Shown in pieces: positions 1 through 64,000 of a stretch of DNA of 64,000 nt (positions within the stretch are counted from its first letter, which is position 1; every line of letters starts with the position of its first letter). A program made the position numbers and the translations under genes. The notes under the pieces are model-generated. The model did no database searches and was not told the DNA's origin. It saw only the letters and a program-made list of their open reading frames with translations. Origin of the DNA: Escherichia phage SR02. The DNA lies in the sequence record OQ870566.1. One strand, given 5' to 3'.

Positions 1-1492
1 AAGAGTAGTGACCAAGACTGCCTTCGGAAGTTTTAACATCGATATCACCAAATGCTTCAGATTTTCCATCACTCATCAGTCTGTATGTTGATTGGAAAGT
101 AGCAGACCCTCTAACAACCCCTGATACTTTATATTCAGACGATATTAAACCACCTTTCGCATACACGTTAGGTGTCGCTGTAGTATCACTGTTAATAACA
201 CTCCAAGAAGTATTAGCAGCAACAAACCCACCATTAGCACGAATAGTCCAAACACCAACAAAGTTACGAGGTACTACCTCAGAAGGGGAGCGACCATAGA
301 CAGAGCTAGAACGCGATGCGTTAAAGTTTGTGGATATATATTTACCCCCTGTCCCTACTGGAGCAACATTATCAGTAGAAGTGATTGATTGGAGTGCCCC
401 ATCAGTTGCCACTTGCCCAGGAGCAGAGGCGAGAGTTATCATTGTGTGAGGAGATGCGTATGTGATATTTGGTGCACCAGACTCTGATACAACCCCATTG
501 CTACCAGAAGAGCCAGCATCACCTCTCCCGAAGAGTCCTTGAACAGAACCGACCTGAACACCATTTCGGTCAGGGACGCGGAAAGTGGTTGTGCCGTTAC
601 CTAAAGAGTATTTACCTCGTTGGGTTGCGTCACTCAGCCAAACAGAATCGCTAATAGGGGTTAATAGTTGAGCGTAAGCCCACAAGTCTGGATAATCCGC
701 ACGGTTCAAAAGCTGTCCGTCAGACACTACTTCAAAAGCTGGAATAAAAGCTCGACTGTCACGTAAATGGAAATCACCAATACCGAAGTTAGAGATACCA
801 CTCATCGTAGGGCCGCCAGAACCGCCACCACTGTTTCGAAGCTGTCTCAAAGTGACTGCATCATAATCACCAACTGCATCAGGGACAGTTACTGGTTGAG
901 TGAAAGTAACTTTCTGTGTGAGCTGCTTGATATCAGAGTTAATCCCTGTACGAGTAACACCGATAGTCCGGCCTTTGGAGTCTTTAACATAAGAACCAAT
1001 CGCAGCGAAAGGTAGGTCATCAATCTCAGGACGATAGCGTTTAGAATAAACAGGGTACTTAGTTTCTACCCCAGAGTCATTCTGGTCAACAACCTGAAGA
1101 CGACCAGCAGAATGAATCTCTACACCTTGAACTGAAGAGGCATAACTACCAATCTTGATTGAGTTATCAGTAGTAACTTTCATCATATCCACAGACTCTA
1201 CACCATTAGCACCAGTAGAGCGGAAGGGGGTATCGTTCACAACCCAGAGATCTTCTCGGAACAAAGCACCAGACATAATAGGTTGAATTGAATCCAGCAC
1301 AAAATCCTTAGATGCGCCTTCTGTTTTAGTCTGGTATGTAGCAGCTGCGTCAGTTTTCTGTAGATACTTTCCAGTGAGGTCAATAGCCCCTGCCTGTCCA
1401 TCTACGGTAGAAACACCAACAACAGCCGCATCTCTGGTTACAACCACATGAGGCATCATTATACCAGATTTGGGCATTAATTCTCTAGCCAT
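1..1492 (-). CDS. tail fiber protein with tail-collar-like domain; partial, C-terminal part lies beyond window start
   Basis: Minus-strand ATG at 1492 with GGAG RBS; manual translation (MARELMPKSG...) continues to position 1; contains IPAFEVVSDGQLLNRADYPDLW...TFRVPDRNG, matching the phage tail-collar signature. Confidence 0.6.
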   Translation of the reverse strand, partial: MARELMPKSGIMMPHVVVTRDAAVVGVSTVDGQAGAIDLTGKYLQKTDAAATYQTKTEGASKDFVLDSIQPIMSGALFREDLWVVNDTPFRSTGANGVESVDMMKVTTDNSIKIGSYASSVQGVEIHSAGRLQVVDQNDSGVETKYPVYSKRYRPEIDDLPFAAIGSYVKDSKGRTIGVTRTGINSDIKQLTQKVTFTQPVTVPDAVGDYDAVTLRQLRNSGGGSGGPTMSGISNFGIGDFHLRDSRAFIPAFEVVSDGQLLNRADYPDLWAYAQLLTPISDSVWLSDATQRGKYSLGNGTTTFRVPDRNGVQVGSVQGLFGRGDAGSSGSNGVVSESGAPNITYASPHTMITLASAPGQVATDGALQSITSTDNVAPVGTGGKYISTNFNASRSSSVYGRSPSEVVPRNFVGVWTIRANGGFVAANTSWSVINSDTTATPNVYAKGGLISSEYKVSGVVRGSATFQSTYRLMSDGKSEAFGDIDVKTSEGSLGHYS

Positions 1493-1507
1493 TTAAATCT
1501 CCTTAAA

Positions 1508-1523
1508 GCTCCCCGAAGGGAGC
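1508..1523 (-). other. intercistronic stem-loop with UUCG tetraloop (GCUCCC-UUCG-GGGAGC)
   Basis: Perfect 6-bp inverted repeat between the two fiber genes, directly upstream of the RBS of the gene starting at 1492; no long U-run. Confidence 0.4.
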
Positions 1524-1532
1524 ATTGTTAAT

Positions 1533-4175
1533 TTACTTAGAAGGCATTTCAACACGAACCGAAATGAACGCATCCTTAGGAATGTCAACAGGGTCTCCGT
1601 CAGAAAAACCTTCCAACTCGTTTCTAGCAAAAGATGGGGATGTTGAATGGGTTCTATGATAAGTTTTAATTAAAAGAGAACCATCCTCTTTAACCTCATA
1701 ATCCAACCAAACTCTAGGCTGTTTGTTACGATCTATTGGGATTTCAAAACCTCCATCTACCCCACCCCATCCTGCATCAGAATTAAGACCAAGGCACCCT
1801 AAAATTAAATAAACCCCGGTGGAGACTTTCTTAACACTAACTCCATCGGATTGTTCATTTGTTTCAAAACTTCCGTCATGGAATACCTTAACTATTGGTG
1901 ACGCTGCTTTAATAAAACCGTTGACGTCAACAGTTGTATTTACAGTATCGTATATCGTCCTTGAGGTCCTCCACCCACTGCCTGCTGCACCACCAAAAAC
2001 TTTTATCTTACCGGCAGACTCAAACGGAATACTTATCATACTGTATGTGTCTCCTGCCCTAAAGAAGAGGTTTGAGGAGTAGTTCCATATATCCCAAGGT
2101 GCTGCTATTTGTTGGTTATTCCTAAACACACACAGCCCATAAGTGTCAAGTCCAGCAAGAAGTTGGTCTTGTGAAGTAGTATCAAAAACAAGAGCACCAT
2201 CAGGTCTTCCAATTCCAAAATCACCAACCTTAAGAACATTACCGCTGGTAGTTCCAGTGTTTAGAGTAGCTGAACTCCCCAACCCTAGGTTAAACCTTGC
2301 ACCAGCAGCATCCCCAGCACCTGTCCCACCGCTAGCAATAGGGACGTTATCTAGAGTAGAAACACTCCCAAGACCTAAGTTGGAACGAGCACCAGCAGCA
2401 GTAGTTGCTCCAGTACCTCCATTGGCTACGGGTATATTGTTTAGTGTGGACACTGAACCCAAACCGAGATTGCTTCGTGCACCAGCAGCATCCTTAGCTC
2501 CTGTACCCCCTTGAGGAATACCAAGAGCAATAAAACCGCCATCTGTTACGTTCTGGCACCCCCAAGAACCACCAGTATTGTCAACATAAACACGACGGGC
2601 ATAATCAGGAGAATATATCAAAGTCTGCGAGTTGTCTTGTTGAAATCTTTCAAGATTCAGGTTTGCCCTAGCTTCAGATGGAGTTTTCCCTCCTGTACCA
2701 CCCTGAGCGATAGAGAGAGCTGTAGTGAGTCCTGTCAGGGATGTTATATCAGAGTTTGCACCAGAAGAAGCTGCTCCCAAGATAGATCTGGAGAGGGTTA
2801 CGTTCCCTGTAATCTCATCAGGAGCTTGATTATTTACCGTGACAACATAAGGTTTCTGAGCCTGTACAGACCCATTGTATTGAGAATCTTTATCAGAATC
2901 TGGTGCTCTTATTGCCTCCCCTCCAGTCCAATCAGGAAGTCGAATATTGATGAAATTAGTAGAATCCGCATCAGTAATCCCATCTGCTAGCTTACCCCAT
3001 GAGAAATATTGTTTAGACCCTGCTTGCCATTCAGTTTCAGAGACTACAGGAAGCTGACCACTGACAAGAGATGGGCCTAAGTCGAGAGCAGATTCTTTTG
3101 ACACTAGACGACCGTCCGCAGGAAGAACTCCTGGGTAGGAGATATTCTTAGTTGGGTCATAAGGGAACATCACCATTTCACCAAGGTACAAAGAGGGGTT
3201 CCCTGTTGGAATGGTGATATCAATGTTGCCACTGGAGTCTGGAGAACGGGAGTTAACGGTAAGGATTCTACCTTCAGTTTTAACAGGAGTTAGTGTTTTG
3301 TTAGCAGCAACAGTATAGAATTCATACTTAGTAGCTTCCCAAACTAAAACTTTCTCACCTACTTGACGATACTGAGCATCAGCATCAGCTTCTGCTTTTG
3401 ATTGGTATGTCTTGGTAGTCTTGTCAAATTTGTCATTAATCTCTTGACGACTGTACTGAGCAACGTTCAGAACATTCCCTAAACCTACTGTCTCTTTGTT
3501 GATTGTTAGAGCTACCTCTCCATCAAGAGCTGGTCCCCCATTAACAGAAACAGAACGAACAGATGGGATTAAGTTAGCAATATTCTCTAGAGTAGTTTTA
3601 TGGACGGTATTGTCATCTTTGTCAACATAGAAACCCAAGTCACCTAGCTCTGGAACACCTGTAGGTGCTGTATCTAAGTCTTTAACAGAACCATCTTTTC
3701 CGGGTTCACCTTCTGGGATACCTAAAGAAATTACACCAGTGTTAGGATTAAAAGAACCAGTAGCCGGAGTTCCCGGAGGGAGGGTTGTTACATCAACAGA
3801 CATTCCTAACAGAACATCAAGCTGCTTCTGGACTTCAATGAGTTTCTGGTTAATCAGGGCGACTGCGTTATTTGCATCAGAGACTGCTGCGTCAGTTTGA
3901 GCAATTAATGTCATTAGACGAGCATCTTGATCTTTAAAGTCCTGTTTAAGATCTTCAATATCTTGCTTCATCAGAACACCCTGTTGATACAGACGTTCTA
4001 CTTCAGCGATCAAGTCATCAATTGTACCAAACTTAGACTCCGCTAGCAGTGCCCAATATTTGGAGTCAGCTGCATATTCTGCTGCTTGCTTGTAAGCTCC
4101 GATAGAGCCTTCCGTAGCACCAAACTGCCCAACGTTATTCACTGCATCAGGTGCTTGGTTATTATAAACGATCAT
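1533..4175 (-). CDS. tail fiber / receptor-binding protein (880 aa)
   Basis: Long ORF with AAGGAG RBS; N-terminal coiled-coil-like region; three tandem Gly-rich repeats (AAGARSNLGLGS...); position in late block next to another fiber gene. Confidence 0.7.
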   Translation of the reverse strand: MIVYNNQAPDAVNNVGQFGATEGSIGAYKQAAEYAADSKYWALLAESKFGTIDDLIAEVERLYQQGVLMKQDIEDLKQDFKDQDARLMTLIAQTDAAVSDANNAVALINQKLIEVQKQLDVLLGMSVDVTTLPPGTPATGSFNPNTGVISLGIPEGEPGKDGSVKDLDTAPTGVPELGDLGFYVDKDDNTVHKTTLENIANLIPSVRSVSVNGGPALDGEVALTINKETVGLGNVLNVAQYSRQEINDKFDKTTKTYQSKAEADADAQYRQVGEKVLVWEATKYEFYTVAANKTLTPVKTEGRILTVNSRSPDSSGNIDITIPTGNPSLYLGEMVMFPYDPTKNISYPGVLPADGRLVSKESALDLGPSLVSGQLPVVSETEWQAGSKQYFSWGKLADGITDADSTNFINIRLPDWTGGEAIRAPDSDKDSQYNGSVQAQKPYVVTVNNQAPDEITGNVTLSRSILGAASSGANSDITSLTGLTTALSIAQGGTGGKTPSEARANLNLERFQQDNSQTLIYSPDYARRVYVDNTGGSWGCQNVTDGGFIALGIPQGGTGAKDAAGARSNLGLGSVSTLNNIPVANGGTGATTAAGARSNLGLGSVSTLDNVPIASGGTGAGDAAGARFNLGLGSSATLNTGTTSGNVLKVGDFGIGRPDGALVFDTTSQDQLLAGLDTYGLCVFRNNQQIAAPWDIWNYSSNLFFRAGDTYSMISIPFESAGKIKVFGGAAGSGWRTSRTIYDTVNTTVDVNGFIKAASPIVKVFHDGSFETNEQSDGVSVKKVSTGVYLILGCLGLNSDAGWGGVDGGFEIPIDRNKQPRVWLDYEVKEDGSLLIKTYHRTHSTSPSFARNELEGFSDGDPVDIPKDAFISVRVEMPSK

Positions 4176-4184
4176 ATTATCTCC

Positions 4185-4937
4185 TTATACACGAGAAGTA
4201 CGAATACCATAAATATCAGGCAAGCTGCTCTGAAGTCGAGTCATGTTATTCGGAATTGCGATAGGTGAACCTGAGTACTCTTGTTTCTTATTCTGCTCTA
4301 CCATTTCATCAAGGATAGCTTTTCCTAATGCTGACCATTTCTGAACACCGTTATCATCTTGAACAAATAAGCAAGCATGACGTAGAGTGAAATACAGAAG
4401 AAGTTCTGGTGCAATAGTAAGGATAGCACTGGTATCTGCATCTTCATGGAATTCCGGTGGGTCTGCATAATAGCTAAGAATTACTGAGTTTTCTGCTGGA
4501 ATCAAAGGACTTCCATCATCAGGGTAATACGGAGTATCTGCTTCGATACTAGGGTAGAAAATGAAACGACTCCCGAAACGAGCAAAGTTAACAGGTTGGT
4601 TATTCCAGTGAGATGGGCTAATTGTTCCATGCTGTCTCCGATAGCTAATCTCTTCAGGAGAGGTTACTTGGAAGATTGTACCATCTTTGGCTCTCATCAT
4701 CCATTGAGCTTCTAAGTAATCAGGAGGAATATAAGCTACTCCATCTTTAATATCTAAATACACTTCTTTTTCCAGAGGAGGGATACGTAAGTTACGATAA
4801 ATCTCTTTCTCTGCAAAGTTAATAAAGTTTGGAATTTGATTAACAAATTCGTCATCGTCCCTATCTGCCCAGAGGGCCACGGCCTTCTTTAGCCACCCAT
4901 AGGTATTGATGGGGTATTGAACATCTGGCATTGCCAT
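4185..4937 (-). CDS. hypothetical virion protein (250 aa)
   Basis: ORF in late minus-strand block; TAATGTATA motif on the same strand about 34 nt upstream; no recognisable domain. Confidence 0.5.
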   Translation of the reverse strand: MAMPDVQYPINTYGWLKKAVALWADRDDDEFVNQIPNFINFAEKEIYRNLRIPPLEKEVYLDIKDGVAYIPPDYLEAQWMMRAKDGTIFQVTSPEEISYRRQHGTISPSHWNNQPVNFARFGSRFIFYPSIEADTPYYPDDGSPLIPAENSVILSYYADPPEFHEDADTSAILTIAPELLLYFTLRHACLFVQDDNGVQKWSALGKAILDEMVEQNKKQEYSGSPIAIPNNMTRLQSSLPDIYGIRTSRV

Positions 4938-4970
4938 AGGTTGTCCTCCTTGTTATATGTAGACAAAGAA

Positions 4971-4979
4971 TATACATTA
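4971..4979 (-). promoter_or_regulatory. candidate phage-sigma promoter element TAATGTATA
   Basis: Exact 9-mer on minus strand upstream of the gene starting at 4937; same 9-mer recurs at 48977 and 56403 (plus) and 56343 (minus). Confidence 0.4.
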
Positions 4980-5036
4980 CACACTAGCTTGTATAGGTCT
5001 TAAAACAAGAAAAGCCACCCGAAGGCGGCTTTATTC

Positions 5037-6311
5037 TTATGCACCAGATTTAACAATATAAGTACGGAATATTGTAGAAGCTGGGTCAGTTCTCATTGTT
5101 ACTTTAGTGTCTTCACTAGTGATAGGAGCTGACAACGTGATTGTCAATACCTGACCAGAAAGAGACAATTCCATCAAACCTGCATCAGTACCTTCTACAT
5201 CATACATCAGTTTGCCGGTAAGAGCACCCTGAGGTACACCATCAAAACGAACAACACCCGGTTGAGCTGGGTCAGTGATTGTGATGGTATCTGTAGCAAG
5301 TGGGTTTTCTGGAACACCTACAACAACTGTATTAGTTACTTTTGATGCAACAAGTCCCATCAGCTTAGGAGTCGCAGTAAAACTGCACGTTGCTTGAACA
5401 GAAGGTACAGTTTTATGGACAGCTTTAACTGAAATCATTTCATCACCCGGATCAAGAGCAAGTGTCACATCACCATCAGCTGGGTCAATAGTACCTGCTT
5501 CTGCTGGAGTAATTGTGACAGTGTAATCACTAGGAGAGGAATTACCAAAGAGGAACATAACACCGAAGTTTAACAGAGAACCACCAACCTGAGGTGGTAG
5601 CTCACTAGCCCTAATGTCAGGCTTAGGAACTACACCGTTAACGTTAGCTGTTGCTGTAACAGAAGTTTGAACCTTATGGGTTGCTTTAACCTCATAGTTA
5701 CCACTAGCATTGTTAGTCAGGGTGAGAAGTCCGGTGTTAACATTCATAGAGGTGTTAGTGTTAGGGGTTACGACATAATTAAACTCAGAAGCTGGTTTGT
5801 TACTAGTGAACATTTCAGCAAATGTTACCGTATCTTCTCCAATTTTACCAGTAACTGTTTTACCAGTAATGGTAGCTTTAGCAGTAACTCCTGTAAAGGT
5901 TACAGTGGCCTCTACACCAATCTGAGTTTTGTGAGTAGCTTTAACAGTTACTGTCCCAGATGCGTTATTACTTAGAGTAAATACACCCGCTGTACTTACA
6001 GATCCTGCTGAAGTGGGGGAAACAACAAAAGAATAATCTTCTGCTACTGAGTTAGTTGCTGTAAACATTGTAGTGAAAGCTGTGGTGCTGCCACCCACTT
6101 TCCCTGTGATATTAGCTTTAGCTTCAATAGTGGCTGGCTCAAAAACAGACTGAACTGTAGCTGTCCCTGTCTTACCACCTTTAGTTGCCGTAATAGTTGC
6201 TGGGGTTTCTTGCGACGTACTCGGTGCAGTATATAGCCCAGAAACAGAAACGGCCCCACCGCCTTCAACGGACCAATTAAATCCAGTTGTGCTTGTGGAG
6301 CCGTCGCTCAT
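5037..6311 (-). CDS. Ig-like domain repeat protein (candidate head decoration); probably also made as a -1 frameshift extension of the capsid protein
   Basis: Thr/Val/Gly-rich beta repeats with recurring TLTNNASG...VKATHK motifs; weak RBS at its own ATG; reading frame stays open upstream into the capsid gene 3' end. Confidence 0.6.
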   Translation of the reverse strand: MSDGSTSTTGFNWSVEGGGAVSVSGLYTAPSTSQETPATITATKGGKTGTATVQSVFEPATIEAKANITGKVGGSTTAFTTMFTATNSVAEDYSFVVSPTSAGSVSTAGVFTLSNNASGTVTVKATHKTQIGVEATVTFTGVTAKATITGKTVTGKIGEDTVTFAEMFTSNKPASEFNYVVTPNTNTSMNVNTGLLTLTNNASGNYEVKATHKVQTSVTATANVNGVVPKPDIRASELPPQVGGSLLNFGVMFLFGNSSPSDYTVTITPAEAGTIDPADGDVTLALDPGDEMISVKAVHKTVPSVQATCSFTATPKLMGLVASKVTNTVVVGVPENPLATDTITITDPAQPGVVRFDGVPQGALTGKLMYDVEGTDAGLMELSLSGQVLTITLSAPITSEDTKVTMRTDPASTIFRTYIVKSGA

Positions 6312-6394
6312 TTCTGCTGTAGCTGTAAACTGCTGAGTAGCCCCCGTCGGAAGGCTTTCAACCGACGAAGGACTAACAGTTACGGTATCTACTG

Positions 6395-7456
6395 TTACGC
6401 CGCCGCTACCTTTCCCGCAGCAGTGAACAGAACGCCGGAAGCATACGGGTTGCGGTGACGCAGACCAACTTCCATCTCAATCATCCACTTCTCGTAAGAA
6501 CCATCTTTCGCCAGTTCAGTACGTTTCGGAGCACGCAGAACCATCTGGGTCCAGTCAGCGCTACGGAAGAAGTAAACTGCATCGGTAGGCATCCAACGGT
6601 TAACGATGATTTTGTAGCTCTGGCCCAGCGGGTCAGTGATGCTGTTAACTTCGTAGATGAACTGCTTGGTGTTCTCAAAGATACGCTTACGTGAACCCTG
6701 AGTATTTTCTTGCAGGCCAGCGAAGATCTTAGCATGAGCTGGGTTAATCATGATGATATCTGCTTCAGAACCAGCGGTGTACAGTTGCAGAGTCATATCA
6801 AAGATATCAGCTTCATCAAAACCAATGTTAGTGGTCGGGTTAGAAGCATTCTGTGCAACTTTAACAGTTACTGCACCAGTATCCGGGTCAGCAGGACCAT
6901 TCTTGGTTTTGTCAACAACAGCACCAGCCAGACCACCGTGAGCACACAGGAACTGGAATGCACCAGTCTTACGAGCTGCATGGGTGTCGTTCAGCCCAAC
7001 AGTTGCAGGATCAGTTGCAGAGTTAGTCAGGTATTGGTCAGCCAGAACGTCGGTACGAGCCTGACCGGACAGAAGGATTTTCTCGAGGTCACGCTTGATC
7101 TCTTTACCTTTCTTCTCCAGCTGATACATCAGTTCACGACCACGACCGTAGTTAGCGGTGGTGTTAGCGGTATCAGAAACTTTAACAACCTTACGCAGAA
7201 TCTGAGTAACGTTGGACTTGATTACGGTAGGTTGCATTTCACCATCAACCGCACGAGAACCTTCAACGTGTGCGTTATTAGCGTCAACGCTTGCCAATGC
7301 ATCGGTCTGCCAGCTAAAGATAGTCTGGTTGATAGACTCTTTACCGGTCATAGATACGAACGGAGTATCCTGAGGGGACAGAACAGAAATCCAGTTAGCA
7401 AAAGAAAGTTTTTTACCATTCTGGTCATACGATACAAATAAAGTTGGATTAGCCAT
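6395..7456 (-). CDS. major capsid protein (353 aa)
   Basis: GGAG RBS; located directly downstream of an acidic scaffold-like gene and upstream of the Ig-like ORF; assigned by size and position, not by a recognised motif. Confidence 0.65.
   Translation of the reverse strand: MANPTLFVSYDQNGKKLSFANWISVLSPQDTPFVSMTGKESINQTIFSWQTDALASVDANNAHVEGSRAVDGEMQPTVIKSNVTQILRKVVKVSDTANTTANYGRGRELMYQLEKKGKEIKRDLEKILLSGQARTDVLADQYLTNSATDPATVGLNDTHAARKTGAFQFLCAHGGLAGAVVDKTKNGPADPDTGAVTVKVAQNASNPTTNIGFDEADIFDMTLQLYTAGSEADIIMINPAHAKIFAGLQENTQGSRKRIFENTKQFIYEVNSITDPLGQSYKIIVNRWMPTDAVYFFRSADWTQMVLRAPKRTELAKDGSYEKWMIEMEVGLRHRNPYASGVLFTAAGKVAAA
6410..6416 (-). other. candidate -1 programmed frameshift slippery heptamer G_GGA_AAG
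   Basis: Canonical X_XXY_YYZ heptamer in the capsid frame, 4 codons before the capsid stop; the -1 frame is open for 457 codons; hairpin AACAGU...ACUGUU 13 nt downstream. Confidence 0.5.
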
Positions 7457-7497
7457 GTTATGTTAGCTCCTATACTATTAAATAATTAATTTGTCGA

Positions 7498-8583
7498 TTA
7501 ATCTACGAGGAATTTGAATGCGTCTTCGTGACTAACGCGACCCTCTGCGAATGCCTTGGCAACCTTAGCGTTGTCTGGCTTATTGGAAGTACGAGACTTT
7601 GCAGCATCAGACTTCACAACCTTGCGTGGAGCACCGGGACGTTTAATCTTAGCCATCACCTGCTGCTTACCTTTATCAAATTGGTATGCTTTGTGGAGAG
7701 CTAGGAAAATGGACGGACGGTTTTCCTTCAATACTTCTTCTTCAGTAGCACCTAAGTCAATTGCGTATTGCATTAAGTTTTGATATAAGTTTTCATCCCA
7801 ATTTGGAATCTCACGTTTCAGAATATTAACACATTCAATGCTCTTGGCTTGGAAAGCTTCCTGCTCTTTAGCTGCTGCTTCCTGCTTAATACGGACCTGA
7901 GCCTGTTCAAGCTGGTTACGACGAGCTGTGTACTTCTCTAGGAAACGTTTGTTTTCAACATATGCTTGAGGATCTTCTACTGCAAGCTTGTCCCAATCAA
8001 AACCGTTGTAATCTTCAATTACTCGGTCTGCTTCTAAAGACGCTAATTCTAATACATCCTTCAAACCTACTACACGTTCCTCAAATGCTTCCATGTGACG
8101 CTGAAGAGTTGTTTCTCGTTCAGTCATGTCAGCACCAGTAAGATAGCCATTGGAGAGTTCTTCAATAGTCATCTCACGTCCATCAGGAAGGGTGATAACG
8201 GTTTCGTAGTCTACATCAAAGATTTCACCTTCACCATCAGCAGAATCATCTTCATATCCTGCATCGCTTGAGTCTTCCTCTTCTGCTTCAGTGTTTTCAT
8301 CACCTTCATCAGAGTCATCCCCATCTTCTTCGACTTCGCCTTCCTCATCATGATCTTCCCAACCATCTTCATCTTCGAACTTAAGCTCATCGCTTTCACC
8401 GAGAAGGTCGGTATCAAAGTCAAATTCGTCACCGGTTTGTTCCGGGAACTCATCGTCAATGTCCACTTCTGGTTCTTGTTCAGATTCTAATCGACCAAGC
8501 TCTTCTTTAAAAGAACCTTTCAGGTCATCCAGTTGGAGGAAAGATTTAAAATCGTTCGGGTCAATATAATTATCTTGTGGCAT
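7498..8583 (-). CDS. scaffolding protein (acidic, helical)
   Basis: 361 aa, very rich in Asp/Glu, predicted helical C-terminal half; sits between portal and capsid genes. Confidence 0.55.
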   Translation of the reverse strand: MPQDNYIDPNDFKSFLQLDDLKGSFKEELGRLESEQEPEVDIDDEFPEQTGDEFDFDTDLLGESDELKFEDEDGWEDHDEEGEVEEDGDDSDEGDENTEAEEEDSSDAGYEDDSADGEGEIFDVDYETVITLPDGREMTIEELSNGYLTGADMTERETTLQRHMEAFEERVVGLKDVLELASLEADRVIEDYNGFDWDKLAVEDPQAYVENKRFLEKYTARRNQLEQAQVRIKQEAAAKEQEAFQAKSIECVNILKREIPNWDENLYQNLMQYAIDLGATEEEVLKENRPSIFLALHKAYQFDKGKQQVMAKIKRPGAPRKVVKSDAAKSRTSNKPDNAKVAKAFAEGRVSHEDAFKFLVD

Positions 8584-8819
8584 TATGAAACATCTCCTGC
8601 ACTATTGATAGCAGCTTTTATGACCTCTTTTAAGCTACCCACCATTTTATATTTTTGATAACAATCTTCGCGTTTCTTATTCTCATGAGGTTCAGTTTGA
8701 ACTATCTCTGTCATGAGTCTTTCTTTCAATGCCTCTAATGCTGCGTCAAGACTGCCGTTAAGATTGAGAGCCGCCAAAGCGGCGGCGTGCTCTTTATTGA
8801 ATTGATGCCTAATGTTCAT
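8583..8819 (-). CDS. hypothetical protein (78 aa)
   Basis: Start overlaps the stop of the downstream gene (ATGA); lies in the late operon. Confidence 0.4.
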   Translation of the reverse strand: MNIRHQFNKEHAAALAALNLNGSLDAALEALKERLMTEIVQTEPHENKKREDCYQKYKMVGSLKEVIKAAINSAGDVS

Positions 8820-8828
8820 TCGACGTCC

Positions 8829-11072
8829 TTACTTTTTACTTCCAAGACGTTTGCCTGGAATCCGTGAATCTTTGAGAGAAGCTTGTTGCTCTTTCTTAGT
8901 TACATTAGCTTCTTTCTTTTGGAGTTCCAAAGTTTTGTCCTGAACACGAGCTTGCTGAACAATCTTCTCTTGGTCTACCTGATGAGACATAACCATCTGC
9001 AATTCTTTCAGTACAGATTCGTACTGACGGACCTGCTGTTGCATAAGAGCTAACTTGTGCTTAGCTTGTTCCAGAGTAGCATTGTTATCTTCTTTACGGT
9101 TTTCCAGAGTCATTGCATCTGCTGCATTTTCTTGCTTGAACTGCAACTCTTCCTGACGCAGACTTAACTCATCCGCAGCTTTCTGCTGTTCGAATGTAGT
9201 ACGTTCACGTTGGTCGAATGCATCAGCAATCATCTTCTGAGAAGAAGCCTGTACGTTCTCAACCTGAGCTTTAGTCATCTCTAGCTGGAGGATTTCCATC
9301 GGAGAAGGTTCAGGAGGCTGATACTGTTCCAGAGGCAGAAGGTATTTATGTGTATCTTTAATACCCATCAACTCAAAGATCTGTGCAGTCATGTAACGGT
9401 CTTGCTCCAAACCAAAGAGAGGTGCTAACTGTGCATCTGCTGCAATCAGCTGTTTCAAGCTAATCAGTTTCTGTGCACGTTCTGCTTTCTCATTAGGAGA
9501 GATAGCTACAACAACTTGAAGATTATGACGAGCTGGCAATTGTTTCGGATTTACCTGAATCATACCACGAGGGGTTTGTACCTCAATAGGAACTTCACCG
9601 TTTTCTCTGATAAGACTATAAATGCCACGCATCAATTCAACCATACCGTTGTGAGCGATGTTACGACATACCATACGGAGACGGTTCTGTGCAGCATTCA
9701 TCATCAAACCTACGGTTGCATAAGCGTTATCATTCTTAAACACATCAGGGTTGATACCCATGCCTAGTTTGGTTACACCTGTACGTGTCTCTTTAAGCTC
9801 CTCAGACATGCCTAGGAGGCCATCAATACCTTGAGGTAGGTTATGGTATGGGAACAGGTCAATAGCGTCCTGACGTTCCATTTCAACCACTCCACCGGGA
9901 CGGTTATCAAGCAGAGAGCGACGATCGTATGCACCAACAAGAGCTTTATATCGACCATAGTTAGCATTGTTGACGTTATCAATATAACCACGAACTAACG
10001 CGGTACGTAAATCTTGAATATCTTTCGTAATGTCATAAACTGATTGACCATAGAAGGAACCAGGAATCGGATACGGACAGAAGGTTACAAACGGAATGTG
10101 AGTTACTTCTTCAGTGTGAAGGATATGCTCACCAGCTTGAATAACCTGATAGAGTTTAGACTCTTTATTCTTATCTAGAACACCAGTACGAATGTAGTGC
10201 TCATAAACCCAAACCATAGAAGCGATATCTTCAGTATCTGTACCAATGTCAGCATCAATGTCCTGACGCCAGTCAGTACGAGACCAAGCAACTGTAGATT
10301 GAGTGGTATCCATCGTGTCTGTCCAGTCGTTGAATGCTTCAATCTCATCTTTAGGGAAGCCCATAGCAACCAGATCTTCTTTAGAACGACGTACACGATG
10401 ACAGAAATATTGTGCATCTGCAAAAGAGGTAGCATGTTCATCAACAAAGATTTGCTCTGAAGGAACATATTCAACTTTCACACGTTTAACAGTTTGTTCA
10501 TAAGTAACTTTAACATCAACTGTACCATCTTCATTTTCTTCAGTGAAGATTTCCAGATTCTTGAGTCCACCAGCTTCTAATCCCTGAACATATGCAGCCA
10601 ATGCTTCCGGTGGTACACCTTCAGCTTCTTCAGTTTGAGTAGAAGTTTGTTCATCCCAATAATACTTGATAAAAGAGTTACGAGTTACCAGACATTCTTG
10701 TGCAGCAGAAGAGATAATATTGTATCCCGGATTGTCACGCAGAAGAATTTGGTTAACTAGTTTAGTTGCTACGTCAGCAGCATCAGAATCCTGTTGGTTG
10801 TCAGCTACGAAAGTAACTGCTTCATCACCAGAACAGAATACGTTAATAATATCTTGCAATGTACCGTTAACAGATTCCCAAACAGTACGATCTACCCAAC
10901 TAGAGCTGCCAGCAGTTACTGGTGCAGGTAAGTTACCGTAGAAATATTCCCAAGCTTCACGAGCATAGCCCTTAACAGCCATGTCAACGTAACCTTGAGC
11001 GTAATTAAAACGACGTTGAAGGTCAACACGTAACTCGTCCAACACCTCTTCACTATATTTTTGCTTAGCCAT
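8829..11072 (-). CDS. portal protein (747 aa)
   Basis: Large ORF immediately downstream of the terminase large subunit and upstream of the scaffold; assigned by size and position. Confidence 0.6.
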   Translation of the reverse strand: MAKQKYSEEVLDELRVDLQRRFNYAQGYVDMAVKGYAREAWEYFYGNLPAPVTAGSSSWVDRTVWESVNGTLQDIINVFCSGDEAVTFVADNQQDSDAADVATKLVNQILLRDNPGYNIISSAAQECLVTRNSFIKYYWDEQTSTQTEEAEGVPPEALAAYVQGLEAGGLKNLEIFTEENEDGTVDVKVTYEQTVKRVKVEYVPSEQIFVDEHATSFADAQYFCHRVRRSKEDLVAMGFPKDEIEAFNDWTDTMDTTQSTVAWSRTDWRQDIDADIGTDTEDIASMVWVYEHYIRTGVLDKNKESKLYQVIQAGEHILHTEEVTHIPFVTFCPYPIPGSFYGQSVYDITKDIQDLRTALVRGYIDNVNNANYGRYKALVGAYDRRSLLDNRPGGVVEMERQDAIDLFPYHNLPQGIDGLLGMSEELKETRTGVTKLGMGINPDVFKNDNAYATVGLMMNAAQNRLRMVCRNIAHNGMVELMRGIYSLIRENGEVPIEVQTPRGMIQVNPKQLPARHNLQVVVAISPNEKAERAQKLISLKQLIAADAQLAPLFGLEQDRYMTAQIFELMGIKDTHKYLLPLEQYQPPEPSPMEILQLEMTKAQVENVQASSQKMIADAFDQRERTTFEQQKAADELSLRQEELQFKQENAADAMTLENRKEDNNATLEQAKHKLALMQQQVRQYESVLKELQMVMSHQVDQEKIVQQARVQDKTLELQKKEANVTKKEQQASLKDSRIPGKRLGSKK

Positions 11073-11097
11073 CTATTCTCTCCCTCGGTTGATAGCT

Positions 11098-11127
11098 TAA
11101 ATAAAAGAAGGGAGGACAAACCTCCCC
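11098..11127 (-). terminator. rho-independent terminator or attenuator between terminase and portal genes
   Basis: Minus-strand hairpin GGGAGG-UUUGU-CCUCCC followed by UUCUUUUAUUU. Confidence 0.45.
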
Positions 11128-11133
11128 CTTACT

Positions 11134-12675
11134 TTAGTAGCTCTGATTCCATCTGCTTACGTTTGCCTCATACAAAGAAGCGCTTCCGAAGCTAACATCA
11201 TGCTTAGAGCGACCACGATGTGTAACAGAGCACGCTGAATAACGCATTGCGTCCATTAAGTCATCATGTTCTTTAATAATCTTACCAACCTTACGGTGAT
11301 ATCTAGCTTTCTCTTCGAATAGCTTAGCGTTAGCGGCTGTGTTAAAGACTTTAAAGCGTCCACTCATCATTCTTTCTCGGATATCTGTGATTCCCGGTTC
11401 TACAAAGAAGTTCTTTTTACCATCCATTCCAATTTTGTTGTAGAAGGTCTCACTCTGTACGTTAACTCCTGCATTCTTATAGAATTGAGCAACAGATGAA
11501 CCACTACCTTTCTCAATATTGTCCGCATCATGCGGTAGGATGACAGGAATCCACTGACCACGACCATTAATAGCTGGAGCATGATACACTGGAGTAAAGC
11601 CACCTTCTTTATATGAATCGTAAACATAGATAGTATCCGTGTTTGCGTCATAAGCTGTCCAAACAGCAGCAGTTGGGTGATCAATACCAATATCAATTGC
11701 ACAGACACGTTTCCACGTATCAGGAATTTCGAATGGTTCACATTTAATTGTGTCATCCGATACATCATAAATCAAACCACTTCCTAACAATGGCATACCT
11801 TTTGAACGCATCTCTAACTGCCACGCTGGAATACCTTCAGTCATATCTTTTATATCTTGGTCAGTGATGTGTCCACCTAGGTCTGCATGAGCATCCCACC
11901 AAGAAGCATTCTGGAAATATAGAGAACCTGTGTTCTCATCCCCTTCACCTTTCATAAATTTATCTACCAGTTCAGTTAAACCGTTCTCTGGTGTAGCTGT
12001 AATTGTAACTAGACCTTTAGTTGTGAGTGTACGTGTGACGCACTGTGCGAATATAGCCATAGACTCATATGGATCTTCTTCGTCTAACCAAATGTAGTCA
12101 ACTGTTGCACCCATCAATGTGTGTTCACCCTGTTGGGTTGAACGGAATTCTAATGTACTTAAACCGTCAAATTCTCCTCTCTCATTTTGATGTTTGATTT
12201 GTACGATTTGAAGTTTGTTACCATCTCGCTCTATCGTATCAATGACGATAGCATCACGAGGAATGACACCTGTCCCCAATAAGTTTGTATCCTTTCCGAT
12301 AGGTGTACCAAACAACTCCTTTTGCAATACTTTCCTTGTGGAATCCCCTGTAATACCAACTGCCCATGCTAAGATAGGTCTTTTAAATTTATATCCTGTC
12401 CACCAAGTTGGGTAGCGACCTGTGACATGACAAGCAAACTCGTATGCCTCGCTATAAGATTTACCAACACGGTTCGCTGCACACAAGAATCTAAAGCGAT
12501 GCTTCAATCCTGCTGCATAAAATTTCTTTTGGAAGTCATACGCCTTGAAAGACAAAATCCTATTATACTTCCTCCATTGGTCACGCTCTTTCAACATATT
12601 CAATAGTGCTTTCTTTTCGTCTACACTAAGATTGTTACCAGTTAGAGCTTCATAAATTTGTTTATCTAATGACAT
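11134..12675 (-). CDS. terL: terminase large subunit
   Basis: 513 aa; N-terminal ATPase region with P-loop-like AANRVGKSY; typical size and position ahead of portal. Confidence 0.8.
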   Translation of the reverse strand: MSLDKQIYEALTGNNLSVDEKKALLNMLKERDQWRKYNRILSFKAYDFQKKFYAAGLKHRFRFLCAANRVGKSYSEAYEFACHVTGRYPTWWTGYKFKRPILAWAVGITGDSTRKVLQKELFGTPIGKDTNLLGTGVIPRDAIVIDTIERDGNKLQIVQIKHQNERGEFDGLSTLEFRSTQQGEHTLMGATVDYIWLDEEDPYESMAIFAQCVTRTLTTKGLVTITATPENGLTELVDKFMKGEGDENTGSLYFQNASWWDAHADLGGHITDQDIKDMTEGIPAWQLEMRSKGMPLLGSGLIYDVSDDTIKCEPFEIPDTWKRVCAIDIGIDHPTAAVWTAYDANTDTIYVYDSYKEGGFTPVYHAPAINGRGQWIPVILPHDADNIEKGSGSSVAQFYKNAGVNVQSETFYNKIGMDGKKNFFVEPGITDIRERMMSGRFKVFNTAANAKLFEEKARYHRKVGKIIKEHDDLMDAMRYSACSVTHRGRSKHDVSFGSASLYEANVSRWNQSY

Positions 12676-12791
12676 ACTTCCTCCAGTTTAAAAATAGAAA
12701 AGGGAAAGTCCCTTCGTCAAAGAACCTCCCCTCTCTTATTCGCTGCATATCTGGTTAACTTAAAATCCAGCATCCATACAGCTTCCTTTAA

Positions 12792-13265
12792 TTAACTCTC
12801 GTCCGCTTCCTCCCCCTTTTCAGCGTCCTCAGAGTTGTCTTCTTCTGGAGGCATAACGTCGATACCAAGTGCTCCAGTCAAGAAGTCCTTGATTTGTGCA
12901 TTCAATGATTCTTCGTTGATTACATTCTCTTCCTCAATCTTAACTTCAACAGAGGCCGCCTTAGGATATACCAGATCTGCAACTTTTGATGCAGCCTTGA
13001 ATCTAAGATCAGGTGGAATATTAGGATCTTCGTAAATTTGAATTAACACTTCATCAGGAGACAAATGACTTGCAGCAACACGGTCCAACATTAATTGTGT
13101 CAGTTTACCTCTACTACCTCTGGGTCGTCCGAATTTATTTCCCTTTTGAAACTTCCCATTGCTTGGGTTCATACCACGGCTTTCAAGTTCTTCCGTTACT
13201 CCGGGTAATCTTCCTGTAATCTCAGCTACCTGTGCAGGCGTGAGTTCTCCGTTTTCTCCAAACAT
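12792..13265 (-). CDS. terS: terminase small subunit (putative)
   Basis: 157 aa directly upstream of terL; basic KGNKFGRPRGSRGK DNA-binding-like motif; acidic C-terminus. Confidence 0.45.
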   Translation of the reverse strand: MFGENGELTPAQVAEITGRLPGVTEELESRGMNPSNGKFQKGNKFGRPRGSRGKLTQLMLDRVAASHLSPDEVLIQIYEDPNIPPDLRFKAASKVADLVYPKAASVEVKIEEENVINEESLNAQIKDFLTGALGIDVMPPEEDNSEDAEKGEEADES

Positions 13266-13288
13266 TTTATACTCCTTCTACATTATCA

Positions 13289-13316
13289 ACAACACAAAAA
13301 GCCTCCCAAGGGAGGC
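13289..13316 (-). terminator. rho-independent terminator (minus strand)
   Basis: Hairpin GCCUCCC-UUG-GGAGGC followed by UUUUUGUGUUG on the minus strand. Confidence 0.5.
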
Positions 13317-13321
13317 AAACA

Positions 13322-13954
13322 TTACTTACAATTACTGACGGACAGGTTAAACATCTTACCTAAAGTAACTATCTCACCTTCCCACGGAAGTTCTACACCC
13401 TTCTCTTCCTCTAAAACAATAGAGCCGTCGACCAAAAATTTTTCGTAGTCTCGCAGTGCGTCGTCTACTAACTCACTCTTGTGAATCCACGTAATTGTTT
13501 CTGTGCCATCTTCTTCGATTCGAACATCACGATGCCATTCATCTTTGGAGGTAATGTAATCATGGAGCATTTCATATTCAGCTTCTTCAATCATCTCAAT
13601 CATTGCACGAGCATAGTCAGGGAGGTGATCATGTTTAGTAGATTCGTATTCAATTACTTCCAGAGTAGATGGTTGTGTTTTAGTTTTAGAATCAGGGCGA
13701 GTAGTATGAATCAAATCTAACATGTTTTTGTTCTCCGTAATATTTGGTTTAAGAATACTTCCACTATATAAATCTTGTACAGCTAACCCTGAAACATTTC
13801 CCATGGTTTCTAAATGCTGTAAGCTACAACCAGAGCGACATAGCTGTGAATTGTAGTCAACCATATCCATTGCTTTAATGTGGAAAGGAGAACCAGAAGG
13901 GAAACTACCTCCATAAACACCTTCCATATTCACTGCGATTATTTGATTATTCAT
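13322..13954 (-). CDS. hypothetical protein (210 aa)
   Basis: ORF in minus-strand block; no recognisable domain. Confidence 0.45.
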   Translation of the reverse strand: MNNQIIAVNMEGVYGGSFPSGSPFHIKAMDMVDYNSQLCRSGCSLQHLETMGNVSGLAVQDLYSGSILKPNITENKNMLDLIHTTRPDSKTKTQPSTLEVIEYESTKHDHLPDYARAMIEMIEEAEYEMLHDYITSKDEWHRDVRIEEDGTETITWIHKSELVDDALRDYEKFLVDGSIVLEEEKGVELPWEGEIVTLGKMFNLSVSNCK

Positions 13955-14201
13955 CTATATCTCCCTTGCTATAATCTTTGTATGTTTCTACTTTGTAAGT
14001 GCGGAATGCTCTGAAGAAGAGCCAACCTAAGCTACTCACATCAATTGTAATATCGAAATCTGTTTCATCATCTAGGTCAACAAGACGACCTAAGCATGTA
14101 GCTTCCATCCCTTCTTCAGAGTCACTATTGACTACGAAAGCGTATGTCTCTGTTCTGAACCGAGGCACCATCTCTGATAAAAAGTCTAATACTAAATTCA
14201 T
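13947..14201 (-). CDS. hypothetical protein (84 aa)
   Basis: First gene of the minus-strand block, overlaps the start of the next gene. Confidence 0.4.
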   Translation of the reverse strand: MNLVLDFLSEMVPRFRTETYAFVVNSDSEEGMEATCLGRLVDLDDETDFDITIDVSSLGWLFFRAFRTYKVETYKDYSKGDIDE

Positions 14202-15213
14202 AATTCTTCTCCTCTGAATAAGAGTATAAAGGGCTAGGCATATCTAACCCGTAAAGGCACCCTCATAACAACAACCCGTGTACGCTGAAGTAAAGGGGGC
14301 TTCATGTTAAGGCTTAGTCATAAAGGCCATGTCACGTTAAGGCCTATCCATCCATGTGCTGTGTTTAAGCTTACCACATTTACTACATCTCCAAGTGGAC
14401 TTATAAAGGGTGTGAACTCTTTCATCCCCGTAAGCTTTGCGTATCCGATAGTACTCATGATCACATTTGAATTGCTTAATGATTAACTTAATTTTCCACA
14501 TAAGTTCTCTTTCAACCTTATATATAAGAGTTTAAAATTCTGATTTGACCGAGTGGGGCTAGGCGCTCTGCGACGAATTGTTAAAAAGGGGGAGTCCTCA
14601 AATAAAAAAGGGTTATTGGCAATGCCTTTACACCTTCTTCCACGTTCCAGCTTTCCCCGTGCCTACTCCCCGTTATTCTTTCCCCGTGTATACCATCCTA
14701 TTCATTAGCTACCCGTTTATTTAGTTCCCCTTTAGAGAGTAAGAGAAAGGCTAGTCACTGATAATGATTAGATTAAGGCACTATGAATAAGCTAATAATA
14801 CCCCTAGTTACTACCCCATTCCCCCATAGTTTGAGTGTAAATAGTTTCAATAGTAATGATTATGAGTGCAATAATGATGTATGTATTAATTAAGTGGATA
14901 ATAGTAATTAACAGTTATTATATTCTTTTTACTCTTTTCTTTTTTTCAGCGTTCTGTTGGTCTTTTTCTTTTATGAGTTAACTAATTATTTAAGTGGTAT
15001 ATTATTACCGCACTATCTTGCTATGTTTCCCCGTGGTCTATCCTGCGGTTGTATACTCCCCGTGTCCTGGTCTGTTGGTCTGTTACCCGTGGTGTTATCG
15101 TTAATGTTATAAAGTAACAATAGCTAGTAAGTTGATGCTCTGAGTATGGAAAGTTTAGTAAATTAAATTCCTTTAGTATTCAGTGAGTTATGAAAAAGTT
15201 AGAAAATAAATGG

Positions 15214-15242
15214 TTGACAGGCTTTTCCTTTAATATATAGTT
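15214..15242 (+). promoter_or_regulatory. sigma70-type early promoter (TTGACA, about 16 bp spacer, TATAGT)
   Basis: Consensus -35 hexamer and near-consensus -10 read directly; about 45 nt upstream of the first plus-strand gene. Confidence 0.6.
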
Positions 15243-15285
15243 GCAATCGTATTTTGTAGTTTTCATCAACCAAAAGGAATATCAA

Positions 15286-16158
15286 ATGTCTAAAGTAGCA
15301 ATTAACCACTTGAACAAAGCAAACGAAAGCCTTTCCTCTTTGGGCTTGTCTGTTGGTAGTCCTGATGCGTGGATGGAAAACGAAAGTGCACGTAAAGGAT
15401 TCAAAAACTCTGTAATGCTGGCTTGCTTGATCATTAATTCTACTGCGAACGCCTTACAGTGTGAAGATGAAAGCACGTTCAAAGAGAATGGCTTTACCGA
15501 TATGCAGGACGCTATCAACTGTTACATTCAGGCAAATTTGGATAGCTGGAATCAGAAAGATTGGCCTGAGTCATGCCGTGATGTGAAAGCTGAATTATCC
15601 CGCTTGTCTGTCATGGTTGAAGCATGGAATAAGAAAAACAAGAAGCAACCTATCAAGCCTACTGTTGCAAGTAAGATTATGAAGTCTGTTAATCTGGCAA
15701 GTTATGCACTGGTTGCAGCGATCGGTGTTAGTGCACTGGTCACATCTCTTTCTGATAAGGCTGTTGCTAGTCCTACTCCTGCAACTGATGCGGCTAGTGT
15801 CTTCTCTAGTTCCATCAATAAGGGTTGGATGATTTGCAACGGTGCGGATAGTGACGGCAATAATACCGTGCTAAAGATGAAATTTAGCAACGTTACTAAT
15901 GATGGCGTTCTCTTTCAATCTAAAACGTTAGATAATCAGCCTAACAGTGATCTAGTTCTCAAGCGTACCGATAACGATGCGGATATGGTTACATTTGGCA
16001 CTGTACAACGTTACGAAGACGTTAAAGCTGTCACCAACCTAGTGAGTTATGGTCCGGTTAATGAGTCGATGATCGCCACTACTGTTTACAATAATGCCGA
16101 TAACGCTGTTTATACCGTTCACGTTAATTTAGCCAACTGCATTAAGGCTAGTAAGTAA
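15286..16158 (+). CDS. hypothetical early protein (290 aa) with one hydrophobic segment
   Basis: ATG with AAAGGAA RBS directly downstream of the promoter; the upstream TTG start in the ORF track is rejected. Confidence 0.6.
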   Translation: MSKVAINHLNKANESLSSLGLSVGSPDAWMENESARKGFKNSVMLACLIINSTANALQCEDESTFKENGFTDMQDAINCYIQANLDSWNQKDWPESCRDVKAELSRLSVMVEAWNKKNKKQPIKPTVASKIMKSVNLASYALVAAIGVSALVTSLSDKAVASPTPATDAASVFSSSINKGWMICNGADSDGNNTVLKMKFSNVTNDGVLFQSKTLDNQPNSDLVLKRTDNDADMVTFGTVQRYEDVKAVTNLVSYGPVNESMIATTVYNNADNAVYTVHVNLANCIKASK

Positions 16159-16184
16159 ATAACCTATTTTTGGGAGTGTAAATA

Positions 16185-16451
16185 ATGGCTATTAAAGAAG
16201 TTAAATTATCTAACGGTTTTTCTTGTTTTGTTGGTGGAAGCTCTATCCTGTTTAATACACTTGATGGTCAGATAACGTTACCTGTTATCACTTTTTGCAG
16301 GATGGAATTTCAACCTCTTAAGGATTGGTTAGCCTTTGCTAATTTTGAAATTACCCGTGAAGACTTCAAATCAATCTATATTGACGGTGATTTGTCACTG
16401 GCTAACCTGCTCAACCATGGGCTGAATGGGGATGATATTAATGGGGAATGA
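16185..16451 (+). CDS. hypothetical protein (88 aa)
   Basis: ORF in co-directional early array. Confidence 0.45.
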   Translation: MAIKEVKLSNGFSCFVGGSSILFNTLDGQITLPVITFCRMEFQPLKDWLAFANFEITREDFKSIYIDGDLSLANLLNHGLNGDDINGE

Positions 16452-16689
16452 AACTATCGCGTTAATTGATACGCATAATTACGGTGGCGTTACGCTATCC
16501 TTTGATGAATCAACCGACGTTGGATATTTATCTTTTCTTTCTAAAGGTGAGATACAAACTATCCGCTTTCCTATTGTTTGTTTGGTGCAAGATTATCTAA
16601 CTGTTGGGAAGTATTTAGCCCAACGTGGGATTCTTCTGTCGCTGGAAGAAGTGGAACAGGTTAGCGTAGCATTTTTTTGGCGAGGATAG
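16426..16689 (+). CDS. hypothetical protein (about 83-87 aa)
   Basis: ORF overlaps the previous gene end; alternative in-frame ATG at 16441. Confidence 0.4.
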   Translation: MGMILMGNETIALIDTHNYGGVTLSFDESTDVGYLSFLSKGEIQTIRFPIVCLVQDYLTVGKYLAQRGILLSLEEVEQVSVAFFWRG

Positions 16690-16799
16690 CAACTAGTGAT
16701 TCATGATTATTTTTGGCGTTGCTTGTTCGTTGTTACAGTGGCGTTATTCGTCGCTGATGTGCTTTATTCTTACGTTCTTTAATTAAGAGGTTTATTGCT

Positions 16800-17165
16800 A
16801 TGTGGTTTATTAAATTCATCGTTAAAACGGTTGTAGGCTTCTTTCTGGTCGTTCTTCTGTTGGGTGTCCTGCTATCGGCTATGGGTAGCGTTAAAGCTGC
16901 AACGTTTTCCCCTGCTACGGTGGAAGGTTTACAGTGCACCTATTTGATAGAAAACTATTCGACTGGTAAAAAGTCACCTAAGGTTATTATTTTACATGTA
17001 AATGATTTCGATCATGTACAATCATATGATAAAACTATTCAACTGGTAAATGAATCCACTGGTAAACAAATCACGGTCGATCACTTGATGCGCTCATCGT
17101 TAACGCTCTTTGATGAGTCCATGAATGAAATGGCATCCGGTTTAGGTCAATGTGTAAATCCATAG
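16800..17165 (+). CDS. hypothetical membrane or secreted protein (121 aa)
   Basis: N-terminal hydrophobic helix (VVGFFLVVLLLGVLLSAMG). Confidence 0.5.
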   Translation: MWFIKFIVKTVVGFFLVVLLLGVLLSAMGSVKAATFSPATVEGLQCTYLIENYSTGKKSPKVIILHVNDFDHVQSYDKTIQLVNESTGKQITVDHLMRSSLTLFDESMNEMASGLGQCVNP

Positions 17166-17241
17166 GCTTAATCTTTCTCCTTTATTGTGCCGTAGTCATG
17201 CCTATGGTCATAATTTATCTGATTCTCTAAATCCTTCCTGT

Positions 17242-17270
17242 AAGCCTCCTAGTGAGGCTTTTCTCTTTTA
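17242..17270 (+). terminator. rho-independent terminator
   Basis: Hairpin AAGCCUC-CUAGU-GAGGCUU followed by UUCUCUUUUAU. Confidence 0.5.
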
Positions 17271-17469
17271 TAGGGTGATTGTATTCCTTACTCCCTTTTA
17301 GCTCGTTGTGATGCGTTACAGGCCGTTAAATGGTGCTTTACAAGCCTTTTCCTACGATGTATCACGCGCGCCCGTTCCTTTACCTCCTGATTTCTTCCGG
17401 TGTCCTATCAACAATAAAATAAATTCCTTTATAAAACAGTGAGATATAAAATAATTTGAAAAAAGGGTA

Positions 17470-17497
17470 TTGACAGGGTTTTCCTGTATAGTAATAT
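17470..17497 (+). promoter_or_regulatory. sigma70-type early promoter (TTGACA, 16 bp, TAATAT)
   Basis: Consensus hexamers read directly. Confidence 0.6.
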
Positions 17498-17675
17498 GAA
17501 TCCCGTAGTAAGCAGTAAGTAACAACAAGTAGTAAAAACTCCTCGATAGGTGATTAGCATCACGGTAAAAGGCTTCAACGGGGAGCGGTAGGAATACCGA
17601 CAGTAAGACGCACAATGAAAGTGCTACGCTCTTTAAAAATCAGGCTAGAAAGTGAAAATATTCTTAAAAAGAGTA

Positions 17676-17704
17676 TTGACACCGAAAACAGCCTGATTCA
17701 TAAT
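17676..17704 (+). promoter_or_regulatory. sigma70-type early promoter (TTGACA, 17 bp, CATAAT)
   Basis: Consensus -35 with 17-bp spacer; near-identical in sequence to the promoter at 18127. Confidence 0.6.
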
Positions 17705-18126
17705 AAGCACTCAGTCAGCGATGACTTAAAACATCCCCGCTCTTTAAAAACTTATCATCTTGCCCTTTCGCAAAGATACACGCGAGATAAGGGAAAAGAA
17801 TAAAAGAAGATGATAAAAAAGAGATTGCAAACGTGGTTAAGATAGTCCATACTAACCACAAGTTAACAAAACAACGTTAACTAGTTCCCAAATCAACGTA
17901 TCGCGGGAAAGGTGGCACATAGTGCGGCGAGTAGTTCAGGGTTAGGCGTCCTGTTAATGAATCAGTAAGCCTTCAATGCCATAGTGATTAGCAGACACTT
18001 TAAAAGGCTAACGCTCTTTAACAATATGAATCATAAGTTAAGCCTCACCGCTTAATCTTCAACCCAATAAAGCGGGTTGATATATCCTCCCAATAGCGGG
18101 AACGACGAAAAAAGATTAAAAAGTGG

Positions 18127-18155
18127 TTGACAGCGAAAACAACATGATTCATACT
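18127..18155 (+). promoter_or_regulatory. sigma70-type early promoter (TTGACA, 17 bp, CATACT)
   Basis: Paralogous to the promoter at 17676 (TTGACA.CGAAAACA.C.TGATTCATA.T.AGCACTCA). Confidence 0.55.
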
Positions 18156-19079
18156 GAGCACTCACTAAGCAAATCACCGCTTCAGTGAAAAGCGTAACAA
18201 CGGCTAACAGTTGCATAGTGTGAGAAAGCACACTGATAGATTTACCGCTCTTTAATAATTTAAACATTCTCCTATATCGGTTGATTATGTTAGATGATAA
18301 TAACCATCGGATAACATACCAGATAAAACGGTGTAAGATTCTCTAAACTATCAGAGAAAACAATCTTACAATCCCTTACCGGAAACGTCACCACTGATAA
18401 ACGGATTCATTGAGTACACGCAACGACTGAAGCTAATCGCCCACGGTTAAGGGTAGCGGCGGTCATCGCTAACAAGGTGCTACAGTGAAAGAAGTTAATC
18501 AGGGTAGACAAGCCCGACGAATTAACGCTCAATTGAGAGCGGCGGTGAATGGTTAAAAAGTGGCAAATTGCTATTTAACAATAAGGTTTAGTGTGAACGT
18601 TTACGATGTGAACGGCTTGAGATTCATCACAAGATGAAAGTACATAGTCGGTTTATGTAGTAAACTTGCCGAAAGATATAAAACGTCAGAACATTAGACG
18701 GTCAATGACTCTTTCACAATAGCATCCCGTTGTGGGCGATGGCTAGTGATTGAGAGTTGATACAAAAGGATAGGCGAGAGCGAAAGCAAAGTAGACGATA
18801 TTGCCGACGGTTACAATAAACGTAACTAATTAGAGTCGGACGCACTGCCTTATTGTGATGATTGATCATCGCTATCAGGTCGGCTTCGTTTATAGCGACT
18901 AATTAAAGATACCAGATGAAACATCACGGATAAGGGGGCGGCAAGGTTAACTCCTGATAAGACCGCCCCGCTTACCTATAACTACTTAACAACGAGTGGT
19001 TATAGTTAAGTTAATAGTGACTTAAACAAGCTCATAGAGAGCGGGGCAATAGCGCCCTTACAATTGAAAGGTGAATATC

Positions 19080-19979
19080 ATGGCTAAAATCTTTACTCTG
19101 GTTAACGAATCCGGTTTTAATGCTCTGGCTAACAACATTCGCAGTAATAACGCGGCGATCAAACAAGATGTTTCTAACTTCCTGTTAGGGCACTTACAGC
19201 ACTTCCGCAGTAATGGTAAGAAGTTAGATGTATTGCAGGCGGCGGTTGACTTCCTGTTAACCGAACGTTTCCGTGATATGGATGTTATTGCTACCTCAAT
19301 TACTTTCTTAACTCCTATCAAGTTTAACACCGATGCGGCAAATGGTCGTAAAAAGTGGATTAATCTGGAAGGTGAGGCGAAAGCTAAAGAAGACGCGAAA
19401 GAAGCGCAAATTAAAACCAAAATGGAACAAAACCGCGCTCGATGGTCAAATGCTTTCGAAAACTTTGCTTTAGGCCGTGAAATTGAAGTTGATAACCCTA
19501 ACTTCTACAAGGGTTGCAATGACAACGTGGCGGCACACCTGCAAATCCCGGCGAAAAACAAGGAAGATTTTAACCAAGATATTTACTCTTTAGTTGAACG
19601 CTTGAATGCAATCCGTATCGAAGCCAAATTGCTGGCTGATGAGCGAAACGGCGCAACTAGTGATAACACTATCGCCCTGAGTGAAGAAGTTGGCAAGGTT
19701 AAAAAGTCCTTTGATTCACTCATCAAGAAAGTAACGGCCTCGACGGTAGCGATCTCAGACGATTATCTGATGAACGCATCAAGCAAGGAGCTGGAATCAC
19801 TCGATTCATACGCTGATGAAATGGAAAAAGCTGTTACAGCTATGCAGGAGAAGTTAGAGAGTCTGCGCGGTCGTATCTCTTCAACGGTTGCTACCCGTAC
19901 CGAACAAGCGGCTAAAGAAGAAGAGGAAGAAGTATTGCGCAAGGCAGCTGAAATTATGGCGGCACGTCAGGCAGCATAA
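19080..19979 (+). CDS. hypothetical early protein (299 aa), helical with Glu/Lys-rich C-terminus
   Basis: ATG with AAGGTGA RBS; followed by a strong terminator; no recognisable domain. Confidence 0.65.
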   Translation: MAKIFTLVNESGFNALANNIRSNNAAIKQDVSNFLLGHLQHFRSNGKKLDVLQAAVDFLLTERFRDMDVIATSITFLTPIKFNTDAANGRKKWINLEGEAKAKEDAKEAQIKTKMEQNRARWSNAFENFALGREIEVDNPNFYKGCNDNVAAHLQIPAKNKEDFNQDIYSLVERLNAIRIEAKLLADERNGATSDNTIALSEEVGKVKKSFDSLIKKVTASTVAISDDYLMNASSKELESLDSYADEMEKAVTAMQEKLESLRGRISSTVATRTEQAAKEEEEEVLRKAAEIMAARQAA

Positions 19980-20002
19980 GTAAGATAATTCAAATAAGCA
20001 TA

Positions 20003-20037
20003 AGGCGCTATCTTAACGGGTAGCGCCTTTTCTTTTA
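20003..20037 (+). terminator. rho-independent terminator
   Basis: Perfect 8-bp stem AGGCGCUA...UAGCGCCU followed by UUUCUUUUAU. Confidence 0.7.
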
Positions 20038-20090
20038 TCAGTGCATTGATTCAGTGCATTAATCAAAGAATCCAATCAAAGGTGACGATC

Positions 20091-20309
20091 ATGTTAATTA
20101 CACATACCACGATTTATCGGAATCTTGTCAACGGTCAACATTACCGACTATCTAAAAAGTATGGCGTTGAATGTAAATGTGTTATTACCGGTGAATGGTA
20201 TCCGTCGCCAATGAAGATTGAAACGTTGGAACGTGAAGCGATCAGCTATATTATCACGCAAGAAACAACGCTAGGCCGTGTCTTAAGAAAGTTGGGATTA
20301 AGAAAATGA
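20091..20309 (+). CDS. hypothetical protein (72 aa)
   Basis: ATG with AAAGGTGA RBS. Confidence 0.45.
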   Translation: MLITHTTIYRNLVNGQHYRLSKKYGVECKCVITGEWYPSPMKIETLEREAISYIITQETTLGRVLRKLGLRK

Positions 20310-20530
20310 TATTCAGTAATAATTTTGGCAAGTGTCCTATTTGTGAGAAACATCGCAGCACGGGAAACCATCGCAAATGTAGTAAGATATTACAGCGCCA
20401 ACGTGATAACAATCATTGGGATACTGTACACACTAACCAGCGTAAAGAAGAAGTTAGGAAAATGGCTGTTAAAGCGTCATTTGCTCAATCCACCCGTATT
20501 GAACACATTCAAAGGTATCAAGCATCATGA
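20306..20530 (+). CDS. hypothetical Cys/His-rich protein (74 aa)
   Basis: ATGA overlap with previous gene; CPICEKH...HRKC cluster. Confidence 0.4.
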   Translation: MIFSNNFGKCPICEKHRSTGNHRKCSKILQRQRDNNHWDTVHTNQRKEEVRKMAVKASFAQSTRIEHIQRYQAS

Positions 20531-20736
20531 TCACTAATATTTCAGAGTTTAAGAAAGCTCCCTCTCGTCTGTTAGGCCGTCGTGTAGTGTATCTTTATAG
20601 CAATAAAGGTAAATGTACAACCGGACGAATCACAACAGTAAGCAGTATCAACAAAAAACTATTGCAATTAAGCGTAGTTATGGACGATGGTACAATCCTG
20701 CTACGTAGTTGGAAATCGTTCGGTTTACTTGATTAA
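20527..20736 (+). CDS. hypothetical protein (69 aa)
   Basis: Overlap-coupled ORF. Confidence 0.4.
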   Translation: MITNISEFKKAPSRLLGRRVVYLYSNKGKCTTGRITTVSSINKKLLQLSVVMDDGTILLRSWKSFGLLD

Positions 20737-20805
20737 GTTATTTGTTCAAGCCTGTCGCCTTGATGGGCTTGCCCGATATAATTTATCACTGAAAGGAATA
20801 AGATT

Positions 20806-21249
20806 GTGGCTAAATCTAAAATCAGCATGAAGGGCGGGCGTTGTTTTGCTATCTCTGAACTAGAGAAAGAGAAACCGAAGGCAACTAATCACGTCAGTAA
20901 GCGTAGTTTAAAACGTCGTGCTGCAAAAGCTGAGGCTGAATCCCATGTCCCTTCCAGTGTGGCAAAACGTGTAGGTCATCGTGTCCATCGTGCTGATGCG
21001 TTGTTGTTAGCTGATCATAAACGTTCTTTGTTACAGAGCGGGGGCGCTAAAACAGAAGAAGAGAAGAAGTTAGAAATCTTCTGTAATGGTCGCACCCGTG
21101 GTAAACAGAAGTTTAAAGGTAGCACGAAAGACCCGCAAGCATTCCCTAAGACAAGTCAGTGTGCACCTGATGTTTTCTACGCAGATAGTAAACACAAGTG
21201 GGGCGTTGAAAAATACATTGACCCCATCAAGGAGGCAAGGGTTAAGTAG
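20806..21249 (+). CDS. hypothetical basic protein (147 aa)
   Basis: Lys/Arg-rich ORF with RBS. Confidence 0.5.
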   Translation: MAKSKISMKGGRCFAISELEKEKPKATNHVSKRSLKRRAAKAEAESHVPSSVAKRVGHRVHRADALLLADHKRSLLQSGGAKTEEEKKLEIFCNGRTRGKQKFKGSTKDPQAFPKTSQCAPDVFYADSKHKWGVEKYIDPIKEARVK

Positions 21250-21329
21250 TAGGAATATAGCCCCCTCTTTTAGTACTATGACGCTCTTTCTGTAGCGTCG
21301 TGCCCTCTCCCCATTTGAAGCTTCCGCAT

Positions 21330-21352
21330 AGCCGCCTTTGAGCGGCTTTTTG
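21330..21352 (+). terminator. rho-independent terminator
   Basis: Hairpin AGCCGC...GCGGCU followed by UUUUU. Confidence 0.5.
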
Positions 21353-21414
21353 CGTTGCTGTAAGTGCATTTGCGAGTGTATTTATAGCAACGGTCATGTG
21401 TTGCTTTCAGGTTT

Positions 21415-21441
21415 GCCCCGGCTACGGCTGGGGCTTTTTTT
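21415..21441 (+). terminator. rho-independent terminator
   Basis: Hairpin GCCCC-GGCUACGGCU-GGGGC followed by UUUUUUU. Confidence 0.6.
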
Positions 21442-21466
21442 GTATCTATTGTATAGGGAATTTTCT

Positions 21467-21766
21467 ATGAAAAACCCATTCGAGTTGATAAGTACAGACC
21501 CTGTAGAAATCAACATGCTTTCATTGAAGTCCAAGCTGATCATTATTCTTACGGAGTTGATCCGTGAGCAGGGGTGGTCACAACGTGTCGCAGCAGAGAA
21601 GCTAGGTGTTAGCCAGCCAAGGATTAGTAACCTTATGAATGGACAGCTTTCAAAGTTCTCCGTCGATATGTTGTTGGAAATGGTTTTCAAGATGGGGTAT
21701 AAGCTGGACATGAACTTCACTCCACTAAACACCAAGTCGCCACTGGCAATATTTGTAAAAAAGTGA
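21467..21766 (+). CDS. HTH (XRE/Cro-like) transcriptional regulator (99 aa)
   Basis: ELIREQGWSQRVAAEKLGVSQPRISNLMNG helix-turn-helix signature; start moved to the ATG after the terminator. Confidence 0.65.
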   Translation: MKNPFELISTDPVEINMLSLKSKLIIILTELIREQGWSQRVAAEKLGVSQPRISNLMNGQLSKFSVDMLLEMVFKMGYKLDMNFTPLNTKSPLAIFVKK

Positions 21767-21897
21767 TTGTGTAAGTTACAAATAGTAAGATAACACCTAT
21801 TCCGAAAGAGTAGGTGTTTCTATAAACATCTTTTCGAGGGTGTTTATGGAAACAACAAAACAGGAGGTAGCAAGTTCTGATAACAACGGCCCAGCTA

Positions 21898-22287
21898 ATG
21901 TTGACATTGACTATTTATTATGAGGCAGGGAATCAGCCAACCGCATGTAAAGCTATGGTTGCGGATACCGTGATAAATAGAATGGCCCAACGAAAACTGA
22001 CCGCTGAACAGGTGATAAGACAAAAGAACCAGTTTGAGTGGATTCCGGTACTATTAAAACAGGAGAAACCTTATAAACGTTATGTAAAGCTGATTCGTGA
22101 TAAAAATCCGATGACTAAGCAGGCCATTGGAGAAAGCGAGCGACTTGCTAAACGTGCCCTTAAAAAGAATTATGTTCCGCTGTACAGTGGGACTTACTTT
22201 CAGAGTAAGAGCGAAGGGGTGCCAAAATGGTATGCCAATCCTATGTATTGTGGTGATTTAGTGTTCGATAATAGCTCTAGGGAATAA
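21898..22287 (+). CDS. putative cell wall hydrolase (SleB/CwlJ Hydrolase_2-like)
   Basis: IYYEAGNQPTACKAMVADTVINR resembles the Hydrolase_2 EARGE...AVA.VVLNR motif; weak RBS. Confidence 0.4.
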   Translation: MLTLTIYYEAGNQPTACKAMVADTVINRMAQRKLTAEQVIRQKNQFEWIPVLLKQEKPYKRYVKLIRDKNPMTKQAIGESERLAKRALKKNYVPLYSGTYFQSKSEGVPKWYANPMYCGDLVFDNSSRE

Positions 22288-22486
22288 TCACTAGTGCCAG
22301 ATTTGACAAACTAAATTCCTTTATAAACCAACCACTTAGTAAATTTATTGAAAAAGATGGTAGTATTCTGGGACTATGGGTAATGCTCTGTATATAGACC
22401 CTTTGAAAATTTCTTAGAAAATAAGTTTACTAAATATAACTTACTTAAATAATATTACTTTTAATCTCTGATAAAGGGTAAATAAT

Positions 22487-22783
22487 ATGACTTTAGAGGT
22501 ATATAAATTCCTTTTTGTACTCTGTTTAACTGTCAGCGTTCTAGGATTTATTGTTCTAAGAAACAAAGCAGCAAGCTGGGAGAGAATGTATAAATCTCTA
22601 GTCCGAGTGGATGAGATGTATAATGAGAAAGTTAAAGCAACTCTTAACGATCTTATTATGCAAGTTGAAGACAGAAACAAACGTCTTCAGAATCTCAACC
22701 ACGAAGTGTTACGCCTTGCTCGTGCTAACGAAGACTTGCGAGTGGCGATTGCTAAGCAGCAGGAGATTAACAGTGAAAGTTAA
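22487..22783 (+). CDS. membrane-anchored coiled-coil protein (98 aa)
   Basis: N-terminal TM helix FLFVLCLTVSVLGFIVL followed by charged heptad region. Confidence 0.5.
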   Translation: MTLEVYKFLFVLCLTVSVLGFIVLRNKAASWERMYKSLVRVDEMYNEKVKATLNDLIMQVEDRNKRLQNLNHEVLRLARANEDLRVAIAKQQEINSES

Positions 22784-22820
22784 TATCATATCTGACCGAT
22801 CTATTATACGTTTGAATAAC

Positions 22821-23006
22821 ATGAAGCCTGGGCTTTTATTCTCTTTAAAAGATACGCTTTATATTCGAACCAATTCAACTACTGAAAACTATGTGAAGTG
22901 TGTCAATGTTATTAGTGGAACCTTACAACCTTTAGATAAGGATGCAATTTGCTGGGTAAGGGATGACCTTCACATAACCAATATAGAGGCTAAAGATGAA
23001 GATTGA
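22821..23006 (+). CDS. small protein, member of a paralog family (61 aa)
   Basis: Shares KxGDxF/xLxTG-type pattern with ORFs at 22996, 23255, 26973, 27224, 27475, 28185. Confidence 0.35.
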   Translation: MKPGLLFSLKDTLYIRTNSTTENYVKCVNVISGTLQPLDKDAICWVRDDLHITNIEAKDED

Positions 23007-23250
23007 TCTTAAGGTAAATGAACCCTCTCTGTGTGTTGGTGATCTTAAACTTGGAGATGTATTCCAAATAAGGGAAACACGAGCAGATTTCTACATGGTT
23101 GTTCAACTGTTTAGGTCACAGGTTGAGGAGACTAAACCTTCTGATGGTGGTTGTGTCGTCCTCAGTCTAACAAACAAGCAAGTCCTTAAGCTCAGCCCAA
23201 AAAGTAAGGTTGTTCTTCTTCATAACGTTGTAATTACCAATAAAGGGTAA
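22996..23250 (+). CDS. small paralog-family protein (84 aa)
   Basis: LKLGDVFQIR motif; see paralog family. Confidence 0.45.
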   Translation: MKIDLKVNEPSLCVGDLKLGDVFQIRETRADFYMVVQLFRSQVEETKPSDGGCVVLSLTNKQVLKLSPKSKVVLLHNVVITNKG

Positions 23251-23254
23251 GTAG

Positions 23255-23470
23255 ATGGAAATTAAAGTATCTGAACACAAGTATGCAAACATAGAAGATA
23301 TTAAGAGTGGTGATGTCTTCTCTTACGATAAACGTTTCTGGCTGATGCTAGATGATGATCTCTCTAATGGACTACGTAGGGCTGCTGATCTAAGCACCGG
23401 TCATGTTGGTAACTTCAACCCATCATCCACTGTTATGCCTCGTCCTGATTTGCATTTGACTCAAAAGTAA
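23255..23470 (+). CDS. small paralog-family protein (71 aa)
   Basis: IKSGDVFSYD and DLSTGHVGN motifs. Confidence 0.45.
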   Translation: MEIKVSEHKYANIEDIKSGDVFSYDKRFWLMLDDDLSNGLRRAADLSTGHVGNFNPSSTVMPRPDLHLTQK

Positions 23471-23977
23471 CACCGACTTATAGCCCTTGTGTCTATCAGA
23501 GGGCTATGTGAGGGTGTTCCTCATTAACTTATTAATTCAGGCATATGCCACACCGCTAGGGAGAGCTTGCTCAAACATCCGGTGCTAGACTAAAACCTGT
23601 TAATTTTCGAAAGACTTTCTGATATGTAGGGGTACATATTAGTTTGGGATTCAGGAGACTTCCTAGGGGTAGGGAGTCTTCACCAGTTGGAATAAGAGAT
23701 AGCTCTAGAACCTGAACTCTTAGGCAGAGAAGGTCGGCAATGAGTACGCGGTCAGGATTAGTCTACTGACTAGGGCTATCCCTTATATCAACTGGCAATA
23801 ATGCCTCCACTAACAAAGAGAGATAGGTATGAAAGTATCAACCAAACGTATGAACCGCCCTGAACGTATGGATGCAGTAGCTAACGGTGCTCTGAAACTG
23901 GAAGGCTTCTGGATTCATGCAATGTCAGCCATCCGTAGTAAGCAAGGTAATTGGACATATAACAGTTAATAATTAAA

Positions 23978-24009
23978 AGGCTGCCCAATCGGGTGGCCTT
24001 TGTTGTTTT
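23978..24009 (+). terminator. rho-independent terminator
   Basis: Hairpin AGGCUGCC-CAAUCG-GGUGGCCU followed by UUGUUGUUUU; near-identical hairpin at 50138. Confidence 0.6.
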
Positions 24010-24108
24010 AGGTAAATCACCTTTAATTGCTTTTCCCATCTGCATTCCACATGAATGAGTGCAGCAGTGATTGGGGTGGTTTACCTAAACTAACAAGAGG
24101 AAGCTAAA

Positions 24109-24285
24109 ATGTCTAAGCAAACAATCAAACATACGCAAGCTGGTTACTCTTATGTTAACTCTCCTTGCTGTGGTGCTCGTGTTAATCTGGTTAAAGAAGA
24201 GGTTCGTATCGTTCAGCGTGGCGCTACTGTTGTTCGTTCATGTTGCGTCTGTGGTAATGATATTTTTATTAAAGGTAAAGTATGA
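24109..24285 (+). CDS. small zinc-ribbon protein (58 aa)
   Basis: Manually translated; SPCCGARV...SCCVCGND Cys pairs; AGAGGA RBS. Confidence 0.4.
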   Translation: MSKQTIKHTQAGYSYVNSPCCGARVNLVKEEVRIVQRGATVVRSCCVCGNDIFIKGKV

Positions 24286-24533
24286 AAAACTTTCAAGCTG
24301 CACCAATCACTAAAGTGATCGAAGTTGACGGTGTAATGATGACTGTTCCTCTGAACACTCGTTACATTGCAATTGACAAGATGGGCTATGTATGGGCTTG
24401 GAAGATCAAGCCTAGTTATAACGCACTGTTTGATGAGTTTGTTTGTACTGGTACTTACAGTCCTACATTCTTGGGTTTATTTGGAGAGTTTGATGGTAAG
24501 CATAAAATCATCACTCTCCCTGCTTGTGCTTGA
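24282..24533 (+). CDS. hypothetical protein (83 aa)
   Basis: ATGA overlap with previous ORF. Confidence 0.45.
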   Translation: MKNFQAAPITKVIEVDGVMMTVPLNTRYIAIDKMGYVWAWKIKPSYNALFDEFVCTGTYSPTFLGLFGEFDGKHKIITLPACA

Positions 24534-24540
24534 GGTTATT

Positions 24541-24705
24541 ATGTTCAAGTGGTTTAAACGTTTCTTCCATCTCCATGATTGGGAGACAATAAAAGAAATT
24601 CGTTTACACATACATAATGAGATTGGTCAAATAGAAGACACAGGTACTCGTTATATACTTCGATGTAAAACATGTGGTCATATCACCAAGCGAGATATGA
24701 TCTAA
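24541..24705 (+). CDS. small Cys-containing protein (54 aa)
   Basis: ATG after TGAGGTTATT RBS context; CKTCGH motif. Confidence 0.3.
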   Translation: MFKWFKRFFHLHDWETIKEIRLHIHNEIGQIEDTGTRYILRCKTCGHITKRDMI

Positions 24706-24713
24706 ATAATTCT

Positions 24714-24789
24714 GCGCTCTTAGCTCAATGGATAGAGCAGTAGCCTTCTAAGCTATTGGTTACAGGTTCGAGTCCTGTAGGGCGCACCA
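24714..24789 (+). tRNA. tRNA-Arg (anticodon UCU)
   Basis: 76-nt cloverleaf folded by hand: acceptor GCGCTCT/AGGGCGC, D-stem GCTC/GAGC, anticodon stem GTAGC/GCTAT with loop CTTCTAA, T-arm ACAGG-TTCGAGT-CCTGT, encoded CCA. Confidence 0.85.
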
Positions 24790-24911
24790 CATTTAGGGCT
24801 AGTATGGGTGCGGCACCAGAGTTAGTGTATCCCTGTTGAGGCGAGTGCTTTTATAACAGTGGGAATTACTTTCTTAGTGAGCTTCTGGTTCGATTCCAGA
24901 TAGTCCACCAA
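24790..24911 (+). other. tRNA-like 3' element (canonical T-arm GGTTCGATTCC plus CCA) lacking foldable acceptor and anticodon arms
   Basis: T-arm UCUGG-UUCGAUU-CCAGA and ...UCCACCA read directly; no complementary 5' acceptor or anticodon stem found by hand. Confidence 0.3.
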
Positions 24912-24928
24912 ATTAAGTGAGAGGTATC

Positions 24929-25105
24929 ATGGGTAATAAACTTTTAGTTATCTCCATAACTGAAGTCAATCAAAAACTACAATCAAAAGTTAGAACCCTA
25001 GTCTTCTTAGATGAGGAAGAAGGTAGGGATTTTATTGAGAATTCCGGCAAAACAATAATCTCTGTTGAACTGGCCGAGGTTATGTGCTCTTACAAAGCTT
25101 TCTAG
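24929..25105 (+). CDS. hypothetical protein (58 aa)
   Basis: ATG with GAGAGG RBS. Confidence 0.35.
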   Translation: MGNKLLVISITEVNQKLQSKVRTLVFLDEEEGRDFIENSGKTIISVELAEVMCSYKAF

Positions 25106-25114
25106 GAGGTAATT

Positions 25115-25414
25115 ATGAGTTGGGGTGGTGTAATATCCTTAATCTGTATCTTCCTTGTCTGTATAGCCCTTACAGGCTGCGTACAGAGTCGTCCTGATGG
25201 ATGGTGTGCAGTAGCAGTGGAAGGTGTTTGTGTTTCTCGCTGGCATAAAGGTAAGAAGGTTCCTTCTGGTGAAATTGATATGCGCTGGAACGGAGCAACC
25301 TGCTCTAATGCTAACCCTTCTATCAACGAAGAGAAATCTACACCGGATAATGTTGTGATTGATACAGCGTTGTGGTGTGGTGGCTCTGTAACAACAACCG
25401 GTAAGGAGTGGTAA
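25115..25414 (+). CDS. Cys-rich lipoprotein (99 aa)
   Basis: Strong RBS TAGGAGG; signal peptide with lipobox LTGC (ISLICIFLVCIALTGC); several further Cys. Confidence 0.6.
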   Translation: MSWGGVISLICIFLVCIALTGCVQSRPDGWCAVAVEGVCVSRWHKGKKVPSGEIDMRWNGATCSNANPSINEEKSTPDNVVIDTALWCGGSVTTTGKEW

Positions 25415-25415
25415 T

Positions 25416-25664
25416 ATGACAGCTCATTATTGGAATACAAAGAAGCTTCTTGAAGAGATGGCTGGGGGTAGTAGAGTACAGCTAATCTCTATGCTTCGAA
25501 TGGATGCTCGCTCTTTACGTTTTCAAGTAAAGATTGGTAACTTTAGTGATGGTCTTTATTACACACTGAAGGAAAGAATTAAGAAGACTCACTTTATTAT
25601 GTACGGAATCAAACCGAGAACGTATGTTAACTACATGTATTGGGATACATGCTACGATAATTGA
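25416..25664 (+). CDS. hypothetical protein (82 aa)
   Basis: Tightly following ORF. Confidence 0.45.
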   Translation: MTAHYWNTKKLLEEMAGGSRVQLISMLRMDARSLRFQVKIGNFSDGLYYTLKERIKKTHFIMYGIKPRTYVNYMYWDTCYDN

Positions 25665-25671
25665 GGTTATT

Positions 25672-25893
25672 ATGTTATTTGAAGCTAAGCAAACATTACC
25701 AGTAGTTCCTTTGTCTACACTTCTTAGTGGGAGTGCTTTTAGACATGATAATGGTTTTTGGATTAAGGGCGACCAAGAGGTTGGAGGATATATTACCTGC
25801 ATCAACATCTGCAACGGCGTTGTTGACGGATTTCGTCCAGCCGCTGAAGTCACTCCTCAATCCAACGCAAAGGTTGTAGGTTTGGTATATTAA
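25672..25893 (+). CDS. hypothetical protein (73 aa)
   Basis: ATG after TGAGGTTATT RBS context. Confidence 0.4.
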   Translation: MLFEAKQTLPVVPLSTLLSGSAFRHDNGFWIKGDQEVGGYITCINICNGVVDGFRPAAEVTPQSNAKVVGLVY

Positions 25894-25902
25894 GGAGTTC
25901 AT

Positions 25903-26076
25903 ATGAGCTGTTTTGGTGGCGGTGAAGTAGATGACGATGATGACATGGAATCCAACGGTACATGTCCTGATTGTGGGTGTGAGACATGGGATGGGGTGTC
26001 TGTCTATCCTGTCTGTAGTTACTCACCAGTGATTTGTAAAACATGTGGAGATCAACCTTGTGATCAGTCCTGTTAG
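25903..26076 (+). CDS. small acidic Cys-rich protein (57 aa)
   Basis: AAGGAG RBS; CPDCGC...CKTCGDQPC clusters. Confidence 0.45.
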   Translation: MSCFGGGEVDDDDDMESNGTCPDCGCETWDGVSVYPVCSYSPVICKTCGDQPCDQSC

Positions 26077-26077
26077 T

Positions 26078-26293
26078 ATGTTAATTGTTTACCTGATAGG
26101 TGTGGTGTTATCAGGTGTGTTTGTTAAGGTTGTTGATATTAAAGATGATCAAGTCTTCAGACATTGGAGCGGATATCCAAACCTCAGCAAAATAGCAATT
26201 GTCCTTTTCTTGTGGCCTATCATTGTTGCGTTGCTTATAATTATAGGACTTTGGACTTTGCTATGGGAGTTAATTCTTCCTGTCAAAAAGTAA
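26078..26293 (+). CDS. small membrane protein with two TM helices (71 aa)
   Basis: Hydrophobic segments LIVYLIGVVLSGVFV and IAIVLFLWPIIVALLIIIGLW. Confidence 0.45.
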   Translation: MLIVYLIGVVLSGVFVKVVDIKDDQVFRHWSGYPNLSKIAIVLFLWPIIVALLIIIGLWTLLWELILPVKK

Positions 26294-26652
26294 GAGCTTA
26301 TCGTGAAGGATTCTTACGAGAGTCCTTTGAGATAGGACTTCAGATCTCCTATCAAACTAACATTCATGTAACTAGCCCATAAGGGCGTTACCCTTTAATA
26401 ACCCAGCCCACTAAGGGGGCGGGAGTTTAGTGCTGGATTGGCTTTACGCTTATTCCTACAAAGGCAACCGATTGTTAGATCTTACATGCAACATTAATTA
26501 ATAGGATAAGGGAGGATTCGTCCCCTCCCCCTATTCATAAACTATTAGGAGAGTACATTAGCTGATTAGCTGTAGAAGGTAGGCCGATATCTACAGCGTG
26601 GCCCAGAGCTAGTGTGCTCCCCTGATAGTTTTAACATTTAATTGGAGGATGT

Positions 26653-26964
26653 ATGAAAGCACGAAGAACTATATGGACTCCGATGCAGATTGAAAATCTT
26701 CGGAGACTAATCAAAGAGTACTCGGTTCAAGAAGTTGCTCAGATTATGAATGTAACGGAGAATGCAGTTAATACAGCTTGCACTAAGTTCGGAATATCAA
26801 GAGCTGTAATCCGAGTTAAGTGGTCTAAAGAAGAGGACCAGTTCCTTATCCGTAATGCTGGGTTCATGTCTATTCAGAGAATGGCTGACATGCTCGGTAG
26901 AAGTTATGCTGCTGTACAGAACAGGGCATGTATGCACCTTAACATTAGCCTCAAACTTAAATAG
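26653..26964 (+). CDS. putative DNA-binding protein with duplicated HTH-like motif (103 aa)
   Basis: Two W/S-anchored helix-turn-helix-like repeats (WTPMQIENLRRL...; WSKEEDQFLIRN...). Confidence 0.5.
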   Translation: MKARRTIWTPMQIENLRRLIKEYSVQEVAQIMNVTENAVNTACTKFGISRAVIRVKWSKEEDQFLIRNAGFMSIQRMADMLGRSYAAVQNRACMHLNISLKLK

Positions 26965-26972
26965 GAATCAAT

Positions 26973-27227
26973 ATGAAAGTTAACGAATTGAACAAAACTA
27001 CCAAGACAGTGAAACTGCACACTCTGAAAAAGGGTGATACATTCCGTTTAGAGGAGAATGGACCAATCCACATGGTCTGCACTGCTGAATCTACTAATTG
27101 GGTGGAAGTTGCACGAGATCGAGTAGTGTGTGTCAGGCTGGAAGATGGTAATCTGAGTGGTCCGGTCGAGGGTATTCCTGTTATCCCTGTTAAAGTTGAA
27201 GCTAACGTTATTAAGGGTTCTAAATGA
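26973..27227 (+). CDS. small paralog-family protein (84 aa)
   Basis: LKKGDTFRLE motif. Confidence 0.5.
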   Translation: MKVNELNKTTKTVKLHTLKKGDTFRLEENGPIHMVCTAESTNWVEVARDRVVCVRLEDGNLSGPVEGIPVIPVKVEANVIKGSK

Positions 27228-27469
27228 AAATCATCCCTAAGAAAAAGGATAATACAGTAAAATTGGAAACAATTATTCCTGGAAATCCTTTCGTGGTTCA
27301 GAACGGAAGCGCCTCTCCTCAGTATTACATGAGGGTTGAAAATGCTTCTTGTAACATCCGTATAGCCAGTGGTTGGGTTCCTGTGGTAAACCTTTCCACA
27401 GGTGTACTATCTGTTAAAGGTCTTGACGATCAGGTAGAAATGATTCGTATGTCAGTGGTTCAGGAGTAG
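27224..27469 (+). CDS. small paralog-family protein (81 aa)
   Basis: VVNLSTGVLSV motif. Confidence 0.5.
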   Translation: MKIIPKKKDNTVKLETIIPGNPFVVQNGSASPQYYMRVENASCNIRIASGWVPVVNLSTGVLSVKGLDDQVEMIRMSVVQE

Positions 27470-27474
27470 TGCAT

Positions 27475-27723
27475 ATGAGCATTATTAACATTAAAGTTAA
27501 AGACAAAGAGGAAAAAATCCTCCGTGTCAGAGATCTAAATATGTCAGATGTGTTTACTCTCCAAGAGTGCCAGAATCAAAAGGTTTATATGATGACAGCT
27601 AAAAGCAGGGGTTGTCAACCTGCTGGAGCTGTTAACTTAGGCACTGGAGAACTGCGTGTCATCTCTGGTGATATGGTTGTTGGTGAGAAGTTTATTAAGG
27701 CTGAAATCATCTTAACTTCGTAG
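27475..27723 (+). CDS. small paralog-family protein (82 aa)
   Basis: AGGAG RBS; VNLGTGELRVISGD motif. Confidence 0.5.
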   Translation: MSIINIKVKDKEEKILRVRDLNMSDVFTLQECQNQKVYMMTAKSRGCQPAGAVNLGTGELRVISGDMVVGEKFIKAEIILTS

Positions 27724-27954
27724 GAAAACAAATGAGACGTAAAGCATATTCTTATGACGATATGATTAACCAGAAAGGCTTCGGTCAACGACAGCCTGAC
27801 GGTTCAATTATCTGGTTCGTAAACGGACAGAAAAAGGTAGCTAAATAAGCCCTCTTCTCTCCTCCTTTTAGTACTATGACGCCTCTCTGTGGGCGGCCCA
27901 ATTTGCGTAGGGAATTCCCTCTACGCAGCCATGACTTTTTAAGGAATTTCCCAT

Positions 27955-28188
27955 ATGTCTAAAGTAAGCGCAATCAATGCAATCCGTCAACCGTTCCAGT
28001 TCCAATCCAAATCAACCCAAACCTTCAGTGAGCCTAAGCAGATTCGCTTGGGTGGCACGGAGAAAACTGTGTTCGATCTGGCTAAAAACAAGAGCGTTAC
28101 TGTAGTTGATGGTGGCACTCTGGTTAACGTTTCACATCGTATCCGTACTGGCAAAACTGCCAAAGATCGTGCCAAGAAAGGTGAATGA
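27955..28188 (+). CDS. hypothetical protein (77 aa)
   Basis: ORF after a conserved intergenic element. Confidence 0.45.
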   Translation: MSKVSAINAIRQPFQFQSKSTQTFSEPKQIRLGGTEKTVFDLAKNKSVTVVDGGTLVNVSHRIRTGKTAKDRAKKGE

Positions 28189-28454
28189 TGAAAGTAAAAA
28201 GAGCAAATGCTCCAATACCAAAAAAGGTCAGGATTGATCAAACGAAACCAGGTGAAGTTGTTCGATTTATTGATAGTGAAAAACTCTACCTTGTGAGTAA
28301 ACTGACCAATTTAGCATCTATCAGTGTTAACGATCCACTGATGCCACAACTCGTATACATAACCAATCTTGATACTGGTAATGTTATTGACCTACGACCA
28401 GATACTCAGGTTGTTAGAGTTAAAGCTGAATGTGAATACATTGAGGATGTATGA
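28185..28454 (+). CDS. small paralog-family protein (89 aa)
   Basis: KPGEVVRFID and NLDTGNVIDL motifs. Confidence 0.5.
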   Translation: MMKVKRANAPIPKKVRIDQTKPGEVVRFIDSEKLYLVSKLTNLASISVNDPLMPQLVYITNLDTGNVIDLRPDTQVVRVKAECEYIEDV

Positions 28455-28918
28455 TGATCAAGATTAACAAGAACGGATGGTTGCATAAGTTCAACAAAAC
28501 CATGTCAGGTTTACCCAACTCTCATTGGGATAATATGACTAACTTTTGCGAATACTTCTGGCGTACAGTGATGCACTTCATTGCACTGACGCTGCTGTTA
28601 GGGGTTGTATACGCTGCACTGTCCATGATTGGTGGCTCTTTCCTTGGACATGAGAATTTTTTGTCATTCAATTGGTGGACATGGTTCACTGCTCCTGCTC
28701 TTGGTGCCTTATCTTTGGCTGCTTTGGCTGGTGTAGTGTTTGGTGGTGGTTGGGCATTTTATGAACTTCGTGGAATATACCGTGACCACCGAACTAGCAC
28801 ATATGAAACTCGTGCTGAAAAGAAACGACGTAAGAAAGAGCGTCGTGATTCAAACTGGATTGTTGTGATGTATCGTAGCAAGAAAGAGAAATACTGTCCT
28901 TCAGTTAGGGTAGAGTAA
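28451..28918 (+). CDS. membrane protein (155 aa)
   Basis: Three hydrophobic helices; basic C-terminus. Confidence 0.5.
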   Translation: MMIKINKNGWLHKFNKTMSGLPNSHWDNMTNFCEYFWRTVMHFIALTLLLGVVYAALSMIGGSFLGHENFLSFNWWTWFTAPALGALSLAALAGVVFGGGWAFYELRGIYRDHRTSTYETRAEKKRRKKERRDSNWIVVMYRSKKEKYCPSVRVE

Positions 28919-29133
28919 TGATAACACTTGTGTCGATCGTTTATAGAATACACTATCGTCTAGACAAAGGTAAAACCTATAAGTGCAAGAGTAAGACAGG
29001 CAATAGATGCTCTGTAGAAAACAACTCTGGTCAATGGGTGGATGTACCTTGTTGTTGGTTCAGGAAAGATTTGACTAACAAAGAAATTGACGAAATCCTT
29101 AGTGATGATTTTGTAAAATCAGGTGATTTTTAG
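28918..29133 (+). CDS. hypothetical protein (71 aa)
   Basis: Overlap-coupled ORF. Confidence 0.4.
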   Translation: MITLVSIVYRIHYRLDKGKTYKCKSKTGNRCSVENNSGQWVDVPCCWFRKDLTNKEIDEILSDDFVKSGDF

Positions 29134-29368
29134 TTGTAGTAACGCCTATAGCCTTCTTCGGAGGGCTATGTGAGTTATTCTGACTCAACTAACCTAATCT
29201 TAATATATTTCCCGTATGGGGCCGATGCTAGGGCGAGGAATACTCCTCAAACATCCGTCGGATAGATATTTTAAGAGCAGGTTATCCACAGATATTGGGT
29301 AATATCTTTTTGGATTTAAAGCTTGACTCTTTTCGGAGAGTCCTTTTTTAAATTCAATGAGAGGAAAT

Positions 29369-29521
29369 ATGTCTAAATTAGATTTAAAACTGCTAGCAGC
29401 AGCGGTAGTGATTTGTGCACTAGCACTGGTAACGCAGAGAACATCTGGATTTATTCAGTGTTTCTTTTCTGGGCAATCCACTTATCAGTGGGTTATTGAC
29501 GAGTGTAAACAACAGGAGTAA
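29369..29521 (+). CDS. small hydrophobic protein (50 aa)
   Basis: GAGAGGAAA RBS; N-terminal hydrophobic helix. Confidence 0.3.
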   Translation: MSKLDLKLLAAAVVICALALVTQRTSGFIQCFFSGQSTYQWVIDECKQQE

Positions 29522-29523
29522 GT

Positions 29524-29886
29524 ATGAATACACGTCCCATCAAGGGCAACGTTAATATTGAAACTCTGAACAAGGTTGCATCAAACCTCGGTGGAATGTC
29601 CAACGATGAGCTTGAGCAAGAACTTGCTTGGATTGCAAATGGTATCAAAGTTGCTAAAGGTAAGATTACTCGTGAGCAAAGCAACATGAAAGCTCACAAG
29701 TATATCATCCGTCGTGCAAATGTGTTACCAGAGCGGGTTGTACATCTTGCCCGTAAAAACTATGCAGAAGCAAAGAAAGCTCTGGAAGAAGCTACTTTCC
29801 AGAAGCATCAATTTATGAACAACTATAGAAACTTCCGAGATATTCTTTATATCCGTAAGTCGATTGAGTTGATTAAAAACCAATAG
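29524..29886 (+). CDS. hypothetical protein (120 aa)
   Basis: ORF with RBS. Confidence 0.5.
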   Translation: MNTRPIKGNVNIETLNKVASNLGGMSNDELEQELAWIANGIKVAKGKITREQSNMKAHKYIIRRANVLPERVVHLARKNYAEAKKALEEATFQKHQFMNNYRNFRDILYIRKSIELIKNQ

Positions 29887-29897
29887 AGGTTGGTATA

Positions 29898-31097
29898 ATG
29901 TTTCCAGTAACATTAGAAGATACTGAAGGTAATGTTTTAACGGTCAACCCTCCTTGTTATGGGTTCCTTCAGCTTCGCAACTATAACGGTGGCGTTGATG
30001 AAGACGATGACGAATATGATGACTACTTCGACCCTAACATGTATGAGGCAACTCATGGGTGGAATATGCACGTTCGAGTGTGGCATGAAGAAGCTAACGT
30101 TCGTAGTGCTGATGGGGAAGAGTTCCTGTTAAGCCGAGAGATGGATATGTGTAAAATCAAGCATATCTGGAACTCTGGAACTCATATGAAGATGTTAGGT
30201 TTTAGACGTTGGCGTGATGAAAAGCATGTAGCTGAAGCTTTAAGTTGGTGTTCGTATGAAGATGAAGACACACCTCCCAAGAATAACATTGAACGTTGGA
30301 ACGACAAAAACCCTGAACATCGAACCACACCTCGTGCTGTACTGGAAGCTATGGAAGCATTTGTGGACAAAGGTCGTCCCTCCTGTTTACGCTGGCACGA
30401 TAAAGGTTTTATGGGGGTAGCAACTGAGAACATTCCTGCTGATCGTTGTCTGTTCTATTTAATGTTAGACCGAACCTTCTATTGTGAAGATGAAGAGAGT
30501 CAAGTTGAAACCTTCCTTCATAAATGGTTGGTTGAGGGCTGGACAATCCTTCAGGCTTATGTTTACTCACGAATGGTTAGCACTTACACTAACCTCTTAG
30601 GGGAAACGAAAGCAACTCTGGTTGGTAATGATTGGGATGCTTGTATTTTCCCAGCGTCACTGTTTACAGTCGGCATGGCTGATAAATACGCTGAAGCATT
30701 TCAAGTTCCTTGGCGTCAACAGTCATATAGAGATGGGTGTGGTCATTTCCGTGATGAAGATTTTAAGTGGATTCATTATGAGAATGATGAAACAGCAGAG
30801 TTACGAGTGAACAACTCAATGTTCTTGCCGGTTATGCACCCTGATCTAGTAAAAGATGAGTCAGAAATACTCAAAGGTGACAACCTTCTGGTTACCTTTG
30901 CTCGTCGGGTATCTAAAGATGAAAGAACAGCTGACAGATTAGTCTACGCTTATCGCGCTGAGACTAAAGATATGTTCAACATCTACAACATTATTCAGCG
31001 ATTTAGTAGTGGAACTCTGGACCAAAGTTCGGAGTATTCAGTGATTCCATCCTCTGAGTGGGATGGTATTATGAGCGGATTATTTTTAGGAAAATAA
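29898..31097 (+). CDS. hypothetical protein (399 aa), first gene of the amidoligase island
   Basis: Long ORF; acidic N-terminal segment; no recognised motif. Confidence 0.6.
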   Translation: MFPVTLEDTEGNVLTVNPPCYGFLQLRNYNGGVDEDDDEYDDYFDPNMYEATHGWNMHVRVWHEEANVRSADGEEFLLSREMDMCKIKHIWNSGTHMKMLGFRRWRDEKHVAEALSWCSYEDEDTPPKNNIERWNDKNPEHRTTPRAVLEAMEAFVDKGRPSCLRWHDKGFMGVATENIPADRCLFYLMLDRTFYCEDEESQVETFLHKWLVEGWTILQAYVYSRMVSTYTNLLGETKATLVGNDWDACIFPASLFTVGMADKYAEAFQVPWRQQSYRDGCGHFRDEDFKWIHYENDETAELRVNNSMFLPVMHPDLVKDESEILKGDNLLVTFARRVSKDERTADRLVYAYRAETKDMFNIYNIIQRFSSGTLDQSSEYSVIPSSEWDGIMSGLFLGK

Positions 31098-31107
31098 AAG
31101 GTTAGTT

Positions 31108-32079
31108 ATGTCAATCTCCACAACGATCGTACCTCTGAATCTTCAACAAGATTTAGGGGAACAGAAGTTCTTAGGTCGTGGGTGCTTCGGTATCCACAAC
31201 TACATGCAAGGCCAGTGTGTAAATGATATTAATGGTGAAGTTATAACTGAAGAGGGGCGTTATAGACGCTTCAACCGTGATATCAACTTGCAATTGGAGA
31301 TGTTGAATTACTGGACTCACTCTTTTCACGGTCATATTGCATCTGATATTGAAAAGAACTTGGTTGAAACAGCAGACATTATGAACTCTATGTCTTGCTA
31401 TCGTGATGTATTTACGATCACTTCAGCGAATAGTGTTGCTGTCAACCTTCGTGAGCATCCAGCAGATCAGATCTTCACAGGACTTATGCTCTTCCGTAGT
31501 ATTCTGGAAGGGCAATATCGTGGAATGGATTTCCTAGCAGAAGGAATTGAAGACAGGGAAGAGTGGCTGAAGCGTAAACGCATCGGCATCGCTCTAGTGT
31601 TAGCTGGGTTGGGTCGTGACTTCTTCGGTGGATGGTCTCAACGAGGAAGAGCCAATGGGAGTAGTGAGAGCACCTCTATTGTTATTAACAACAATATGTC
31701 AGCAGCAGCATTCCTTCCTTTGGTTGTAGACTCTGATGAATACACGAAGCAAGTGTGGGTTCAAAACCCCTTCGGTGTTGGCGACAACGAGAATGGTTAT
31801 GTTCGTAACCATAACCAAGATGCCTTACGAAGATTTGCTCGTGCTAAAGATCAAGACCCGGACGAGTATGAAACAATGTCAGAGTGGTTAAGACTCTGGT
31901 CCAACTGTTATGGTCACAAACGTGAAGCAATAGACGACAAGTTGGGAAACATTACAGTACAAAACTTTACAGCCCGACTAATTCAGCGTACTGGTCCAAG
32001 CTCTGGCCTTACTACTGAAGAAGTTGGTAACACAATCTCATCTCTCTTTTCTGAACTAGTGGAGTATTACAATGACTAA
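31108..32079 (+). CDS. hypothetical protein (323 aa)
   Basis: Long ORF in the island; no recognised motif. Confidence 0.6.
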   Translation: MSISTTIVPLNLQQDLGEQKFLGRGCFGIHNYMQGQCVNDINGEVITEEGRYRRFNRDINLQLEMLNYWTHSFHGHIASDIEKNLVETADIMNSMSCYRDVFTITSANSVAVNLREHPADQIFTGLMLFRSILEGQYRGMDFLAEGIEDREEWLKRKRIGIALVLAGLGRDFFGGWSQRGRANGSSESTSIVINNNMSAAAFLPLVVDSDEYTKQVWVQNPFGVGDNENGYVRNHNQDALRRFARAKDQDPDEYETMSEWLRLWSNCYGHKREAIDDKLGNITVQNFTARLIQRTGPSSGLTTEEVGNTISSLFSELVEYYND

Positions 32080-32878
32080 GCGCAAATTCCTTATCGGCTC
32101 TGACCCTGAAATGTTTGTTCGTACCAGCAATGGTATTATCACCTCTGTGGCTGGTCTGTTAGGCTGTTCTAAGGACGATAAGATCACTCTGGCTAAGGAT
32201 GTTCGTCTTCAAGAGGACAACGTACTGGCTGAGTTTGATATTGACCCACAGAGCGGCTTTGAGGCGTTTAACGATAACATGCAACGTGGTATCGATCTCA
32301 CCAACAATGTCCTGAACAAACTGGACATGGAAACAGCTCCGGGTGTTAGCTCTCACATCTTCACTGAAGAAGAGATGAAGACTTTCAACGAATCAGCGTT
32401 CATCTTCGGGTGTACTCCTGATTTCAACGCTTTCACTGGTCAGAAGAATCCATCCCCGACTTCTCAGAATAAAGGGCTTCGTACTGCCGGTGGTCACGTA
32501 CATCTCGGCGTAGTTGGTGCTTTGGATATTACTTTGCAAACTCAGATGATGCTGGGTGTGCTGTGTGACTACTTCCTGTCCCTCCCAGCAGTTATTATGG
32601 ATAAAGATACTCGCCGTAAAGAACTGTACGGCAAAGCTTCTGCAATCCGTTATAAAGACTATGGTATTGAATACCGTTCACTGTCTAACTTCTGGATTAG
32701 TGATCGTGAAAACCGTAAGTTTGTTTACGATCAGGTTGACAAGGTTGTTCAGCAGTGTGATATGTCCACTCTGATGGCATTGCACTCTCGCCTTCCGATT
32801 GAGAAGCTTCATGAAATCATTAACGGCAACAACGTTAAAGAAGCGGACCAGCAGATCAAACTCCTTCAGGTAGCATAA
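32072..32878 (+). CDS. putative carboxylate-amine ligase (amidoligase-like paralog)
   Basis: GSDPE...RTAGGHVHLGV...EYRSL motif set resembling the HVH box and acidic metal ligands of the glutamine-synthetase-like fold; tentative. Confidence 0.4.
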   Translation: MTKRKFLIGSDPEMFVRTSNGIITSVAGLLGCSKDDKITLAKDVRLQEDNVLAEFDIDPQSGFEAFNDNMQRGIDLTNNVLNKLDMETAPGVSSHIFTEEEMKTFNESAFIFGCTPDFNAFTGQKNPSPTSQNKGLRTAGGHVHLGVVGALDITLQTQMMLGVLCDYFLSLPAVIMDKDTRRKELYGKASAIRYKDYGIEYRSLSNFWISDRENRKFVYDQVDKVVQQCDMSTLMALHSRLPIEKLHEIINGNNVKEADQQIKLLQVA

Positions 32879-32887
32879 GAGGTTATC

Positions 32888-33505
32888 GTGAGCTTAGTAG
32901 CTGATTTTTCTCATTACTATAATGGTACATGGATTGCTAAACGAGCAGGTAATATCAACCTTCCATGTTTTGTGATTGGTGTTGAGCAGAGCGGTAACTT
33001 CCGCAGCGATGACTTCTCTCACGAAGCAGAGCAGGCTCTGTATTTTGTTGTAGAGCAGTGGTACAAGAATGAGCAAGGGAATCTTCGAAACACTACGATG
33101 AATATTCCAGTGTTCGACCCAACCTTGATTCTTGAATCACCTGATGTTGGTTATCTGTTCCATAACGGTAACACTGTAAGCTGGACTCATATTAACCCTG
33201 TTCGTCAGAGAGCAAAGGGTTTGATGGGTAATAAGATTCGAAATGCTCCGGGTGTTGGTCGTGCCATCTCCGGGGAGATGGTTTACAGCCTGTTCAATCC
33301 TGAATTCGAGGGATTGGTTACTCGTTATATTTACATCAACCCTACTGATGGTAAGGTGCATTATAAAGGTGCACTGGTAGGACAAGTAGATCTGGAAGCA
33401 CCTCGTGACTCTTACGGTCAGCAATCAATGCGACTTCTGGAACACTTTCATCACATTTCTGAAAACCTTAGCAATTACAATATTACGTTGGTGGATTCGT
33501 TATGA
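32888..33505 (+). CDS. hypothetical protein (205 aa)
   Basis: GTG start, overlap-coupled. Confidence 0.5.
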   Translation: MSLVADFSHYYNGTWIAKRAGNINLPCFVIGVEQSGNFRSDDFSHEAEQALYFVVEQWYKNEQGNLRNTTMNIPVFDPTLILESPDVGYLFHNGNTVSWTHINPVRQRAKGLMGNKIRNAPGVGRAISGEMVYSLFNPEFEGLVTRYIYINPTDGKVHYKGALVGQVDLEAPRDSYGQQSMRLLEHFHHISENLSNYNITLVDSL

Positions 33506-34605
33506 CAACTGTAGCGCAAACTTTTGGATATCGAGAAGGTCGTTTAACTGAGGCGCATAGTTCAATTGCACTTCAGTGCGGTGTCGGTATTGAACTTGAA
33601 CTCGAAGGTTCCGATCATATCGAAGCAGATATGTGGGATTGTACAGAGGATGGTTCCCTGCGTAATGGTTGTGAAATGGTATGTTCACGACCTTACAACG
33701 GACAGGAGTTGTTAGACGCTATCAACAACCTGAGTGAAGCAGTAGCTGAATCGCACGCCGAGGGGACTTGGCGTTGCTCTACTCACGTTCATATGGATAT
33801 GAGGGATGCTGATAGTAATATCCTCAAGAAAACCATTCTCGCTTGGACCTTCTATGAAAAGATGTTGTTCAAGTGTTCAGGCTATCATCGTTACCGTAGC
33901 AACTTCTGCCCTGCGTTTGCAGTGGTACAAGCACAGGTAATGAATGCCTCTGACGCATTTAACTACGACGATGAAGAGTTCTTCAACCGTCTGGTTCGTT
34001 CATGGGATAAGTATACATCCCTGAACCTTCTGCCACTTGCCCAATACGGTTCGATTGAATTCCGTATCAGTGAGCCTAAGTGGAAACGTGGTCAACTTCT
34101 CAATCTGGTTAACCGCTTCTTGATGTTGAAGAAGCTGGCTTTAGATAACGCAGAGATGAGCAATGATCAGTTTATTGAGCATTTAAATACTGTACGATTT
34201 GCCCCAATGCTTCCTTACCTTCCTCTGGATTACAATCTGGACGAATCGGATTTGCATTCAGGGTATTGTATGGCCCGTGATGTTTTGTATTGCCGTTCTC
34301 ATGGAGTAGAGCAGTCTGGTCGTATTCGTTTACGTCGAACCAACTCCAACGGAGAAGTTCTTGTTGACTTACGTCTTATCTCAGACTTCTACGGATTCCT
34401 TGGATATGTACGAGGGAACGCTAACAACTTGTACCAAGAGATTCTGGTTATGCTTCGTACAACTGACCTATCTACTGTACGATCTGCACCAGAGCAACGT
34501 ATCCGTGCTATTTTTGACTTACTGCGTGAGTCAGGTCACAGTGATAGCAATATCACAGGGTACATTCCAGATCATCTGGAAAATCAGTTAGAGCAAGCGC
34601 TGTAA
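33502..34605 (+). CDS. amidoligase (Amidoligase_2-like carboxylate-amine ligase)
   Basis: GVGIELELEG...CSTHVHMDMRD...FRISEP motifs; genomic context with GAT-like and AIG2-like genes matches the family's known neighbourhoods. Confidence 0.6.
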   Translation: MTTVAQTFGYREGRLTEAHSSIALQCGVGIELELEGSDHIEADMWDCTEDGSLRNGCEMVCSRPYNGQELLDAINNLSEAVAESHAEGTWRCSTHVHMDMRDADSNILKKTILAWTFYEKMLFKCSGYHRYRSNFCPAFAVVQAQVMNASDAFNYDDEEFFNRLVRSWDKYTSLNLLPLAQYGSIEFRISEPKWKRGQLLNLVNRFLMLKKLALDNAEMSNDQFIEHLNTVRFAPMLPYLPLDYNLDESDLHSGYCMARDVLYCRSHGVEQSGRIRLRRTNSNGEVLVDLRLISDFYGFLGYVRGNANNLYQEILVMLRTTDLSTVRSAPEQRIRAIFDLLRESGHSDSNITGYIPDHLENQLEQAL

Positions 34606-34684
34606 TCAATGGGTGCCTCTGATAAAGGGGCACAATTTAAAGGTTAATTAGATGAAAGGGTTTACCCTTCAGGTGGATTAGAAA

Positions 34685-36715
34685 ATTTGTGGCATCGTAT
34701 TAGCTGGCGGTAATCTGTCAAGCACTGATTTAGATGTATTCAACCAACTCTTTTATGCTGGAGTGTTCCGAGGACAACATTCCTCTGGTATCTTTGGTCA
34801 GCGTAAGAGCACTAAGGAAGTCTTCACCTATAAAGAAGCCCTTCCTTCTTTCGCATTCATCCTTCAAGATGAGTACAAGAAGCACACCACTGGTGAAACA
34901 GCTTACACTGTAGCACCTTCATGGATTGTTGGTCATAGCCGTCATGCAACGAAAGGTGCAGTTAACGCCAAGAACGCCCATCCTTTCCAACATGGTAACA
35001 TCACTCTGGTTCATAACGGAACCTTGATGGACCAAGATCTGTTACCTGACAGCAAAAACTTCGAGGTAGACAGTGAGAACATCTGCCACTCTATTAACAC
35101 TATTGGTGCAGCAGAGACTATTCAAAAGCTGGATGGTGCTTTCACCTTAATCTGGCATGATGCTTCTGACAACCGTCTTCATATCATCCGTAACGAAGAG
35201 CGTCCATTCCATCTCGCACGTTGTAACAGAGATTGGTTTGGTGCTTCTGAAGAAGACATGTTGATGTGGATTCTGAAGCGTTCTAAGTCTCACAAGAACC
35301 GTATTGATGAGCACTTTGAATGTAAAGTTGGTACAGAGTATATCTTTGACATGTCAAACAACAGTATGACTCTAGTTGAAGAGGTCGCCCACGAGCTTCC
35401 GGTTTTTACGGTAATCAATCGTTGGGGCAATTACTACTCGAACAACTACAGCCAAAGCAATTATCAAAGTTCCTCAAAAAGCAGTACAAGCAATCCTTAC
35501 GACACGAAGCCGGGAGTGACAGCGGCAGACGTTCGTCGAAGAAACGCAGTGGTAAGTCAAAACAAAATCGCAAGCGATCGAAACATTGATATTCGCCGCG
35601 ATATGACTGTGGAAATCACACCACATGAGTTTATTCCTTATGCAACTGCTGGTGCTGTTCCTTCTCGTGGTAAGATGATCGGTTATATCTACGATGAGAA
35701 GTCTCAAGAGTATATCGAAGGTGATGTTCATAACGTAGACATTAAGGCTTATCAGGATGCCCTGAAAGACCCTAAAATTGTTTACCGTGGGACAGTATCC
35801 TGTATCTCCGAAGTTAATGCTATGGTTCGTTTAGTGATCACAGCAGGTCGTTTTGTTGACCCATCTCTGGAGAAAAAGGAGCCTGAGTCTACTACTGCTG
35901 ACTTTGATGATGATATCCCTTTTGATATGAATGATAGTTTCGTCAATAAGAATGGCGTTACTATCACTCGTAAATTCTGGGAAGCACACTCTCATGGCGA
36001 TTGCGGTGGTTGTGACAAACACATTGATTGGAAGGATGCACCTAAAGCAGTCTTCGCATATCAGTGCTATTGGCACCCTGAATGTCTGGAAGGTTTGACT
36101 AAACCTAAAGATGAAGAAGAGGAGGAAACTCCTATTGGTGTTTGTGAAATCTGCGGTGAAGTTAAAACAGAGAACGAGTTCGATGATGAACTTAGTCGTC
36201 TTCGTGGTGAAGATATCTGTAAAGTCTGCGCTGTAGATGTAAAGAAGAAAGTATCTAATGCTACAATCAAAGATGGTTATGTCTGGATTAAAGCAACAGA
36301 TACAACAAACGCCCGTCGTCCTGAATTTGCTTTACGTGTAACTGAAGATATGATTGGTCGTATGACTGTATTACCTTCCTCAGCGAAACAGACAGGCATC
36401 ACTCTGGAGGATGTTGTTGACGCTTATGTTGAGAAACGTAGCAACAGTATTTTTGCAATCTCAACTAAGCCAAAAAAGGAGGAACCTGCTGAGAAAGCAG
36501 GTGTGTTTCCTGAATCACGAACAGCTCTCCGCAAAACTGTTGTCAGCTTCGACGGAAACCGAAGCACTGACTTCACCAAAGCCATGTGGTCAACCCTCGG
36601 CTACTGCTCAGAGTGTTTTAAGCAGATTCCGTGGCGCGATGCTGAAAGTTGTACGCTTGGTTCTATGAATCAAGTTTATTGTAATTCTCCTAAATGTTCA
36701 TTGAATAGAGGTTAA
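34685..36715 (+). CDS. class II (Ntn-type) glutamine amidotransferase with C-terminal Cys-cluster domain; predicted AUU start
   Basis: Translation from 34685 gives (M)CGIVGLAG...GHSRHATKG...HNGTL...DSE; no in-frame ATG/GTG/TTG between the upstream stop and the catalytic Cys codon; AGGTGG 8 nt upstream of ATT. Confidence 0.7.
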   Translation: MCGIVLAGGNLSSTDLDVFNQLFYAGVFRGQHSSGIFGQRKSTKEVFTYKEALPSFAFILQDEYKKHTTGETAYTVAPSWIVGHSRHATKGAVNAKNAHPFQHGNITLVHNGTLMDQDLLPDSKNFEVDSENICHSINTIGAAETIQKLDGAFTLIWHDASDNRLHIIRNEERPFHLARCNRDWFGASEEDMLMWILKRSKSHKNRIDEHFECKVGTEYIFDMSNNSMTLVEEVAHELPVFTVINRWGNYYSNNYSQSNYQSSSKSSTSNPYDTKPGVTAADVRRRNAVVSQNKIASDRNIDIRRDMTVEITPHEFIPYATAGAVPSRGKMIGYIYDEKSQEYIEGDVHNVDIKAYQDALKDPKIVYRGTVSCISEVNAMVRLVITAGRFVDPSLEKKEPESTTADFDDDIPFDMNDSFVNKNGVTITRKFWEAHSHGDCGGCDKHIDWKDAPKAVFAYQCYWHPECLEGLTKPKDEEEEETPIGVCEICGEVKTENEFDDELSRLRGEDICKVCAVDVKKKVSNATIKDGYVWIKATDTTNARRPEFALRVTEDMIGRMTVLPSSAKQTGITLEDVVDAYVEKRSNSIFAISTKPKKEEPAEKAGVFPESRTALRKTVVSFDGNRSTDFTKAMWSTLGYCSECFKQIPWRDAESCTLGSMNQVYCNSPKCSLNRG

Positions 36716-36717
36716 GT

Positions 36718-36951
36718 ATGGAAATTCGTAAGATGATGCTGGATAACGTTGTAACTACTCGACGTATCCCGATGACGAGCACAGGATGTGATAACCTTCG
36801 TGCAATCCAGAAGTGGATGCAAGCTGGTATTGGTCAAGTACTTGAGACACAGGTTGAGGTTCCTTTCCCAACGGTGATCAATAACGTACTTGCTGATTAT
36901 GTAAAAATCAAAGGCATTAAGGTAGAACCTCATGTCAAATCTGGTTCCTAA
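36718..36951 (+). CDS. hypothetical protein (77 aa)
   Basis: ORF in island. Confidence 0.4.
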   Translation: MEIRKMMLDNVVTTRRIPMTSTGCDNLRAIQKWMQAGIGQVLETQVEVPFPTVINNVLADYVKIKGIKVEPHVKSGS

Positions 36952-37156
36952 GAAACCGAAGATCACTCTCCTACAATATTACATAGGAGTTCATATCGAA
37001 TTAGTAACGGAGCAGCGAAAGCTGTATCCGTTCGCTTTCGGTCTGATTGATGCACCATCCGATGAAGTAGAGAACGACGCGTTCAACGACTACTTCGAAA
37101 TTGAAGCTCAGATTCAAAAAACTCGTAACGAAATTCTTAAACTTAAAGGTATCTAA
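36932..37156 (+). CDS. hypothetical protein (74 aa)
   Basis: ORF in island. Confidence 0.4.
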   Translation: MSNLVPKKPKITLLQYYIGVHIELVTEQRKLYPFAFGLIDAPSDEVENDAFNDYFEIEAQIQKTRNEILKLKGI

Positions 37157-37158
37157 CA

Positions 37159-38355
37159 ATGACTACTCGTATCCGTGTTCTTCCTTATGGCCCTTCTGAT
37201 TCAGTTCGTGAACTTACTTCTGCAATTAACACTAAGATTCAGGAACTTCGACTAAATGCTAACGTAATGTCTCTGGTATCAGAAGGCTCTCGTTATCGTT
37301 CTCGTGTTGGTGATATTGTTGTCAACTACGGAAACCGTCGATACAACGACTCTTTCTTTGGTGGCGCAACTGTGTTGAACTCTGTGGTTGCCTTGAACCG
37401 AGCGGCTAACAAAGTTGCAGCATTTAACGCACTGCGTTTAGCTGAAGTCAAAACTGTTGAATACACCGTCGATCGTGAAGTAGCTCAGAACTGGAACCGG
37501 AATGAAATTGTTTATGAACGTGGAACCTTAACTGGTCACTCTGGAGAAGGTATTACTGTTCGTCTTACGCGAGAAGGTGTTGCGGATGCTCCTCTATACA
37601 CCAAAGGCATCCAAGGCCCACGTCGTGAATGGCGTGTTCATGTGTTCGAAGGTGTTATCACTTACGTTCAGAAGAAGATTCGTCGTAATGGTTATCGTGA
37701 ACTGGAAAGTTATCGTGAAGATATTCGTAACCATCACACTGGTTGGGTTTATTCTAACTCCTTCACTGAAGCGCCTCCTGATCAAGTTCTTATTCAAGCT
37801 CACAAAGCTGTATCTGCTCTGGGTTTGAACTTCGGTGCTGTTGACCTGATTAGCAAAGGTACTAACGCATGGGTTCTGGAAGTTAATACAGCTCCGGGCC
37901 TGACTGGCACAACTCTGGAAACCTACACTCACAACATCGTTGAGTTTGTTAAGAGTTTCTCTGGTGTTGATCCTGACTACCGCGTTGCTTACGAACTGCC
38001 TGTTGAAGAAGTGGAAGAAGAATTTGCTGAATCGGCAGATGACGAAAACTTTGCATTGGCAGCTGAGCCAGTTGCTGAAGAGTCTTCGGAGCCTGTTCCT
38101 GAAACAATGCAAGTTGAAGAACAAGGGTTAGAGATCAACCCGGTAACCCGTCGTAATCTGCGTCGTGGTTATTATATCGCTAACATCAAGCATCCTGAAA
38201 ACGGTTCGACTGTAGCAAGTAACGTGATCTTGTTCTTCTGTGGTCGTAACTTCTACCGCTCTGGATGGAACGCACCAATTAGTGATCGTCAGCTTGGTCG
38301 TGTGTTGCAGATTAATAGCCTTACCCTGAATGATGGCACTGTTGTAAACTACTAA
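37159..38355 (+). CDS. ATP-grasp family ligase
   Basis: GAVDLISKGTNAWVLEVNTAPGLTG ATP-grasp signature; acidic C-terminal tail. Confidence 0.75.
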   Translation: MTTRIRVLPYGPSDSVRELTSAINTKIQELRLNANVMSLVSEGSRYRSRVGDIVVNYGNRRYNDSFFGGATVLNSVVALNRAANKVAAFNALRLAEVKTVEYTVDREVAQNWNRNEIVYERGTLTGHSGEGITVRLTREGVADAPLYTKGIQGPRREWRVHVFEGVITYVQKKIRRNGYRELESYREDIRNHHTGWVYSNSFTEAPPDQVLIQAHKAVSALGLNFGAVDLISKGTNAWVLEVNTAPGLTGTTLETYTHNIVEFVKSFSGVDPDYRVAYELPVEEVEEEFAESADDENFALAAEPVAEESSEPVPETMQVEEQGLEINPVTRRNLRRGYYIANIKHPENGSTVASNVILFFCGRNFYRSGWNAPISDRQLGRVLQINSLTLNDGTVVNY

Positions 38356-38361
38356 GGATAT

Positions 38362-38610
38362 ATGGATATGTTTTCATTGGAAGATCTAGTACAAAATGGA
38401 ATGATGGAACAAAAAGAGCCTCTGATTGTAGGCTCTCGTAAAGAGTTGCGTAAATTGTGTGAGGAGTGGGGTATTACTAATCAGCGAATGATTGGTAATC
38501 AATTCTCTGCAATTGTAACTTTCCTAAAACGTGGTGATAAGTATTCTATGGAATGTGTAGAACGTATCATCGCTGAAGCACAACAAGATAAAGGAGTAAC
38601 ATATCTGTGA
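38362..38610 (+). CDS. hypothetical protein (82 aa)
   Basis: ORF in island. Confidence 0.45.
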   Translation: MDMFSLEDLVQNGMMEQKEPLIVGSRKELRKLCEEWGITNQRMIGNQFSAIVTFLKRGDKYSMECVERIIAEAQQDKGVTYL

Positions 38611-38813
38611 ATAAGTATAAAGTCCTGTTTAAAGATACCAATGCAGCTGGCGAAATGCGAGCAATGGATATTGACGCTGAATACTTCCGAAGTGAGCTTG
38701 ATCAGATAGTATTCTATGAGCGCGGTAGTCGACCTGCTAATGAATCAGAAGTTATTGCTTCATTCGGTAAAGAAGCAATCTGCGGTGTAATCAAAATCTT
38801 TATTACAGAGTAA
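38607..38813 (+). CDS. hypothetical protein (68 aa)
   Basis: GTG start overlapping previous stop. Confidence 0.35.
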   Translation: MNKYKVLFKDTNAAGEMRAMDIDAEYFRSELDQIVFYERGSRPANESEVIASFGKEAICGVIKIFITE

Positions 38814-38882
38814 TCTGCTCTAGTCTCTTCGAAAGAGGAGGCTAGTTCGGATAAACTAAACAAACCAACAAAGGTATAGATA

Positions 38883-39302
38883 ATGTCAGAAGTAATTTAC
38901 GTAGCAACTTATGGTTCTCTTCGTCGTGGTCAAGCTAACTATCTAGTTAATGACCGAGCTGGTGCTAAGTCAATTGGTGAAGGTTGGACTGAAGACAACT
39001 TTGATCTGTTCCGCTATGGTGGTTCCTACTTCCCAAGCATCTCTCTCGCACACAGCAATAACAATAAGCCTGTTCGTGTAGAAGTGTTTGCTACTGACAA
39101 AGCAGGTCTGGAAGGTCCATACGATCGTCTGGAAGGTTACAATAAACGTAGCCCTGAAGATAGCTTCTATCAACGAACTCAGATTGCCGTTAAGCTGGAC
39201 TCAGGTGAAACTGTTATCGCTTGGATTTATCACATTGACGAAGAACAAGATGTTCTGGTTGAATCTGGCGACTGGTCAGAGTATCTGAAAAGTGAATCTT
39301 GA
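38883..39302 (+). CDS. gamma-glutamyl cyclotransferase-like (AIG2/GGCT family) protein
   Basis: N-terminal YVATYGSLRRGQANY matches the AIG2 YGSL/TL motif; 139 aa size typical. Confidence 0.6.
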   Translation: MSEVIYVATYGSLRRGQANYLVNDRAGAKSIGEGWTEDNFDLFRYGGSYFPSISLAHSNNNKPVRVEVFATDKAGLEGPYDRLEGYNKRSPEDSFYQRTQIAVKLDSGETVIAWIYHIDEEQDVLVESGDWSEYLKSES

Positions 39303-39495
39303 GAAAAGACAGGCTCTTCGGAGACTTGAAGCCAAATACTTAATGCTACGGTGCAAAATCAACCGACATGAACGTTTCGTTGAAGCTGCACAATCTAAAA
39401 ACTTTGAATCATCAGTGGAGATGTTCAAGACCCAACTTTCTTTTTATAGGAAAGAACAGGAACAAGTGTGGGATGAAATTCGTTCGTTCTACTAA
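39292..39495 (+). CDS. hypothetical protein (67 aa)
   Basis: GTG start overlapping previous gene. Confidence 0.35.
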   Translation: MNLEKRQALRRLEAKYLMLRCKINRHERFVEAAQSKNFESSVEMFKTQLSFYRKEQEQVWDEIRSFY

Positions 39496-39521
39496 GCTCA
39501 AGGATTCCAAGGAGGAAGAGC

Positions 39522-41312
39522 ATGTCAAAGATCATTTTGGGAGACACAGGTTGTAAGGAATGTATCTCTCATGGTCGTGATAAAACCCACAACCACATGA
39601 TTCTCTTCCGTAACGAAGAGACAGGTGAGGAGTGGGGAAGTTGTAACCGTTGTGGGAATTACGAAGTGTTCGAAAAGGGCACTACACCTACTCCAAACGA
39701 GAAGAAAGAGTTGTCCCCTGAAGAGTTAAGAGAAGTCTTAGATGATTGCTTAGAGCTTCCTCAGGGTGAACTCACTCGACGTTTAATCCCTAAAGCCGTA
39801 TCAGAGCGTTTTGAGTGTCGCATTGGTCTAAGTCAGACTGATGGTCAGACTCCAGACAGCTACTTCTTTCCTCGTGAACGTGATGGAAACATTGTCGGTT
39901 ATGAGGTTAAGCTGCTTGACAGTAAGAAGTTCTATTACGTTGGCAGTGTGAAAGAAGCAGATTTATTTGGTATGGCACAGGCTCAGCGTGGTGATGTGTA
40001 CAACAAGAAGCTCTTCATTTTTGAAGACCCGCTATCTTGTATGTCTGGTTTCCATGTCCTTACAGCTTTTACAAATGCAACAAACATTAAACCAGCATGT
40101 GTTTCTTTACCGTTCGGTGCAGGTTCAATCTCTTCTGTGTTGTCTCGTAATCGAGACTTCGTAAATGGTTTTGAGGAGGTTGTGCTCTGCATGGACAACG
40201 ATGATGCAGGTGAGATAGCTTTAACAAAAGGTCGTTCTTTATTCCCTCATGTTAAATTTGCTCGTATCCCTAAAGGAACTTTCCCATACAACGGTGTGGA
40301 GAAAGAGATTAAGGATGCGAATGACATGCTTCTGTCTGGTCGTGGTCAAGAGTTATTCAACATTCTCAAGTACTCAGCAAAGCGGGAATCTCCTGCTGGA
40401 GCTGTAACAATCTTTGATTGCCTTGATGATGCTCTGAAGAAAGCGGAGTGGGGTATCCCATATCCGTGGAAGACTCTGAATGAGATGACCTTCGGTATTC
40501 GATGGGGAGAGGTGGTAGCAATCGGTGGTGGTGTAGGTAGTGGTAAAACATTAATTGCTCACGAACTTGTTGCTCATCTGTGCTTAGAGCATGGTTTTAA
40601 TGGAGGTGGCTTCTTCTTGGAAGAGAAGGTAGGCATGTCTGTTAAGAATATCGCTGGTAAGTCAGCATCAATCCCTTTCCACCGACCTGATGTTGAATAT
40701 GACGAGGAGGATTTGCGTAATGAAGCACTTCGTTATGCAGACAAATTCTTCTTGTATGACAACTTCGGGCAGAATGAATGGGAAGACATTAAACAGTGTA
40801 TCCGTTTCTGGGTAGTTGAAAACCAGTGTAAGTTCATCATCCTTGATAACATTACCGCTCTGGTATCTCATTTAACACCTTCAGAAATTAACACCGAAAT
40901 TAGTAAGATTGCTTCCGAGCTTGCTGGTATGTGTAAAGAGTTAGACTTTACCGCTTTCGTACTATCTCACCTTAATGCTCCGGCAGGTGGTGCTCCTCAC
41001 GAAGAAGGTGGACAGGTACGTGAAGTCCAGTTCACTGGCTCTCGTTCTCTTATGCGTTGGTGTCAGTGTATCATTGGCTTTGAGCGTGACAAGCAAGCTG
41101 ATGGCTTAGCTAAGAACCTCTCAGTCATTCGATTACTGAAAGAACGTAATTACGGTCAGACGGGTGTCTGCTATACTAAGTATATCAGTGAAACCGGTAG
41201 ACTTGTAGAAAGGGAAGACTTTGAAGTTGATGAAGATAATCCATTCGTTTTAACTAACGGAGAGGATGCAGCTTCTCTCGTCAACCAAGCAGATGGAGCT
41301 TCACCGTGGTAA
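39522..41312 (+). CDS. DNA primase/helicase (T7 gp4-like)
   Basis: AGGAGG RBS; N-terminal zinc ribbon CKECISHG...CNRCGNY; central primase-like region; Walker [10 protein letters not shown] and IILDN Walker B. Confidence 0.9.
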
Positions 41313-41860
41313 AGAAAAAGAAAGTGTTTGCATTCGATATCGAGAGTAATGCACTGTACGATGACATAACTAAAGTGTGGTGTATTTACATCTTCGATGT
41401 TGAAACTGGTGAAAGGTGGGGCTATCGGCCTCACCAAATTGAAGATGGGATTCGTAAACTTACAGAAGCTGATGTGCTCGTAGGTCATAATATTATTGAC
41501 TTCGACCTTTGTGCTCTGAAGAAGATGTATCCCAATCTGATCGACTATCGTTTTAACGTCTTTGACACTTTATGTCTTAGTCGATATCTTAAACCTGACC
41601 GTATTGGTGACAGTCCTGAGTATCCGAAAGGCGACCCTAGACATGGCCCAAGAGGTCATGGCTTGAAGCAATGGGGTGAGTTCTTAGAGGAACTTAAAGG
41701 TGACTACGGTGAGCAAGAGGAAGCATGGGATGCTTTCACTGAGGATATGTTTACTTATTGTGAACAGGACGTTAACTTAACTGTTAAGGTTTATCTTTTC
41801 TTGTGTGAACTCACGGGATTTGACCCTTACGACCCACCTTCATTATATTGGAAAATGTAA
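41306..41860 (+). CDS. 3'-5' exonuclease (DnaQ-like), T7 DNA polymerase exonuclease-domain homolog encoded separately
   Basis: Exo [11 protein letters not shown], Exo [11 protein letters not shown], Exo [16 protein letters not shown]; by recalled T7 gp5 sequence aligns to its first ~190 residues; likely start is the GTG at 41324. Confidence 0.8.
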
Positions 41861-41861
41861 A

Positions 41862-43160
41862 ATGATTGTTATCCCGATTAACCGAATTGAAGATAAGGTT
41901 GCTCAACAACCTGATATCACTGTTGGTCGTCACTTTATTGAACAGTTGATTAACAACAACTTGATTCCAGATTGTATTTGTCCCATCATCACTGGTGGGG
42001 CTGTTCGTGATGCTGTTCTTAATAATAGAGCACCTCATGACATTGATATCTTTATTGTCAGAGGACAGGCACCAAGAACCCAAAATACTTTTATCCATCA
42101 TGACCAGTGGCAAGATCTCGGACGAGAGGTTGAAAGTAATGTGAAAGAGTGGCTCGAGTCTCAAGATATTGAGTACTCTTCCCTTCTTGCTGAATCTACA
42201 GATGAGCCGTATACTGGGACTTCTCAACTAACATTCACTGATATTATTGAGTTTCAGTGGAATGGGGTTCGTATCCAATTCATGTTTAACTATCCTACTT
42301 CTATTGAAGAGGTATTGGATAATTTTCCTATGATGTGTCGTGGTGCGATGACTCTTGACAAGCTGTTCATGACCCCCCATGGATATTTGTCTATGACCTC
42401 TCCTTGTCCAGTAGTTGTCTCTGGTCGTGAAATCAAGTATGTTCACAAGAAGTGGCCTAATTCACAGGTATTAAGATTCTCCTCTCCATCTGTTGCATAC
42501 CAATATATGGCACAATCTCGATATCTTCCTACACCTCAACCAGTTAATCATCTGGTCAACGAACGAGGTCAGGTTGCTCTTATTGAGGATACAACAAGTG
42601 CTCAGTATTGTGTTGACCGTGACATGAGTCGATTCTTTGGAATCCCTTATGAAGAGATTCAGTTAATGTCAAGCACACATGGCTCTAGCCAGATTCATGC
42701 GTATTGGTCTGAAGGGTTGACAAATTTAACAACTAACACGGGTGGTGATCTACTTGGTCGAGAAGAGGAACCTAACCGACACAATGCAATTGAAGGGGTG
42801 TTTGTAGCCCCTGCAATGCGTAGAGCACAAGAGTCACGAAGAGTAAGCCCTACTCGTAGAACATCTTTTGAAGAAGCTCTTGGTATTACAAGAGATTCTA
42901 TGGAGAGATGGATGGCTAGCACCTCTCGTGGTCGACCAAATGGTTTGACTGTCAGCCGTCATCAGTTCTCTGGTCAGGGCTTTGCTGTTGGCGATCTTGA
43001 TATTCCTTCTCATGGTGAGCTGGCTGAGACTGTCAGTCGCAGTCTCGCTGATCGCTTTGTTGCTAACAACCCTGAAGTATTAGAACCTCAAACCCGTACA
43101 GTTCGGTTTGCTGATGAAGCGGGTCGTGGAATCTCTTTTGACGTAGAAACAAATAACTAA
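41862..43160 (+). CDS. nucleotidyltransferase with CCA-adding-enzyme / poly(A) polymerase-like head domain
   Basis: IITGGAVRDAVLNNRAPHDIDIFIV matches the class II tRNA-NT/PAP head motif GGAVRD...D.D; remaining ~330 aa unassigned. Confidence 0.6.
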   Translation: MIVIPINRIEDKVAQQPDITVGRHFIEQLINNNLIPDCICPIITGGAVRDAVLNNRAPHDIDIFIVRGQAPRTQNTFIHHDQWQDLGREVESNVKEWLESQDIEYSSLLAESTDEPYTGTSQLTFTDIIEFQWNGVRIQFMFNYPTSIEEVLDNFPMMCRGAMTLDKLFMTPHGYLSMTSPCPVVVSGREIKYVHKKWPNSQVLRFSSPSVAYQYMAQSRYLPTPQPVNHLVNERGQVALIEDTTSAQYCVDRDMSRFFGIPYEEIQLMSSTHGSSQIHAYWSEGLTNLTTNTGGDLLGREEEPNRHNAIEGVFVAPAMRRAQESRRVSPTRRTSFEEALGITRDSMERWMASTSRGRPNGLTVSRHQFSGQGFAVGDLDIPSHGELAETVSRSLADRFVANNPEVLEPQTRTVRFADEAGRGISFDVETNN

Positions 43161-43169
43161 GGAATAAGA

Positions 43170-43724
43170 ATGAGTTTACTAGGAAGCCCAGAGTTACATA
43201 AACTAATTGATGATGGTGTTATTGATGCACCACACTCAGCTGTTAACTCCTCCAGCATTGACGTCCGTATTGGAGATCGTGTTCTGATGGAAGGTGCAGC
43301 TAATGGGGTTGTTGATATCTCTGCTAAAGAATCTCCTAACTTCAACGAGGTTATGATTCCAGAGGAAGGGTTGGTGATCAAACCGGGTGAGTGTTTCTTG
43401 GCTCATACAGTGGAGACATTCAATCTTCCAGACAACATTAGCTGTGACTTCATGCTACGATCTACTGTCGGTCGTTGCTTCTTAGAGCACATGCACGCTG
43501 GTCATGCAGATGGCGGTTGGCATGGCAGTCAGTTAACTATGGAATTCAAGAATGTCCTACAACATCACTCTCTTCTGATCAAGCCGGGGATGCGTATTGG
43601 TCAAATGGAGTTCTTTAAACACTCCTCATCCGAAGAGGACAGTTACGCAACGAAAGGTTCATATAATAACCAACAAGGGCCGACAAAAGCTTTTGGTGGA
43701 ACAAACCATGCTGATATGCTATGA
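43170..43724 (+). CDS. dcd: dCTP deaminase family protein
   Basis: SIDVRIGD, PGECFLAHTVE, LRSTVGR and MEFKN motifs in the order found in Dcd/dUTPase-fold enzymes. Confidence 0.75.
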   Translation: MSLLGSPELHKLIDDGVIDAPHSAVNSSSIDVRIGDRVLMEGAANGVVDISAKESPNFNEVMIPEEGLVIKPGECFLAHTVETFNLPDNISCDFMLRSTVGRCFLEHMHAGHADGGWHGSQLTMEFKNVLQHHSLLIKPGMRIGQMEFFKHSSSEEDSYATKGSYNNQQGPTKAFGGTNHADML

Positions 43725-44217
43725 TGAAGTAGTTGACCTCTTTAATATAGACATGTCAGCACCTTCAGGGCTTTCTTGGAAAAGGAAGCCTAGTAAGTTT
43801 GCTAATGATATAGTAGGTAAACCTGCTGGTAAGCTCACAAAAGATGGATATTATCAAATTCCCTTAGGAGGAGTTCGTGTCCATAATCATAGGATTCTTT
43901 TTGTTCTTTATACTGGTGAGGATTTATCGGATGAATATCAAATAGATCATGCTGACGGTAATAGAGAAAACCTAGAAGAAACTAACCTGAGAAAATGCTC
44001 TCACTCTGAGAATAGTCAGAATGCTAAGACAAGGGTTGATAACAAACTAGGAATCAAGAATGTCTACCGAGAGAAAGGTGGAACGTTCTGTGTATCTGTT
44101 CAAAAAGACGGTAAACGTGAGTCTGTATATGGGGTGAAAACTCTTGAAGAGGCTAAGATTTTGGCTAAGTCTATGAGAAGTAGACTTCATCTCTCCTTTA
44201 ATGTGGATGAAAGATAA
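43708..44217 (+). CDS. HNH homing endonuclease with AP2-like DNA-binding domain
   Basis: HNHRILFVLYTGEDLSDEYQIDHADGNRENLEETNLR HNH core; C-terminal AP2-like GKRESVYGVKTLEEAKILA; overlaps dcd 3' end. Confidence 0.8.
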   Translation: MLICYDEVVDLFNIDMSAPSGLSWKRKPSKFANDIVGKPAGKLTKDGYYQIPLGGVRVHNHRILFVLYTGEDLSDEYQIDHADGNRENLEETNLRKCSHSENSQNAKTRVDNKLGIKNVYREKGGTFCVSVQKDGKRESVYGVKTLEEAKILAKSMRSRLHLSFNVDER

Positions 44218-44412
44218 ATGAAAAAGTTTTGGTTAGTGAAGATTAAGTGGTCATCTGGTTGTACGACTATGACCGCACTACCTACTCGTCAACAGGCTCG
44301 AGATTTTAAAAAGTCTATGTTCCATGGAGATTTAACTAAGAGCGTTAGTATCCATAAGGCCAAGGAGTATTCTTCTGGTCGTGTTTATATCAGCGGAAAG
44401 GTACATTACTAA
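44218..44412 (+). CDS. small MKKxW-family protein (64 aa)
   Basis: Paralogs at 44412 and 45830 share MKK.W start and terminal Y. Confidence 0.45.
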   Translation: MKKFWLVKIKWSSGCTTMTALPTRQQARDFKKSMFHGDLTKSVSIHKAKEYSSGRVYISGKVHY

Positions 44413-44621
44413 TGAAAAAGATGTGGGCTATTCATGTTGTTTGGGATCTTGAGCAACACATGAGAAAAGATAACATCAAATTGTTTGACACTCGCAAAGA
44501 GGCTCGTATTGCTAAGAAACAGTTGAAGACTCTGGGCACAATAGTAAAAAGCGCTGACATACATCGCTGGTATGAAGACCCTAACACTGGTTCTTTTATG
44601 TCTAAAGTAATTTACTACTGA
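44412..44621 (+). CDS. small MKKxW-family protein (69 aa)
   Basis: Paralog of 44218 and 45830. Confidence 0.45.
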   Translation: MKKMWAIHVVWDLEQHMRKDNIKLFDTRKEARIAKKQLKTLGTIVKSADIHRWYEDPNTGSFMSKVIYY

Positions 44622-44693
44622 TTGGTAGTAGATATGATAACTCTCAAATGTATATAGAGTACAATAAGAATTTGTATTTTACAGGAGAGAGTT

Positions 44694-45023
44694 ATGTTAG
44701 ATTTGAGTAAAGTGGCCCCGCCCACTGAAGAGATTACAAAATCCAAGGTGATGCAACAGTTTTATCATCGTGATATGCTTGGTCGCTTTATCAAGAATCG
44801 TGATGTTGTTGCTTGGTCTATCGGTAATCAGGGATATCTGTTGAAGGTTCTTCAGGTCACAGGTTCAACTGCTAAGCGAGTTAAGGTGTATGACCCTGAA
44901 ATGGGGCGTTCTAAGTCAGTAGACCCACAGAACTGCATCGTAATTACCCAGCAGGTAATGGATAACATTGCACGTAACGTTGCTAACTCAGTTGAACTTG
45001 ATGGAGAAAACCCAAATGCATAA
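44694..45023 (+). CDS. hypothetical protein (109 aa)
   Basis: ORF with AGGAGAGAG RBS. Confidence 0.5.
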   Translation: MLDLSKVAPPTEEITKSKVMQQFYHRDMLGRFIKNRDVVAWSIGNQGYLLKVLQVTGSTAKRVKVYDPEMGRSKSVDPQNCIVITQQVMDNIARNVANSVELDGENPNA

Positions 45024-45579
45024 GAATGTCTTTGATTTACCTGAGATTGGTCGTGTCGACTACAATATGTTAGACCGGTCTGAGCTTTCAATCTCTCGCC
45101 TTGAAACAATGCAAGGCATGATTAGTGGAAACAGCCTAGAACACATCCTGAGCTGCTTACAAGCTAACATGGAACTCTTGCATATCAAAGCTAAAAACTA
45201 CCACTGGAACGTCTCTGGTGCAGGATTTCAGGGTGTTCATGGTATGTTTGATGAGCTTGAAGATTACGCACGACAAGTAGGAGATCGTATTGCTGAACGT
45301 ATGCGTTACCACTGTGTTAAAGTGGATGCTACAGCAGCCAATTATCTTTCTCATGCTTGGTTCTCAGAGGGTAATGCTGACCTAGACATGGACGGTATGC
45401 TCTCTGATATGTGCATGACCTTGATGTGTATTATTGAGAAGATGGATGAGTTTGATGGTGATTTAGCCACTTATCCAGTTGATCAGAGTATGCTTCAAGA
45501 AATTAATGAAGGTCTTGGCAAGTATTGCTACTTCGTCAAGAGCAACATGTCCCACTCAAGTGGTGATGTGTCTTATTAA
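45016..45579 (+). CDS. Dps/ferritin-like protein
   Basis: KAKNYHWNVSGAGFQGVHGMFDELEDYARQVGDRIAERM matches the Dps ferroxidase-site helix pattern (recalled E. coli Dps). Confidence 0.6.
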   Translation: MHKNVFDLPEIGRVDYNMLDRSELSISRLETMQGMISGNSLEHILSCLQANMELLHIKAKNYHWNVSGAGFQGVHGMFDELEDYARQVGDRIAERMRYHCVKVDATAANYLSHAWFSEGNADLDMDGMLSDMCMTLMCIIEKMDEFDGDLATYPVDQSMLQEINEGLGKYCYFVKSNMSHSSGDVSY

Positions 45580-45640
45580 AAACCTCCGCCCTGTCTCCTA
45601 ATCCGAGGTGGGGCGAACTCATTTATAAGGATATAAATAT

Positions 45641-45820
45641 ATGTTATCAGCAATCGTATGGGGTATTTGGGCTATCTTTATTGGTGGTGGTATCTATTGG
45701 GCTTCTGGCAAGCTTATTGAAGAAACTCCTGACAAGAAAGGTGAGATTCAAACAGCATCAACCATCATGGTTATCGTAGCTGTTGTTATCCCATTCCTGC
45801 TTCACCTCCTGACTGCATAA
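45641..45820 (+). CDS. small membrane protein (59 aa)
   Basis: Two hydrophobic helices. Confidence 0.35.
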   Translation: MLSAIVWGIWAIFIGGGIYWASGKLIEETPDKKGEIQTASTIMVIVAVVIPFLLHLLTA

Positions 45821-45829
45821 GGTTCTTAA

Positions 45830-46030
45830 ATGAAAAAATGGTCCGTAGTTTGTGTTGACCCTTCAGGTGCTATTCTATGGGACTTGACTGGTGATACAAG
45901 GAAAGAGATGCGTATTCTTAAAAAGATGCTCAAAGAAGATAACCCTCAAGGGGATGTTTTTCATTTAGTAAAAACAGAAATGTCCAAAAGTGGGAAGGTC
46001 CAACCTGACTTGAGTAAAATTTACTATTAA
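45830..46030 (+). CDS. small MKKxW-family protein (66 aa)
   Basis: Paralog of 44218 and 44412. Confidence 0.45.
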   Translation: MKKWSVVCVDPSGAILWDLTGDTRKEMRILKKMLKEDNPQGDVFHLVKTEMSKSGKVQPDLSKIYY

Positions 46031-46038
46031 GGAACCGA

Positions 46039-46314
46039 ATGTCTAAAGTAATTAAGTTTTATAGTGATCAGTGCGCTCCATGTAAAGCAATGGCTCCTAC
46101 CTTTGAGAAGGTTGTTAAGGAGTTCGATGTAGAAGTGGAAGAGATTAACATCCTTGAAGGTGATGGTCGTGAACAAGCTGTTAAGTATGGTGTACGAAGC
46201 ATCCCTGCTTTTGTTGTACCTGACCGTAACAGTGGTGCACACTACAGCCTCTCCGGTATGCAGACTGAAGCAAACCTGAAAGCATTTTTGGACACAGCCC
46301 TGAGAAATAAGTAA
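46039..46314 (+). CDS. thioredoxin-like protein
   Basis: Active-site CAPCK in WCGPCK position; downstream VRSIPAF cis-Pro motif; 91 aa. Confidence 0.75.
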   Translation: MSKVIKFYSDQCAPCKAMAPTFEKVVKEFDVEVEEINILEGDGREQAVKYGVRSIPAFVVPDRNSGAHYSLSGMQTEANLKAFLDTALRNK

Positions 46315-46329
46315 TAAGGATATTCACGG

Positions 46330-46986
46330 ATGAATGAACAACTACAAGCAACATTAATCGAAGCTATGGGAAGTGATCGTAGCGTAGTAAACGCAGCTCG
46401 AGTTTCCTTTGGCGTAACCCGTGAAGGTGATTTAAATGAACGTGATGAACGTCTCATCAACTTCCTCGCAAGAGAGAAGCATGTCACGCCTTTCAGGCAC
46501 CCGCAAGTCAGTTTCCGATGCAAAGCACCTATCGCAATTGCGAGACAGTTGGGCAAGCATCAGGTTGGATTCTCGTGGAACGAAATGTCCCGGCGGTATA
46601 AAGATGGAGCAGTTGAAGTCTTCATCCCTAAAGAGATTTTTGCGAGACCTTCGGACCTCCATGCAGGTTCAGGGATTCAACTCATCGACGGAGAGCGAGC
46701 TGAAGCATTAATGCTGATTAACGATGCATATGAAGCTTCTCTAGCAGCATATGACAAGTTGATTGAATTTATTGCACCAGAGCAAGCTCGATTTGTTCTT
46801 CCTCAGGGGATGATCACTGAGTGGGTATGGACTGGTTCTTTATATGGCTGGTTTGAGTTATGTCGTCAGCGACTCTCCTCTCACGCTCAATATGAAGTTC
46901 GAGTGTTTGCTAAATCTCTGGATGAAGAGATGGCTAAACTTTACCCAATCTCATGGGCAGCTCTGAAGAAAACTTTGGAGAATTAA
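46330..46986 (+). CDS. thyX: ThyX-like (flavin-dependent thymidylate synthase family) protein with variant signature
   Basis: HVTPFRHPQVSFRCKAPIAIARQLGKHQVGFSWNEMSRRY aligns to the recalled ThyX motif region, but RHR is replaced by KHQ. Confidence 0.6.
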   Translation: MNEQLQATLIEAMGSDRSVVNAARVSFGVTREGDLNERDERLINFLAREKHVTPFRHPQVSFRCKAPIAIARQLGKHQVGFSWNEMSRRYKDGAVEVFIPKEIFARPSDLHAGSGIQLIDGERAEALMLINDAYEASLAAYDKLIEFIAPEQARFVLPQGMITEWVWTGSLYGWFELCRQRLSSHAQYEVRVFAKSLDEEMAKLYPISWAALKKTLEN

Positions 46987-47174
46987 TGTTGGAAGAAGAT
47001 GACGATGTGTTCTGCACCAAGTGTGGGATGACAGTTGATGATGCATATGACCCAAGTGTAGAAATTTGCCCTTGTTGTGGAGTATGTGAATATTGCTGTT
47101 CCCATAACTCAGAGGATTAGCAGGAATTTCTGATGAAAATAAAACATATTACAGATATTCAGGAAGCATTCTAA

Positions 47175-47366
47175 ATGCCTCCTCGAAGAGAGAAGGATAA
47201 GATTAAAAAGCTTATTCAAGTTTATGGTCATACATCTAAAGATGATATAGACTATATGCCTTCTACTTTCGTAGAATGTGGGATTGCTAGCGGTTTCACA
47301 TTCGACCATAAAGTGTTTCAGCAATTCGTTGACCACTGGAGAAAAGATGGAAAAGAAGATCTGTAG
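47175..47366 (+). CDS. hypothetical protein (63 aa)
   Basis: ORF in early array. Confidence 0.35.
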   Translation: MPPRREKDKIKKLIQVYGHTSKDDIDYMPSTFVECGIASGFTFDHKVFQQFVDHWRKDGKEDL

Positions 47367-47532
47367 CTTCTGTAAGAAAGAGAAGCCTATCGCCAACTTT
47401 AAGCCCAATCCTGTGACTGGTCTGAATCATGTGATGTGTCACTCTTGTAGGATATATCTTGAAACAAAGCACACCATTAACAGGTTGCACTATTATCACC
47501 CAACAACATTCAAATTTAAGGTTGTGAAATGA
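47347..47532 (+). CDS. small zinc-ribbon protein (61 aa)
   Basis: CSFCKKE...CHSCR Cys pairs; start moved to internal ATG. Confidence 0.35.
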   Translation: MEKKICSFCKKEKPIANFKPNPVTGLNHVMCHSCRIYLETKHTINRLHYYHPTTFKFKVVK

Positions 47533-47852
47533 TTGACAGTAATACATTTAGGACTTCAAATGGAAGTGAAATAAGTCCTGCTGAAGTAATTAATCGGCAT
47601 AGAAGGCAATTGATCATCCATTCCTATTTGTATTACTGGTTGGATGACCCTATCTGGTCTGATGATAAATGGCAACAAGTTGCTAATGATTTGGTTGAGT
47701 TGCAAGCCTTATATCCAGAGCCTACCGGAGTCTTTGACAATGAGTTCAAAGATTGGGATGGTTCTACAGGAATGCACCTCCCACATAACGAAGCTGTTGC
47801 TTGTATGGCGACAGCTGTTTACAGACTTCATAAAGGGGTTAACTTCGCATGA
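47529..47852 (+). CDS. hypothetical protein resembling the N-terminal Ia domain of NAD-dependent DNA ligase
   Basis: HSYLYYWLDDPIWSDDKWQQVANDLVELQALYPEP resembles LigA Ia HEYLYH..D.P.I.D.EYD.L...L..LE...PEL; tentative. Confidence 0.4.
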   Translation: MIDSNTFRTSNGSEISPAEVINRHRRQLIIHSYLYYWLDDPIWSDDKWQQVANDLVELQALYPEPTGVFDNEFKDWDGSTGMHLPHNEAVACMATAVYRLHKGVNFA

Positions 47853-48049
47853 GCGTAGTTTATGTTCTAGAAAGATATGCTGAAGATCACAACAGTATTG
47901 TTGCCATATTTAAATATGCCCCGGATGTTGAGGATATTTTGAATGTGACTCACTTAACTGATGTTGATAAAATCAAAGACCTCATCAGGAATGACAATGC
48001 CCACATAGGTGACTCCCTGTGGTCTCTTACTGAATGGACATTGTGGTGA
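47849..48049 (+). CDS. hypothetical protein (66 aa)
   Basis: ORF in array. Confidence 0.4.
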   Translation: MSVVYVLERYAEDHNSIVAIFKYAPDVEDILNVTHLTDVDKIKDLIRNDNAHIGDSLWSLTEWTLW

Positions 48050-48231
48050 AGTGCTCTAAATGTGAAGGAACAAACCTTCATTTAAGTAACAAGGTTATCA
48101 GAGAGCTTGCCAAAGGCTCTCCAACCAAAGGGAAGAACAAACGATTTACTAATGTCAGGGTTTATACAGCAATCTGTAAAGACTGCTTAACTACTGAGTG
48201 TCATTACGAAGAAATTGGAGAGCGTAAATGA
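48034..48231 (+). CDS. small zinc-ribbon protein (65 aa)
   Basis: CSKCEG...CKDCLTTEC. Confidence 0.4.
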   Translation: MDIVVKCSKCEGTNLHLSNKVIRELAKGSPTKGKNKRFTNVRVYTAICKDCLTTECHYEEIGERK

Positions 48232-48965
48232 GTCGTCGTCAATCACGGAAAGAATCACGGAAAGATCTTCGTCGGGAAGCACTTGTTACTCGTAAGGGTA
48301 AGCGAGAGTATGAAGAGGTGGTTTTAGCAAAGCCTGTAGTCCCTCAGAACCAGTTTCAGTCTGAGCTACTCAATGCTATTAAGACTAAACAAGTTGTGTT
48401 CACAGACGCTCCTGCGGGCTGTGGTAAGACCTTTGTAATCACTTCCACAGTTATTGATGCACTGAAGAGTGGTAAGATTCAGAAGATCATTCTGAGTCGC
48501 CCTTCGGTAGGCATGGGTAATTCTCTTGGGTTACTTCCGGGAGGAATGCGTGAGAAGTTTGAACCATACCTGATGCCTATCATTGATGTTATTACTCAGC
48601 GATACGGTAAGGGATTCTATGAATGCCAAATCGGAAATGGTAACATTGAGTTTGTACCTCTGGAATATCTCCGTGGTCGTTCTTTCAATGATGCTATTGT
48701 TATTGTTGATGAGTTCCAGAACACAACTAAAGATGAAGCCTTCTCCATCATGACTCGATTGGGAGAAACCTCTCAGCTGTTCTGTATGGGTGATACAAAC
48801 CAGCATGATATGCGTGGTCGTGAGAGTGGTCTTACTTGGGCTACTAACTTTATTGATGAACACGATCTGTATGAGTTCGCTGAGATTGTAGATGGTGAAT
48901 CAGATGATATTGTTCGTTCTGGTTTCTGTAAGGCGATTGTTAAAGCAATGGAAAAGAAAGCTTAA
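48228..48965 (+). CDS. phoH: PhoH-like ATPase
   Basis: Walker A DAPAGCGKTF; IVIVDEFQN Walker B-like; 245 aa. Confidence 0.75.
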   Translation: MSRRQSRKESRKDLRREALVTRKGKREYEEVVLAKPVVPQNQFQSELLNAIKTKQVVFTDAPAGCGKTFVITSTVIDALKSGKIQKIILSRPSVGMGNSLGLLPGGMREKFEPYLMPIIDVITQRYGKGFYECQIGNGNIEFVPLEYLRGRSFNDAIVIVDEFQNTTKDEAFSIMTRLGETSQLFCMGDTNQHDMRGRESGLTWATNFIDEHDLYEFAEIVDGESDDIVRSGFCKAIVKAMEKKA

Positions 48966-48976
48966 ACAGTAACTTA

Positions 48977-48985
48977 TAATGTATA
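48977..48985 (+). promoter_or_regulatory. candidate phage-sigma promoter element TAATGTATA
   Basis: Exact 9-mer 37 nt upstream of the strongly RBS-equipped ORF at 49022. Confidence 0.4.
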
Positions 48986-49021
48986 CTCCTTAGTGTACAC
49001 TGATATATTAAGGAGTTTTAA

Positions 49022-49339
49022 ATGGCAGACCATGTAGGAAAGAGAGATTATGCACAAGAAAGACGTACCGCAATTGCCCGTGGTGAAACAGGCGTTGGGA
49101 GCAAGAGCGGAGATGCTCAGCGCCACCGTGCACGTCGCATCGTTGAAAAGCGCGATGGAAAAGCTGCTGTCAGAGGTAAAGATGTTGGACACAAACGAGC
49201 TGTCAAGTCTGGAGGCTCTAATGCGTCAAGCAACTTACGTGTTGAATCAGTCAGCTCAAACCGTTCAAACGGCGGCAAAAGTGGTGATCGAGCTGGAAAA
49301 GCAAACGGAGCTAGGAAGGGGGCGTTGAGTGGTTCTTGA
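49022..49339 (+). CDS. basic Gly/Ser/Arg-rich protein (105 aa)
   Basis: AAGGAG RBS 7 nt upstream; preferred over the overlapping 49050 ORF. Confidence 0.5.
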   Translation: MADHVGKRDYAQERRTAIARGETGVGSKSGDAQRHRARRIVEKRDGKAAVRGKDVGHKRAVKSGGSNASSNLRVESVSSNRSNGGKSGDRAGKANGARKGALSGS

Positions 49340-49679
49340 TGACACCCTATCTTATGATGCGGTCACAGGTAACCTATACTACACAAAATCTCCAAGCAAA
49401 GGAGTGATGTGGAACAAAAGCCATCCCGGAAAGATAGCTGGATGTAGGATATCGAAAGGCTATATCGGTGTGTATTTCCAAGGAAGACAATGGAGAGCGC
49501 ACCGGCTTATAGCTACACACTTTATACCAAACCCTAACAATTATCCAGAAGTCAACCACATAAATGGGGTAAAAGACGATAATCGACTGGAGAATCTTGA
49601 ATGGGTATCCGCTTCTGAAAACATACAACACTCCTTTGATACAGGGTTGAATAAAGGACATATTCGTGACAATAACTGA
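49329..49679 (+). CDS. HNH homing endonuclease
   Basis: KGYIGVYFQGRQWRAHRLIATHFIPNPNNYPEVNHINGVKDDNRLENLEWVSASEN HNH_3-type core. Confidence 0.8.
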   Translation: MVLDDTLSYDAVTGNLYYTKSPSKGVMWNKSHPGKIAGCRISKGYIGVYFQGRQWRAHRLIATHFIPNPNNYPEVNHINGVKDDNRLENLEWVSASENIQHSFDTGLNKGHIRDNN

Positions 49680-49820
49680 ATGACCAAGCTATCTTCTGAG
49701 GATGTTGTAAAGATTAAACAGATGTATGTGAAGGGTTCTAGGGATTTTGGCTCTAGAGGTCTTGGTAAGTTGTTTGGCGTGAGTCATACAGCAATACTTC
49801 ATGCTTTAAAGGAGCTTTAA
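49680..49820 (+). CDS. small HTH protein (46 aa), possibly a detached DNA-binding module of the upstream HNH endonuclease
   Basis: ATG overlaps the HNH stop (TGAATG); GSRGLGKLFGVSHTAILHALK helix-turn-helix. Confidence 0.35.
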   Translation: MTKLSSEDVVKIKQMYVKGSRDFGSRGLGKLFGVSHTAILHALKEL

Positions 49821-49838
49821 GCTCATAAAGAGGTTATA

Positions 49839-50132
49839 GTGTCAGCAGAAACAAAAAGATGTACAATTCATACTTATTGTAAATTCTGTAAAGCAGAGGG
49901 TGTAAAAAGAGTTGCAACTTTAATGACCAAGTATTCTCCAAGTAGAGGATACAGGGACCACTATAAGCACTACTCTTGTAGTGATCACTCCCATCTATTA
50001 GAAGATACAGACCCGAATAGAACAAGGAGAGAGCATAACATTGACCTGAGAGCTACTCTCAAGGAAATGAAAAACAACTCTCGAAACAACCATTACACTG
50101 AAGCTGACTATCAAACTTGGCTTCGTCTCTAG
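49839..50132 (+). CDS. hypothetical Cys/His-rich protein (97 aa)
   Basis: ORF followed by terminator. Confidence 0.45.
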   Translation: MSAETKRCTIHTYCKFCKAEGVKRVATLMTKYSPSRGYRDHYKHYSCSDHSHLLEDTDPNRTRREHNIDLRATLKEMKNNSRNNHYTEADYQTWLRL

Positions 50133-50137
50133 AACAA

Positions 50138-50169
50138 AGGCTGCCTAATCAGGTGGCCTTTTCTTTTAT
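50138..50169 (+). terminator. rho-independent terminator
   Basis: Hairpin AGGCUGCC-UAAUCA-GGUGGCCU followed by UUUUCUUUU. Confidence 0.6.
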
Positions 50170-50201
50170 ATAAACCAAATTAAACTTCTTAGGTAATAAA
50201 T

Positions 50202-50456
50202 ATGTCTATTGTAAAAATCGTAAATATCATTGATGTAACTCGTACCGGTAAAACTATCAGTTGGAAATTCACCAATAAGCATAGAGGTTCAGAGAACATC
50301 ATTCGTTATATGATTCAACAAAACCCAAATACAGCTCGCACTAACGTACTCCTTCGCGGAGCTGATGGAAAATTTATCTCTTATAAGAATAAGAACGTAG
50401 AAAAATCTTTCCGTGTTGCAGTAGAAAACCTCATCCCATTCCCTAAAGGAGTTTAA
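50202..50456 (+). CDS. hypothetical protein (84 aa), paralog of 50458
   Basis: Shares ...TARTNVLLRGADGKFISYKN...PFPKG with the next ORF. Confidence 0.5.
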   Translation: MSIVKIVNIIDVTRTGKTISWKFTNKHRGSENIIRYMIQQNPNTARTNVLLRGADGKFISYKNKNVEKSFRVAVENLIPFPKGV

Positions 50457-50457
50457 T

Positions 50458-50742
50458 ATGAATAAGTTAGCTATGGTTCAGATTCGAGACACATACCCCA
50501 ATCGCCCAGAGCAGAAACCACGTACTTGGTCTTATCTATTGGCTGAGAGTAAGACTATTGATAGTTTCTCTGTAGAGATTGACACTATCCCAAAAAGCAT
50601 CACGCTGCTTCCACATAAAACAGCAAGAACTCATGTGATGTTACGAGATAGCAAAGGTAAATTTATCTCTTATCGAGATGCTCGAATCAACAGTGAAATT
50701 AAAGCTGCTATGGAATCTTTAATGCCATTCCCAAAAGGTTAA
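50458..50742 (+). CDS. hypothetical protein (94 aa), paralog of 50202
   Basis: Tandem duplicate (KTARTHVMLRDSKGKFISYRD...PFPKG). Confidence 0.5.
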   Translation: MNKLAMVQIRDTYPNRPEQKPRTWSYLLAESKTIDSFSVEIDTIPKSITLLPHKTARTHVMLRDSKGKFISYRDARINSEIKAAMESLMPFPKG

Positions 50743-50745
50743 ACA

Positions 50746-50904
50746 ATGAAAGAGTATATTTACGTTGGTCAGCGCTGGTATGGTGATGAATGGGAAGGTG
50801 GATACTGCGTTGTGAAAGCTTTTAAGTCTGAAGAAGATGCCAAGGCATGGGTCTTAAAAGATGACGTTGGCGAGAGAACTTACATTGAAGTGGAGGTGGA
50901 ATAG
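50746..50904 (+). CDS. small protein (52 aa)
   Basis: ATG with RBS; no motif. Confidence 0.3.
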   Translation: MKEYIYVGQRWYGDEWEGGYCVVKAFKSEEDAKAWVLKDDVGERTYIEVEVE

Positions 50905-50905
50905 G

Positions 50906-51310
50906 ATGCCATTACCAGCTAGACACCAAAACCGTTTCCTAGTTCTCAAGTGGGATGATATTGAAATGAATCTCACTGAACATGAACTGGACTTGTTCCA
51001 TGAACTTTTATCAGAAATTCGATCTGGTATCCCTGAACGTCAGTATGTAGTTATCAGTGATAAACACCCTCAAGAGTTTGAAGAAGCTTGGGGCATGAAG
51101 CTGGCCTACATTCAGAGAGCTATTAGAGAAAGAGAGGAAGTTGCCCATCAGAGGGTCATGGCCCATCTGATCAGAGAGCAGCCTCTTGAAGTTAGGTCTT
51201 CACCCACACCAACTCCGTGGAGAGTTGAAGGTAACACTATCCGAGTATCTCCTAGTGACCTAGATGCAATAACTGACAACCAAGCATTCACAGATTTACT
51301 TTACCAATAA
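50906..51310 (+). CDS. hypothetical protein (134 aa)
   Basis: GGAGGTGG RBS. Confidence 0.5.
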   Translation: MPLPARHQNRFLVLKWDDIEMNLTEHELDLFHELLSEIRSGIPERQYVVISDKHPQEFEEAWGMKLAYIQRAIREREEVAHQRVMAHLIREQPLEVRSSPTPTPWRVEGNTIRVSPSDLDAITDNQAFTDLLYQ

Positions 51311-51326
51311 TTTAAAGGAGTATAAA

Positions 51327-53171
51327 GTGAGCAACCCGGACGCTCTCCCATTTTTGACAGAGATGACTGTCGCTGATATAATCTCTAAGCAAGCAAAGCA
51401 CGGAGTGAGTTTCAACCGAAGAAATGCTCGGTGGTATGTTCACCTCCTTAAAGAGATTATTGTTAATATTGACAGAGAGTTGATTCCTCTCTTACCTAAG
51501 ATGAGATTAGATGGCTCTACTTATATGAAGCCATTTAAGAAGTCTGGAGCTTTACAGAAGTGGCCCCAAGCCTATTGCGATAGGGTTGGCCTTAAGAGAG
51601 AAGACATTGGTGGAGCATTCACCTGTGTCGAATACGTAGACTTTGACCCATCGAAAGATGCACGAGTTAAAGAAGCCCTTATGGACGAGGGTTTTCTTCC
51701 TCCAGAGTTTAATGTATCAAAGAAACCTTGGAATACTTTTGAAATCAAGAAAGATATGAAAAAGTATGGAACATACCAAGCGTGGTATTCAGCTTGGATG
51801 CGAGGTAATGCTAAGCAGAAGCAGACAGCCGAGATGGTTGACGCTGATATTAGGAAGTTCTTAGAAAAGCATTTTAGGTTTAAAACTAAGAACTACATGA
51901 AGGCTTATGTATTTGGTTTAGGTTTAAACCCTAACCGACGTAGACCTATCACTTTTGATGAGATTAAGATAGCACTAGCTACCTCAAACAAGTGGCCTAC
52001 AGCTCCTACAAACCTCGAAGAGACTCTTGAAGAAGGGTTAGGGGGTGAGCTAGGGAGTGTCGGAAGTTTGCTTAAGAGACGCGTTGTAGCGGCTCACAGG
52101 TTAGGTCTTATTAGTGGACTCATAGCAAAGGAGCGCGAAGATGGTAAACTTTCGGCAGAAGCTAACAGCTGTGCTACGCCGACTTTTCGATTCAAACATC
52201 GTATCGTGGTTAATATTCCCTCCCGTGGTTTGTTTGGTCACGAGTGTCGCAGTTTGTTTGAATCTGACTATAACTCAGATGATGATCACTCTCGTCCTTT
52301 CGTTATTACTAACGTTGTTCCTGATGGTTGTTATATACGAAAAGGTACTAACGTAATTTATGAGAAAGGTAAGCCGGGGAAGAAAGACAAACCTGTAGGT
52401 GCTTACAAATATTACATACCCGCTGGTAAAGAAGTATTCTTAGGGTATGATGGTTCTGGATTAGAATTGCGTATGCTCGCACACTACCTCATTAAAGAGT
52501 GTAGGGACATGCTTGCTGAAGCAATAGAAGAGAATAACCCAGCTAAGAAAGCTCTGGCAGAACGTGGTTTAGCTTCTGCTATTATGTATCGTGATATTCT
52601 CCTTGAAGGTGATATCCACTCCCACAACCAGAAACTTGCTGGTCTTCCTACTCGCGACAACGCTAAGACGTTTATCTACGCATTCAACTATGGTGCTGGT
52701 GATGCTAAGCTTGGTTCAATTGTAGGTGGTGGGGCTGACGAAGGTTCAGTGATGCGAGCACGTTTCTTGGCAGAGAACCCATGTATTGCAATCCTCATTG
52801 ATCGTATGACAGAGAAAGCTGCTCAAGGATACTTGATTGGTGTTGATGGTCGTAAGATTACAATGAGACGGGATGCCACTGGTAAGGTTATGGTTCATAA
52901 AGCACTTAACACTCTCCTGCAATGTGCTGGTGCTGTTGTTATGAAATATGCTATGATGTTCCTTAACAAGTGGATTGAGAAAGATAAGGTTCGTTGTGCT
53001 AAGGTAATTGATATGCATGATGAAGGTCAATTCTCAGTGAACCGTAATGATGTACAGAAGCTAAAAGAGCACACCGAGCTTTGTGTTAAGAAGGCTGGTG
53101 AGTACTTGAAGATGGAATGCCCTCTGGCTTCTGATTGTCAGATTGGACTTAACTGGATGCACACACACTAA
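51327..53171 (+). CDS. DNA polymerase, family A polymerase domain (T7 gp5-like), lacking its own exonuclease domain
   Basis: Motif A YDGSGLELRMLAHY, motif B RDNAKTFIYAFNYGAGDAKLG, motif C IDMHDEGQF; close match to recalled T7 DNAP palm and fingers. Confidence 0.9.
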   Translation: MSNPDALPFLTEMTVADIISKQAKHGVSFNRRNARWYVHLLKEIIVNIDRELIPLLPKMRLDGSTYMKPFKKSGALQKWPQAYCDRVGLKREDIGGAFTCVEYVDFDPSKDARVKEALMDEGFLPPEFNVSKKPWNTFEIKKDMKKYGTYQAWYSAWMRGNAKQKQTAEMVDADIRKFLEKHFRFKTKNYMKAYVFGLGLNPNRRRPITFDEIKIALATSNKWPTAPTNLEETLEEGLGGELGSVGSLLKRRVVAAHRLGLISGLIAKEREDGKLSAEANSCATPTFRFKHRIVVNIPSRGLFGHECRSLFESDYNSDDDHSRPFVITNVVPDGCYIRKGTNVIYEKGKPGKKDKPVGAYKYYIPAGKEVFLGYDGSGLELRMLAHYLIKECRDMLAEAIEENNPAKKALAERGLASAIMYRDILLEGDIHSHNQKLAGLPTRDNAKTFIYAFNYGAGDAKLGSIVGGGADEGSVMRARFLAENPCIAILIDRMTEKAAQGYLIGVDGRKITMRRDATGKVMVHKALNTLLQCAGAVVMKYAMMFLNKWIEKDKVRCAKVIDMHDEGQFSVNRNDVQKLKEHTELCVKKAGEYLKMECPLASDCQIGLNWMHTH

Positions 53172-53176
53172 GGTGA

Positions 53177-53545
53177 GTGATGAAAGAAACTAATATAATC
53201 TATAGAACACTTAGGTGTTTATTCAAGGAGAGAGGGATGGAAGATTTCCTCCTCCAGTATTATCATATAACTCAAACAGAAGAGTGTCCTCCTTGGCTTA
53301 ACGAAGATCACGGACTATGCTTCAACTTCCGCTGTTATAAGAAGTATTATTATTTCACAAAACATCTAGACGTGGATGACATGAAGAATATGTTTAACCA
53401 AGATAAATTCTCGGACCATACATACCCTTTTGGCTGTGACCAATATTTCAGAGATAGGGATAACAGATCACACCACAAGAACCAAAAACGAATTACTTGG
53501 ATTAAAGATACACTGAAAACTTTATATAATATTGAGGTTGAGTGA
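53177..53545 (+). CDS. hypothetical protein (122 aa)
   Basis: ORF in array. Confidence 0.45.
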   Translation: MMKETNIIYRTLRCLFKERGMEDFLLQYYHITQTEECPPWLNEDHGLCFNFRCYKKYYYFTKHLDVDDMKNMFNQDKFSDHTYPFGCDQYFRDRDNRSHHKNQKRITWIKDTLKTLYNIEVE

Positions 53546-53736
53546 TGAGTGTTTGTGGTTATTATGAATCTTGGGCCGTCTTCAGCGGTGGCTCTACTCT
53601 CGTATCATTAAATGGTCAACTGTGTATCTTTGAGACAGAGAACTTAGCAATAACCAAAGCAGCAGAGCTAGTTCGAAAGTTTCCAAACAAGACATTCACA
53701 GTTAAAAGGATAGAAGTACCTGCATTGGTAGAGTGA
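53542..53736 (+). CDS. hypothetical protein (64 aa)
   Basis: Overlap-coupled ORF. Confidence 0.4.
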   Translation: MMSVCGYYESWAVFSGGSTLVSLNGQLCIFETENLAITKAAELVRKFPNKTFTVKRIEVPALVE

Positions 53737-53919
53737 ATAAATAAGACGAATGAACTATTCTTATTGATTGGTTCGTAACAAGGAGATAGAAGTGGAAGAG
53801 ATGCCATCGGATTGGTGTTATCGTCAAAGCGCCATCTGTAATGAACAAGGACGTCCTGATGAAGCTGAGTTTTATTTAGAACTTGCTGAACTATGGAAAG
53901 AGCGAGAGGAGAAAGAGTG

Positions 53920-54087
53920 ATGGAAGGTATTTACCGTAAGCCACCTCCAAAGTACAACATCCTTTATACTGATGCAACAGGTGAGTTTAGAAGTGTGTTA
54001 GTTTACACGGATGAAGAACGAAACCAAATGGTTGCTGCTATTGAAGCCAGTGGCGGTACAATCATGCGAATTTATAACATAACATAA
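53920..54087 (+). CDS. hypothetical protein (55 aa)
   Basis: ATG with GAGAGGAG RBS. Confidence 0.3.
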   Translation: MEGIYRKPPPKYNILYTDATGEFRSVLVYTDEERNQMVAAIEASGGTIMRIYNIT

Positions 54088-54096
54088 GGAATACTA

Positions 54097-54273
54097 ATGA
54101 CTGCTTCTGAATTAAAAGAAACCCTGTCCACTGAAGAAGGTAAAGCTTTCTTCTTATCTCAAGTACACTCTATGGGTAAAGATGCCCTTCGCCAAGCAGT
54201 CGTTGAGCTTACTGGCGTAGTGATTGACTTGAGTATCGAAAATGAAGCACTTGAAGCTAAAGTGAATAGTTAA
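54097..54273 (+). CDS. hypothetical protein (58 aa)
   Basis: AAGGAA RBS; followed by hairpin and T-run. Confidence 0.35.
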   Translation: MTASELKETLSTEEGKAFFLSQVHSMGKDALRQAVVELTGVVIDLSIENEALEAKVNS

Positions 54274-54278
54274 ATAAG

Positions 54279-54304
54279 AAGCTGCCTTAGGGCGGCTTTT
54301 CTTG
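54279..54304 (+). terminator. putative rho-independent terminator
   Basis: Hairpin GCUGCC-UUAG-GGCGGC followed by UUUUCUUGUC. Confidence 0.4.
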
Positions 54305-54319
54305 TCTAAAGGACTTGAC

Positions 54320-54712
54320 ATGAATATTGGTTTAGATTATGATGACACTTACACAGCAGATAGACGTCTGTGGAGAGATGTGATAGGCTTGATGAAAGAA
54401 TATGGACATGATGTAAGATTCGTGACTTTCCGTTTCTCAGAGCCTAATGGTTATGATAACGTAGATATCCTCTACGACGCAGAGACCCTGCAAATCCCTG
54501 TCATCTTTTGCAATGGTGTGCAGAAGGATGAGGTCTGTCGACAGTTAGGTTTCTTTGTAGATATCTGGATTGACGACTTCCCTGTTGGAATCCCCAAAAA
54601 GGACCACCTAGATGGGATGCTGAAGGGCGTAAGACTTAATGACCTTAGGGCAGCACCTCCTGTAGAAATAGCCGCTCCTGTGTACTCTGAAGAGCCTTTG
54701 GTGATTCGATGA
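54320..54712 (+). CDS. hypothetical protein (130 aa) with DxDxT-like motif
   Basis: IGLDYDDTYT near N-terminus resembles HAD motif I; tentative. Confidence 0.45.
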   Translation: MNIGLDYDDTYTADRRLWRDVIGLMKEYGHDVRFVTFRFSEPNGYDNVDILYDAETLQIPVIFCNGVQKDEVCRQLGFFVDIWIDDFPVGIPKKDHLDGMLKGVRLNDLRAAPPVEIAAPVYSEEPLVIR

Positions 54713-54885
54713 AGAAGATAATTCTTTGGGCTTTAGGTATAGCTCTATTCCTGTATCTGATTGATATCGGAGGAGATGCCAGTAGAGAAGACTGTGAAGT
54801 GAGATTGTCTCAGGAATTTAAGTCAGAGACAAAGTGGGTTAACGGTCGATGCTATGTAAAAGATTGGGGAAGAACTTCTCGATGA
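54709..54885 (+). CDS. small membrane/secreted protein (58 aa)
   Basis: N-terminal hydrophobic helix. Confidence 0.35.
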   Translation: MKKIILWALGIALFLYLIDIGGDASREDCEVRLSQEFKSETKWVNGRCYVKDWGRTSR

Positions 54886-55049
54886 AAAAGTATAGTGTAT
54901 GGTTTAACGAAGTAGAAGAAGGTTTTGATGAAGTTGGAGGATGGGTAAATATCCTAAACACTGACGACATAGAAGAGGCCGAGAAGTGCGCCCTAAACTA
55001 CAACTCTGGGTATTATGAAAGAAATTGGGAATATGAGGAAGAAGTATGA
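54882..55049 (+). CDS. small acidic protein (55 aa)
   Basis: Overlap-coupled ORF. Confidence 0.3.
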   Translation: MKKYSVWFNEVEEGFDEVGGWVNILNTDDIEEAEKCALNYNSGYYERNWEYEEEV

Positions 55050-55204
55050 TTTGGATTCACACTTATAAGATTGGAAAGAAAGAGATCACCGTTGTACATC
55101 ACTCTGAGGAAAGTGCAAATGCTTCTCAGGAAGTCTTGAAAGGTGAAGTTAAAACATACGTCGAAGTGAAAGTTAAATCTTGGTCATAATTAATAGGAGT
55201 AAAA

Positions 55205-55420
55205 ATGGAATACATTGATAAATATTCAAGTGAAGATTCAACAGACGCTGAAGTTTTATTTATACTAAAAACAGACTGTCTTGAACATGGTCAGCTTATC
55301 AATTTTATGGAATTGGCAAAACTTAAAGAAGAGATTGATCAACTGTACAGCGATGAGCAATCCAGATTACTTTCCCTGTCCCTGCTAGGTGACTTAACCT
55401 GTGATGGGTGTACAATTTAA
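55205..55420 (+). CDS. hypothetical protein (71 aa)
   Basis: AGGAG RBS. Confidence 0.45.
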   Translation: MEYIDKYSSEDSTDAEVLFILKTDCLEHGQLINFMELAKLKEEIDQLYSDEQSRLLSLSLLGDLTCDGCTI

Positions 55421-55429
55421 GAGGTCTTT

Positions 55430-55933
55430 ATGGCTGAAGTTTATTTTGCAGGAGATGGTCACTTAGGCCATCGCAACATCTGTAGTTTTCGTAAGCAATT
55501 TAAAAACATAGAAGAACATGACAAAGCAATTCTAGCTGCTTTTGACCATGTAACCAAACGTGATAAAATCTTCTTTACTGGTGATTGGGTGTTTGAAAAG
55601 TATGCCCTTGATATTATCGCTGAAGTAAAAGGAGAGAAGCATCTGGTCTTAGGAAACCATGACAGGTTAGAGCTTCTCCCTGATATGATGAAAGTCTTTC
55701 GTAGAATCTCTGGTGATTTTAAATATAAAGAGTTTTGGGTAACTCATATTCCTATTCACACTGATGAGATGAGAGGGAAGTTTAATATTTATGCTCATAC
55801 TCATAACCATGTAATTGATGATTGGAGATATTTCTGTACATCAATGGAGCAAATTAATTATAAAGCTGTTTCTCTGCAAGAGATTAGGAAGGTTTTCGAT
55901 GAAAGAAGAAAAGAACAAGATCTCATTATTTAA
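55430..55933 (+). CDS. metallophosphoesterase (calcineurin-like Ser/Thr phosphatase family)
   Basis: Ordered motifs GDGHLGH, GDWV, GNHD and HTHNH. Confidence 0.75.
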   Translation: MAEVYFAGDGHLGHRNICSFRKQFKNIEEHDKAILAAFDHVTKRDKIFFTGDWVFEKYALDIIAEVKGEKHLVLGNHDRLELLPDMMKVFRRISGDFKYKEFWVTHIPIHTDEMRGKFNIYAHTHNHVIDDWRYFCTSMEQINYKAVSLQEIRKVFDERRKEQDLII

Positions 55934-56342
55934 AGAACCTGTAGTTTATAAAGACTCTATCAGAGATCAATATAATGAGATGTTAAAGAAACAAGCTGAT
56001 TCTAATCTTCGTTATCAGAGGATAGTAGAACAATCTAACTTTAAGGGTTTACTTGAATGGTAACTTATATTCTTTACTTTTTGGCTTTCTTAGGAATAAT
56101 CTTTTTATCTATTATTCTTGAATTTGGTTTAAGTAAGTTAGTTAATTATTTAGGTAGTAAGTAATTAATATTCTTTTAAATAGAGAATCAAAGTCCCTAG
56201 GAGTCCCTACAACCTAAATCAAGGATTCCTTAATTCTCTATTTTTATCTCGCAGGTGGCTCCTGCCCTTCGGTACTTGCAAGGGATTCTGTGAATTGCCC
56301 AATGTACAAGCCTGCAAGAGTTATTCTCTAACTCTACCTTAT

Positions 56343-56351
56343 ATACATTAC
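56343..56351 (-). promoter_or_regulatory. candidate phage-sigma promoter element TAATGTATA, divergent from the one at 56403
   Basis: Exact 9-mer on the minus strand inside an ORF-free AT-rich region. Confidence 0.3.
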
Positions 56352-56402
56352 CATTAGTGAGTATCTACTACCAATAAAATGATACTTATCTTACAAAAGT
56401 TA

Positions 56403-56411
56403 TAATGTATA
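56403..56411 (+). promoter_or_regulatory. candidate phage-sigma promoter element TAATGTATA
   Basis: Exact 9-mer 60 nt upstream of the ORF at 56471. Confidence 0.4.
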
Positions 56412-56470
56412 TTATACATAACCGCTCAAAGAGAGCAACAATCTATCAAATTAAATAAGGAAATTAAAAT

Positions 56471-57217
56471 ATGTCTATGATTCCAACTATCGCAACTTCT
56501 TCCCGTAAATCCAACTACGACATTATCCCTGATGGTGAGTACGAAGCACGTATTGTTCGTGTAGTAGGTTTAGGTGTTCACAATCGTGACCCTTGGGTTG
56601 ACCCGAAGACCAAAGCAGTAACTCCTAAGAATCCAGCTTTCCGTATGGATTTGGCTTTCGAGCTGATTGGTGTTGATGCTACTGGTAAAGATTCCGATGG
56701 TAAGGCATTAGAACCGCGTCCAGCTTGCCAGTTCAAGAGCTATGATGTAAACCCACGAGCTAAGAACTCTGGTATTCTTGATCTTTGCAAGATGATTGAC
56801 CCAAGTATTCAAGCACTGAAAGGTGATCTGTCTTGGTTCAAGGATGTTCTGTTAGGCCAGCCTGTTAACATTCTGGTTAACTCTTACACTAACAAAGCTG
56901 GTGAAGTTAAAAACTCCATCAAGACCATTTCTCCAATCCCAACCAAATATCGTGCAGCAGTTGGTGAAGCTCGTAGTCCTCTGGTATTCTTCGAACCGTA
57001 TGCTGAAACCGATGAGAACGTAGCATCCTATCAACTGATGTTCCCGTTCCAGCGCAACCTGCTTACCCAAGCTAATGACGCTAAGAACATGCCTCTGGCT
57101 GGTCGTGAAATTACTCGTGCTTCTGAAACAGAACAGAAAGAAGCTACTCCTTCAATCCCTACGATTGATAGAGAGCCTACTTCTACTTACGAAGACGACA
57201 ACGATAGCCCATTCTAA
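56471..57217 (+). CDS. putative single-stranded DNA-binding protein (gp2.5-like acidic tail)
   Basis: 248 aa between a promoter motif and a strong terminator; C-terminus YEDDNDSPF is acidic and ends in Phe as in T7 gp2.5; no direct sequence similarity seen. Confidence 0.4.
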   Translation: MSMIPTIATSSRKSNYDIIPDGEYEARIVRVVGLGVHNRDPWVDPKTKAVTPKNPAFRMDLAFELIGVDATGKDSDGKALEPRPACQFKSYDVNPRAKNSGILDLCKMIDPSIQALKGDLSWFKDVLLGQPVNILVNSYTNKAGEVKNSIKTISPIPTKYRAAVGEARSPLVFFEPYAETDENVASYQLMFPFQRNLLTQANDAKNMPLAGREITRASETEQKEATPSIPTIDREPTSTYEDDNDSPF

Positions 57218-57238
57218 TAACTCTCCTTGTTATAGCTT

Positions 57239-57263
57239 AGCCACCTTCGGGTGGCTTTTTTCG
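57239..57263 (+). terminator. strong rho-independent terminator
   Basis: Perfect hairpin AGCCACC-UUCG-GGUGGCU followed by UUUUUU. Confidence 0.8.
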
Positions 57264-57274
57264 TTGGAGATAAC

Positions 57275-57625
57275 ATGCAAAACACGTTAAGTGATAACTT
57301 AGGGTTTATCATTTTCTCAGCTCTTGTGTTCTTTGGTGGTATGAAGTTTAACGAATATCAAACAGACAGCAGTAATCTGGACAAAGAGAAGCACCAGCAA
57401 GAGTTAGAGATTGAAAGAAGTAGGGCAGCTGATGAAGTTGCTCAGAGGGTTCTTACCGGTATATCTAACTGGAAGAAGAACACGGAAACCGTTTATAAAG
57501 AGATGCATTATGAGAAAACTAAACCAGTTTTTTATAATGTCTGCGCTAGTGATGAGTATGTCAGCTTGTTCAACGAGCGACAACAGCAGGCAATCAATGC
57601 CCTTACCAACAAACCTAAAAGCTGA
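57275..57625 (+). CDS. candidate i-spanin (Rz-like): N-terminal TM plus helical periplasmic domain
   Basis: GGAGA RBS; TM helix LGFIIFSALVFFGGM followed by charged helical region. Confidence 0.45.
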   Translation: MQNTLSDNLGFIIFSALVFFGGMKFNEYQTDSSNLDKEKHQQELEIERSRAADEVAQRVLTGISNWKKNTETVYKEMHYEKTKPVFYNVCASDEYVSLFNERQQQAINALTNKPKS

Positions 57626-57766
57626 GTGTAGGGTTGATCTACCTTTTTTAGGGAGTGCTCAAGGAAAGGCACTAGCCACTACGTTGGAGTGGTATCAGGA
57701 CCAGTACACAGAATGTGCTGCTAATCACAATGGATTGTTAGAAGCCCTTAAAGAGCGTGGAATAGA

Positions 57767-57770
<4 letters not shown>
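57510..57770 (+). CDS. candidate o-spanin (Rz1-like) lipoprotein, overlapping the previous gene in another frame
   Basis: Signal peptide with lipobox (FIMSALVMSMSAC); Pro-containing mature part with Cys residues; overlapping arrangement typical of Rz/Rz1. Confidence 0.4.
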
Positions 57771-59256
<1,486 letters not shown>

Positions 59257-59266
<10 letters not shown>

Positions 59267-60156
59267 ATGAAGAGGTAAAAGCTTTAAAGAAAGCTCTTGC
59301 AATTAAAATCAAACATTTAAATTTCGTCAGAGATGAGTTGGAGGAGCTATCCAACTTATCAGGATATGAGTTACAGAATGAGCTTGTAGAGTTTCAAATC
59401 AATATTGATGGCGGTAAATACGTAGAAACAACTAGAGCGATTTTACCTAAAGTTACTGGTAACAAAACTCCTCCAATAGACTACTCACATGACCACATGG
59501 AGCAATTAGAAATGGAATCTCAAGGCAATCCAGCACTGACCAATATGGTGGGAGGTTCTCACTATAAGCCTTTAGTAGTAATTCTTAATGGGCCTCCGGG
59601 TTGTGGTAAAGATACGATAGCCAATGCTTGGGTCAATGCACATTCATACCATCACAATCATTTAACCAAATCCTTCAAGGAGCCGATGTATAGAGTGGCT
59701 GCTGCTGCACTAGGAATGCCTCTAGAAAACTTCCTAGCACGCTATGAAGATCGTGAATGGAAAGAAAAATCTAGACCAGAGTGGGGAGGGAAGTCTGTAA
59801 GAGATTTGATGATTTCTACAAGTGAAGACTTCTTAAAACCTATGTTTGGCAACAATCATATGGGGAATCTCGCTGTAAAGAGCATCAAACAAGAGGAGTT
59901 AGGTCAGGATGACATTATTGTTTTTACTGACGGAGGTTTTGATGCAGAGGTACGAGAACTAGAAAAGAATTTCAATGTCCAAGTTGTCCAAGTGCTTAGG
60001 GATGGTTGTTCTTTCGATGGAGACTCTCGCTCGTACATTGAAGGGGAGCAGAGAAAAACATATCTGCTGTTTAATGACTCAACTATTGAATCAGCAGTGT
60101 CAGATTTAGATTGGATTATATCTCAAGCTCAGGATGATATTTATGGAAGACGTTAA
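59257..60156 (+). CDS. P-loop nucleotide kinase (dNMP kinase-like) with ~100 aa N-terminal extension
   Basis: Walker A ILNGPPGCGKDT of the GKDT subtype seen in phage dNMP kinases; C-terminal lid-like region. Confidence 0.55.
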
Positions 60157-60961
60157 GCTCCCTGAAGTAGCTATAGTGGATGCTGACGTTCTTCGATATG
60201 AAGTGGGTGCTCTTACTCAGGAGCATCCCTTTCTTGACACAGGACGTGTTCCCGTTGATTACAATTTCATGATTGAACGACTTCAGTACAAGATAGATAC
60301 TATCATTGCTCGCTCAGGTTGCAGTAAGGTTGTGTTCTACTTCAGCGAAGGTGGTAACTTCCGTTTTGATGTTGCTAAGCAGCAAGACTACAAAGCAAAT
60401 AGACCTCCCGGAGAAAGACCTTTTCACTGGCAAAACGTTGGTGATTATATTAAAGGTAAATATGAATACATAGATGTATTTGGTAGAGAAGCTGATGATG
60501 CACTAGCTGAAAGGCAACGTAGAGATAAGAACACTATCATCTGTACTAGAGACAAAGATTTGTTGATAACTCCCGGATGGCATTACCGTTGGGCTTGTGG
60601 AGAAAGACAAAAAGAGGTTCCTCCTCACTATGTATCTGATTTAGTTTCATGGCAAAACTTCTTCTATCAAATGTTGATTGGAGATGGTACGGATAATATC
60701 CCCGGATGTGGGGAACGTGAAGAAGTCATGTGGGGTGGTAAGCTTCAGCTTCGACGTCAAGGAGTAGGGAAGAAGGCAGCAGCTAAATTACTAGCTGGTG
60801 TTACAGATAAGTGGACCATGTATCATATAGTACGAATGGAATATTATAAGAAGTTCGATACTGAAGATGAAGAGAAGATGCTTGAGAATGCTCGGCTGCT
60901 CTTTGTTGGTCAGACTCCGGAAGACCTGTTCGACTGGACATGGTTAGATAAATCTTGGTAA
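60134..60961 (+). CDS. 5'-3' exonuclease / flap endonuclease (T7 gp6 / T5 D15-like)
   Basis: VAIVDADVLRY, YKANR, GREADDALA and ICTRDKDLLI motifs in FEN order; likely start is the ATG at 60143. Confidence 0.85.
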   Translation: MIFMEDVKLPEVAIVDADVLRYEVGALTQEHPFLDTGRVPVDYNFMIERLQYKIDTIIARSGCSKVVFYFSEGGNFRFDVAKQQDYKANRPPGERPFHWQNVGDYIKGKYEYIDVFGREADDALAERQRRDKNTIICTRDKDLLITPGWHYRWACGERQKEVPPHYVSDLVSWQNFFYQMLIGDGTDNIPGCGEREEVMWGGKLQLRRQGVGKKAAAKLLAGVTDKWTMYHIVRMEYYKKFDTEDEEKMLENARLLFVGQTPEDLFDWTWLDKSW

Positions 60962-60974
60962 TAAGGATATTATA

Positions 60975-61154
60975 ATGGGTAAATTTGATTATCGTTCATA
61001 TGATGAAAACTCCTCCAATCGTGAATCTCGTAAAGATCAAAAGATTAAACATCAACTGTTTGATCAGCGAACTGGTCGTATTCCTCGTGAGGGCAAAGTG
61101 AGCCATCGTGTAAACAAACGAGTTTGGGAAGAAGCTGATTATGGCGAAGTCTGA
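60975..61154 (+). CDS. small basic protein (59 aa)
   Basis: ATG with AAGGA RBS. Confidence 0.3.
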   Translation: MGKFDYRSYDENSSNRESRKDQKIKHQLFDQRTGRIPREGKVSHRVNKRVWEEADYGEV

Positions 61155-61542
61155 GAAGACTCGCTGTAGTGGAATGTGGACTGAAGCTCGTTATAACTCT
61201 TTCATCAAGTCAGGGATTCGTTCTCTGACTAGAAAGTGGAAGCCCATGTTCGATGCACTAGCAGACGCCAAGACAGAGCAGAAGATTAATCCAAAGACAG
61301 GAAGACTGGCAATGCACTTTAAGTGTGCCATGTGTGGTAATGACCACCCTGTAAAGGATATGGCTATTGACCACATAGAGCCTATAGTTCCCTTAGATCA
61401 TGAAGCAACTTGGGATGAAATCATCTCTCGTGCTCTGTGTGAGAAAGAGGGGTTTCAAGTTCTGTGTAAAGACCCTTGTCATAAGATTAAAACAAAAGAA
61501 GAGAATGATGCAAGAAAACAATTCAAAAAAGGAAATGAGTGA
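61141..61542 (+). CDS. HNH nuclease domain protein
   Basis: CAMCGNDHPVKDMAIDHIEPI...LCKDPCHKIK: the C..C...DH...P...C..CH..K HNH zinc-finger motif. Confidence 0.7.
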   Translation: MAKSEKTRCSGMWTEARYNSFIKSGIRSLTRKWKPMFDALADAKTEQKINPKTGRLAMHFKCAMCGNDHPVKDMAIDHIEPIVPLDHEATWDEIISRALCEKEGFQVLCKDPCHKIKTKEENDARKQFKKGNE

Positions 61543-61762
61543 TGATCAAAAATCTACGCAACAAGTGCTTCGCTTTCGCTATCGCAATTGGAGAGGCGAG
61601 GTTGCTGACCGGTCCGTTATTCCACTCCGAACCTCCATTGCTAGCTCCCGTTTTCATAACGGTGGCAAACCTTGTTGGATTATGACAGCGATAGATGTAG
61701 AGAAAGATGAGATTCGAGAGTTCAAACTCTCTGACATTATTCAGTATTACGATTTAATCTAG
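61535..61762 (+). CDS. hypothetical protein (75 aa)
   Basis: Overlap-coupled ORF. Confidence 0.4.
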   Translation: MSDDQKSTQQVLRFRYRNWRGEVADRSVIPLRTSIASSRFHNGGKPCWIMTAIDVEKDEIREFKLSDIIQYYDLI

Positions 61763-61770
61763 GAACTGAC

Positions 61771-61932
61771 ATGATCACACAAGCAGATAAAAATAAACTC
61801 TTCGACTTAATCCACGATCTATTAGAAGCTCAGAGCTTTATTAATAATGCCAATACTTGGGAGATGGAAGCAGCTGGAAAAGCTTTTGATGAAAGTGAAG
61901 AGAAACTTACTAATTTTATAAACGCAATCTAG
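61771..61932 (+). CDS. small protein (53 aa)
   Basis: Last plus-strand ORF before the bidirectional terminator. Confidence 0.3.
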   Translation: MITQADKNKLFDLIHDLLEAQSFINNANTWEMEAAGKAFDESEEKLTNFINAI

Positions 61933-62077
61933 GAGGGTGTATGAATGAAGAAGTTGTTATTCTTGGCAGTAAATCGGATTGGTTCTACGGAGGCATCTCA
62001 GGATGCTTTGAAGATGAACATCCAGACTTCTGAAGAGAATTGGGATGTATGACGAATTTGATGGTTTTTAAAACTTA

Positions 62078-62125
62078 GAAACAAATAAAGCCCTCTTGGA
62101 TTTCTCCTTGAGGGCTTTTCTTTTA
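62078..62125. terminator. bidirectional rho-independent terminator between converging transcription units
   Basis: Hairpin AGCCCUC...GAGGGCU flanked by an A-run on the left and a T-run on the right. Confidence 0.6.
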
Positions 62126-64000
62126 TCACTCCTTAGGTCGAACTCTTACACGGAGTCTCGATTGACGCTTACTGCGTTCAAGCTTCTCTGACAATGAGCC
62201 ACGTTTAATCTTCGGCTTCCCTTCGTCATTAAACTTCTCCAAGAACTGCAAATACTCAGTACGATTAGTTGTCTTGTAAGAAGGAATCTTAATATCAGGG
62301 TTCTCTTCAATCACACGTCTCATCTTCGCTACATCATCCCTACCAAGCAACTTACTCTTAGCCTGTTCAGCTGTAGAACCAAAGATCTTCTCCAGTGCTC
62401 TAGATTTGTTACCACCTGCGGAAGAAGCACCAAGTTTAGCAATAGCAGAGTAATCATCAGCACTAAACCAAGCTACTGGATTATCACCATACTTCTTCTT
62501 GTTTTCAGCAGCAGTCTGCAATGCACGTACAAAGCGACGGTTGTTACCAGCCTTATCTGCACCATGAACCCTGTCTAAAACTTCAGCCACACTAGCCAAC
62601 TCATCCAAGCTCTTCCCACTCAAGAAAGCTTTCTCTACTTTATCAGCAAAGACCTCTTCCTGTTGTTTAATGCTCTCCAAGATATCAGAATTTGCTTGAG
62701 ATCTTTCATCATCAGGCAGAGCAGAACGAATCTTCTCCATCTCCAACTCTTCCTCTTGCAGTTTCTTAATATCGGAGTCAACCTTCTGAGCCTCCTCAAT
62801 AGCCTTCCTAGTATCCGCATCCAAGTTATCAAGCTTACCTTCAGTATCTCCAGTAACCTTAACAATCTCTTTCTCGATAGGAGTCATTGATTCGTACTTC
62901 TTAGCAAACTTCTCAACATCAGCTTCGATACGAGAACGAGCATTCTGATGTTCAGTGGGAGTCATAGGCTTCTCAAGAAGTGCATAACGGTTGTCCATAT
63001 AGGAACCAGCAAATGCTTCAGCATCCTCTCTAGATATGCCCTTATCTTCCATAGTACGCATCAGGCGGCGATGAATGTCATCACGTTGACGTTGTACTGC
63101 CATAAGATCATTCTCACGCTCTTGGGCCGCTTTAAGCTCTTCACTGCGCTTAACTCTCTTGTCCACATCAAACTTACGGTTCATCTCTTCCGCTTGCTCA
63201 TACATCTTGTTCCACTTGGCCTGACGAGCATCTTCCTCTGCATCAGTTAAACGACGCTGACGATCAAGGTAATCTGACTCGGCGTTGTGGATACGTTCAA
63301 TGTAACTACGGAACTTCTCTGGAGGAACTGGAGAGTTCTTGTCATGGTGAGCAGCCAACTGTTTCAATGTACGAGATTCCTGAGCCTCACGAACAGGTTT
63401 AGGTAAACCTTCCATCATCTTCTCAATCTCACTCTTCTGAGCTGCAATAGCCTCTAGAGTTTTACGTTCATTCTCAACAGCAGCCTTAGCATCTGAACGA
63501 GCCTGGGCTTTGTTTTTCAGAGTGGCAAGACGTTCTTCACGAGCCTGTAAATGCTTAGCAGCAGCTTCATACTGAGAGTTCTTGTTAGCTTTGTTGAAGG
63601 CATTCACTTCTCTGTTATAGGTGTTAATAAACCCATCCCAAATATCCTTCATCTGACCAACTTCTAAAGCCTCTTCCCTACCAGCCTTCTCTGAAGATTT
63701 AAACTTCCCATCTACATAATCATTCATCAGCCTACGCATAGCATCTTTCTGAGCAGGACGTAAAGGTTCTGAATCAATCAAAGTATCAATCTCAGACTGA
63801 AGCTCTTTCTTCTGGTCAACCAGCTTAGGAGCATCCTTCTTATCAAAAGCTTTGTTCTCTTCTAGAGCTTGTTGATACAGTCTATCAAACTCATCCTCAC
63901 GCTGCTTCTGATACAACCTTTCAGCACGACGTTTCAGACCATCCAAGTTAGTTACGTTCCCACCTAAACCTTTCTCTTCAGCACGTAATGCCTTAGTAGC
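62126..64000 (-). CDS. large charged coiled-coil-like protein (over 620 aa), probable virion/internal protein; N-terminus beyond window end
   Basis: Frame stays open upstream of the listed TTG at 63946 to the window edge (checked by hand); Glu/Lys/Arg-rich heptad-like composition. Confidence 0.55.
   Translation of the reverse strand, partial: ATKALRAEEKGLGGNVTNLDGLKRRAERLYQKQREDEFDRLYQQALEENKAFDKKDAPKLVDQKKELQSEIDTLIDSEPLRPAQKDAMRRLMNDYVDGKFKSSEKAGREEALEVGQMKDIWDGFINTYNREVNAFNKANKNSQYEAAAKHLQAREERLATLKNKAQARSDAKAAVENERKTLEAIAAQKSEIEKMMEGLPKPVREAQESRTLKQLAAHHDKNSPVPPEKFRSYIERIHNAESDYLDRQRRLTDAEEDARQAKWNKMYEQAEEMNRKFDVDKRVKRSEELKAAQERENDLMAVQRQRDDIHRRLMRTMEDKGISREDAEAFAGSYMDNRYALLEKPMTPTEHQNARSRIEADVEKFAKKYESMTPIEKEIVKVTGDTEGKLDNLDADTRKAIEEAQKVDSDIKKLQEEELEMEKIRSALPDDERSQANSDILESIKQQEEVFADKVEKAFLSGKSLDELASVAEVLDRVHGADKAGNNRRFVRALQTAAENKKKYGDNPVAWFSADDYSAIAKLGASSAGGNKSRALEKIFGSTAEQAKSKLLGRDDVAKMRRVIEENPDIKIPSYKTTNRTEYLQFLEKFNDEGKPKIKRGSLSEKLERSKRQSRLRVRVRPKE

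Follow-up and report, generated by a model that had tools for sequence, protein, structure and literature searches.

A Dps-family mini-ferritin gene in the middle transcription unit of a phiEco32-like podophage

Why would strong purifying selection maintain a ferroxidase cage at the head of the replication operon in a virulent phage, whose lytic cycle is short? This question is raised by a gene of Escherichia phage SR02, which lies in the 64,000-nucleotide stretch of record OQ870566.1 analysed here (the window) and whose source is a phiEco32-like podophage (Kuravirus). For therapeutic Kuravirus phages it also matters whether replication of phage DNA in aerobic E. coli is held back by the chemistry of iron and peroxide.

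A Dps-family gene, its start codon and its database labels

The ORF begins with an ATG at 45016 on the + strand, ends with a TAA at 45579 and encodes 187 amino acids plus the stop codon. A sequence-only reading had described the product as a Dps/ferritin-like protein, and profile and structure searches confirmed this assignment. Pfam PF00210 (Ferritin) was matched with an E-value of 2.5e-7 and 31.1 bits, above its gathering cut-off of 24.5 bits, and PHROG 3636 with an E-value of 2.6e-55. A phmmer search of the PDB gave matches down to 2.6e-9, all of them Dps, while a profile built from the phage clade retrieved Dps in 50 of 50 PDB matches (best E 5.4e-15). Together, these scores place the similarity to Dps far beyond chance. 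An exhaustive profile search runs into the general Dps family, with 3413 matches at E ≤ 1e-3. One protein in that search, P0032 (1156 aa, 20 repeated matches), is a translated tandem repeat with a unit of ~58 aa that lacks the His ligands; it was discarded as a probable assembly or ORF artefact.

The AF2 monomer model has a pLDDT of 79.8, exceeding 85 over most of the core, and places helices at residues 41-65, 71-98, 107-112, 125-150 and 154-176. It predicts the four-helix bundle of Dps (A, B, C and D) with a short BC helix (107-112) in the long crossover loop, and the fifth, C-terminal E helix of 24-mer ferritins is absent. When this model was compared with the PDB using Foldseek, the best 50 matches were all Dps, with an rmsd of 1.2-1.5 Å over 137-140 residues and target TM-scores of 0.89-0.92 for 1jig, 2d5k, 1n1q and 1ji5. 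We conclude that the gene encodes a genuine Dps-family mini-ferritin.

Several features support the start codon. A Shine-Dalgarno sequence, GGAG (45003..45006, + strand), lies 9 nt 5' of the ATG, within the coding sequence of the upstream gp68-like gene (44694..45023, + strand; 109 aa, phrog_10984), and the SU7 annotation has a ribosome-binding site at the corresponding position. The ATG overlaps the stop codon of this upstream ORF (ATGCATAA), and homologues keep the N-terminus MH(K/N)NVFDLP. Further support comes from phage SU10, in which a product of 21.2 kDa was seen by mass spectrometry (PMC4281155), compared with a computed mass of 21.25 kDa for the product encoded here. Minus-strand ORFs of 42-85 aa overlap the gene and were set aside for want of supporting evidence.

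The protein is 100% identical to QEM42636.1 of the Shigella phage SGF2 and 97.9% identical to phiEco32 gp67 (YP_001671812.1), which carries the RefSeq note 'member of the Dps family'. The SR02 ORF is the orthologue of phiEco32 gp67 and SU10 CDS67: across these phages and SGF2 it is the same gene (97.9-100% amino acid identity), behind the same promoter and in the same slot between gp68 and gp66/thioredoxin/ThyX. Compared with its Kuravirus relatives, the window adds a nearby HNH endonuclease (43597-44217) and a small phrog_4939 ORF (45830-46030). Values of dN/dS are 0.03-0.05 in the core, which shows purifying selection, versus 0.15-0.18 in the N-terminal extension, and the gene is real, expressed and strongly conserved. 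Its identification is correct but was known already, as the gene has been annotated as Dps in phiEco32-like phages since 2008 and phage Dps proteins have been discussed (PMC4281155 and PMC7881722); this is not a new kind of gene.

A different identity appears in GenBank and RefSeq, where the product name of YP_010673598.1 (EcoN5), of the IME267 protein and of roughly a dozen further records is 'integrase'. We confirmed that this label sits on CDSs orthologous to the Dps gene. No tyrosine or serine recombinase family was matched in Pfam (E ≤ 10) or NCBIfam (E ≤ 1), in sequence, fold and ligands the protein is a Dps, and the carriers are virulent podophages. An integrase can therefore be dismissed with near certainty, and the label is a propagated annotation error. 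As well as being wrong, it could falsely mark Kuravirus phages as temperate in phage-therapy safety screens.

The ferroxidase centre and its relation to bacterial Dps

The sequence-only reading had recognised the Dps ferroxidase-centre pattern in the peptide KNYHWNVSGAGFQGVHGMFDELEDYARQVGDRIAERM, which corresponds to residues 60-96 (45193..45303, + strand) in helices A and B. Alignment to Dps reference sequences, verified against 1f30/1dps (E. coli) and 1qgh (Listeria), located the full ligand set in this segment: H63 (45202-45204), H75 (45238-45240), D79 (45250-45252), D90 (45283-45285) and E94 (45295-45297), with W64 adjacent to the first. H63/W64/H75/D79/D90/E94 align to H51/W52/H63/D67/D78/E82 of E. 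coli Dps and to H31/W32/H43/D47/D58/E62 of Listeria innocua Dps, and the ligands and W64 are invariant in all 14 sequences of the phage clade (14/14). The arrangement is that of an inter-subunit site, with two His residues 12 apart plus an Asp, an Asp/Glu pair 4 apart and an adjacent Trp. The absence of these ligands and of a predicted four-helix bundle had been named as grounds for giving up the Dps assignment; the ligands are present and invariant and a Dps bundle is predicted, so the assignment stands.

By homology, the subunits would form a hollow cage of 12 with 23 symmetry, an assembly to which the identity of the fold and the need of the ferroxidase site for a two-fold partner both point. 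Pairs of subunits would build the di-iron centres, with H63, H75 and D79 supplied by one subunit and D90 and E94 by its partner. Such centres would oxidise Fe(II), preferentially with H2O2, which is the oxidant preferred by Dps, and Fe(III) would be laid down inside the cage. To judge from its ligands, the phage protein is probably an active ferroxidase; a search of the literature turned up no phage Dps that had been studied biochemically or genetically.

The Asp positions at the CD loop and the start of helix D that form the three-fold iron-entry pore of other Dps proteins (D121/D126/D130 in Listeria, D142/D143/D146 in E. coli) align to A151/P154/V155/S158 in the phage protein, where D144, E145, D147, D149 and the near-invariant D156 flank the aligned positions. 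Given that the pore aspartates are not at these positions, alignment suggests that iron entry may differ from that through the canonical pore. Helix C is rich in Met and Cys (DMCMTLMC), and this is kept across the phage clade.

The best matches to the phage protein are tail-less bacterial Dps proteins, namely those of Listeria innocua (1qgh), Bacillus anthracis (Dlp-1/Dlp-2, 1ji5/1jig) and S. aureus (2d5k), with an rmsd of 1.2-1.6 Å and profile E-values of 5e-15 to 8e-11. The phage protein shares their ferroxidase ligands and the spacing of these exactly, and like them has no basic tail, but sequence identity is only 19-27%, and the phage protein differs in its acidic N-terminal extension of ~44 residues, its conserved 11-residue C-tail and the lack of canonical pore aspartates at the aligned positions. 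E. coli Dps (1dps/1f30) has the fold and ferroxidase residues in common with the phage protein at about 18% identity, whereas its Lys-rich N-terminus has no phage counterpart. The NCBIfam equivalog for E. coli Dps, NF006975, scored 34.5 bits against a cut-off of 114 bits and matched over residues 52-96 only, and all of the equivalogs (E. coli Dps, haloarchaeal and cyanobacterial DpsA) scored far below their cut-offs. The phage protein is therefore a family member and not an orthologue of E. coli Dps. Nor is it a recent capture from the host.

Acidic tails and the question of DNA binding

Overall, the protein is acidic, with a pI of 4.72 and a net charge of -15. The N-terminal extension (residues 1-44; 45016..45147, + strand), recognised from charge counts, pLDDT, homologue lengths and dN/dS, contains 1 Lys, 3 Arg and 7 acidic residues (net charge -3). 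Residues 1-23 are predicted by AF2 to be disordered, followed by a low-confidence helix at 24-37 (pLDDT 40-60). The extension is specific to the Gordonclarkvirinae-like clade, within which R28 is invariant, and is absent from the homologues of Privateer, 7-11 and LAh_6 (146-156 aa). The C-terminal tail (residues 177-187, NMSHSSGDVSY; 45544..45576, + strand; pLDDT about 42) has no Lys or Arg, and alignment showed it to be invariant across Gordonclarkvirinae genera, with the terminal Tyr retained even in diverged tails.

In E. coli Dps, DNA condensation is driven by the Lys-rich N-terminus (K5, K8, K10), while Dps proteins that have no basic tail, among them those from Listeria innocua and Agrobacterium, leave DNA uncondensed. 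A Lys/Arg-rich tail indicative of the E. coli-like condensing subtype was sought by charge count, and neither tail qualified. As an acidic protein without a Lys-rich tail, the phage Dps is more likely to be an iron- and peroxide-detoxifying cage than a DNA compactor, and the same charge data speak against the earlier suggestion that it might alter the state of the host nucleoid.

The family name nevertheless implies a protein with the action of stationary-phase E. coli Dps, here coating or condensing the DNA of host or phage, and 'DNA binding protein' is the label in PHROG 3636 and in many records. The position of the gene among replication genes would suit such a role, and the coupled gp68 product could lend DNA affinity through an SH3-like barrel, a kind of fold that often binds nucleic acids. 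However, the label is inherited from the family name and is unsupported, and the function of a phage Dps annotation was called unverified by others (PMC7881722). The protein is strongly acidic, with one Lys in the N-terminal tail and none in the C-terminal tail. The AF2 model of gp68 (pLDDT 70, pTM 0.52) predicts a small SH3-like beta-barrel between flanking helices, but its Foldseek matches to KOW/Tudor/PWWP barrels were weak, with nothing below E 0.02, and so not significant. gp68 can only be described as a predicted 'SH3-like small barrel'. We consider a DNA-binding or compacting role improbable.

The middle transcription unit and the role of the cage

The gp68 gene is even more conserved than the Dps gene, and the two are translationally coupled. 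A gp68 homologue lies directly 5' of Dps in phiEco32, SU7, KBNP1711, EP335, Privateer, LAh_6 and two metagenome contigs, and this upstream partner is found only in the prolate-podophage lineage. Expression is known from published proteomics of SU10, in which the gp68 product was detected by mass spectrometry along with Dps (CDS67), the latter at 35.8% coverage (PMC4281155).

A middle promoter region precedes the gp68-Dps pair (44611..44656, + strand). A consensus scan identified a sigma70-like element, TTTACT-16 nt-TATGAT, at 44611-44638, and AAATGTATATA at 44646-44656 matches the phage-sigma motif tAATGTATAtA. This region is near-invariant across three genera, and the SU7 annotation places a promoter here too. 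In SU10, a sigma70 promoter 5' of CDS68 opens the middle genes and bears the phiEco32 sigma-36 motif (PMC4281155). Across the window as a whole, enrichment of the phage-sigma motif AATGTATA is not significant (6 occurrences versus 2.7 expected, with 7 of 100 shuffles reaching 6), so the promoter call relies on position, on conservation between genera and on the phiEco32/SU10 analysis in the literature. Dps is the second gene of this middle transcription unit for replication and nucleotide metabolism, which also holds genes for thioredoxin (46039-46314, + strand; Pfam Thioredoxin, E 2.1e-13), the flavin-dependent thymidylate synthase ThyX (46330-46986, + strand), dCTP deaminase, polymerase and primase/helicase. 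The ThyX assignment draws on how collinear genes are annotated in phiEco32, SGF2 and other phages and on PF02511 in the L011 and L012 equivalents.

Just 3' of the Dps stop codon is a conserved hairpin (45587..45615, + strand) with an 11-bp stem, a 7-nt loop and no clean U-tract; in SU7 the stem is kept and the loop is different. Its RNA fold of -17.5 kcal/mol is of modest significance (z -1.95), and a terminator scan made no call after the Dps gene, this hairpin included. It is possibly an RNA-stabilising element or a weak terminator that closes the gp68-Dps pair.

Detectable Dps genes are present in 138 + 171 of 50,697 phage records, and 97 records carry this one at ≥80% identity, including essentially all relatives. 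The statement that such a gene is uncommon in phages of this size thus holds for phages in general and fails for this lineage: Dps is rare across phages, yet it is a core gene of the phiEco32-like and related prolate podophages. Other carriers are the Grimontviridae (Privateer, 7-11), Lahexavirus, Streptomyces phages of the Stanwilliamsviridae, Lactobacillus phages of Harbinvirus, Campylobacter phages of the Eucampyvirinae and the gut 'Gratiaviridae' (PMC8008677). Their proteins are 26-45% identical to that of SR02, are shorter, at about 130-156 aa, and have neither the N- nor the C-terminal tail of Kuravirus; the carriers are virulent, the genes often have DNA- or nucleotide-metabolism neighbourhoods, and an antioxidant role has been proposed for them. 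The replication/nucleotide module context recurs in Kuravirus, Privateer, 7-11, LAh_6 and two metagenome contigs, with thioredoxin, ThyX, dCTP deaminase and NrdD. In Streptomyces phages, independently acquired Dps genes are 1.6-1.7 kb away from ThyX and close to RNR, and in Campylobacter phage CP20 the gene adjoins GTP cyclohydrolase I and primase/helicase, while those of Lactobacillus phage Iacchus and cyanophage S-SRM01 have no nucleotide-metabolism context.

The physiological role of the phage protein is most likely the removal of Fe(II) and peroxide. It would be made together with the enzymes of DNA replication and nucleotide metabolism, and, with free Fe(II) and peroxide removed, replicating phage DNA and redox-sensitive enzymes would suffer less Fenton damage. 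Host Dps is scarce in exponentially growing E. coli, and ThyX flavoenzymes produce H2O2 in an NADPH-oxidase side reaction. The cage probably acts without condensing DNA, as the basic tails through which E. coli Dps binds DNA are missing from it. Taken as a whole, this picture of a non-condensing, iron-oxidising cage made with the replication genes is one that we regard as reasonably probable.

The same cage could in principle buffer iron, as a store or donor for the host class I RNR or for the Fe-S activase of the anaerobic RNR of related phages. The intact ferroxidase site would serve this purpose, and Dps adjoins NrdD/NrdG in LAh_6, Privateer and contig L011 and lies near RNR in the Streptomyces phages. 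However, the Kuravirus region examined contains no RNR gene, and a short lytic cycle leaves little need to store iron. The capacity of a Dps cage for iron is small, about 500 atoms, and protection rather than storage is the usual function of these proteins. We therefore judge an iron store to be very unlikely.

Detoxification by a cage made with the replication genes, which we prefer, does not in its simple form account for the conserved N- and C-terminal tails or the tightly linked gp68. A protein associated with the virion of prolate C3 podophages, loaded via these tails and protecting packaged DNA or entering the next host, would make use of them. A Dps homologue was among ten phage proteins identified by mass spectrometry in Privateer virions purified on CsCl step and equilibrium gradients (PMC7881722), and Dps was also found in SU10 particle preparations (PMC4281155). 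In addition, the gene is universal in, and limited to, the prolate-head lineage, and the C-tail with its terminal Tyr is conserved. Against this, the SU10 preparation was only PEG-precipitated and also contained DNA polymerase, thioredoxin, PhoH and sigma factor, and its authors caution about carry-over (PMC4281155). The structural-protein list from SU10 cryo-EM ends at the gp20-24 ejection proteins, without gp67, and Dps is a middle gene of the replication module, outside the late structural module. The Privateer homologue lacks both tails, and an iron-loaded or DNA-bound cage could conceivably co-band with phage in CsCl. Virion association is retained for the sake of the Privateer data, as a minority explanation that we think unlikely.

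In encapsulins, an HK97-fold shell takes up ferritin-superfamily cargo that bears a short conserved terminal peptide. The phage also pairs a ferritin-superfamily protein and an HK97-fold shell with a conserved terminal peptide, but the likeness is an analogy only: SU10 structural work gives no sign of Dps packaging, and we claim no sequence relationship. A speculative proposal, to which we assign a low probability, is that Dps and the coupled gp68 constitute a two-gene module in which the N-terminal extension and C-tail are docking peptides. These would direct the cage either to the replisome or DNA, or to the prolate capsid, with loading into or onto the capsid resembling that of ferritin-like cargo by encapsulins; such a module would explain the presence of Dps in CsCl-purified Privateer virions.

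Identity of the phage Dps protein

A phage Dps/ferritin-like protein had been proposed from a ferroxidase-centre helix motif, and the ORF that carries this motif is real: it runs on the plus strand from an ATG at 45016 to a TAA ending at 45579 and encodes 187 aa, of which the originally quoted peptide makes up residues 60-96. Good support for the start codon comes from a GGAG 9 nt upstream, from overlap of the ATG with the stop codon of the preceding ORF at 44694-45023 (ATGCATAA), from conservation of the N-terminus MH(K/N)NVFDLP among homologues, and from a computed mass of 21.25 kDa, in agreement with the 21.2 kDa Dps product that was seen in phage SU10 by mass spectrometry (PMC4281155).

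The family assignment was borne out by sequence, fold and ligands. The protein matched Pfam Ferritin (PF00210) above the gathering cut-off, across helices A and B only, and PHROG 3636 (E 2.6e-55). A phmmer search of the PDB returned only Dps proteins (E 2.6e-9 and weaker), and all 50 PDB sequences retrieved with a profile of 14 phage-clade sequences were Dps, with Bacillus anthracis Dlp-2 as the best match (E 5.4e-15). The AlphaFold2 model (mean pLDDT 79.8, above 85 in most of the core) features helices at residues 41-65, 71-98, 125-150 and 154-176 and a short BC helix at 107-112, which separates Dps from 24-mer ferritins; the top 50 Foldseek matches in the PDB were all Dps, with rmsd 1.2-1.5 Å across 137-140 residues. 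A check for missing ferroxidase ligands and the lack of a four-helix bundle found neither, as a four-helix Dps fold was predicted and all six ligand residues aligned. Using E. coli Dps (full-length match to 1f30/1dps) and Listeria innocua Dps (1qgh) as references, phage H63, W64, H75, D79, D90 and E94 correspond to H51/W52/H63/D67/D78/E82 and H31/W32/H43/D47/D58/E62, respectively, and all six are invariant within the phage clade. NCBIfam Dps equivalog models scored far under their cut-off (34.5 vs 114 bits), which indicates a divergent family member rather than a host Dps orthologue. In the alignment, A151/P154/V155/S158 stand at the positions of the canonical iron-entry pore aspartates, with other acidic residues close by.

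The 3-kb region around the gene matched 98 phage records at 80-99% identity, nearly all of them from phiEco32-group phages (Gordonclarkvirinae, Kuravirus) of Escherichia or Shigella. The encoded protein shares 100% identity with QEM42636.1 of Shigella phage SGF2 and 97.9% with phiEco32 gp67, which RefSeq lists as 'DNA binding protein; member of the Dps family', so both gene and family assignment have been public since the phiEco32 genome publication. As an annotated gene it is already known, and at least two papers discuss it; the literature search turned up no experimental study of its role. Kuravirus orthologues in GenBank/RefSeq also carry the label 'integrase' (YP_010673598.1 from NC_070986.1, the IME267 orthologue P0005 and about a dozen other records). 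This identity was refuted for the Dps orthologue and the label is a propagated misannotation, which could cause these phages to be mistaken for temperate ones in therapy screening.

Charge, tails and predicted role

Relative to orthologues from three genera, the core had a dN/dS of 0.03-0.05 and the N-terminal extension one of 0.15-0.18, values that are approximate because dS is near saturation in inter-genus pairs. Most likely, the protein forms a dodecameric ferroxidase cage that is made alongside the replication enzymes. Such a cage would remove free Fe(II) and use up H2O2, thereby limiting Fenton damage to replicating phage DNA and nearby redox-sensitive enzymes. Family, fold, ligands, selection, operon position and expression are established, and the oligomer, its activity and its physiological role are inferred from them. 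A role in iron supply appears unlikely.

The proposed cage would act without condensing DNA. E. coli Dps and M. smegmatis Dps1 need Lys/Arg-rich tails to condense DNA; Dps proteins that lack such tails, for example that of Listeria, are ferroxidase cages only. The phage protein is acidic (pI 4.72, net charge -15), its N-terminal extension of 44 residues contains a single Lys at a net charge of -3, and its 11-residue C-tail has no basic residues, all of which argues against DNA compaction and leaves it an unlikely function. The widespread 'DNA binding protein' label is inherited from the family name, and the function has been described as unverified (PMC7881722). Both extension and tail are confined to a Gordonclarkvirinae-like clade, whereas the homologues of Privateer, 7-11, GAP52 and the Aeromonas LAh phages have 146-156 aa and are 30-45% identical. 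The C-tail, NMSHSSGDVSY, is unchanged between genera, and its terminal Tyr is kept even where the tail diverges.

The whole protein contains 15 Met and five Cys. Unlike bacterial Dps proteins, it features a Met/Cys-rich stretch in helix C (GMLSDMCMTLMCII, residues about 124-140, 45385-45435 on the plus strand), in which M128, D131, M132 and M134 are invariant and C133 is nearly invariant across the Kuravirus-like clade. ROS scavenging and soft-metal binding are guesses at its function.

Expression and the question of packaging

The intergenic region upstream of gp68, the ORF preceding the Dps gene, is nearly invariant across genera. It features a sigma70-like promoter, TTTACT-16-TATGAT, at 44611-44638, followed by AAATGTATATA at 44646-44656. 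At the same site, the SU10 study places a sigma70 promoter ahead of CDS68, at the start of the middle genes (CDS68 to CDS25), and it reports the phiEco32 sigma-36 motif tAATGTATAtA in the middle promoters as well (PMC4281155). The Dps gene is therefore second in the middle (replication) unit. Directly after its stop codon, a plus-strand hairpin with an 11-bp stem (45587-45615) has a stem that is invariant across genera and a loop that is different in SU7; a good U-tract is lacking, the fold z-score is -1.95, and a terminator scan did not call it.

Mass spectrometry of SU10 detected CDS68 and CDS67, the Dps orthologue, at 22.9% and 35.8% coverage (PMC4281155). That material was PEG-precipitated rather than CsCl-purified and also contained polymerase, thioredoxin, PhoH and sigma factor (PMC4281155), so it demonstrates expression but not packaging. 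Dps as virion cargo draws on Privateer, where it was one of ten phage proteins detected in virions purified on CsCl step and equilibrium gradients (PMC7881722), but co-banding of an iron-loaded or DNA-associated cage would be a simple alternative. The SU10 cryo-EM structural list ends at ejection proteins gp20-24 and lacks gp67. We regard packaging as improbable.

Upstream gene, neighbourhood and distribution

The upstream gene, gp68 (44694-45023, plus strand), encodes 109 aa of phrog_10984 with no Pfam or NCBIfam match. In its AF2 model (pLDDT 70), two helices flank a five-stranded SH3-like barrel, for which a structure search returned only KOW, Tudor and PWWP barrels, none significant. Homologues were located at L003 3139-3423, L005 3109-3462, and in metagenome contigs L011 (3243-3590) and L012 (716-1033), where gp68 is more conserved than Dps (72-73% vs 39-49% identity). 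In the phage collection its distribution mirrors that of prolate-podophage Dps (130 vs 138 records, same hosts), and in all lineages examined except 7-11 it lies directly before Dps with stop and start overlapping or abutting. Since these phages share ancestry, co-occurrence of the two genes is by itself no proof of a functional link; the persistence of translational coupling across very divergent prolate podophages is suggestive of one, no more. Interest remains in this coupling, in the conserved tails and in the virion signal of Privateer.

In both the window and phiEco32, Dps is preceded by primase/helicase, exonuclease, nucleotidyltransferase, dCTP deaminase, small phrog_4939 paralogues and gp68, and followed by a 59-aa membrane protein, thioredoxin, ThyX, ligase, PhoH and DNA polymerase. 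In Privateer, 7-11, LAh_6 and two metagenomic contigs, the homologue has similar neighbours, joined by anaerobic RNR genes. Two Streptomyces phages (L007, L016) carry an independently acquired Dps 1.6-1.7 kb from ThyX and near RNR, and that of Campylobacter phage CP20 (L015 3956-5176) adjoins GTP cyclohydrolase I and primase/helicase; the Dps loci of one Lactobacillus phage and one cyanophage showed no nucleotide-metabolism link. The picture is mixed; the placement in the Streptomyces phages and CP20, which are unrelated lineages, hints at a recurrent functional association with DNA and nucleotide metabolism.

The sequence-only reading had called such a gene uncommon in phages of this size, which holds for phages overall but not in the prolate-podophage lineage of the window, where Dps is universal. 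Homologues were detectable in 138 of 50,697 phage records with this protein and in 171 with Listeria Dps, two partially overlapping sets, so Dps is rare among phages, though it recurs in several lineages, as noted for gut phages by Benler et al. (PMC8008677). An exhaustive search showed a narrow phage clade (seven representatives at E < 1e-30), followed by general bacterial Dps. A predicted metagenomic protein of 1156 aa (P0032) was rejected: its roughly 20 tandem 58-aa copies weakly match positions 63-98 of the phage Dps profile and lack the His ligands, and it probably arose by translation of a DNA tandem repeat or as an assembly artefact.

Three small paralogous plus-strand ORFs of phrog_4939 (64-69 aa; 44218-44412, 44412-44621 and 45830-46030) flank the gp68-Dps pair, each starting with MKK and ending in aromatic -HY or -YY; the third is missing at the equivalent position in phiEco32 and SGF2. 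Upstream of them, a plus-strand HNH homing-endonuclease ORF with a TTG start (43597-44217; PF13392, phrog_99) is likewise missing at the corresponding place in both phages, and in most relatives the match to the query begins only at base 219, which suggests a mobile insertion.

Follow-up and report, generated by a model that had tools for sequence, protein, structure and literature searches.

Escherichia phage SR02 carries a variant gene for a flavin-dependent thymidylate synthase (ThyX), in which two signature arginines are replaced and the catalytic residues are all retained. We found this gene in a 64,000-nt stretch of the SR02 sequence (record OQ870566.1; hereafter the window), to which all coordinates below refer. 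The KHQ-type ThyX proteins to which the gene product belongs form a large subclass that is found almost only in viruses. Judging from its sequence, we consider it likely that the gene product is a working, FAD-dependent thymidylate synthase, which is predicted to feed a route from dCTP through dUTP and dUMP to dTMP in a phage richer in AT than its host.

SR02 encodes a full-length member of the ThyX family

The thyX gene lies at 46330..46986 on the + strand and encodes a protein of 218 aa with an ATG start. A Shine-Dalgarno-like element, AAGGA, is located about 9 nt 5' of the ATG, and a gap of 15 nt separates the start from the stop codon of the thioredoxin gene upstream. The surrounding 6 kb showed 93-97% nucleotide identity to Kuravirus (phiEco32-like) E. 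coli podophages, including EcoN5, ES17, SU10, NJ01, 172-1, and SkaterBoy_Bas90, and an identical (100%) ThyX protein is encoded on a 76.6-kb IMG/VR contig. The GC content along the window was 39-46%.

An earlier note made from the nucleotide letters had proposed that this protein aligns to ThyX, and our searches agreed. The protein matched Pfam PF02511 (Thy1) with an E value of 1.8e-43 and 149 bits (GA 24.8) over profile positions 1-190 of 191, the NCBIfam equivalog TIGR02170 with 128.2 bits (cut-off, 87.9), and PHROG 85 with an E value of 8e-63. A phmmer search of the PDB returned ThyX from Thermus thermophilus (Tth; 3e-31) and Thermotoga maritima (Tm; 8e-25), and the protein could be aligned to both. 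An AF2 model, built from 60 homologues as a monomer without ligands, had a pLDDT of 90.1 and a pTM of 0.84, with confidence dipping only in the motif and the active-site loop. The best 50 PDB matches of this model in Foldseek were all ThyX proteins (TM 0.75-0.81, E ~1e-17), and the TM score against the T. maritima ThyX-dUMP complexes 1O26 and 8REO was 0.81. Thus, the gene product is a ThyX family member by every profile and fold criterion, and we place it in a variant ("class 2") subclass.

ThyX (Thy1; EC 2.1.1.148) is the flavin-dependent thymidylate synthase that converts dUMP to dTMP using CH2-THF and NADPH. The enzyme is a homotetramer with bound FAD, and three subunits build each active site.

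The signature motif is altered around a retained catalytic core

The variant signature segment, located by alignments at 46543..46599 (+), reads R72-Q73-L-G-K76-H77-Q78-V-G80-F-S-W-N84-E85-M-S87-R88-R89-Y90. Its equivalents in T. maritima ThyX are R74, Q75, R78, H79, R80, N85, E86, S88, G89, R90, and Y91, and it contains one inserted residue; positions are given in Tm numbering below unless assigned to the query. In the HMMER alignment, ARQLG-KHQ-VGFSWNEM-SRRY of the query stands opposite ARQWF-RHR-IA-SYNEL-SGRY of T. maritima, and the T. thermophilus motif is the same as that of T. maritima. R78 is thus replaced by K and R80 by Q, with H79 retained. The earlier reading of KHQ for RHR, with two of the three residues changed, therefore stands, in an alignment far beyond chance. 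The spacer that follows comprises eight residues versus seven in T. maritima, reflecting the one-residue insertion, and G89 is replaced by Arg, which creates "SRRY". The motif written down in the earlier note had the right residues, but each of its dot counts was off by one, and the inserted residue and the G89R change had been missed.

The classical ThyX signature is RHRX7S (Myllykallio 2002, in the lines quoted in PMC2826268). The query has KHQX8S in its place, with two of the four specified residues and the spacing deviating. As deviation of this type is common to the whole subclass described below, RHRX7S is a property of the canonical class and not of all proteins that match the family HMM. 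The uracil-binding and catalytic residues H53, Q75, E86, S88, R90, Y91, R147, and R174 are all present in the query, as H51, Q73, E85, S87, R89, Y90, R154, and R181, respectively.

In T. maritima ThyX, R78, R80, S88, and R90 form hydrogen bonds with dUMP (PMC3498832), in keeping with the previous statement that both substituted arginines contact this nucleotide. R78 is also oriented towards N1/C2=O of the reduced flavin (PMC11940539) and stabilises the anionic reduced form. Further roles described for the T. maritima enzyme are folate stacking and an H53-Y91 switch, activation of uracil by R174, and consumption of the carbinolamine, which involves S88, R90, and Y91. That R78 and R80, as direct dUMP ligands, are changed counts against the reading of the SR02 protein as a working synthase.

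The variant motif is conserved in a virus-restricted subclass

To describe the subclass, we aligned 270 relatives in Tm numbering, consisting of the 120 closest database relatives and the best 150 cluster representatives, and examined 80 further IMG/VR viral contigs. These approximately 350 relatives (39-100% identity) have K/R-H-x together with an Arg at the position of Tm G89. Almost all of the 120 closest relatives came from phage-sized contigs or named phages, and 119 of the 120 (54-92% identity) matched the pattern KHQ.GFSWNE.S[RM]RY; K78 and Q80 were each found in 120/120 and H79 in 119/120. Among 60 close relatives, query residues K76, Q78, G80, W83, N84, E85, S87, R89, and Y90 were invariant, and H77 and R88 were conserved in at least 90%. 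The best 150 cluster representatives (39-56% identity) showed [K/R]-[H/S]-x, an eight-residue spacer, and S-R-R-Y, with RHR occurring only once.

Across the 270 relatives (39-92% identity), H53, Q75, E86, S88, R90, Y91, R147, and R174 were 95-100% conserved. Position 78 was K in 238 sequences and R in 30; position 79 was H, with S in 17; and position 80 was Q in 205, followed by T, K, V, H, and N, with R in only four. Position 89 was R in 254 sequences, two relatives carried KHQ with G89, and none of the 270 had the canonical Glu at position 58. The 80 IMG/VR contigs came from a scan that used a mixed-class alignment and returned query-like (class-2) loci only, so their counts are no unbiased census of class 1 and class 2: K78, H79, R89, all eight catalytic residues, and K-H-x...SRRY were each found in 80/80, and position 80 was distributed as K37/Q22/T13/S5/E3. 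Some members of the subclass have intein-sized insertions (157-435 aa) in the motif loop, as is typical of essential active-site segments.

Our search of 185,579 cellular species genomes, which was also aimed at finding an organism that relies on the subclass alone, returned no close relatives except one 526-nt contig. The absence from cellular genomes means that no cell can be named that demonstrably depends on a member of the subclass for its thymidylate, which counts against the reading as a working synthase. The surroundings of an RHT-type relative, on a contig of 559 kb, were giant-virus-like and not cellular. Our literature search brought up no member of the subclass that had been tested biochemically or genetically.

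With two signature arginines gone and a host that already has ThyA, the SR02 gene might be suspected of decaying, or of encoding a catalytically dead ThyX-like protein kept for a different task, for instance in binding nucleotides or in regulation. We consider this highly improbable, as the open reading frame is intact, full length, and preceded by a ribosome-binding site; some 25 positions, every catalytic residue among them, are near-absolutely conserved in ~350 sequences down to 39% identity; and inteins are kept in the motif loop.

Covariation suggests a relocated phosphate-binding arginine

We compared eight phage ThyX genes from across the identity range with the query and two structural references (Tm and Tth). 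All seven RHR-type proteins (Tm, Tth, Gordonia Fazel, Mycobacterium CharlieB, Pseudomonas PaMx25, Loktanella pCB2051-A, and Streptomyces Sujidade) have E58 and G or A at position 89. By contrast, the four non-RHR proteins, namely the query (KHQ), Klebsiella GADU21 (KHK), Streptomyces Angela (KYT), and Bacillus 056SW001B (KYL), all lack E58 and have R89. The three sites thus covary, and the two patterns represent two arrangements of one site.

From this covariation, we infer that the phosphate-binding arginine has been relocated from position 80 to position 89 in the flexible active-site loop, with its function kept. In the PBCV-1 enzyme, Gln-89 can turn its side chain into the dUMP phosphate pocket (PMC3498832), so an Arg at position 89 would be a sterically plausible phosphate ligand. 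In such an arrangement, Lys at position 78 would keep a positive charge at the interface between flavin N1/C2=O and dUMP, and position 80, freed as a ligand, would be able to vary (Q/K/T/S/E and others). E58, the probable partner of R80, would have been lost, one residue would have been inserted in the motif loop, and the Arg gained at position 89 (S-R-R-Y), which is R88 of the query, would serve in the active-site loop as the substitute phosphate ligand. The basic residues around the phosphate site are equal in number in the two arrangements (R74, K78, R89, and R147 versus R74, R78, R80, and R147). The two KHQ relatives with G89 indicate that compensation by R89 is not absolute. We also considered E58R as the compensation for R80Q and ruled it out: position 58 is variable (A/G/S/R/F/N) in the subclass, and the one feature common to all is that Glu is lost.

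Gene neighbourhood and a proposed route to dTTP

Co-directional genes of replication and nucleotide metabolism make up the early/middle operon around thyX, with HNH homing endonucleases interspersed; a DNA polymerase, a primase-helicase, and an exonuclease are also phage-encoded. The dCTP deaminase gene dcd (43170..43724, +) lies 2.6 kb upstream of thyX (Pfam DCD, E 1.3e-31; TIGR02274 equivalog, 100.3 bits versus a cut-off of 92.8; PHROG 1663, E 2e-54), and the Dcd product, dUTP, is the precursor of the ThyX substrate. Directly upstream of thyX is the thioredoxin gene (46039..46314, +; Pfam Thioredoxin, E 2.1e-13), whose product has a CAPC active site. We ruled out this thioredoxin as a dedicated ThyX partner, as the adjacency is missing in three other class-2 contexts.

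The dcd and thioredoxin genes had both been recognised before, but the "P-loop kinase" named alongside them proved to be a PhoH-like ATPase (48228..48965, +; full-profile match to Pfam PhoH, E 1.7e-56; PHROG 170, E 4e-82). This protein is not a nucleotide kinase, and nothing ties it to a dNTP pathway. The real dNMP kinase gene is 12 kb from thyX (59257..60156, +) and encodes a dNMP kinase-like P-loop protein of 299 aa that matched PHROG 139, "deoxynucleoside monophosphate kinase" (E 3.1e-54); searches of Pfam and the PDB gave no more than a weak P-loop match. This protein probably catalyses the conversion of dTMP to dTDP.

A gene for a Dps/ferritin-like protein is situated between dcd and thyX (44968..45579, +; Pfam Ferritin, E 2.9e-07; PHROG 3636, E 3e-55); NCBIfam Dps matches of its product were below the cut-off. 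A ferritin-like gene also adjoins DCD-Thy1-NrdDG in a distant relative (L003).

Among the subclass contexts, L003 comprises DCD, the ferritin-like gene, and NrdD/NrdG; L004 comprises a Dam methylase, a dNMP kinase, and helicases; and L005 comprises a primase, a DNA polymerase, a ligase, and a DCD/dUTPase-like gene. All three contexts are thus of the ordinary dNTP-supply and replication kind, and modification genes were present in none of them.

In the route that we propose, phage Dcd would deaminate dCTP to dUTP, host Dut would convert dUTP to dUMP, and phage ThyX would convert dUMP to dTMP with CH2-THF, FAD, and NADPH, making no dihydrofolate. The phage dNMP kinase would then produce dTDP, and host Ndk would produce dTTP. 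The chemistry of the ThyX step would be unchanged: the methylene of CH2-THF would be taken by reduced FAD to C5 of dUMP, and reduction would yield dTMP. The logic of this pathway is that of established E. coli pyrimidine metabolism. The route would move the nucleotide pool from C to T and would need no DHFR. The phage genome has a GC content of 41-42% versus roughly 51% for the host and is thus about 9 GC points lower, so a C-to-T flux would suit the phage.

The tight association of a monofunctional-type dCTP deaminase with the gene in the window, L003, and L005 could also be taken to indicate a changed substrate scope, with a basic cluster (K76, R88, and, in kuraviruses, R56 of the query) directing methylation to dUDP, to dUTP from Dcd, or to UMP. 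The substituted residues are indeed the reported binders of the nucleotide phosphate, and the PDB matches include a ThyX homologue with altered sugar specificity (4p5a, E 1.4e-16), which we take to be PolB, an antibiotic-pathway ThyX homologue that acts on UMP. However, the basic residues around the phosphate site are unchanged in number and not increased, and R56 is not conserved in the subclass, where position 58 is A/G/S/R/F. As E. coli dUTPase is efficient, the supply of dUMP is not limiting, and we know of no precedent for a dUTP methylase. We therefore regard a changed substrate scope as very unlikely.

The earlier note had left a choice between a divergent thymidylate synthase and a paralog with altered chemistry, possibly within a non-canonical nucleotide pathway. 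The profile and fold matches and the invariant catalytic core favour the first option. The second is not borne out: the substitutions define a whole subclass and covary with R89 and the loss of E58, the core is invariant, and the gene contexts are those of ordinary dNTP metabolism.

Restriction resistance and DNA modification

Gordonclarkvirinae are strongly resistant to type I-III restriction-modification (RM) systems in vivo, and no modification pathway or inhibitor is known for them (PMC11990801). The same paper speculates that these phages have dU-containing DNA, on the grounds of the dCTP deaminase and a nucleotidyltransferase encoded nearby (PMC11990801); it makes no mention of the ThyX gene. 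Our PDB sequence search with the 451-aa nucleotidyltransferase gave no informative match. Whereas dU-DNA of the PBS1/2 type goes with the lack of phage thymidylate synthesis and with dTTP exclusion, the ThyX homologue of SR02 is strongly conserved and its catalytic core is intact, which argues against wholesale dU substitution.

The window contains sites for the tested enzymes (EcoRI, 10; EcoRV, 29; EcoKI, 5; EcoP1, 82), which rules out missing target sites as the cause of the RM resistance observed with the BASEL phages. Resistance despite target sites would fit base modification, and DNA modification of some origin may occur in these phages. A cluster upstream of the replication genes encodes a COOH-NH2 ligase, an Amidoligase_2 protein, a class-II GATase, an ATP-grasp protein, and a GGACT protein, together with three proteins (399, 323, and 205 aa) without a detectable family.

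These observations raise the question of a neofunctionalised ThyX that would add some other group at C5 of dUMP, as in the formation of 5-hydroxymethyl-dUMP (5-hmdUMP) through capture of water by the exocyclic-methylene intermediate; thymidine replacement or hypermodification would then shield Kuravirus DNA. Mishanina et al. are said to have trapped 5-hmdUMP from ThyX reactions by acid quench in 2012. R78, the stabiliser of the anionic reduced flavin, is among the substituted residues, and the phage has its own dNMP kinase and DNA polymerase. Such an enzyme would also account for the resistance of Gordonclarkvirinae, for which neither a pathway nor an inhibitor is known (PMC11990801), in the presence of many target sites. 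Moreover, the amidoligase/GATase/ATP-grasp/COOH-NH2-ligase/GGACT cluster adjoins the replication genes, and amidoligases and amidotransferases co-associate with thymidine-hypermodification clusters in viromes (PMC8989533).

Several results speak against this idea, which we consider improbable. The catalytic and uracil-binding residues are all kept, including those for the reductive steps, and the motif also turns up in numerous unrelated phage lineages whose contexts are of the plain dNTP-supply kind, without the amidoligase cluster. Pfam and PHROG scans of the open reading frames at 28.4-39.3 kb and 41.3-60.9 kb, together with the annotation of the close relative Bas90, revealed no 5-HMUDK, aGPT-Pplase, or glycosyltransferase, which accords with the previous failure to see a gene of the latter two kinds, and no recognisable dTTP-exclusion enzyme. 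Hypermodification would be marked by a 5-HMUDK together with an aGPT-Pplase-type transferase close to the polymerase or synthase; neither was detected in the open reading frames scanned, although the three cluster proteins without a family mean that the absence of hypermodification genes is not proven.

Restriction-site avoidance in the window is strong, with 9 CCWGG sites observed versus 92 expected and 147 GATC sites versus 301, and BamHI, PstI, KpnI, SacI, and SphI have no sites at all. The termini of phiEco32 were mapped via restriction profiling. Together, the site avoidance and the mapping of phiEco32 indicate that the DNA is open to restriction enzymes. Plain 5-hmdU is a weak protection against type II enzymes. 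Phage N4, which lacks a KHQ-type thyX gene, has likewise been described as protecting its own DNA in vivo, so the RM resistance of large podoviruses need not stem from base modification. The papers on SU10 and YF01 and that of Korf et al. give, as data on Kuravirus DNA composition or digestion, only the restriction profiling of phiEco32, and our literature search found no nucleoside analysis of Kuravirus DNA.

The wider proposal, that the K-H-x/S-R-R-Y subclass as a whole has an altered product or substrate (as a 5-hmdUMP synthase, or as a dUTP/dUDP methylase) and that in kuraviruses it starts a thymidine modification, possibly elaborated by the amidoligase cluster, which would explain the RM resistance, seems to us equally doubtful.

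Implications and comparison with known systems

If the SR02 gene encodes a working thymidylate synthase, it would be part of routine phage nucleotide metabolism. A thymidylate synthase annotation is already attached to this gene in over 100 phage records. The textbook signature RHRX7S is nonetheless not universal. The K-H-x class with its putative relocated Arg yields testable predictions on the dUMP-binding arginines, and sequences of this kind are discarded by motif-based filters. An intact ThyX also counts against the published dU-DNA speculation for Gordonclarkvirinae. Were the altered-product reading true, the gene would represent the first ThyX-type entry into phage DNA modification and would explain the RM resistance of common therapeutic coliphages.

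To our knowledge, all thymidine-hypermodification pathways start with a ThyA-type enzyme. The ThyA-family dUMP/dCMP hydroxymethylases (SPO1, phiW-14, and T4 gp42) have an unrelated fold and a thiolate mechanism and offer an analogy for the altered-product reading only. Phages have retuned the thymidylate-synthase scaffold to make 5-hydroxymethyl pyrimidine nucleotides (PMC8989533, PMC5889632), and no ThyX-type hydroxymethylase is described in these two papers. Among the PDB matches, the only viral ThyX with structures is that of PBCV-1 (A674R; 2CFA and 4FZB), which is distant from the query (E 1.7e-07).

The RHR-type ThyX proteins of other phages (mycobacteriophages, Gordonia phages, some Streptomyces phages, and Pseudomonas PaMx25) share 27-32% identity and the same annotation with the SR02 protein. 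They keep E58, R78-H79-R80, and G/A89, whereas the query has the other arrangement. Class-2-like proteins occur in Salmonella phage 7-11, GJ1-like 52-kb coliphages, the Klebsiella N4-like phage GADU21 (KHK), and Streptomyces Angela (KYT); where the motif was read, K78, a non-Arg residue at position 80, R89, and the core are kept. Roseophage SIO1, the Rheinheimera Barba phages, and the GJ1-like phages TH53, 4HA13, and SKA49 are class-2-like by similarity match only. Position 80 varies among the class-2-like phages, and the Streptomyces and Bacillus phage proteins differ from the query in having Tyr at position 79 and longer loop insertions.

The SR02 protein resembles T. maritima ThyX (TM0449; 1O26 and 8REO) and T. 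thermophilus ThyX (6J61) over the full-length domain, with 32-33% identity, and shares with both H53, T55, R74, Q75, H79, N85, E86, S88, R90, Y91, R147, R174, and H178. Relative to T. maritima, it also carries N163S, R165Y, and N169E, at three positions that vary between T. maritima and T. thermophilus themselves. It differs from both enzymes in R78K, R80Q, E58R, G89R, and the one-residue insertion in the spacer from RHR to Ser, and its lineage, unlike that of these canonical enzymes, is restricted to viruses.

Restriction sites in the window and published resistance

Some restriction or methylation sites are strongly avoided in the 64-kb window. Across its whole length, CCWGG occurs 9 times (92 expected) and GATC 147 times (301 expected), while BamHI, PstI, KpnI, SacI and SphI sites number 0 each. 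EcoRV, EcoP15I-like CAGCAG and SspI sites showed no avoidance over the same 64 kb. For the RM systems tested, site loss does not account for the in vivo resistance published for this phage group, the Gordonclarkvirinae (BASEL, PMC11990801).

Genes surrounding dcd and thyX

All window features described below lie on the + strand. The gene for a 451-aa "nucleotidyltransferase" (41805-43160; PHROG 12715, E = 6e-239), flanked by the polymerase exonuclease subunit gene and the dCTP deaminase gene dcd, was named by the BASEL authors as a possible DNA-modification gene (PMC11990801). Its product's sole family-domain match, to the PolyA_pol head domain, was sub-threshold, and a PDB search with the protein returned no relative. 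Between dcd and thyX lies a Dps/ferritin-like gene (44968-45579). We observed a ferritin-like gene also in L003, the locus of a 53%-identical relative, where it occupies positions 4564-5073 within a DCD-Thy1-NrdD-NrdG block; genes of this type may be recurring partners of phage nucleotide-metabolism modules.

Two HNH_3 homing endonuclease genes are inserted in the module, one at 43597-44217, in an ORF overlapping dcd at the latter's 3' end, and one at 49329-49679; coverage differences among related phages are mostly due to this pair. Among ThyX relatives of the same subclass as the window's ThyX, several, including P0122, P0187, P0224 and P0225 (all from outside the window), are 465-642 aa in length. 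The long relatives carry 157-435-residue insertions within the signature loop, which are most likely inteins.

Downstream of thyX, a 107-aa protein (47529-47852; Pfam Nlig-Ia, E = 4e-35) contains nothing but the N-terminal, NAD+-binding Ia domain of NAD-dependent DNA ligase. It lacks the adenylation and OB domains, its relatives are labelled "DNA ligase", and it could modulate the host LigA. Two sets of small paralogous ORFs are arranged in tandem or near-tandem: one of 64-69 aa (44218-44412, 44412-44621 and 45830-46030), starting MKK.W and ending ..Y(Y), and one of 84-94 aa (50202-50456 and 50458-50742), ending ..L(I/M)PFPKG.

Neighboring enzyme clusters

Within the interval 55430-60156, small nucleotide-related enzymes form a run adjoining the dNMP kinase gene: a Metallophos phosphoesterase is encoded at 55430-55933, a Macro domain protein at 57767-58210, a sigma-factor-like protein at 58230-58877 and a YspA/SLOG domain protein at 58874-59266. 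Pfam and PHROG scans linked none of the four to a substrate. Directly upstream of the replication module is a phiEco32-type "amidoligase" cluster (29524-39302), comprising COOH-NH2_lig (32072-32878), Amidoligase_2 (33502-34605), class-II glutamine amidotransferase (34763-36715), ATP-grasp (37159-38355; a weak match) and GGACT (38883-39302) genes, together with ORFs of 120 aa (29524-29886), 399 aa (29898-31097), 323 aa (31108-32079) and 205 aa (32888-33505), for which we found no Pfam or NCBIfam family. In viromes, thymidine-hypermodification genes have been found together with enzyme families like those of this cluster (PMC8989533).

Follow-up and report, generated by a model that had tools for sequence, protein, structure and literature searches.

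Divergent gp36-type promoter elements and a conserved candidate non-coding RNA upstream of gene 40 in a phiEco32-like phage

Genes and base composition around the gap

The window, i.e. the entire 64,000-nt stretch of Escherichia phage SR02 (OQ870566.1) that was analysed, derives from a Kuravirus, a phiEco32-like coliphage. The 1.9 kb around the gap considered here are 95% identical to MN05, NJ01 and SU10, and approximately 75 further records, from Kuravirus and its sister genera (subfamily Gordonclarkvirinae, prototype phiEco32), match the same 1.9 kb. The plus strand of the window corresponds to the reverse complement of the customary phiEco32 orientation. Upstream of the gap lies a gene for a calcineurin-like phosphoesterase (Pfam Metallophos match), and downstream of it gene 40, the homologue of phi32_40 (56471–57217, plus strand); both neighbours are thus as named in the first-pass annotation, which had listed a metallophosphoesterase and a putative SSB. 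The latter function remains putative, and is suggested by the acidic C-terminal tail of the gene 40 product, which ends in PF and resembles that of E. coli SSB (DDNDSPF; FDDDIPF in the 7-11 homologue), together with the annotation of one depositor. A Pfam search with gene 40 returned zero matches even at E = 10, the only PHROGs matched are of unknown function, sequence and profile searches found no relative in the PDB, and a single-sequence structure model was uninformative (pLDDT 36). Gene 40 is followed by a canonical GC-rich intrinsic terminator (57239–57256, plus strand), and beyond the gene lie an Rz-like spanin gene, a macro-domain gene and the gene of the phage sigma factor. The wider surroundings include the DNA polymerase gene, 3.3 kb upstream of the gap, and, downstream, the SSB-like gene and an exonuclease gene. 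A tRNA/tmRNA search gave a tRNA-Arg at 24714 as its sole match.

The gap itself had been described as about 400 bp without ORFs, which does not hold. A 35-aa ORF encoding a hydrophobic product (56057–56164, plus strand) occupies the left quarter of the supposedly ORF-free region and overlaps the stop codon of the preceding 54-aa ORF, a homologue of phi32_42 that sits between the phosphoesterase gene and the 35-aa ORF. The latter, homologous to phi32_41 (gene 41 of phiEco32), carries an annotation in relatives, has a PHROG 24970 match (E = 4e-23) and shows mostly synonymous variation. The truly non-coding stretch consequently comprises the 306 bp from 56165 to 56470. Gene 41 is missing from five relatives (Paul, XT32, EK010, TH42 and ECBP2), where an AT-rich spacer of approximately 45 bp remains. 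A 32-aa ORF on the minus strand (56219–56317) was discarded as a gene, being interrupted in phiEco32.

The AT-richness that had been noted for the region is real. The 100-bp segments starting at 56095 (18% GC) and 56373 (21% GC) are among the four most AT-rich of the 64 kb, and the 400-bp segment with the lowest GC content of the 64 kb begins at 55781. The most AT-rich 100 bp are largely gene 41 coding sequence, and the other AT-rich stretch coincides with the promoter and leader of gene 40 described below.

Two opposed copies of the gp36 recognition element

The two divergent motifs pointed out in the first pass are both exact copies of TAATGTATA, located at 56403–56411 on the plus strand and at 56350–56342 on the minus strand. 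By chance, 407 bp should contain approximately 0.009 exact copies and 64 kb 1.4, while four were observed in the window. The first-pass view of the motifs as promoter elements is correct. TAATGTATA has been published as the element that the phage sigma factor gp36 recognizes: tAATGTAtA is the single element common to the six gp36 promoters, where it lies 6–8 nt upstream of the transcription starts, and these promoters are found upstream of genes 6, 13, 26, 40, 58 and 68 (PMC4281155, PMC4331800, PMC8948821). Homologues of further members of the set are present in the window, namely P6 (13277, minus strand), P13 (4971, minus strand), P58 (48977, plus strand) and P68 (44646, plus strand). The minus-strand copy in the gap is the sole exact TAATGTATA match of the window that has no published promoter counterpart.

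The plus-strand copy is P40, the middle promoter published for gene 40, since the entry 'aagcgtaatgtatactatacataaccgctcaaagagagcaa, between CDS37 and CDS38' in the SU10 supplement is its homologue. P40 has been recorded upstream of gene 40 in phiEco32, NJ01, ECBP2, KBNP1711, SU10 and 172-1. The copy in the window shares with the P40 of phiEco32 its position upstream of the gene 40 homologue, and its downstream sequence is as in the SU10 entry. The phiEco32 promoter lacks TATAAT, whereas in the window a perfect TATAAT hexamer overlaps the element; otherwise no material difference was found. The P40 of the window has G at −37 and A at −34, and that of phiEco32 has A at −37 (manual count). From the −10-like element a start at 56418 is predicted, giving gene 40 a leader (56418–56470) whose small 5′ hairpin, GCTC-AAAGA-GAGC (56424–56436), precedes an A/U-rich tract and the ribosome-binding site.

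The minus-strand copy is a close match to P68, a middle promoter that depends on gp36 and gp79. Its −10-like element (56342–56350, G at −11 = 56346) is preceded by a −35-region block, TGGTAGTAGAT (56363–56373, minus strand; −37G = 56372, −34A = 56369), identical to that of P68. With the −11 G as the anchor of the alignment, the minus copy reads ATTGGTAGTAGATA-CTCACTAATGG-TAATGTATATA and P68 reads ATTGGTAGTAGATA-TGATAACTCTC-AAATGTATATA, the features common to both being ATTGGTAGTAGATA (−40 to −27), a spacer of 12 nt and AATGTATATA. The composite pattern TGGTAGTAGAT-N12-WAATGTATA occurs in the 64 kb only at P68 (44623) and at the minus copy, with 0 matches expected. The same composite pattern is present in exactly two copies, on opposite strands, in each of the Gordonclarkvirinae genomes from IMG/VR (5/5); five further matches in unrelated viral contigs were set aside, these contigs having no similarity to the window. 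In the cryo-EM structure of the gp36/gp79 open complex on P68 (2025), contacts are made to −14A, −13A, −12T, −11G, −37G and −34A, and mutation of these six bases abolishes the activity of P68 (PMC12276001). All six are found in the same register in the minus copy (AATG at 56349–56346, 56372 and 56369). Thus, as block, 12-nt spacer and −10 element all match P68, the minus copy carries every base shown to be critical on that promoter.

Conservation of this predicted promoter was followed in 25 distinct versions of the gap, compiled from GenBank phages, IMG/VR and metagenomes, for which the mean pairwise identity was calculated per segment. The metagenome scan, run with a 17-base core pattern, returned mostly chance matches and contributed seven additional true copies. 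The −35 block is present in 25/25 of the distinct relatives and the exact −10 element in 23/25, the exceptions being two metagenomic variants with a substitution in that element (TAATaTATA in L033, TAATGTATAc in L068). Mean pairwise identity over the 25 relatives is 92% in the −35 block and 88% in the −10 block, with 48% in the spacer between them. Two conserved blocks around a freely varying spacer would be the footprint expected of a working promoter, and the minus copy is probably a new, apparently undescribed member of the gp36 promoter family. The six-promoter lists given again in 2015 and 2022 do not include it, the primary account of 2012 lying outside the literature covered.

What sets the minus copy apart from P40 and P68 is its surroundings. 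P40 lies upstream of a middle/late gene and P68 likewise precedes a gene, whereas the predicted leftward promoter opposes every neighbouring gene and has no conserved minus-strand ORF to read. Comparison of the distinct gap versions revealed no conserved ORF downstream of it in either orientation, and in the window neither ATG nor GTG occurs in the minus-strand RNA.

The inverted repeat and the predicted RNA structure

The first-pass annotation had listed a perfect 10-bp inverted repeat in the gap. The repeat is indeed perfect, albeit one base longer than stated, with arms AAATAGAGAAT (56178–56188) and ATTCTCTATTT (56233–56243) around an interior of 44 nt. By itself it is only modestly unusual, as dinucleotide shuffles of the region contain a perfect 10-nt inverted repeat in 9.9% of cases and an 11-nt one in 3.3%; its significance comes from its being invariant in the 25 relatives. 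Arms and interior together form hairpin A (56178–56243), in which two tandem copies of AGTCCCTA, 10 bp apart, are found at 56192–56209. Both copies lose a C together in the Paul/XT32/EK010/TH42/ECBP2 lineage. On the plus strand hairpin A is followed directly by a T-run, TTTTATC (56244–56250), a terminator-like tail for rightward transcripts only. Next comes a short hairpin, GCAGG-TGGCT-CCTGC (56251–56265), whose sole variable base lies in the loop. It is followed by a variable middle domain (56266–56316), for which two alternative and unrelated cassettes exist: type A, found in the window and in phiEco32, and type B, which is longer and found in ES17, MN05 and ECBP2. Both cassettes are predicted to fold. 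Finally, a 5′ hairpin of the minus-strand RNA (56317–56335) begins exactly at the start predicted for the leftward promoter.

The pattern of conservation along these segments is uneven. Mean identity is 96% in hairpin A (15 relatives) and 97% in the following GC hairpin, 73% in the middle domain, 78% in the hairpin at the predicted start, 60% in the DNA between the promoters and 93% in the −10 block of P40, with 53% in gene 41 and 80% at the start of gene 40. A core of 95 nt that includes the inverted repeat is 96–97% identical, as compared to 53–80% for the flanking genes. The element is absent from the distant relatives 7-11, Privateer, LAh_9 and ECO319P1, in which the gap upstream of the gene 40 homologue measures only 47–103 bp; it thus constitutes an innovation of the phiEco32 subgroup. 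Zero similarity was found between the element and E. coli genomes, and a 33-base core pattern gave 0 matches in 185,579 bacterial and archaeal genomes, making a host origin unlikely. A viral scan for the arms of the inverted repeat with any interior returned seven chance hairpins, unrelated to the element. No relevant match emerged from an Rfam 15 covariance scan of positions 55000–57500 (to E = 10) or of four variant loci (to E = 5). Compared with the remainder of the window, the element shows identity or complementarity of 11–13 nt no more often than shuffles do, and no target of at least 12 nt was found there.

Compensatory changes are seen in the 5′ hairpin. In 22/22 distinct sequences a small hairpin with a purine-rich 5-nt loop begins with the predicted +1 (56335), while the arms vary with the lineage: AGAGUUA/UAACUCU in the window and MN05, AUAGCU/AGCUAU in SU7-type, AUAGUU/AACUAU in ECBP2, AUAGA/UCUAU in KBNP1711 and AUAGCU/AGUUAU in phiEco32-type sequences. 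At two positions of the stem both partners have been exchanged, at a third G-C and G-U pairs alternate, and the measures of covariation were reached by ≤6 of 500 shuffles. In its phiEco32-type version the hairpin is predicted to form in the minus-strand RNA (−2.9 kcal/mol) and not in the plus-strand RNA (0 kcal/mol). Outside this hairpin no covariation was found; the other helices never vary and are thus uninformative on pairing. Predicted folding is significant on both strands. Single-sequence folds compared with shuffles gave z = −3.0 for the minus strand and −3.5 for the plus strand. For consensus folds compared with column-shuffled alignments, the type A values were −5.5 (minus) and −3.5 (plus), and type B gave −3.6 on either strand. 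An attempt to deduce the transcribed strand from single substitutions elsewhere in the element failed, these being evenly split between changes favouring the minus-strand and the plus-strand fold. With the remaining helices invariant and the substitutions divided, the strand assignment therefore draws mainly on the promoter and the 5′ hairpin.

Hairpin A is predicted to form on either strand. On the minus-strand RNA it comprises approximately 15 continuous base pairs, via three G-U pairs (−23.5 kcal/mol). The plus-strand form (−18.2 kcal/mol) has a lower stem of 11 bp, separated by an internal loop from an upper stem of 8 bp. The minus-strand version is followed by only three U and is not a canonical terminator, and no other minus-strand terminator was called within several kb further left. 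On the plus strand the U-run is present, but with two G-C pairs and the 44-nt interior the terminator scan makes no call.

An alternative reading, possible albeit unlikely, is that hairpin A and the part following it act on the plus strand, as a weak intercistronic terminator or as an RNase III-type processing or 3′-stabilizing element of the kind exemplified by the T7 R sites. The element would then mark off the gene 40 unit from the operon upstream, and the leftward promoter would contribute antisense transcription or interference only. The plus-strand stability of hairpin A, the invariant TTTTTAT after it and the folding of the plus strand beyond shuffles (z = −3.5 and −3.6) are all consistent with such a function, and several substitutions, in Paul, XT32/EK010/TH42, L033/ECBP2 and TH42, retain pairing only as plus-strand G-U. 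In addition, the ES17-type insert carries a plus-strand ORF upstream of P40 that would need read-through across the element. Conversely, the AT-rich stem and long interior fail the terminator scan, and the real terminators of this phage are short and GC-rich. A terminator or processing hairpin would furthermore not need 96–97% identity in its loop, and the proposal leaves unexplained both the conserved GC hairpin and the 5′ hairpin, which lie downstream on the plus strand and the latter of which, in its phiEco32-type form, does not fold there.

Proposed function and comparison with known systems

The reading that we favour, with a probability of about one half, is that the gap holds a divergent pair of gp36 promoters, the leftward of which makes a non-coding RNA of approximately 165–190 nt ending at the inverted-repeat hairpin. 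The 306 bp would accordingly contain back-to-back promoters, both read by E. coli RNA polymerase carrying gp36. Rightwards, P40 would drive gene 40 as a short unit ending at the terminator at 57239. Leftwards, transcription against all neighbouring genes would be directed by the −35 block at 56373–56363 and the −10 element at 56350–56342, starting at the predicted position 56335. The resulting candidate RNA (56170–56335, minus strand; approximately 165 nt, or 190 nt in type B) would be structured and non-coding, consisting of the 5′-terminal hairpin, the exchangeable middle domain, the short GC hairpin and a long 3′ hairpin. Its 3′ end is tentatively placed at or just beyond hairpin A, which may stop transcription and define the end, or else protect it. 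Together with the T-run on the other strand, hairpin A may also stop or stabilize rightward transcripts arriving from the upstream operon (from P58), so that use of the hairpin from both sides is possible. P40 was already known; the leftward promoter and the conserved candidate RNA are probably the new part.

Any function assigned to the leftward RNA is a guess, as it matches no Rfam family and no target of at least 12 nt was found in the window. It is distinctly unlikely that the RNA founds a new class of structured RNAs that depend on a phage sigma factor and carry out a dedicated task during the middle phase. In the milder version of this idea the invariant 95-nt core would sequester a conserved host or phage protein. 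In the strongest version the RNA would prime or license replication from an R-loop-type origin, using the phage sigma factor on the host polymerase, in which case the first-pass annotation would have been right about an origin, for a different reason.

That annotation had proposed a replication origin of the AT-rich, promoter-activated kind known from T7. The analogy is loose, as transcription in this phage relies on the RNA polymerase of the host, equipped with a phage sigma factor, rather than on a T7-type polymerase, and the origin part of the interpretation has found no positive support; no paper within the searchable literature proposes an origin at this gap. In its transcription-activated form, for which T4 oriF/oriG, the T7 primary origin and ColE1 RNA II are the analogues, the untranslated leftward RNA would enter the most AT-rich DNA and prime or open it. 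This would give a task to a promoter that has no gene to serve, in a locus among replication genes (DNA polymerase, SSB-like protein, exonuclease). The 18%-GC stretch (56095–56194) begins approximately 160 nt downstream of the leftward start, the 400-bp GC minimum is close by, and the local G-over-C excess is reversed at the gap, so that the leftward RNA would be the G-richer strand. T4 oriF/oriG and the T7 primary origin pair a phage-specific (middle) promoter with a transcript running into AT-rich DNA, as may be the case at the gap. However, in the T4 origins the unwinding element follows the promoter immediately and the RNA remains hybridized, whereas here approximately 160 nt of predicted folded RNA intervene, and the AT-rich part is mostly gene 41 coding sequence that five relatives lack. 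Conservation is not highest in an AT-rich unwinding element but peaks in the folded, GC-richer segment, where a lasting RNA–DNA hybrid would be disfavoured. Moreover, leftward synthesis would meet all middle transcription head-on, and cumulative GC skew has no turning point at the gap. The sequence does not match an iteron-type origin, which in lambda-like form has an array of at least three initiator-binding repeats beside an AT-rich segment and an initiator gene: only two 8-nt direct repeats are present, and the adjoining genes are the phosphoesterase gene, two small ORFs and the SSB-like gene, with no initiator gene among them. A transcription-activated origin is on this evidence improbable.

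The invariant 95-bp block could instead be a duplex DNA site, bound by a phage or host protein through the AGTCCCTA half-sites and regulating one or both of the divergent promoters. The two identical 8-nt repeats are spaced by one helical turn and lose their C in concert, and it is sequence that is conserved, not pairing alone. The block nevertheless lies downstream of the nearer start, at a distance of 90–160 bp that is unusual for an operator, the AGTCCCTA repeats were not found elsewhere in the window, and two 8-mers account neither for 95 conserved bases nor for the significant predicted folding. We regard such a site as very unlikely. Similarly, little credence is given to the possibility that the minus motif is an inactive inverted duplicate of P68, the region then being P40 plus spacer. 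Its position outside the six published gp36 promoters and the two natural variants with a mutated −10 element would fit, but a dead copy would not hold 88–92% identity in its blocks against 48% in the spacer across three genera, and the compensatory hairpin at the predicted start would be left unexplained. A type I toxin–antitoxin system with gene 41 was rejected, as the RNA element is kept in Paul, XT32, EK010, TH42 and ECBP2, all of which are devoid of the 35-aa ORF.

phiEco32 serves as a model for the takeover of host RNA polymerase by a phage sigma factor, gp36, and its co-factor gp79. The list of gp36 promoters has stood at six, all upstream of genes, and the leftward promoter would be the seventh. 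If the favoured reading is correct, its RNA would be the first non-coding product of the gp36 regulon, and one better conserved than the neighbouring genes. The promoter would also provide a second natural template for the P68-type −35 contact, and the locus a concrete candidate for searches for replication origins or RNA regulators in this group of phages, which is used in therapy collections. Should the leftward promoter be silent, the region would be just P40 and the finding an ordinary one.

Among known systems, the par locus (Fst/RNA II) of pAD1, a type I system, resembles the present arrangement in that a gene for a small hydrophobic peptide and a convergent small RNA share one hairpin. 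Unlike in par, gene 41 and the RNA are not a coupled pair, since the RNA element is fully conserved in the five relatives without gene 41. The closest layout appears to be that of lambda OOP, a 77-nt RNA made by sigma-70 polymerase and ended by a canonical terminator, which acts in antisense control of cII and was once suspected of priming replication. In both cases a short untranslated RNA would be produced from its own promoter, against the surrounding operon and beside replication genes, and would end near the 3′ end of the upstream gene. The candidate RNA differs from OOP in being approximately twice as long and in its invariant structured core, and the gene that would be its target, gene 41, is dispensable in relatives.

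Palindrome at the core of P40

The -10/+1 region of P40, the published promoter of gene 40 for the phage sigma factor gp36, forms an imperfect palindrome, ATGTATA-T-TATACAT (window 56405-56419), which could be an operator. The palindrome is retained in SU7-type phages, albeit in a shifted register (TGTATA-TAG-TATACA). In SR02 and MN05 a perfect TATAAT hexamer (window 56401-56406; GTTATAATGTATA) overlaps the P40 element, and phiEco32 reads GCGTAATGTATA at the corresponding position. Elsewhere in the window, a promoter at 51354-51382 on the plus strand matches the sigma-70 consensus perfectly and has an extended -10 element (TTGACA-17 nt-TATAAT with TG upstream, 12/12 matches). It is located inside the ORF for the DNA polymerase (51327-53171), within its first ~20 codons.

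Gene 40 as a transcription unit

Gene 40, encoding the putative SSB, is flanked by P40 on one side and by a canonical terminator (57239-57256) on the other (window 56471-57256), and therefore has the appearance of a unit with a single gene. In SU10, WFI101126 and some other relatives, a gene for an HNH homing endonuclease separates gene 40 from the terminator (3337-3750 in L001, one of the relatives' versions of the locus); the window carries no such gene at this position. A class II CCA-adding enzyme domain is also present in one of the SU10 proteins, and a tRNA-Arg (TCT) gene is found at 24714-24789 on the plus strand of the window.

Exchange of parts within the gap

In ES17 (L007 512-793), an insert of ~160 bp lies between the two divergent promoters, and an insert of the same type is found at the same place in locus versions L014, L019, L033, L068, L070, L114 and L118. 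It is bordered on both sides by a TACTACC direct repeat and carries a 47-aa ORF, for which comparison with PHROG gave no match. In phages with this insert the leftward -35 block reads TGGTAGTATAT. Gene 41, a 35-aa hydrophobic ORF (window 56057-56164), is absent from Paul, XT32, EK010, TH42 and ECBP2 (L006, L008-L011), in which the upstream ORF layout is also different. The whole gap region is a recombination mosaic, in which the types of 5′ hairpin, middle domain and spacer combine independently.

Gene 40 leader and SSB-like tail

The proteins of the gene 40 family end in a tail similar to that of E. coli SSB (DDNDSPF in the window, FDDDIPF in 7-11). In the gene 40 leader (window 56418-56470), a small hairpin at the 5′ end precedes an A/U-rich tract that is unstructured and contains UUAAA repeats. 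T4 gene 32, which encodes the SSB of T4, has a translational operator, and the combination of hairpin and A/U-rich tract in the gene 40 leader is reminiscent of it.

Follow-up and report, generated by a model that had tools for sequence, protein, structure and literature searches.

At 57275–57625 and 57510–57770 of the 64,000-nt stretch of Escherichia phage DNA analyzed here (the window), two open reading frames (ORFs) lie on the + strand in different frames. They share 116 nt (57510–57625), and the second continues for 145 nt beyond the stop codon of the first. Both had been reported by a first-pass annotation of the sequence, and their coordinates and frames proved correct. Following the annotation of their relatives, we refer to the first as the i-spanin gene and to the second as the o-spanin gene. 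The neighboring genes encode a hypothetical protein, a macro-domain protein and a sigma factor, in agreement with the earlier observation that neither a holin nor an endolysin gene is adjacent. The features of the locus are as follows.

56403..56411, + strand: TAATGTATA element, the gp36-dependent promoter motif (P40); exact match, 60 nt before the gene-40 homologue
57239..57262, + strand: intrinsic-terminator-like hairpin AGCCACC-TTCG-GGTGGCT followed by a T-run, from a terminator scan; between gene 40 and the i-spanin gene
57266..57269, + strand: Shine-Dalgarno sequence GGAG, 5 nt before the i-spanin ATG; the phage Paul record has a ribosome-binding site at the corresponding place
57275..57625, + strand: i-spanin gene, 116 aa; homologue of phi32_39 and CPT_Paul_036, named from PHROG 1152 and the annotation of relatives
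57299..57343, + strand: codons of the predicted N-terminal transmembrane (TM) helix of the i-spanin, residues 9–23, LGFIIFSALVFFGGM
57510..57625, + strand: dual-coding overlap of 116 nt, encoding the C-terminal motif of the i-spanin (EKTKPVFYNVCASDEYVSLFNE...) and, in the other frame, the predicted signal peptide, lipobox and first mature residues of the o-spanin
57510..57770, + strand: o-spanin gene, predicted precursor of 86 aa and mature protein of 67 aa; homologue of CPT_Paul_035, PHROG 2425
57558..57569, + strand: lipobox M-S-A-C, residues 17–20, by a PROSITE-type pattern match; Cys20 codon TGT at 57567–57569
57768..57772, + strand: TGATG junction, in which the o-spanin stop codon TGA and the start codon ATG of the macro-domain gene have one base in common

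The pair belongs to a phiEco32-like phage and is already catalogued

At the locus, a 1.9-kb query matched the Escherichia phages Paul, SGF2, SU10 and phiEco32 over its full length at ~96% nucleotide identity, and by its sequence the source phage is a phiEco32-like podophage of the genus Kuravirus, subfamily Gordonclarkvirinae. The + strand of the window is the reverse complement of the Paul and phiEco32 records. Mapping onto phiEco32 placed the start of the window in the interior of the tailspike gene and indicated that the region at ~13.9–28.6 kb of phiEco32 (~14.7 kb) is absent from the window.

The equivalents of both ORFs in Paul and phiEco32 are annotated as i-spanin and o-spanin or as Rz-like spanin, the latter being the RefSeq name of phi32_39. 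The Paul record (MN045231) gives the i-spanin CPT_Paul_036 a TMpred transmembrane domain at residues 8–23 and the o-spanin CPT_Paul_035, which is 98% identical to the o-spanin of the window, a LipoP SpII cleavage site between residues 19 and 20 with a score of 18.03. The pair of the window and those of phiEco32 (gp39/gp38) and Paul (CPT_Paul_036/035) are the same genes: their lengths (116 and 86 aa), overlap, neighbors and upstream terminator are identical. The few amino acid substitutions between them, such as I13V and I63L in the first protein or F46L and G48E in the second, bring no structural difference. At the o-spanin locus of phiEco32, the sole annotation is a 174-nt ORF, the truncated phi32_38.

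A previous survey listed PhiEco32 as 'overlapped' in both its i-spanin and o-spanin tables (Kongari et al. 2018, PMC6139136). It placed the i-spanin of PhiEco32, to which that of the window is 97% identical, in the family 'JH2' alongside FelixO1-like phages, and the o-spanin in a group of four comprising NJ01, ECBP2, KBNP1711 and PhiEco32 (Kongari et al. 2018, PMC6139136). The pair is ordinary rather than novel, having already been annotated and catalogued for phiEco32-like coliphages. Together with the PHROG 1152 match described below, the GenBank annotation and this listing bear out the earlier proposal of a two-component spanin pair.

The first gene encodes a predicted inner-membrane protein

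The longest open frame of the i-spanin begins with a GTG at 57251, inside the upstream terminator hairpin, and this start is not credible; we took the ATG at 57275 as the start. Hydrophobicity peaked in the 15-mer of residues 9–23, LGFIIFSALVFFGGM (Kyte-Doolittle 2.25), which confirmed the N-terminal TM helix of the first-pass annotation, and no second hydrophobic segment was detected by this measure across the whole 116 aa. The protein has a single N-terminal TM domain with its bulk C-terminal to it, in line with the criteria set for two-component spanins (Summer 2007; Kongari et al. 2018). The 92 residues beyond the helix are 30% charged and include one cysteine, C90. Net charge was ~0 on the N-terminal side of the helix, where no positive charge is found, and ~−2 after it; from this modest difference in flank charge, we infer an N-in/C-out topology.

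An AlphaFold2 single-sequence model placed helices at residues 3–28, 36–76, 80–91 and 93–111 with low confidence (pLDDT 56.6). The model weakly supports a helical periplasmic domain and, because of its low confidence, does not demonstrate a coiled coil. Searches of the PDB with the i-spanin, the o-spanin and gp40 returned no meaningful sequence relatives.

Residues 3–116 of the i-spanin matched positions 6–127 of the 127-position profile of PHROG 1152, 'Rz-like spanin' (E = 1.5e-36). This significant, full-length match and the 97% identity to the phiEco32 protein place the i-spanin within PHROG 1152 and 'JH2', for which the threshold is 40% identity of the periplasmic domain. An IMG/VR scan with the i-spanin recovered only 6 loci.

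The second gene encodes a predicted outer-membrane lipoprotein

The N-terminus of the o-spanin, MRKLNQFFIMSALVMSMSAC, opens with the positively charged residues MRK, which lead into a hydrophobic core and then the lipobox MSAC; the signal peptide and lipobox cysteine (Cys20) claimed for this ORF from the outset were thus recovered. The residues at +2 and +3 after Cys20 are Ser and Thr. A predicted SPII signal and a lipobox cysteine are combined with a residue other than Asp at +2, as in spanins, and the protein is predicted to be sorted to the outer membrane. The mature part of 67 residues contains three prolines and two cysteines, C40 and C69; with C90 of the i-spanin, both predicted proteins would carry periplasmic cysteines suited to homotypic disulfides. 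The o-spanin matched PHROG 2425, which is unnamed (E = 4.7e-26), and more weakly PHROG 456, 'Rz-like spanin'.

The ribosome-binding site before 57510 is weak. Across the six frames of the window, we counted 3 ORFs with a lipobox pattern, compared with ~1 in shuffled sequence (maximum 3); the motif alone is not significant against shuffles and is weak evidence. Querying a large protein database with the o-spanin yielded only 6 clusters, made up for the most part of gene calls truncated to 57 aa. These clusters were unusable for assessing the invariance of the cysteines, which was instead determined by tblastn on phage genomes.

A Pfam scan of both proteins yielded nothing above cut-off. The i-spanin matched none of the spanin families, including those of lambda Rz/Rz1 (Phage_lysis, Rz1 and LysC), and the best match of the o-spanin, PF23793 LysC (Rz1-like), scored 15.1 bits (E = 0.022), short of the cut-off of 27. 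With no family above cut-off, there is therefore no sequence link to the experimentally studied proteins of lambda, P2 and T4.

The genes overlap and both reading frames are constrained

The two genes are adjacent and co-oriented, and the stop codon of the o-spanin gene (57770) lies downstream of that of the i-spanin gene (57625). The architecture is 'overlapped' and not the lambda-type 'embedded' arrangement, and the description of the pair as a classic embedded Rz/Rz1 had to be revised. Nor are the two proteins sequence-level members of the lambda Rz/Rz1 Pfam families.

To quantify constraint, we compared the locus with phage Bas88, a relative at ~80% identity. Nucleotide divergence was 8.6% in the overlap and 25.5% and 26.2% in the flanks (Fisher p = 5e-5). 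A second comparison, with an IMG/VR contig also at ~80% identity, gave a similar picture: over both relatives, divergence amounted to 8.6–11% in the overlap, 25–26% in the part coding for the i-spanin only and 26–28% in the part coding for the o-spanin only, with a Fisher p of 6e-4 for the second relative. The overlap thus diverges ~3 times more slowly than either flank. Furthermore, the i-only and o-only parts each displayed an excess of substitutions at third positions in their own frame; in the o-only part, 23 of the 38 substitutions relative to Bas88 fell at third positions of the o-frame. Substitutions within the overlap fell mostly at third positions of the i-frame, a pattern suggesting that the C-terminus of the i-spanin is tightly held and that the signal peptide of the o-spanin takes up the changes. 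At the sequence level, these patterns are decisive evidence for selection on both reading frames.

A natural rearrangement of the overlap was found in the Suseptimavirus phages SU7 and EK010, in which an HNH endonuclease gene is inserted in the former overlap and splits the pair. Both spanin genes are intact. The i-spanin keeps its conserved C-terminal motif and has acquired a new tail, and the o-spanin has an unrelated signal peptide, partly encoded in the 3′ end of the HNH gene, with a lipobox directly before the same mature sequence (SU7, ...SSLMAC/STSDNS; EK010, ...FSLSAC/STSDNS). Approximately 30 nt of the old overlap flank the insert on both sides and have since diverged. It is difficult to account for such a split if selection does not act on both ORFs and especially on the lipoprotein signal.

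A similar split by a GIY-YIG homing endonuclease has been described for the spanins of T5 compared with Shivani and phiR201 (Kongari et al. 2018, PMC6139136). The two cases share a homing endonuclease between the genes, a regenerated lipoprotein signal and a change from overlapped to separated genes; they differ in that the endonuclease of SU7 and EK010 is of the HNH type and in that this event lies in the Suseptimavirus relatives and not in the window. The HNH insertion, apparently targeting the dual-coding overlap, would represent a second, independent endonuclease-driven change of spanin architecture, a novelty of lesser weight.

Distant homologues lie next to endolysin genes

Using tblastn with the o-spanin, we detected full-length homologues in 216 phage records, 118 of which showed <60% identity and came from unrelated phage groups: Sashavirus, Proteus Gorganvirus, Quadragintavirus ESSI2, Erwinia/Pectobacterium Ounavirinae, Mooglevirus and Felixounavirus. 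Distant homologue pairs were 30–40% identical. In the eight relatives examined, the pair was always overlapped, by 107–164 nt. The lipobox cysteine was invariant in 11 aligned o-spanins from six phage groups, down to ~30% identity, and C69 of the o-spanin and C90 of the i-spanin were likewise invariant across the phage groups aligned. Both spanins contain conserved C-terminal motifs, compatible with binding between the two proteins.

The i-spanin showed 34% identity to that of the FelixO1-like phage finno (E = 3e-16), and the o-spanin 29% identity to a FelixO1-like o-spanin (E = 2e-11). Felixounavirus and Mooglevirus phages (FelixO1, finno and Michonne) share with the present pair the i-spanin motif EKTKP.F.N.C..D.Y...FNE, the overlapped architecture, the position of the o-spanin lipobox and a conserved C-terminal cysteine in the o-spanin. 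In contrast, they are myoviruses rather than podoviruses, and the central part of their o-spanin is unrelated. At this locus, DNA-level similarity to Felixounavirus was confined to one 68-bp stretch (82%), which lies inside the overlap. The FelixO1-like and PhiEco32 o-spanins have been treated as separate families at a 40% identity threshold (Kongari et al. 2018, PMC6139136).

In three of these phages, Sasha, ESSI2 and PM-CJR, the pair directly follows a gene for an endolysin or peptidoglycan hydrolase. ESSI2 has an annotated holin as well, and in Sasha a membrane protein with two TM domains is encoded between the endolysin and the pair. This layout, which resembles a classical lysis cassette, provides the best in-silico evidence for a probable role in lysis.

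The other lysis genes lie outside the window

The late structural module of phiEco32 and Paul carries, between the tailspike and tail genes, the genes of a class III holin and a lysozyme-type endolysin (phi32_16/17 and CPT_Paul_014/015), and the literature agrees (PMC9965538; PMC7881722). The phiEco32 holin and endolysin had no tblastn match anywhere in the window, which rules out that the two genes are hidden within it. They are invisible there because the ~14.7-kb segment carrying them in relatives lies outside the window, the late module being located just beyond its left edge. Judging from the genomes of relatives, the holin and endolysin genes would lie ~20 kb from the spanin pair and on the other strand. 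The linkage to holin and endolysin genes that is usual, though not required, for spanins is thus absent at this locus, and the suggestion that the lysis genes may be scattered was well founded.

ORF 21898, in the early region, matched Pfam Hydrolase_2 at 33.5 bits and is annotated as 'cell wall hydrolase' in Paul. Its designation as the only lysin-like gene holds within the window and fails beyond it, where relatives carry the holin/endolysin segment. We rejected this ORF as the partner of the pair or as the canonical endolysin, since relatives possess a holin and a lysozyme-type endolysin in the late module. The ORF that follows it (22487–22783), with a TM helix and a coiled coil, was rejected as a second i-spanin, since a lipobox partner is missing and the PHROG to which it belongs is a non-lysis one.

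The pair is probably expressed from mid-infection

The nearest upstream phage promoter for the spanin operon is the TAATGTATA element at 56403–56411. Four exact copies of this element occur in the window, compared with 0.8 expected, and none of 100 shuffles reached 4. Its consensus is the single-element promoter recognized by the phage sigma factor gp36, itself described as a middle-gene product, and gene 40 of phiEco32 has one of the six mapped gp36 promoters upstream (PMC8948821). By its position, the P40 copy is presumed to be active. The hairpin at 57239–57262 is conserved, and the same element is annotated as a terminator in Paul; transcription from P40 would have to read through it to reach the spanin genes. 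Position and secondary sources together point to spanin genes of the middle class that are reached by read-through. Given their place in the middle-gene block, downstream of P40 and the hairpin, the spanins are therefore probably made from mid-infection and not together with the holin and endolysin. A location of spanin genes behind a terminator in the middle-gene block, away from holin and endolysin, is unusual, though not unprecedented.

In the other direction, the Paul annotation also has the o-spanin gene end and the macro-domain gene start on the same base. The TGATG junction suggests translational coupling of the two genes within an operon.

Discussion

Collectively, the pair very probably constitutes a two-component spanin. 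It would connect the inner membrane with the outer one across the peptidoglycan mesh and bring about their fusion after endolysin action. Homology and anatomy make this the most likely function; lipidation, topology, binding between the two proteins, disulfides and the role in lysis are proposed by analogy. In the model drawn from lambda Rz/Rz1 and T4 PseT.3/PseT.2, the i-spanin would be anchored in the inner membrane and extend its helical domain into the periplasm, and the o-spanin, once lipidated, would be delivered to the outer membrane and reside in its inner leaflet. The C-terminal regions of the two would bind, yielding a complex that spans the periplasm, is threaded through the peptidoglycan mesh and may be stabilized by homotypic disulfides. 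These complexes would build up harmlessly until the holin and endolysin of the late structural module destroyed the peptidoglycan; the freed complexes would then collapse, fuse the inner and outer membranes and complete lysis. Early synthesis would be tolerable because the complexes are inert until the peptidoglycan is removed, as established for lambda and T4.

The pair presumably works like Rz/Rz1 without belonging to the lambda families at the sequence level. Both systems comprise an inner-membrane-anchored helical protein and an outer-membrane lipoprotein, encoded in two frames and carrying periplasmic cysteines, features that are predicted here. Conversely, lambda Rz1 is fully embedded in Rz, whereas the o-spanin gene here extends past the i-spanin stop; the mature lipoprotein of lambda has ~40 aa, whereas the present one is longer and, with its three prolines, not proline-rich; and the lambda spanin genes are the last of the SRRzRz1 lysis cassette, whereas no cassette exists here. 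T4 PseT.3/PseT.2, unlinked from the holin (t) and the endolysin (e), sets a precedent for scattered lysis genes; its proteins are similar in size (117 and 83 aa), with a predicted C-terminal helix in the o-spanin. The T4 genes are, however, separated rather than overlapped, and no sequence similarity to them was found.

Three other explanations merit consideration, which even when combined remain improbable. The pair might be envelope proteins that act in superinfection exclusion or receptor masking, in the manner of Llp and Cor, or in envelope remodeling at mid-infection, the spanin anatomy being coincidental or ancestral. Such a role would suit genes in a middle-gene replication and regulation block, contiguous with macro-domain and sigma-factor genes, distant from the holin and endolysin and on the opposite strand, with no Pfam spanin family above cut-off; moreover, the literature searched contained no experimental work on the phiEco32-type spanin family and no functional data on the pair. 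We nevertheless regard it as unlikely. Distant pairs lie directly behind endolysin or holin genes in three unrelated phage groups, an overlapped TM protein and lipoprotein with conserved periplasmic cysteines is a spanin signature, and T4 demonstrates that genuine spanins can be unlinked from holin and endolysin. In addition, no other spanin candidate was seen in the annotation of the phage group, and a Gram-negative host normally requires one. The earlier alternative that these are membrane proteins with another role is accordingly disfavored.

Doubts about the second gene alone, or about whether the pair still works, are weaker still. Were the lipoprotein ORF a chance open frame beside a single real gene, the roughly one lipobox-pattern ORF per shuffled window, the weak ribosome-binding site, the 57-aa truncations that make up most database entries and the lone 174-nt ORF of phiEco32 would all be accounted for; yet the frame, signal peptide and lipobox are open in all relatives examined, the cysteine persists to ~30% identity, the o-only part has its own third-position excess, tblastn recovers the full length in 216 records, and a new lipobox signal peptide arose after the HNH insertion had removed the original 5′ end, which leaves this the least probable of the explanations. 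Scarcely more plausible is that the pair is a decaying remnant and that the outer membrane is disrupted by a disruptin-like peptide or by products of the Hydrolase_2 region (21898–22783). The separation from the lysis cassette, the position behind a terminator and the TM and coiled-coil ORF following the Hydrolase_2 ORF could be read in this way, but a remnant would not be expected to show purifying selection in both frames or to recur in so many phage records, and ORF 22487 has neither a lipoprotein partner nor a PHROG of a lysis family.

The spanin reading thus stands as the preferred one, and a further role might be added to it. It is conceivable, though quite improbable, that expression with the sigma-factor operon from mid-infection, by read-through from P40 and with the o-spanin coupled to the macro-domain gene, reflects a second role in the envelope before lysis. 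If true, the pair would act in superinfection exclusion or in membrane tethering during DNA replication and assembly, besides or instead of disrupting the outer membrane.

For the phage group, the importance of the pair hardly goes past accurate annotation. It completes the lysis set of holin, endolysin and spanins in phiEco32-like phages, which are considered for therapy against pathogenic E. coli, and many genomes deposited for these phages still lack the o-spanin gene or carry it in truncated form. More broadly, the locus illustrates cleanly how dual coding constrains a sequence and how lysis genes can be divided among temporal classes.

Genome layout and the Hydrolase_2 region

The window was circularly permuted with respect to the records of phiEco32 and Paul, whose left ends mapped at ~14750. 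Two window segments bear on this layout:

1-170, window segment
14291-14752, window segment

The window started inside a tailspike gene, the distal part of which did not align to phiEco32. Approximately 14.7 kb of the genome lies beyond the window, and the holin, endolysin and internal virion transglycosylase are among the missing genes. The first-pass annotation had proposed a Hydrolase_2-like ORF at 21898, which was borne out by a Pfam match. This ORF and the next one were as follows:

21898-22287, Hydrolase_2 (SleB-like) ORF; Pfam, 33.5 bits; weak match to PHROG 938 'endolysin'
22487-22783, ORF of 98 aa with TM and coiled-coil segments; PHROG 12154 'DNA helicase'

The Hydrolase_2 ORF lies among the early genes and is distinct from the canonical endolysin. 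The 'DNA helicase' label of the following ORF looks doubtful for a membrane-anchored protein of 98 aa.

The gene-40 homologue and its promoter motifs

Upstream of the spanin pair, two features accompany the P40 copy, the promoter motif of the phage sigma factor gp36:

56342-56350, - strand, second exact TAATGTATA, located 53 nt before the P40 copy
56471-57217, gene-40 homologue (248-aa protein), directly 3' of the P40 motif

The second motif occupies the strand opposite to the P40 copy and faces away from it; no obvious gene was found 3' of it in its own direction. Pfam and PDB searches with the gene-40 homologue returned no match, and the protein was 'hypothetical' in 30/30 records among the matches listed (30 of 143 matched). 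Single-stranded DNA-binding proteins, E. coli SSB and T7 gp2.5 among them, have acidic tails that end in Phe, and the C-terminus of the gene-40 homologue, ...TYEDDNDSPF, presumably resembles these.

The o-spanin gene and the overlap

Mis-annotation of the o-spanin is widespread in phage records. Its ORF and counterparts (relatives in their own coordinates) were as follows:

57510-57770, window
5195-5368, locus L002 (phiEco32), phi32_38
3050-3271, locus L009 (finno), finno_42

The phiEco32 and EK010 annotations contain only a 57-aa ORF beginning at o-spanin Met30, the finno call places the start at the lipobox Met, and many other records describe a 'hypothetical protein' or lack any annotation. 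Almost all o-spanin entries in a 5.8-billion-protein database were 57-aa truncations.

At the DNA level, a 68-bp island (57509-57576), limited to the dual-coding overlap, showed 82% identity to ~230 genomes of Felixounavirus and related myophages; outside the island, the spanin locus showed no DNA-level similarity to those genomes.

HNH endonuclease genes in the spanin region

In the Suseptimavirus relatives SU7 and EK010, an HNH endonuclease gene interrupts the overlap, and other relatives carry one nearby:

1544-2581 in L006 (SU7) and 1544-2581 in L007 (EK010), HNH insertion, corresponding to window 57564-57592
1125-1538 in L016 (SU10), HNH homing endonuclease gene, with the gene-40 homologue on one side and the i-spanin gene on the other

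Approximately 30 nt of the overlap are present twice, flanking the SU7/EK010 insert. The o-spanin of these phages carries a replacement signal peptide with a lipobox, and part of the peptide's coding sequence falls inside the HNH ORF, at the 3' end. The insertion turns an overlapped spanin pair into a separated pair, providing a second example of the event described for T5/Shivani (Kongari 2018, PMC6139136), with an endonuclease of another family. The HNH gene that separates the gene-40 homologue from the i-spanin gene in SU10, KM01 and CHD5UKE1 is different from that in the SU7/EK010 overlap. Endonuclease insertions have thus targeted this small region repeatedly.
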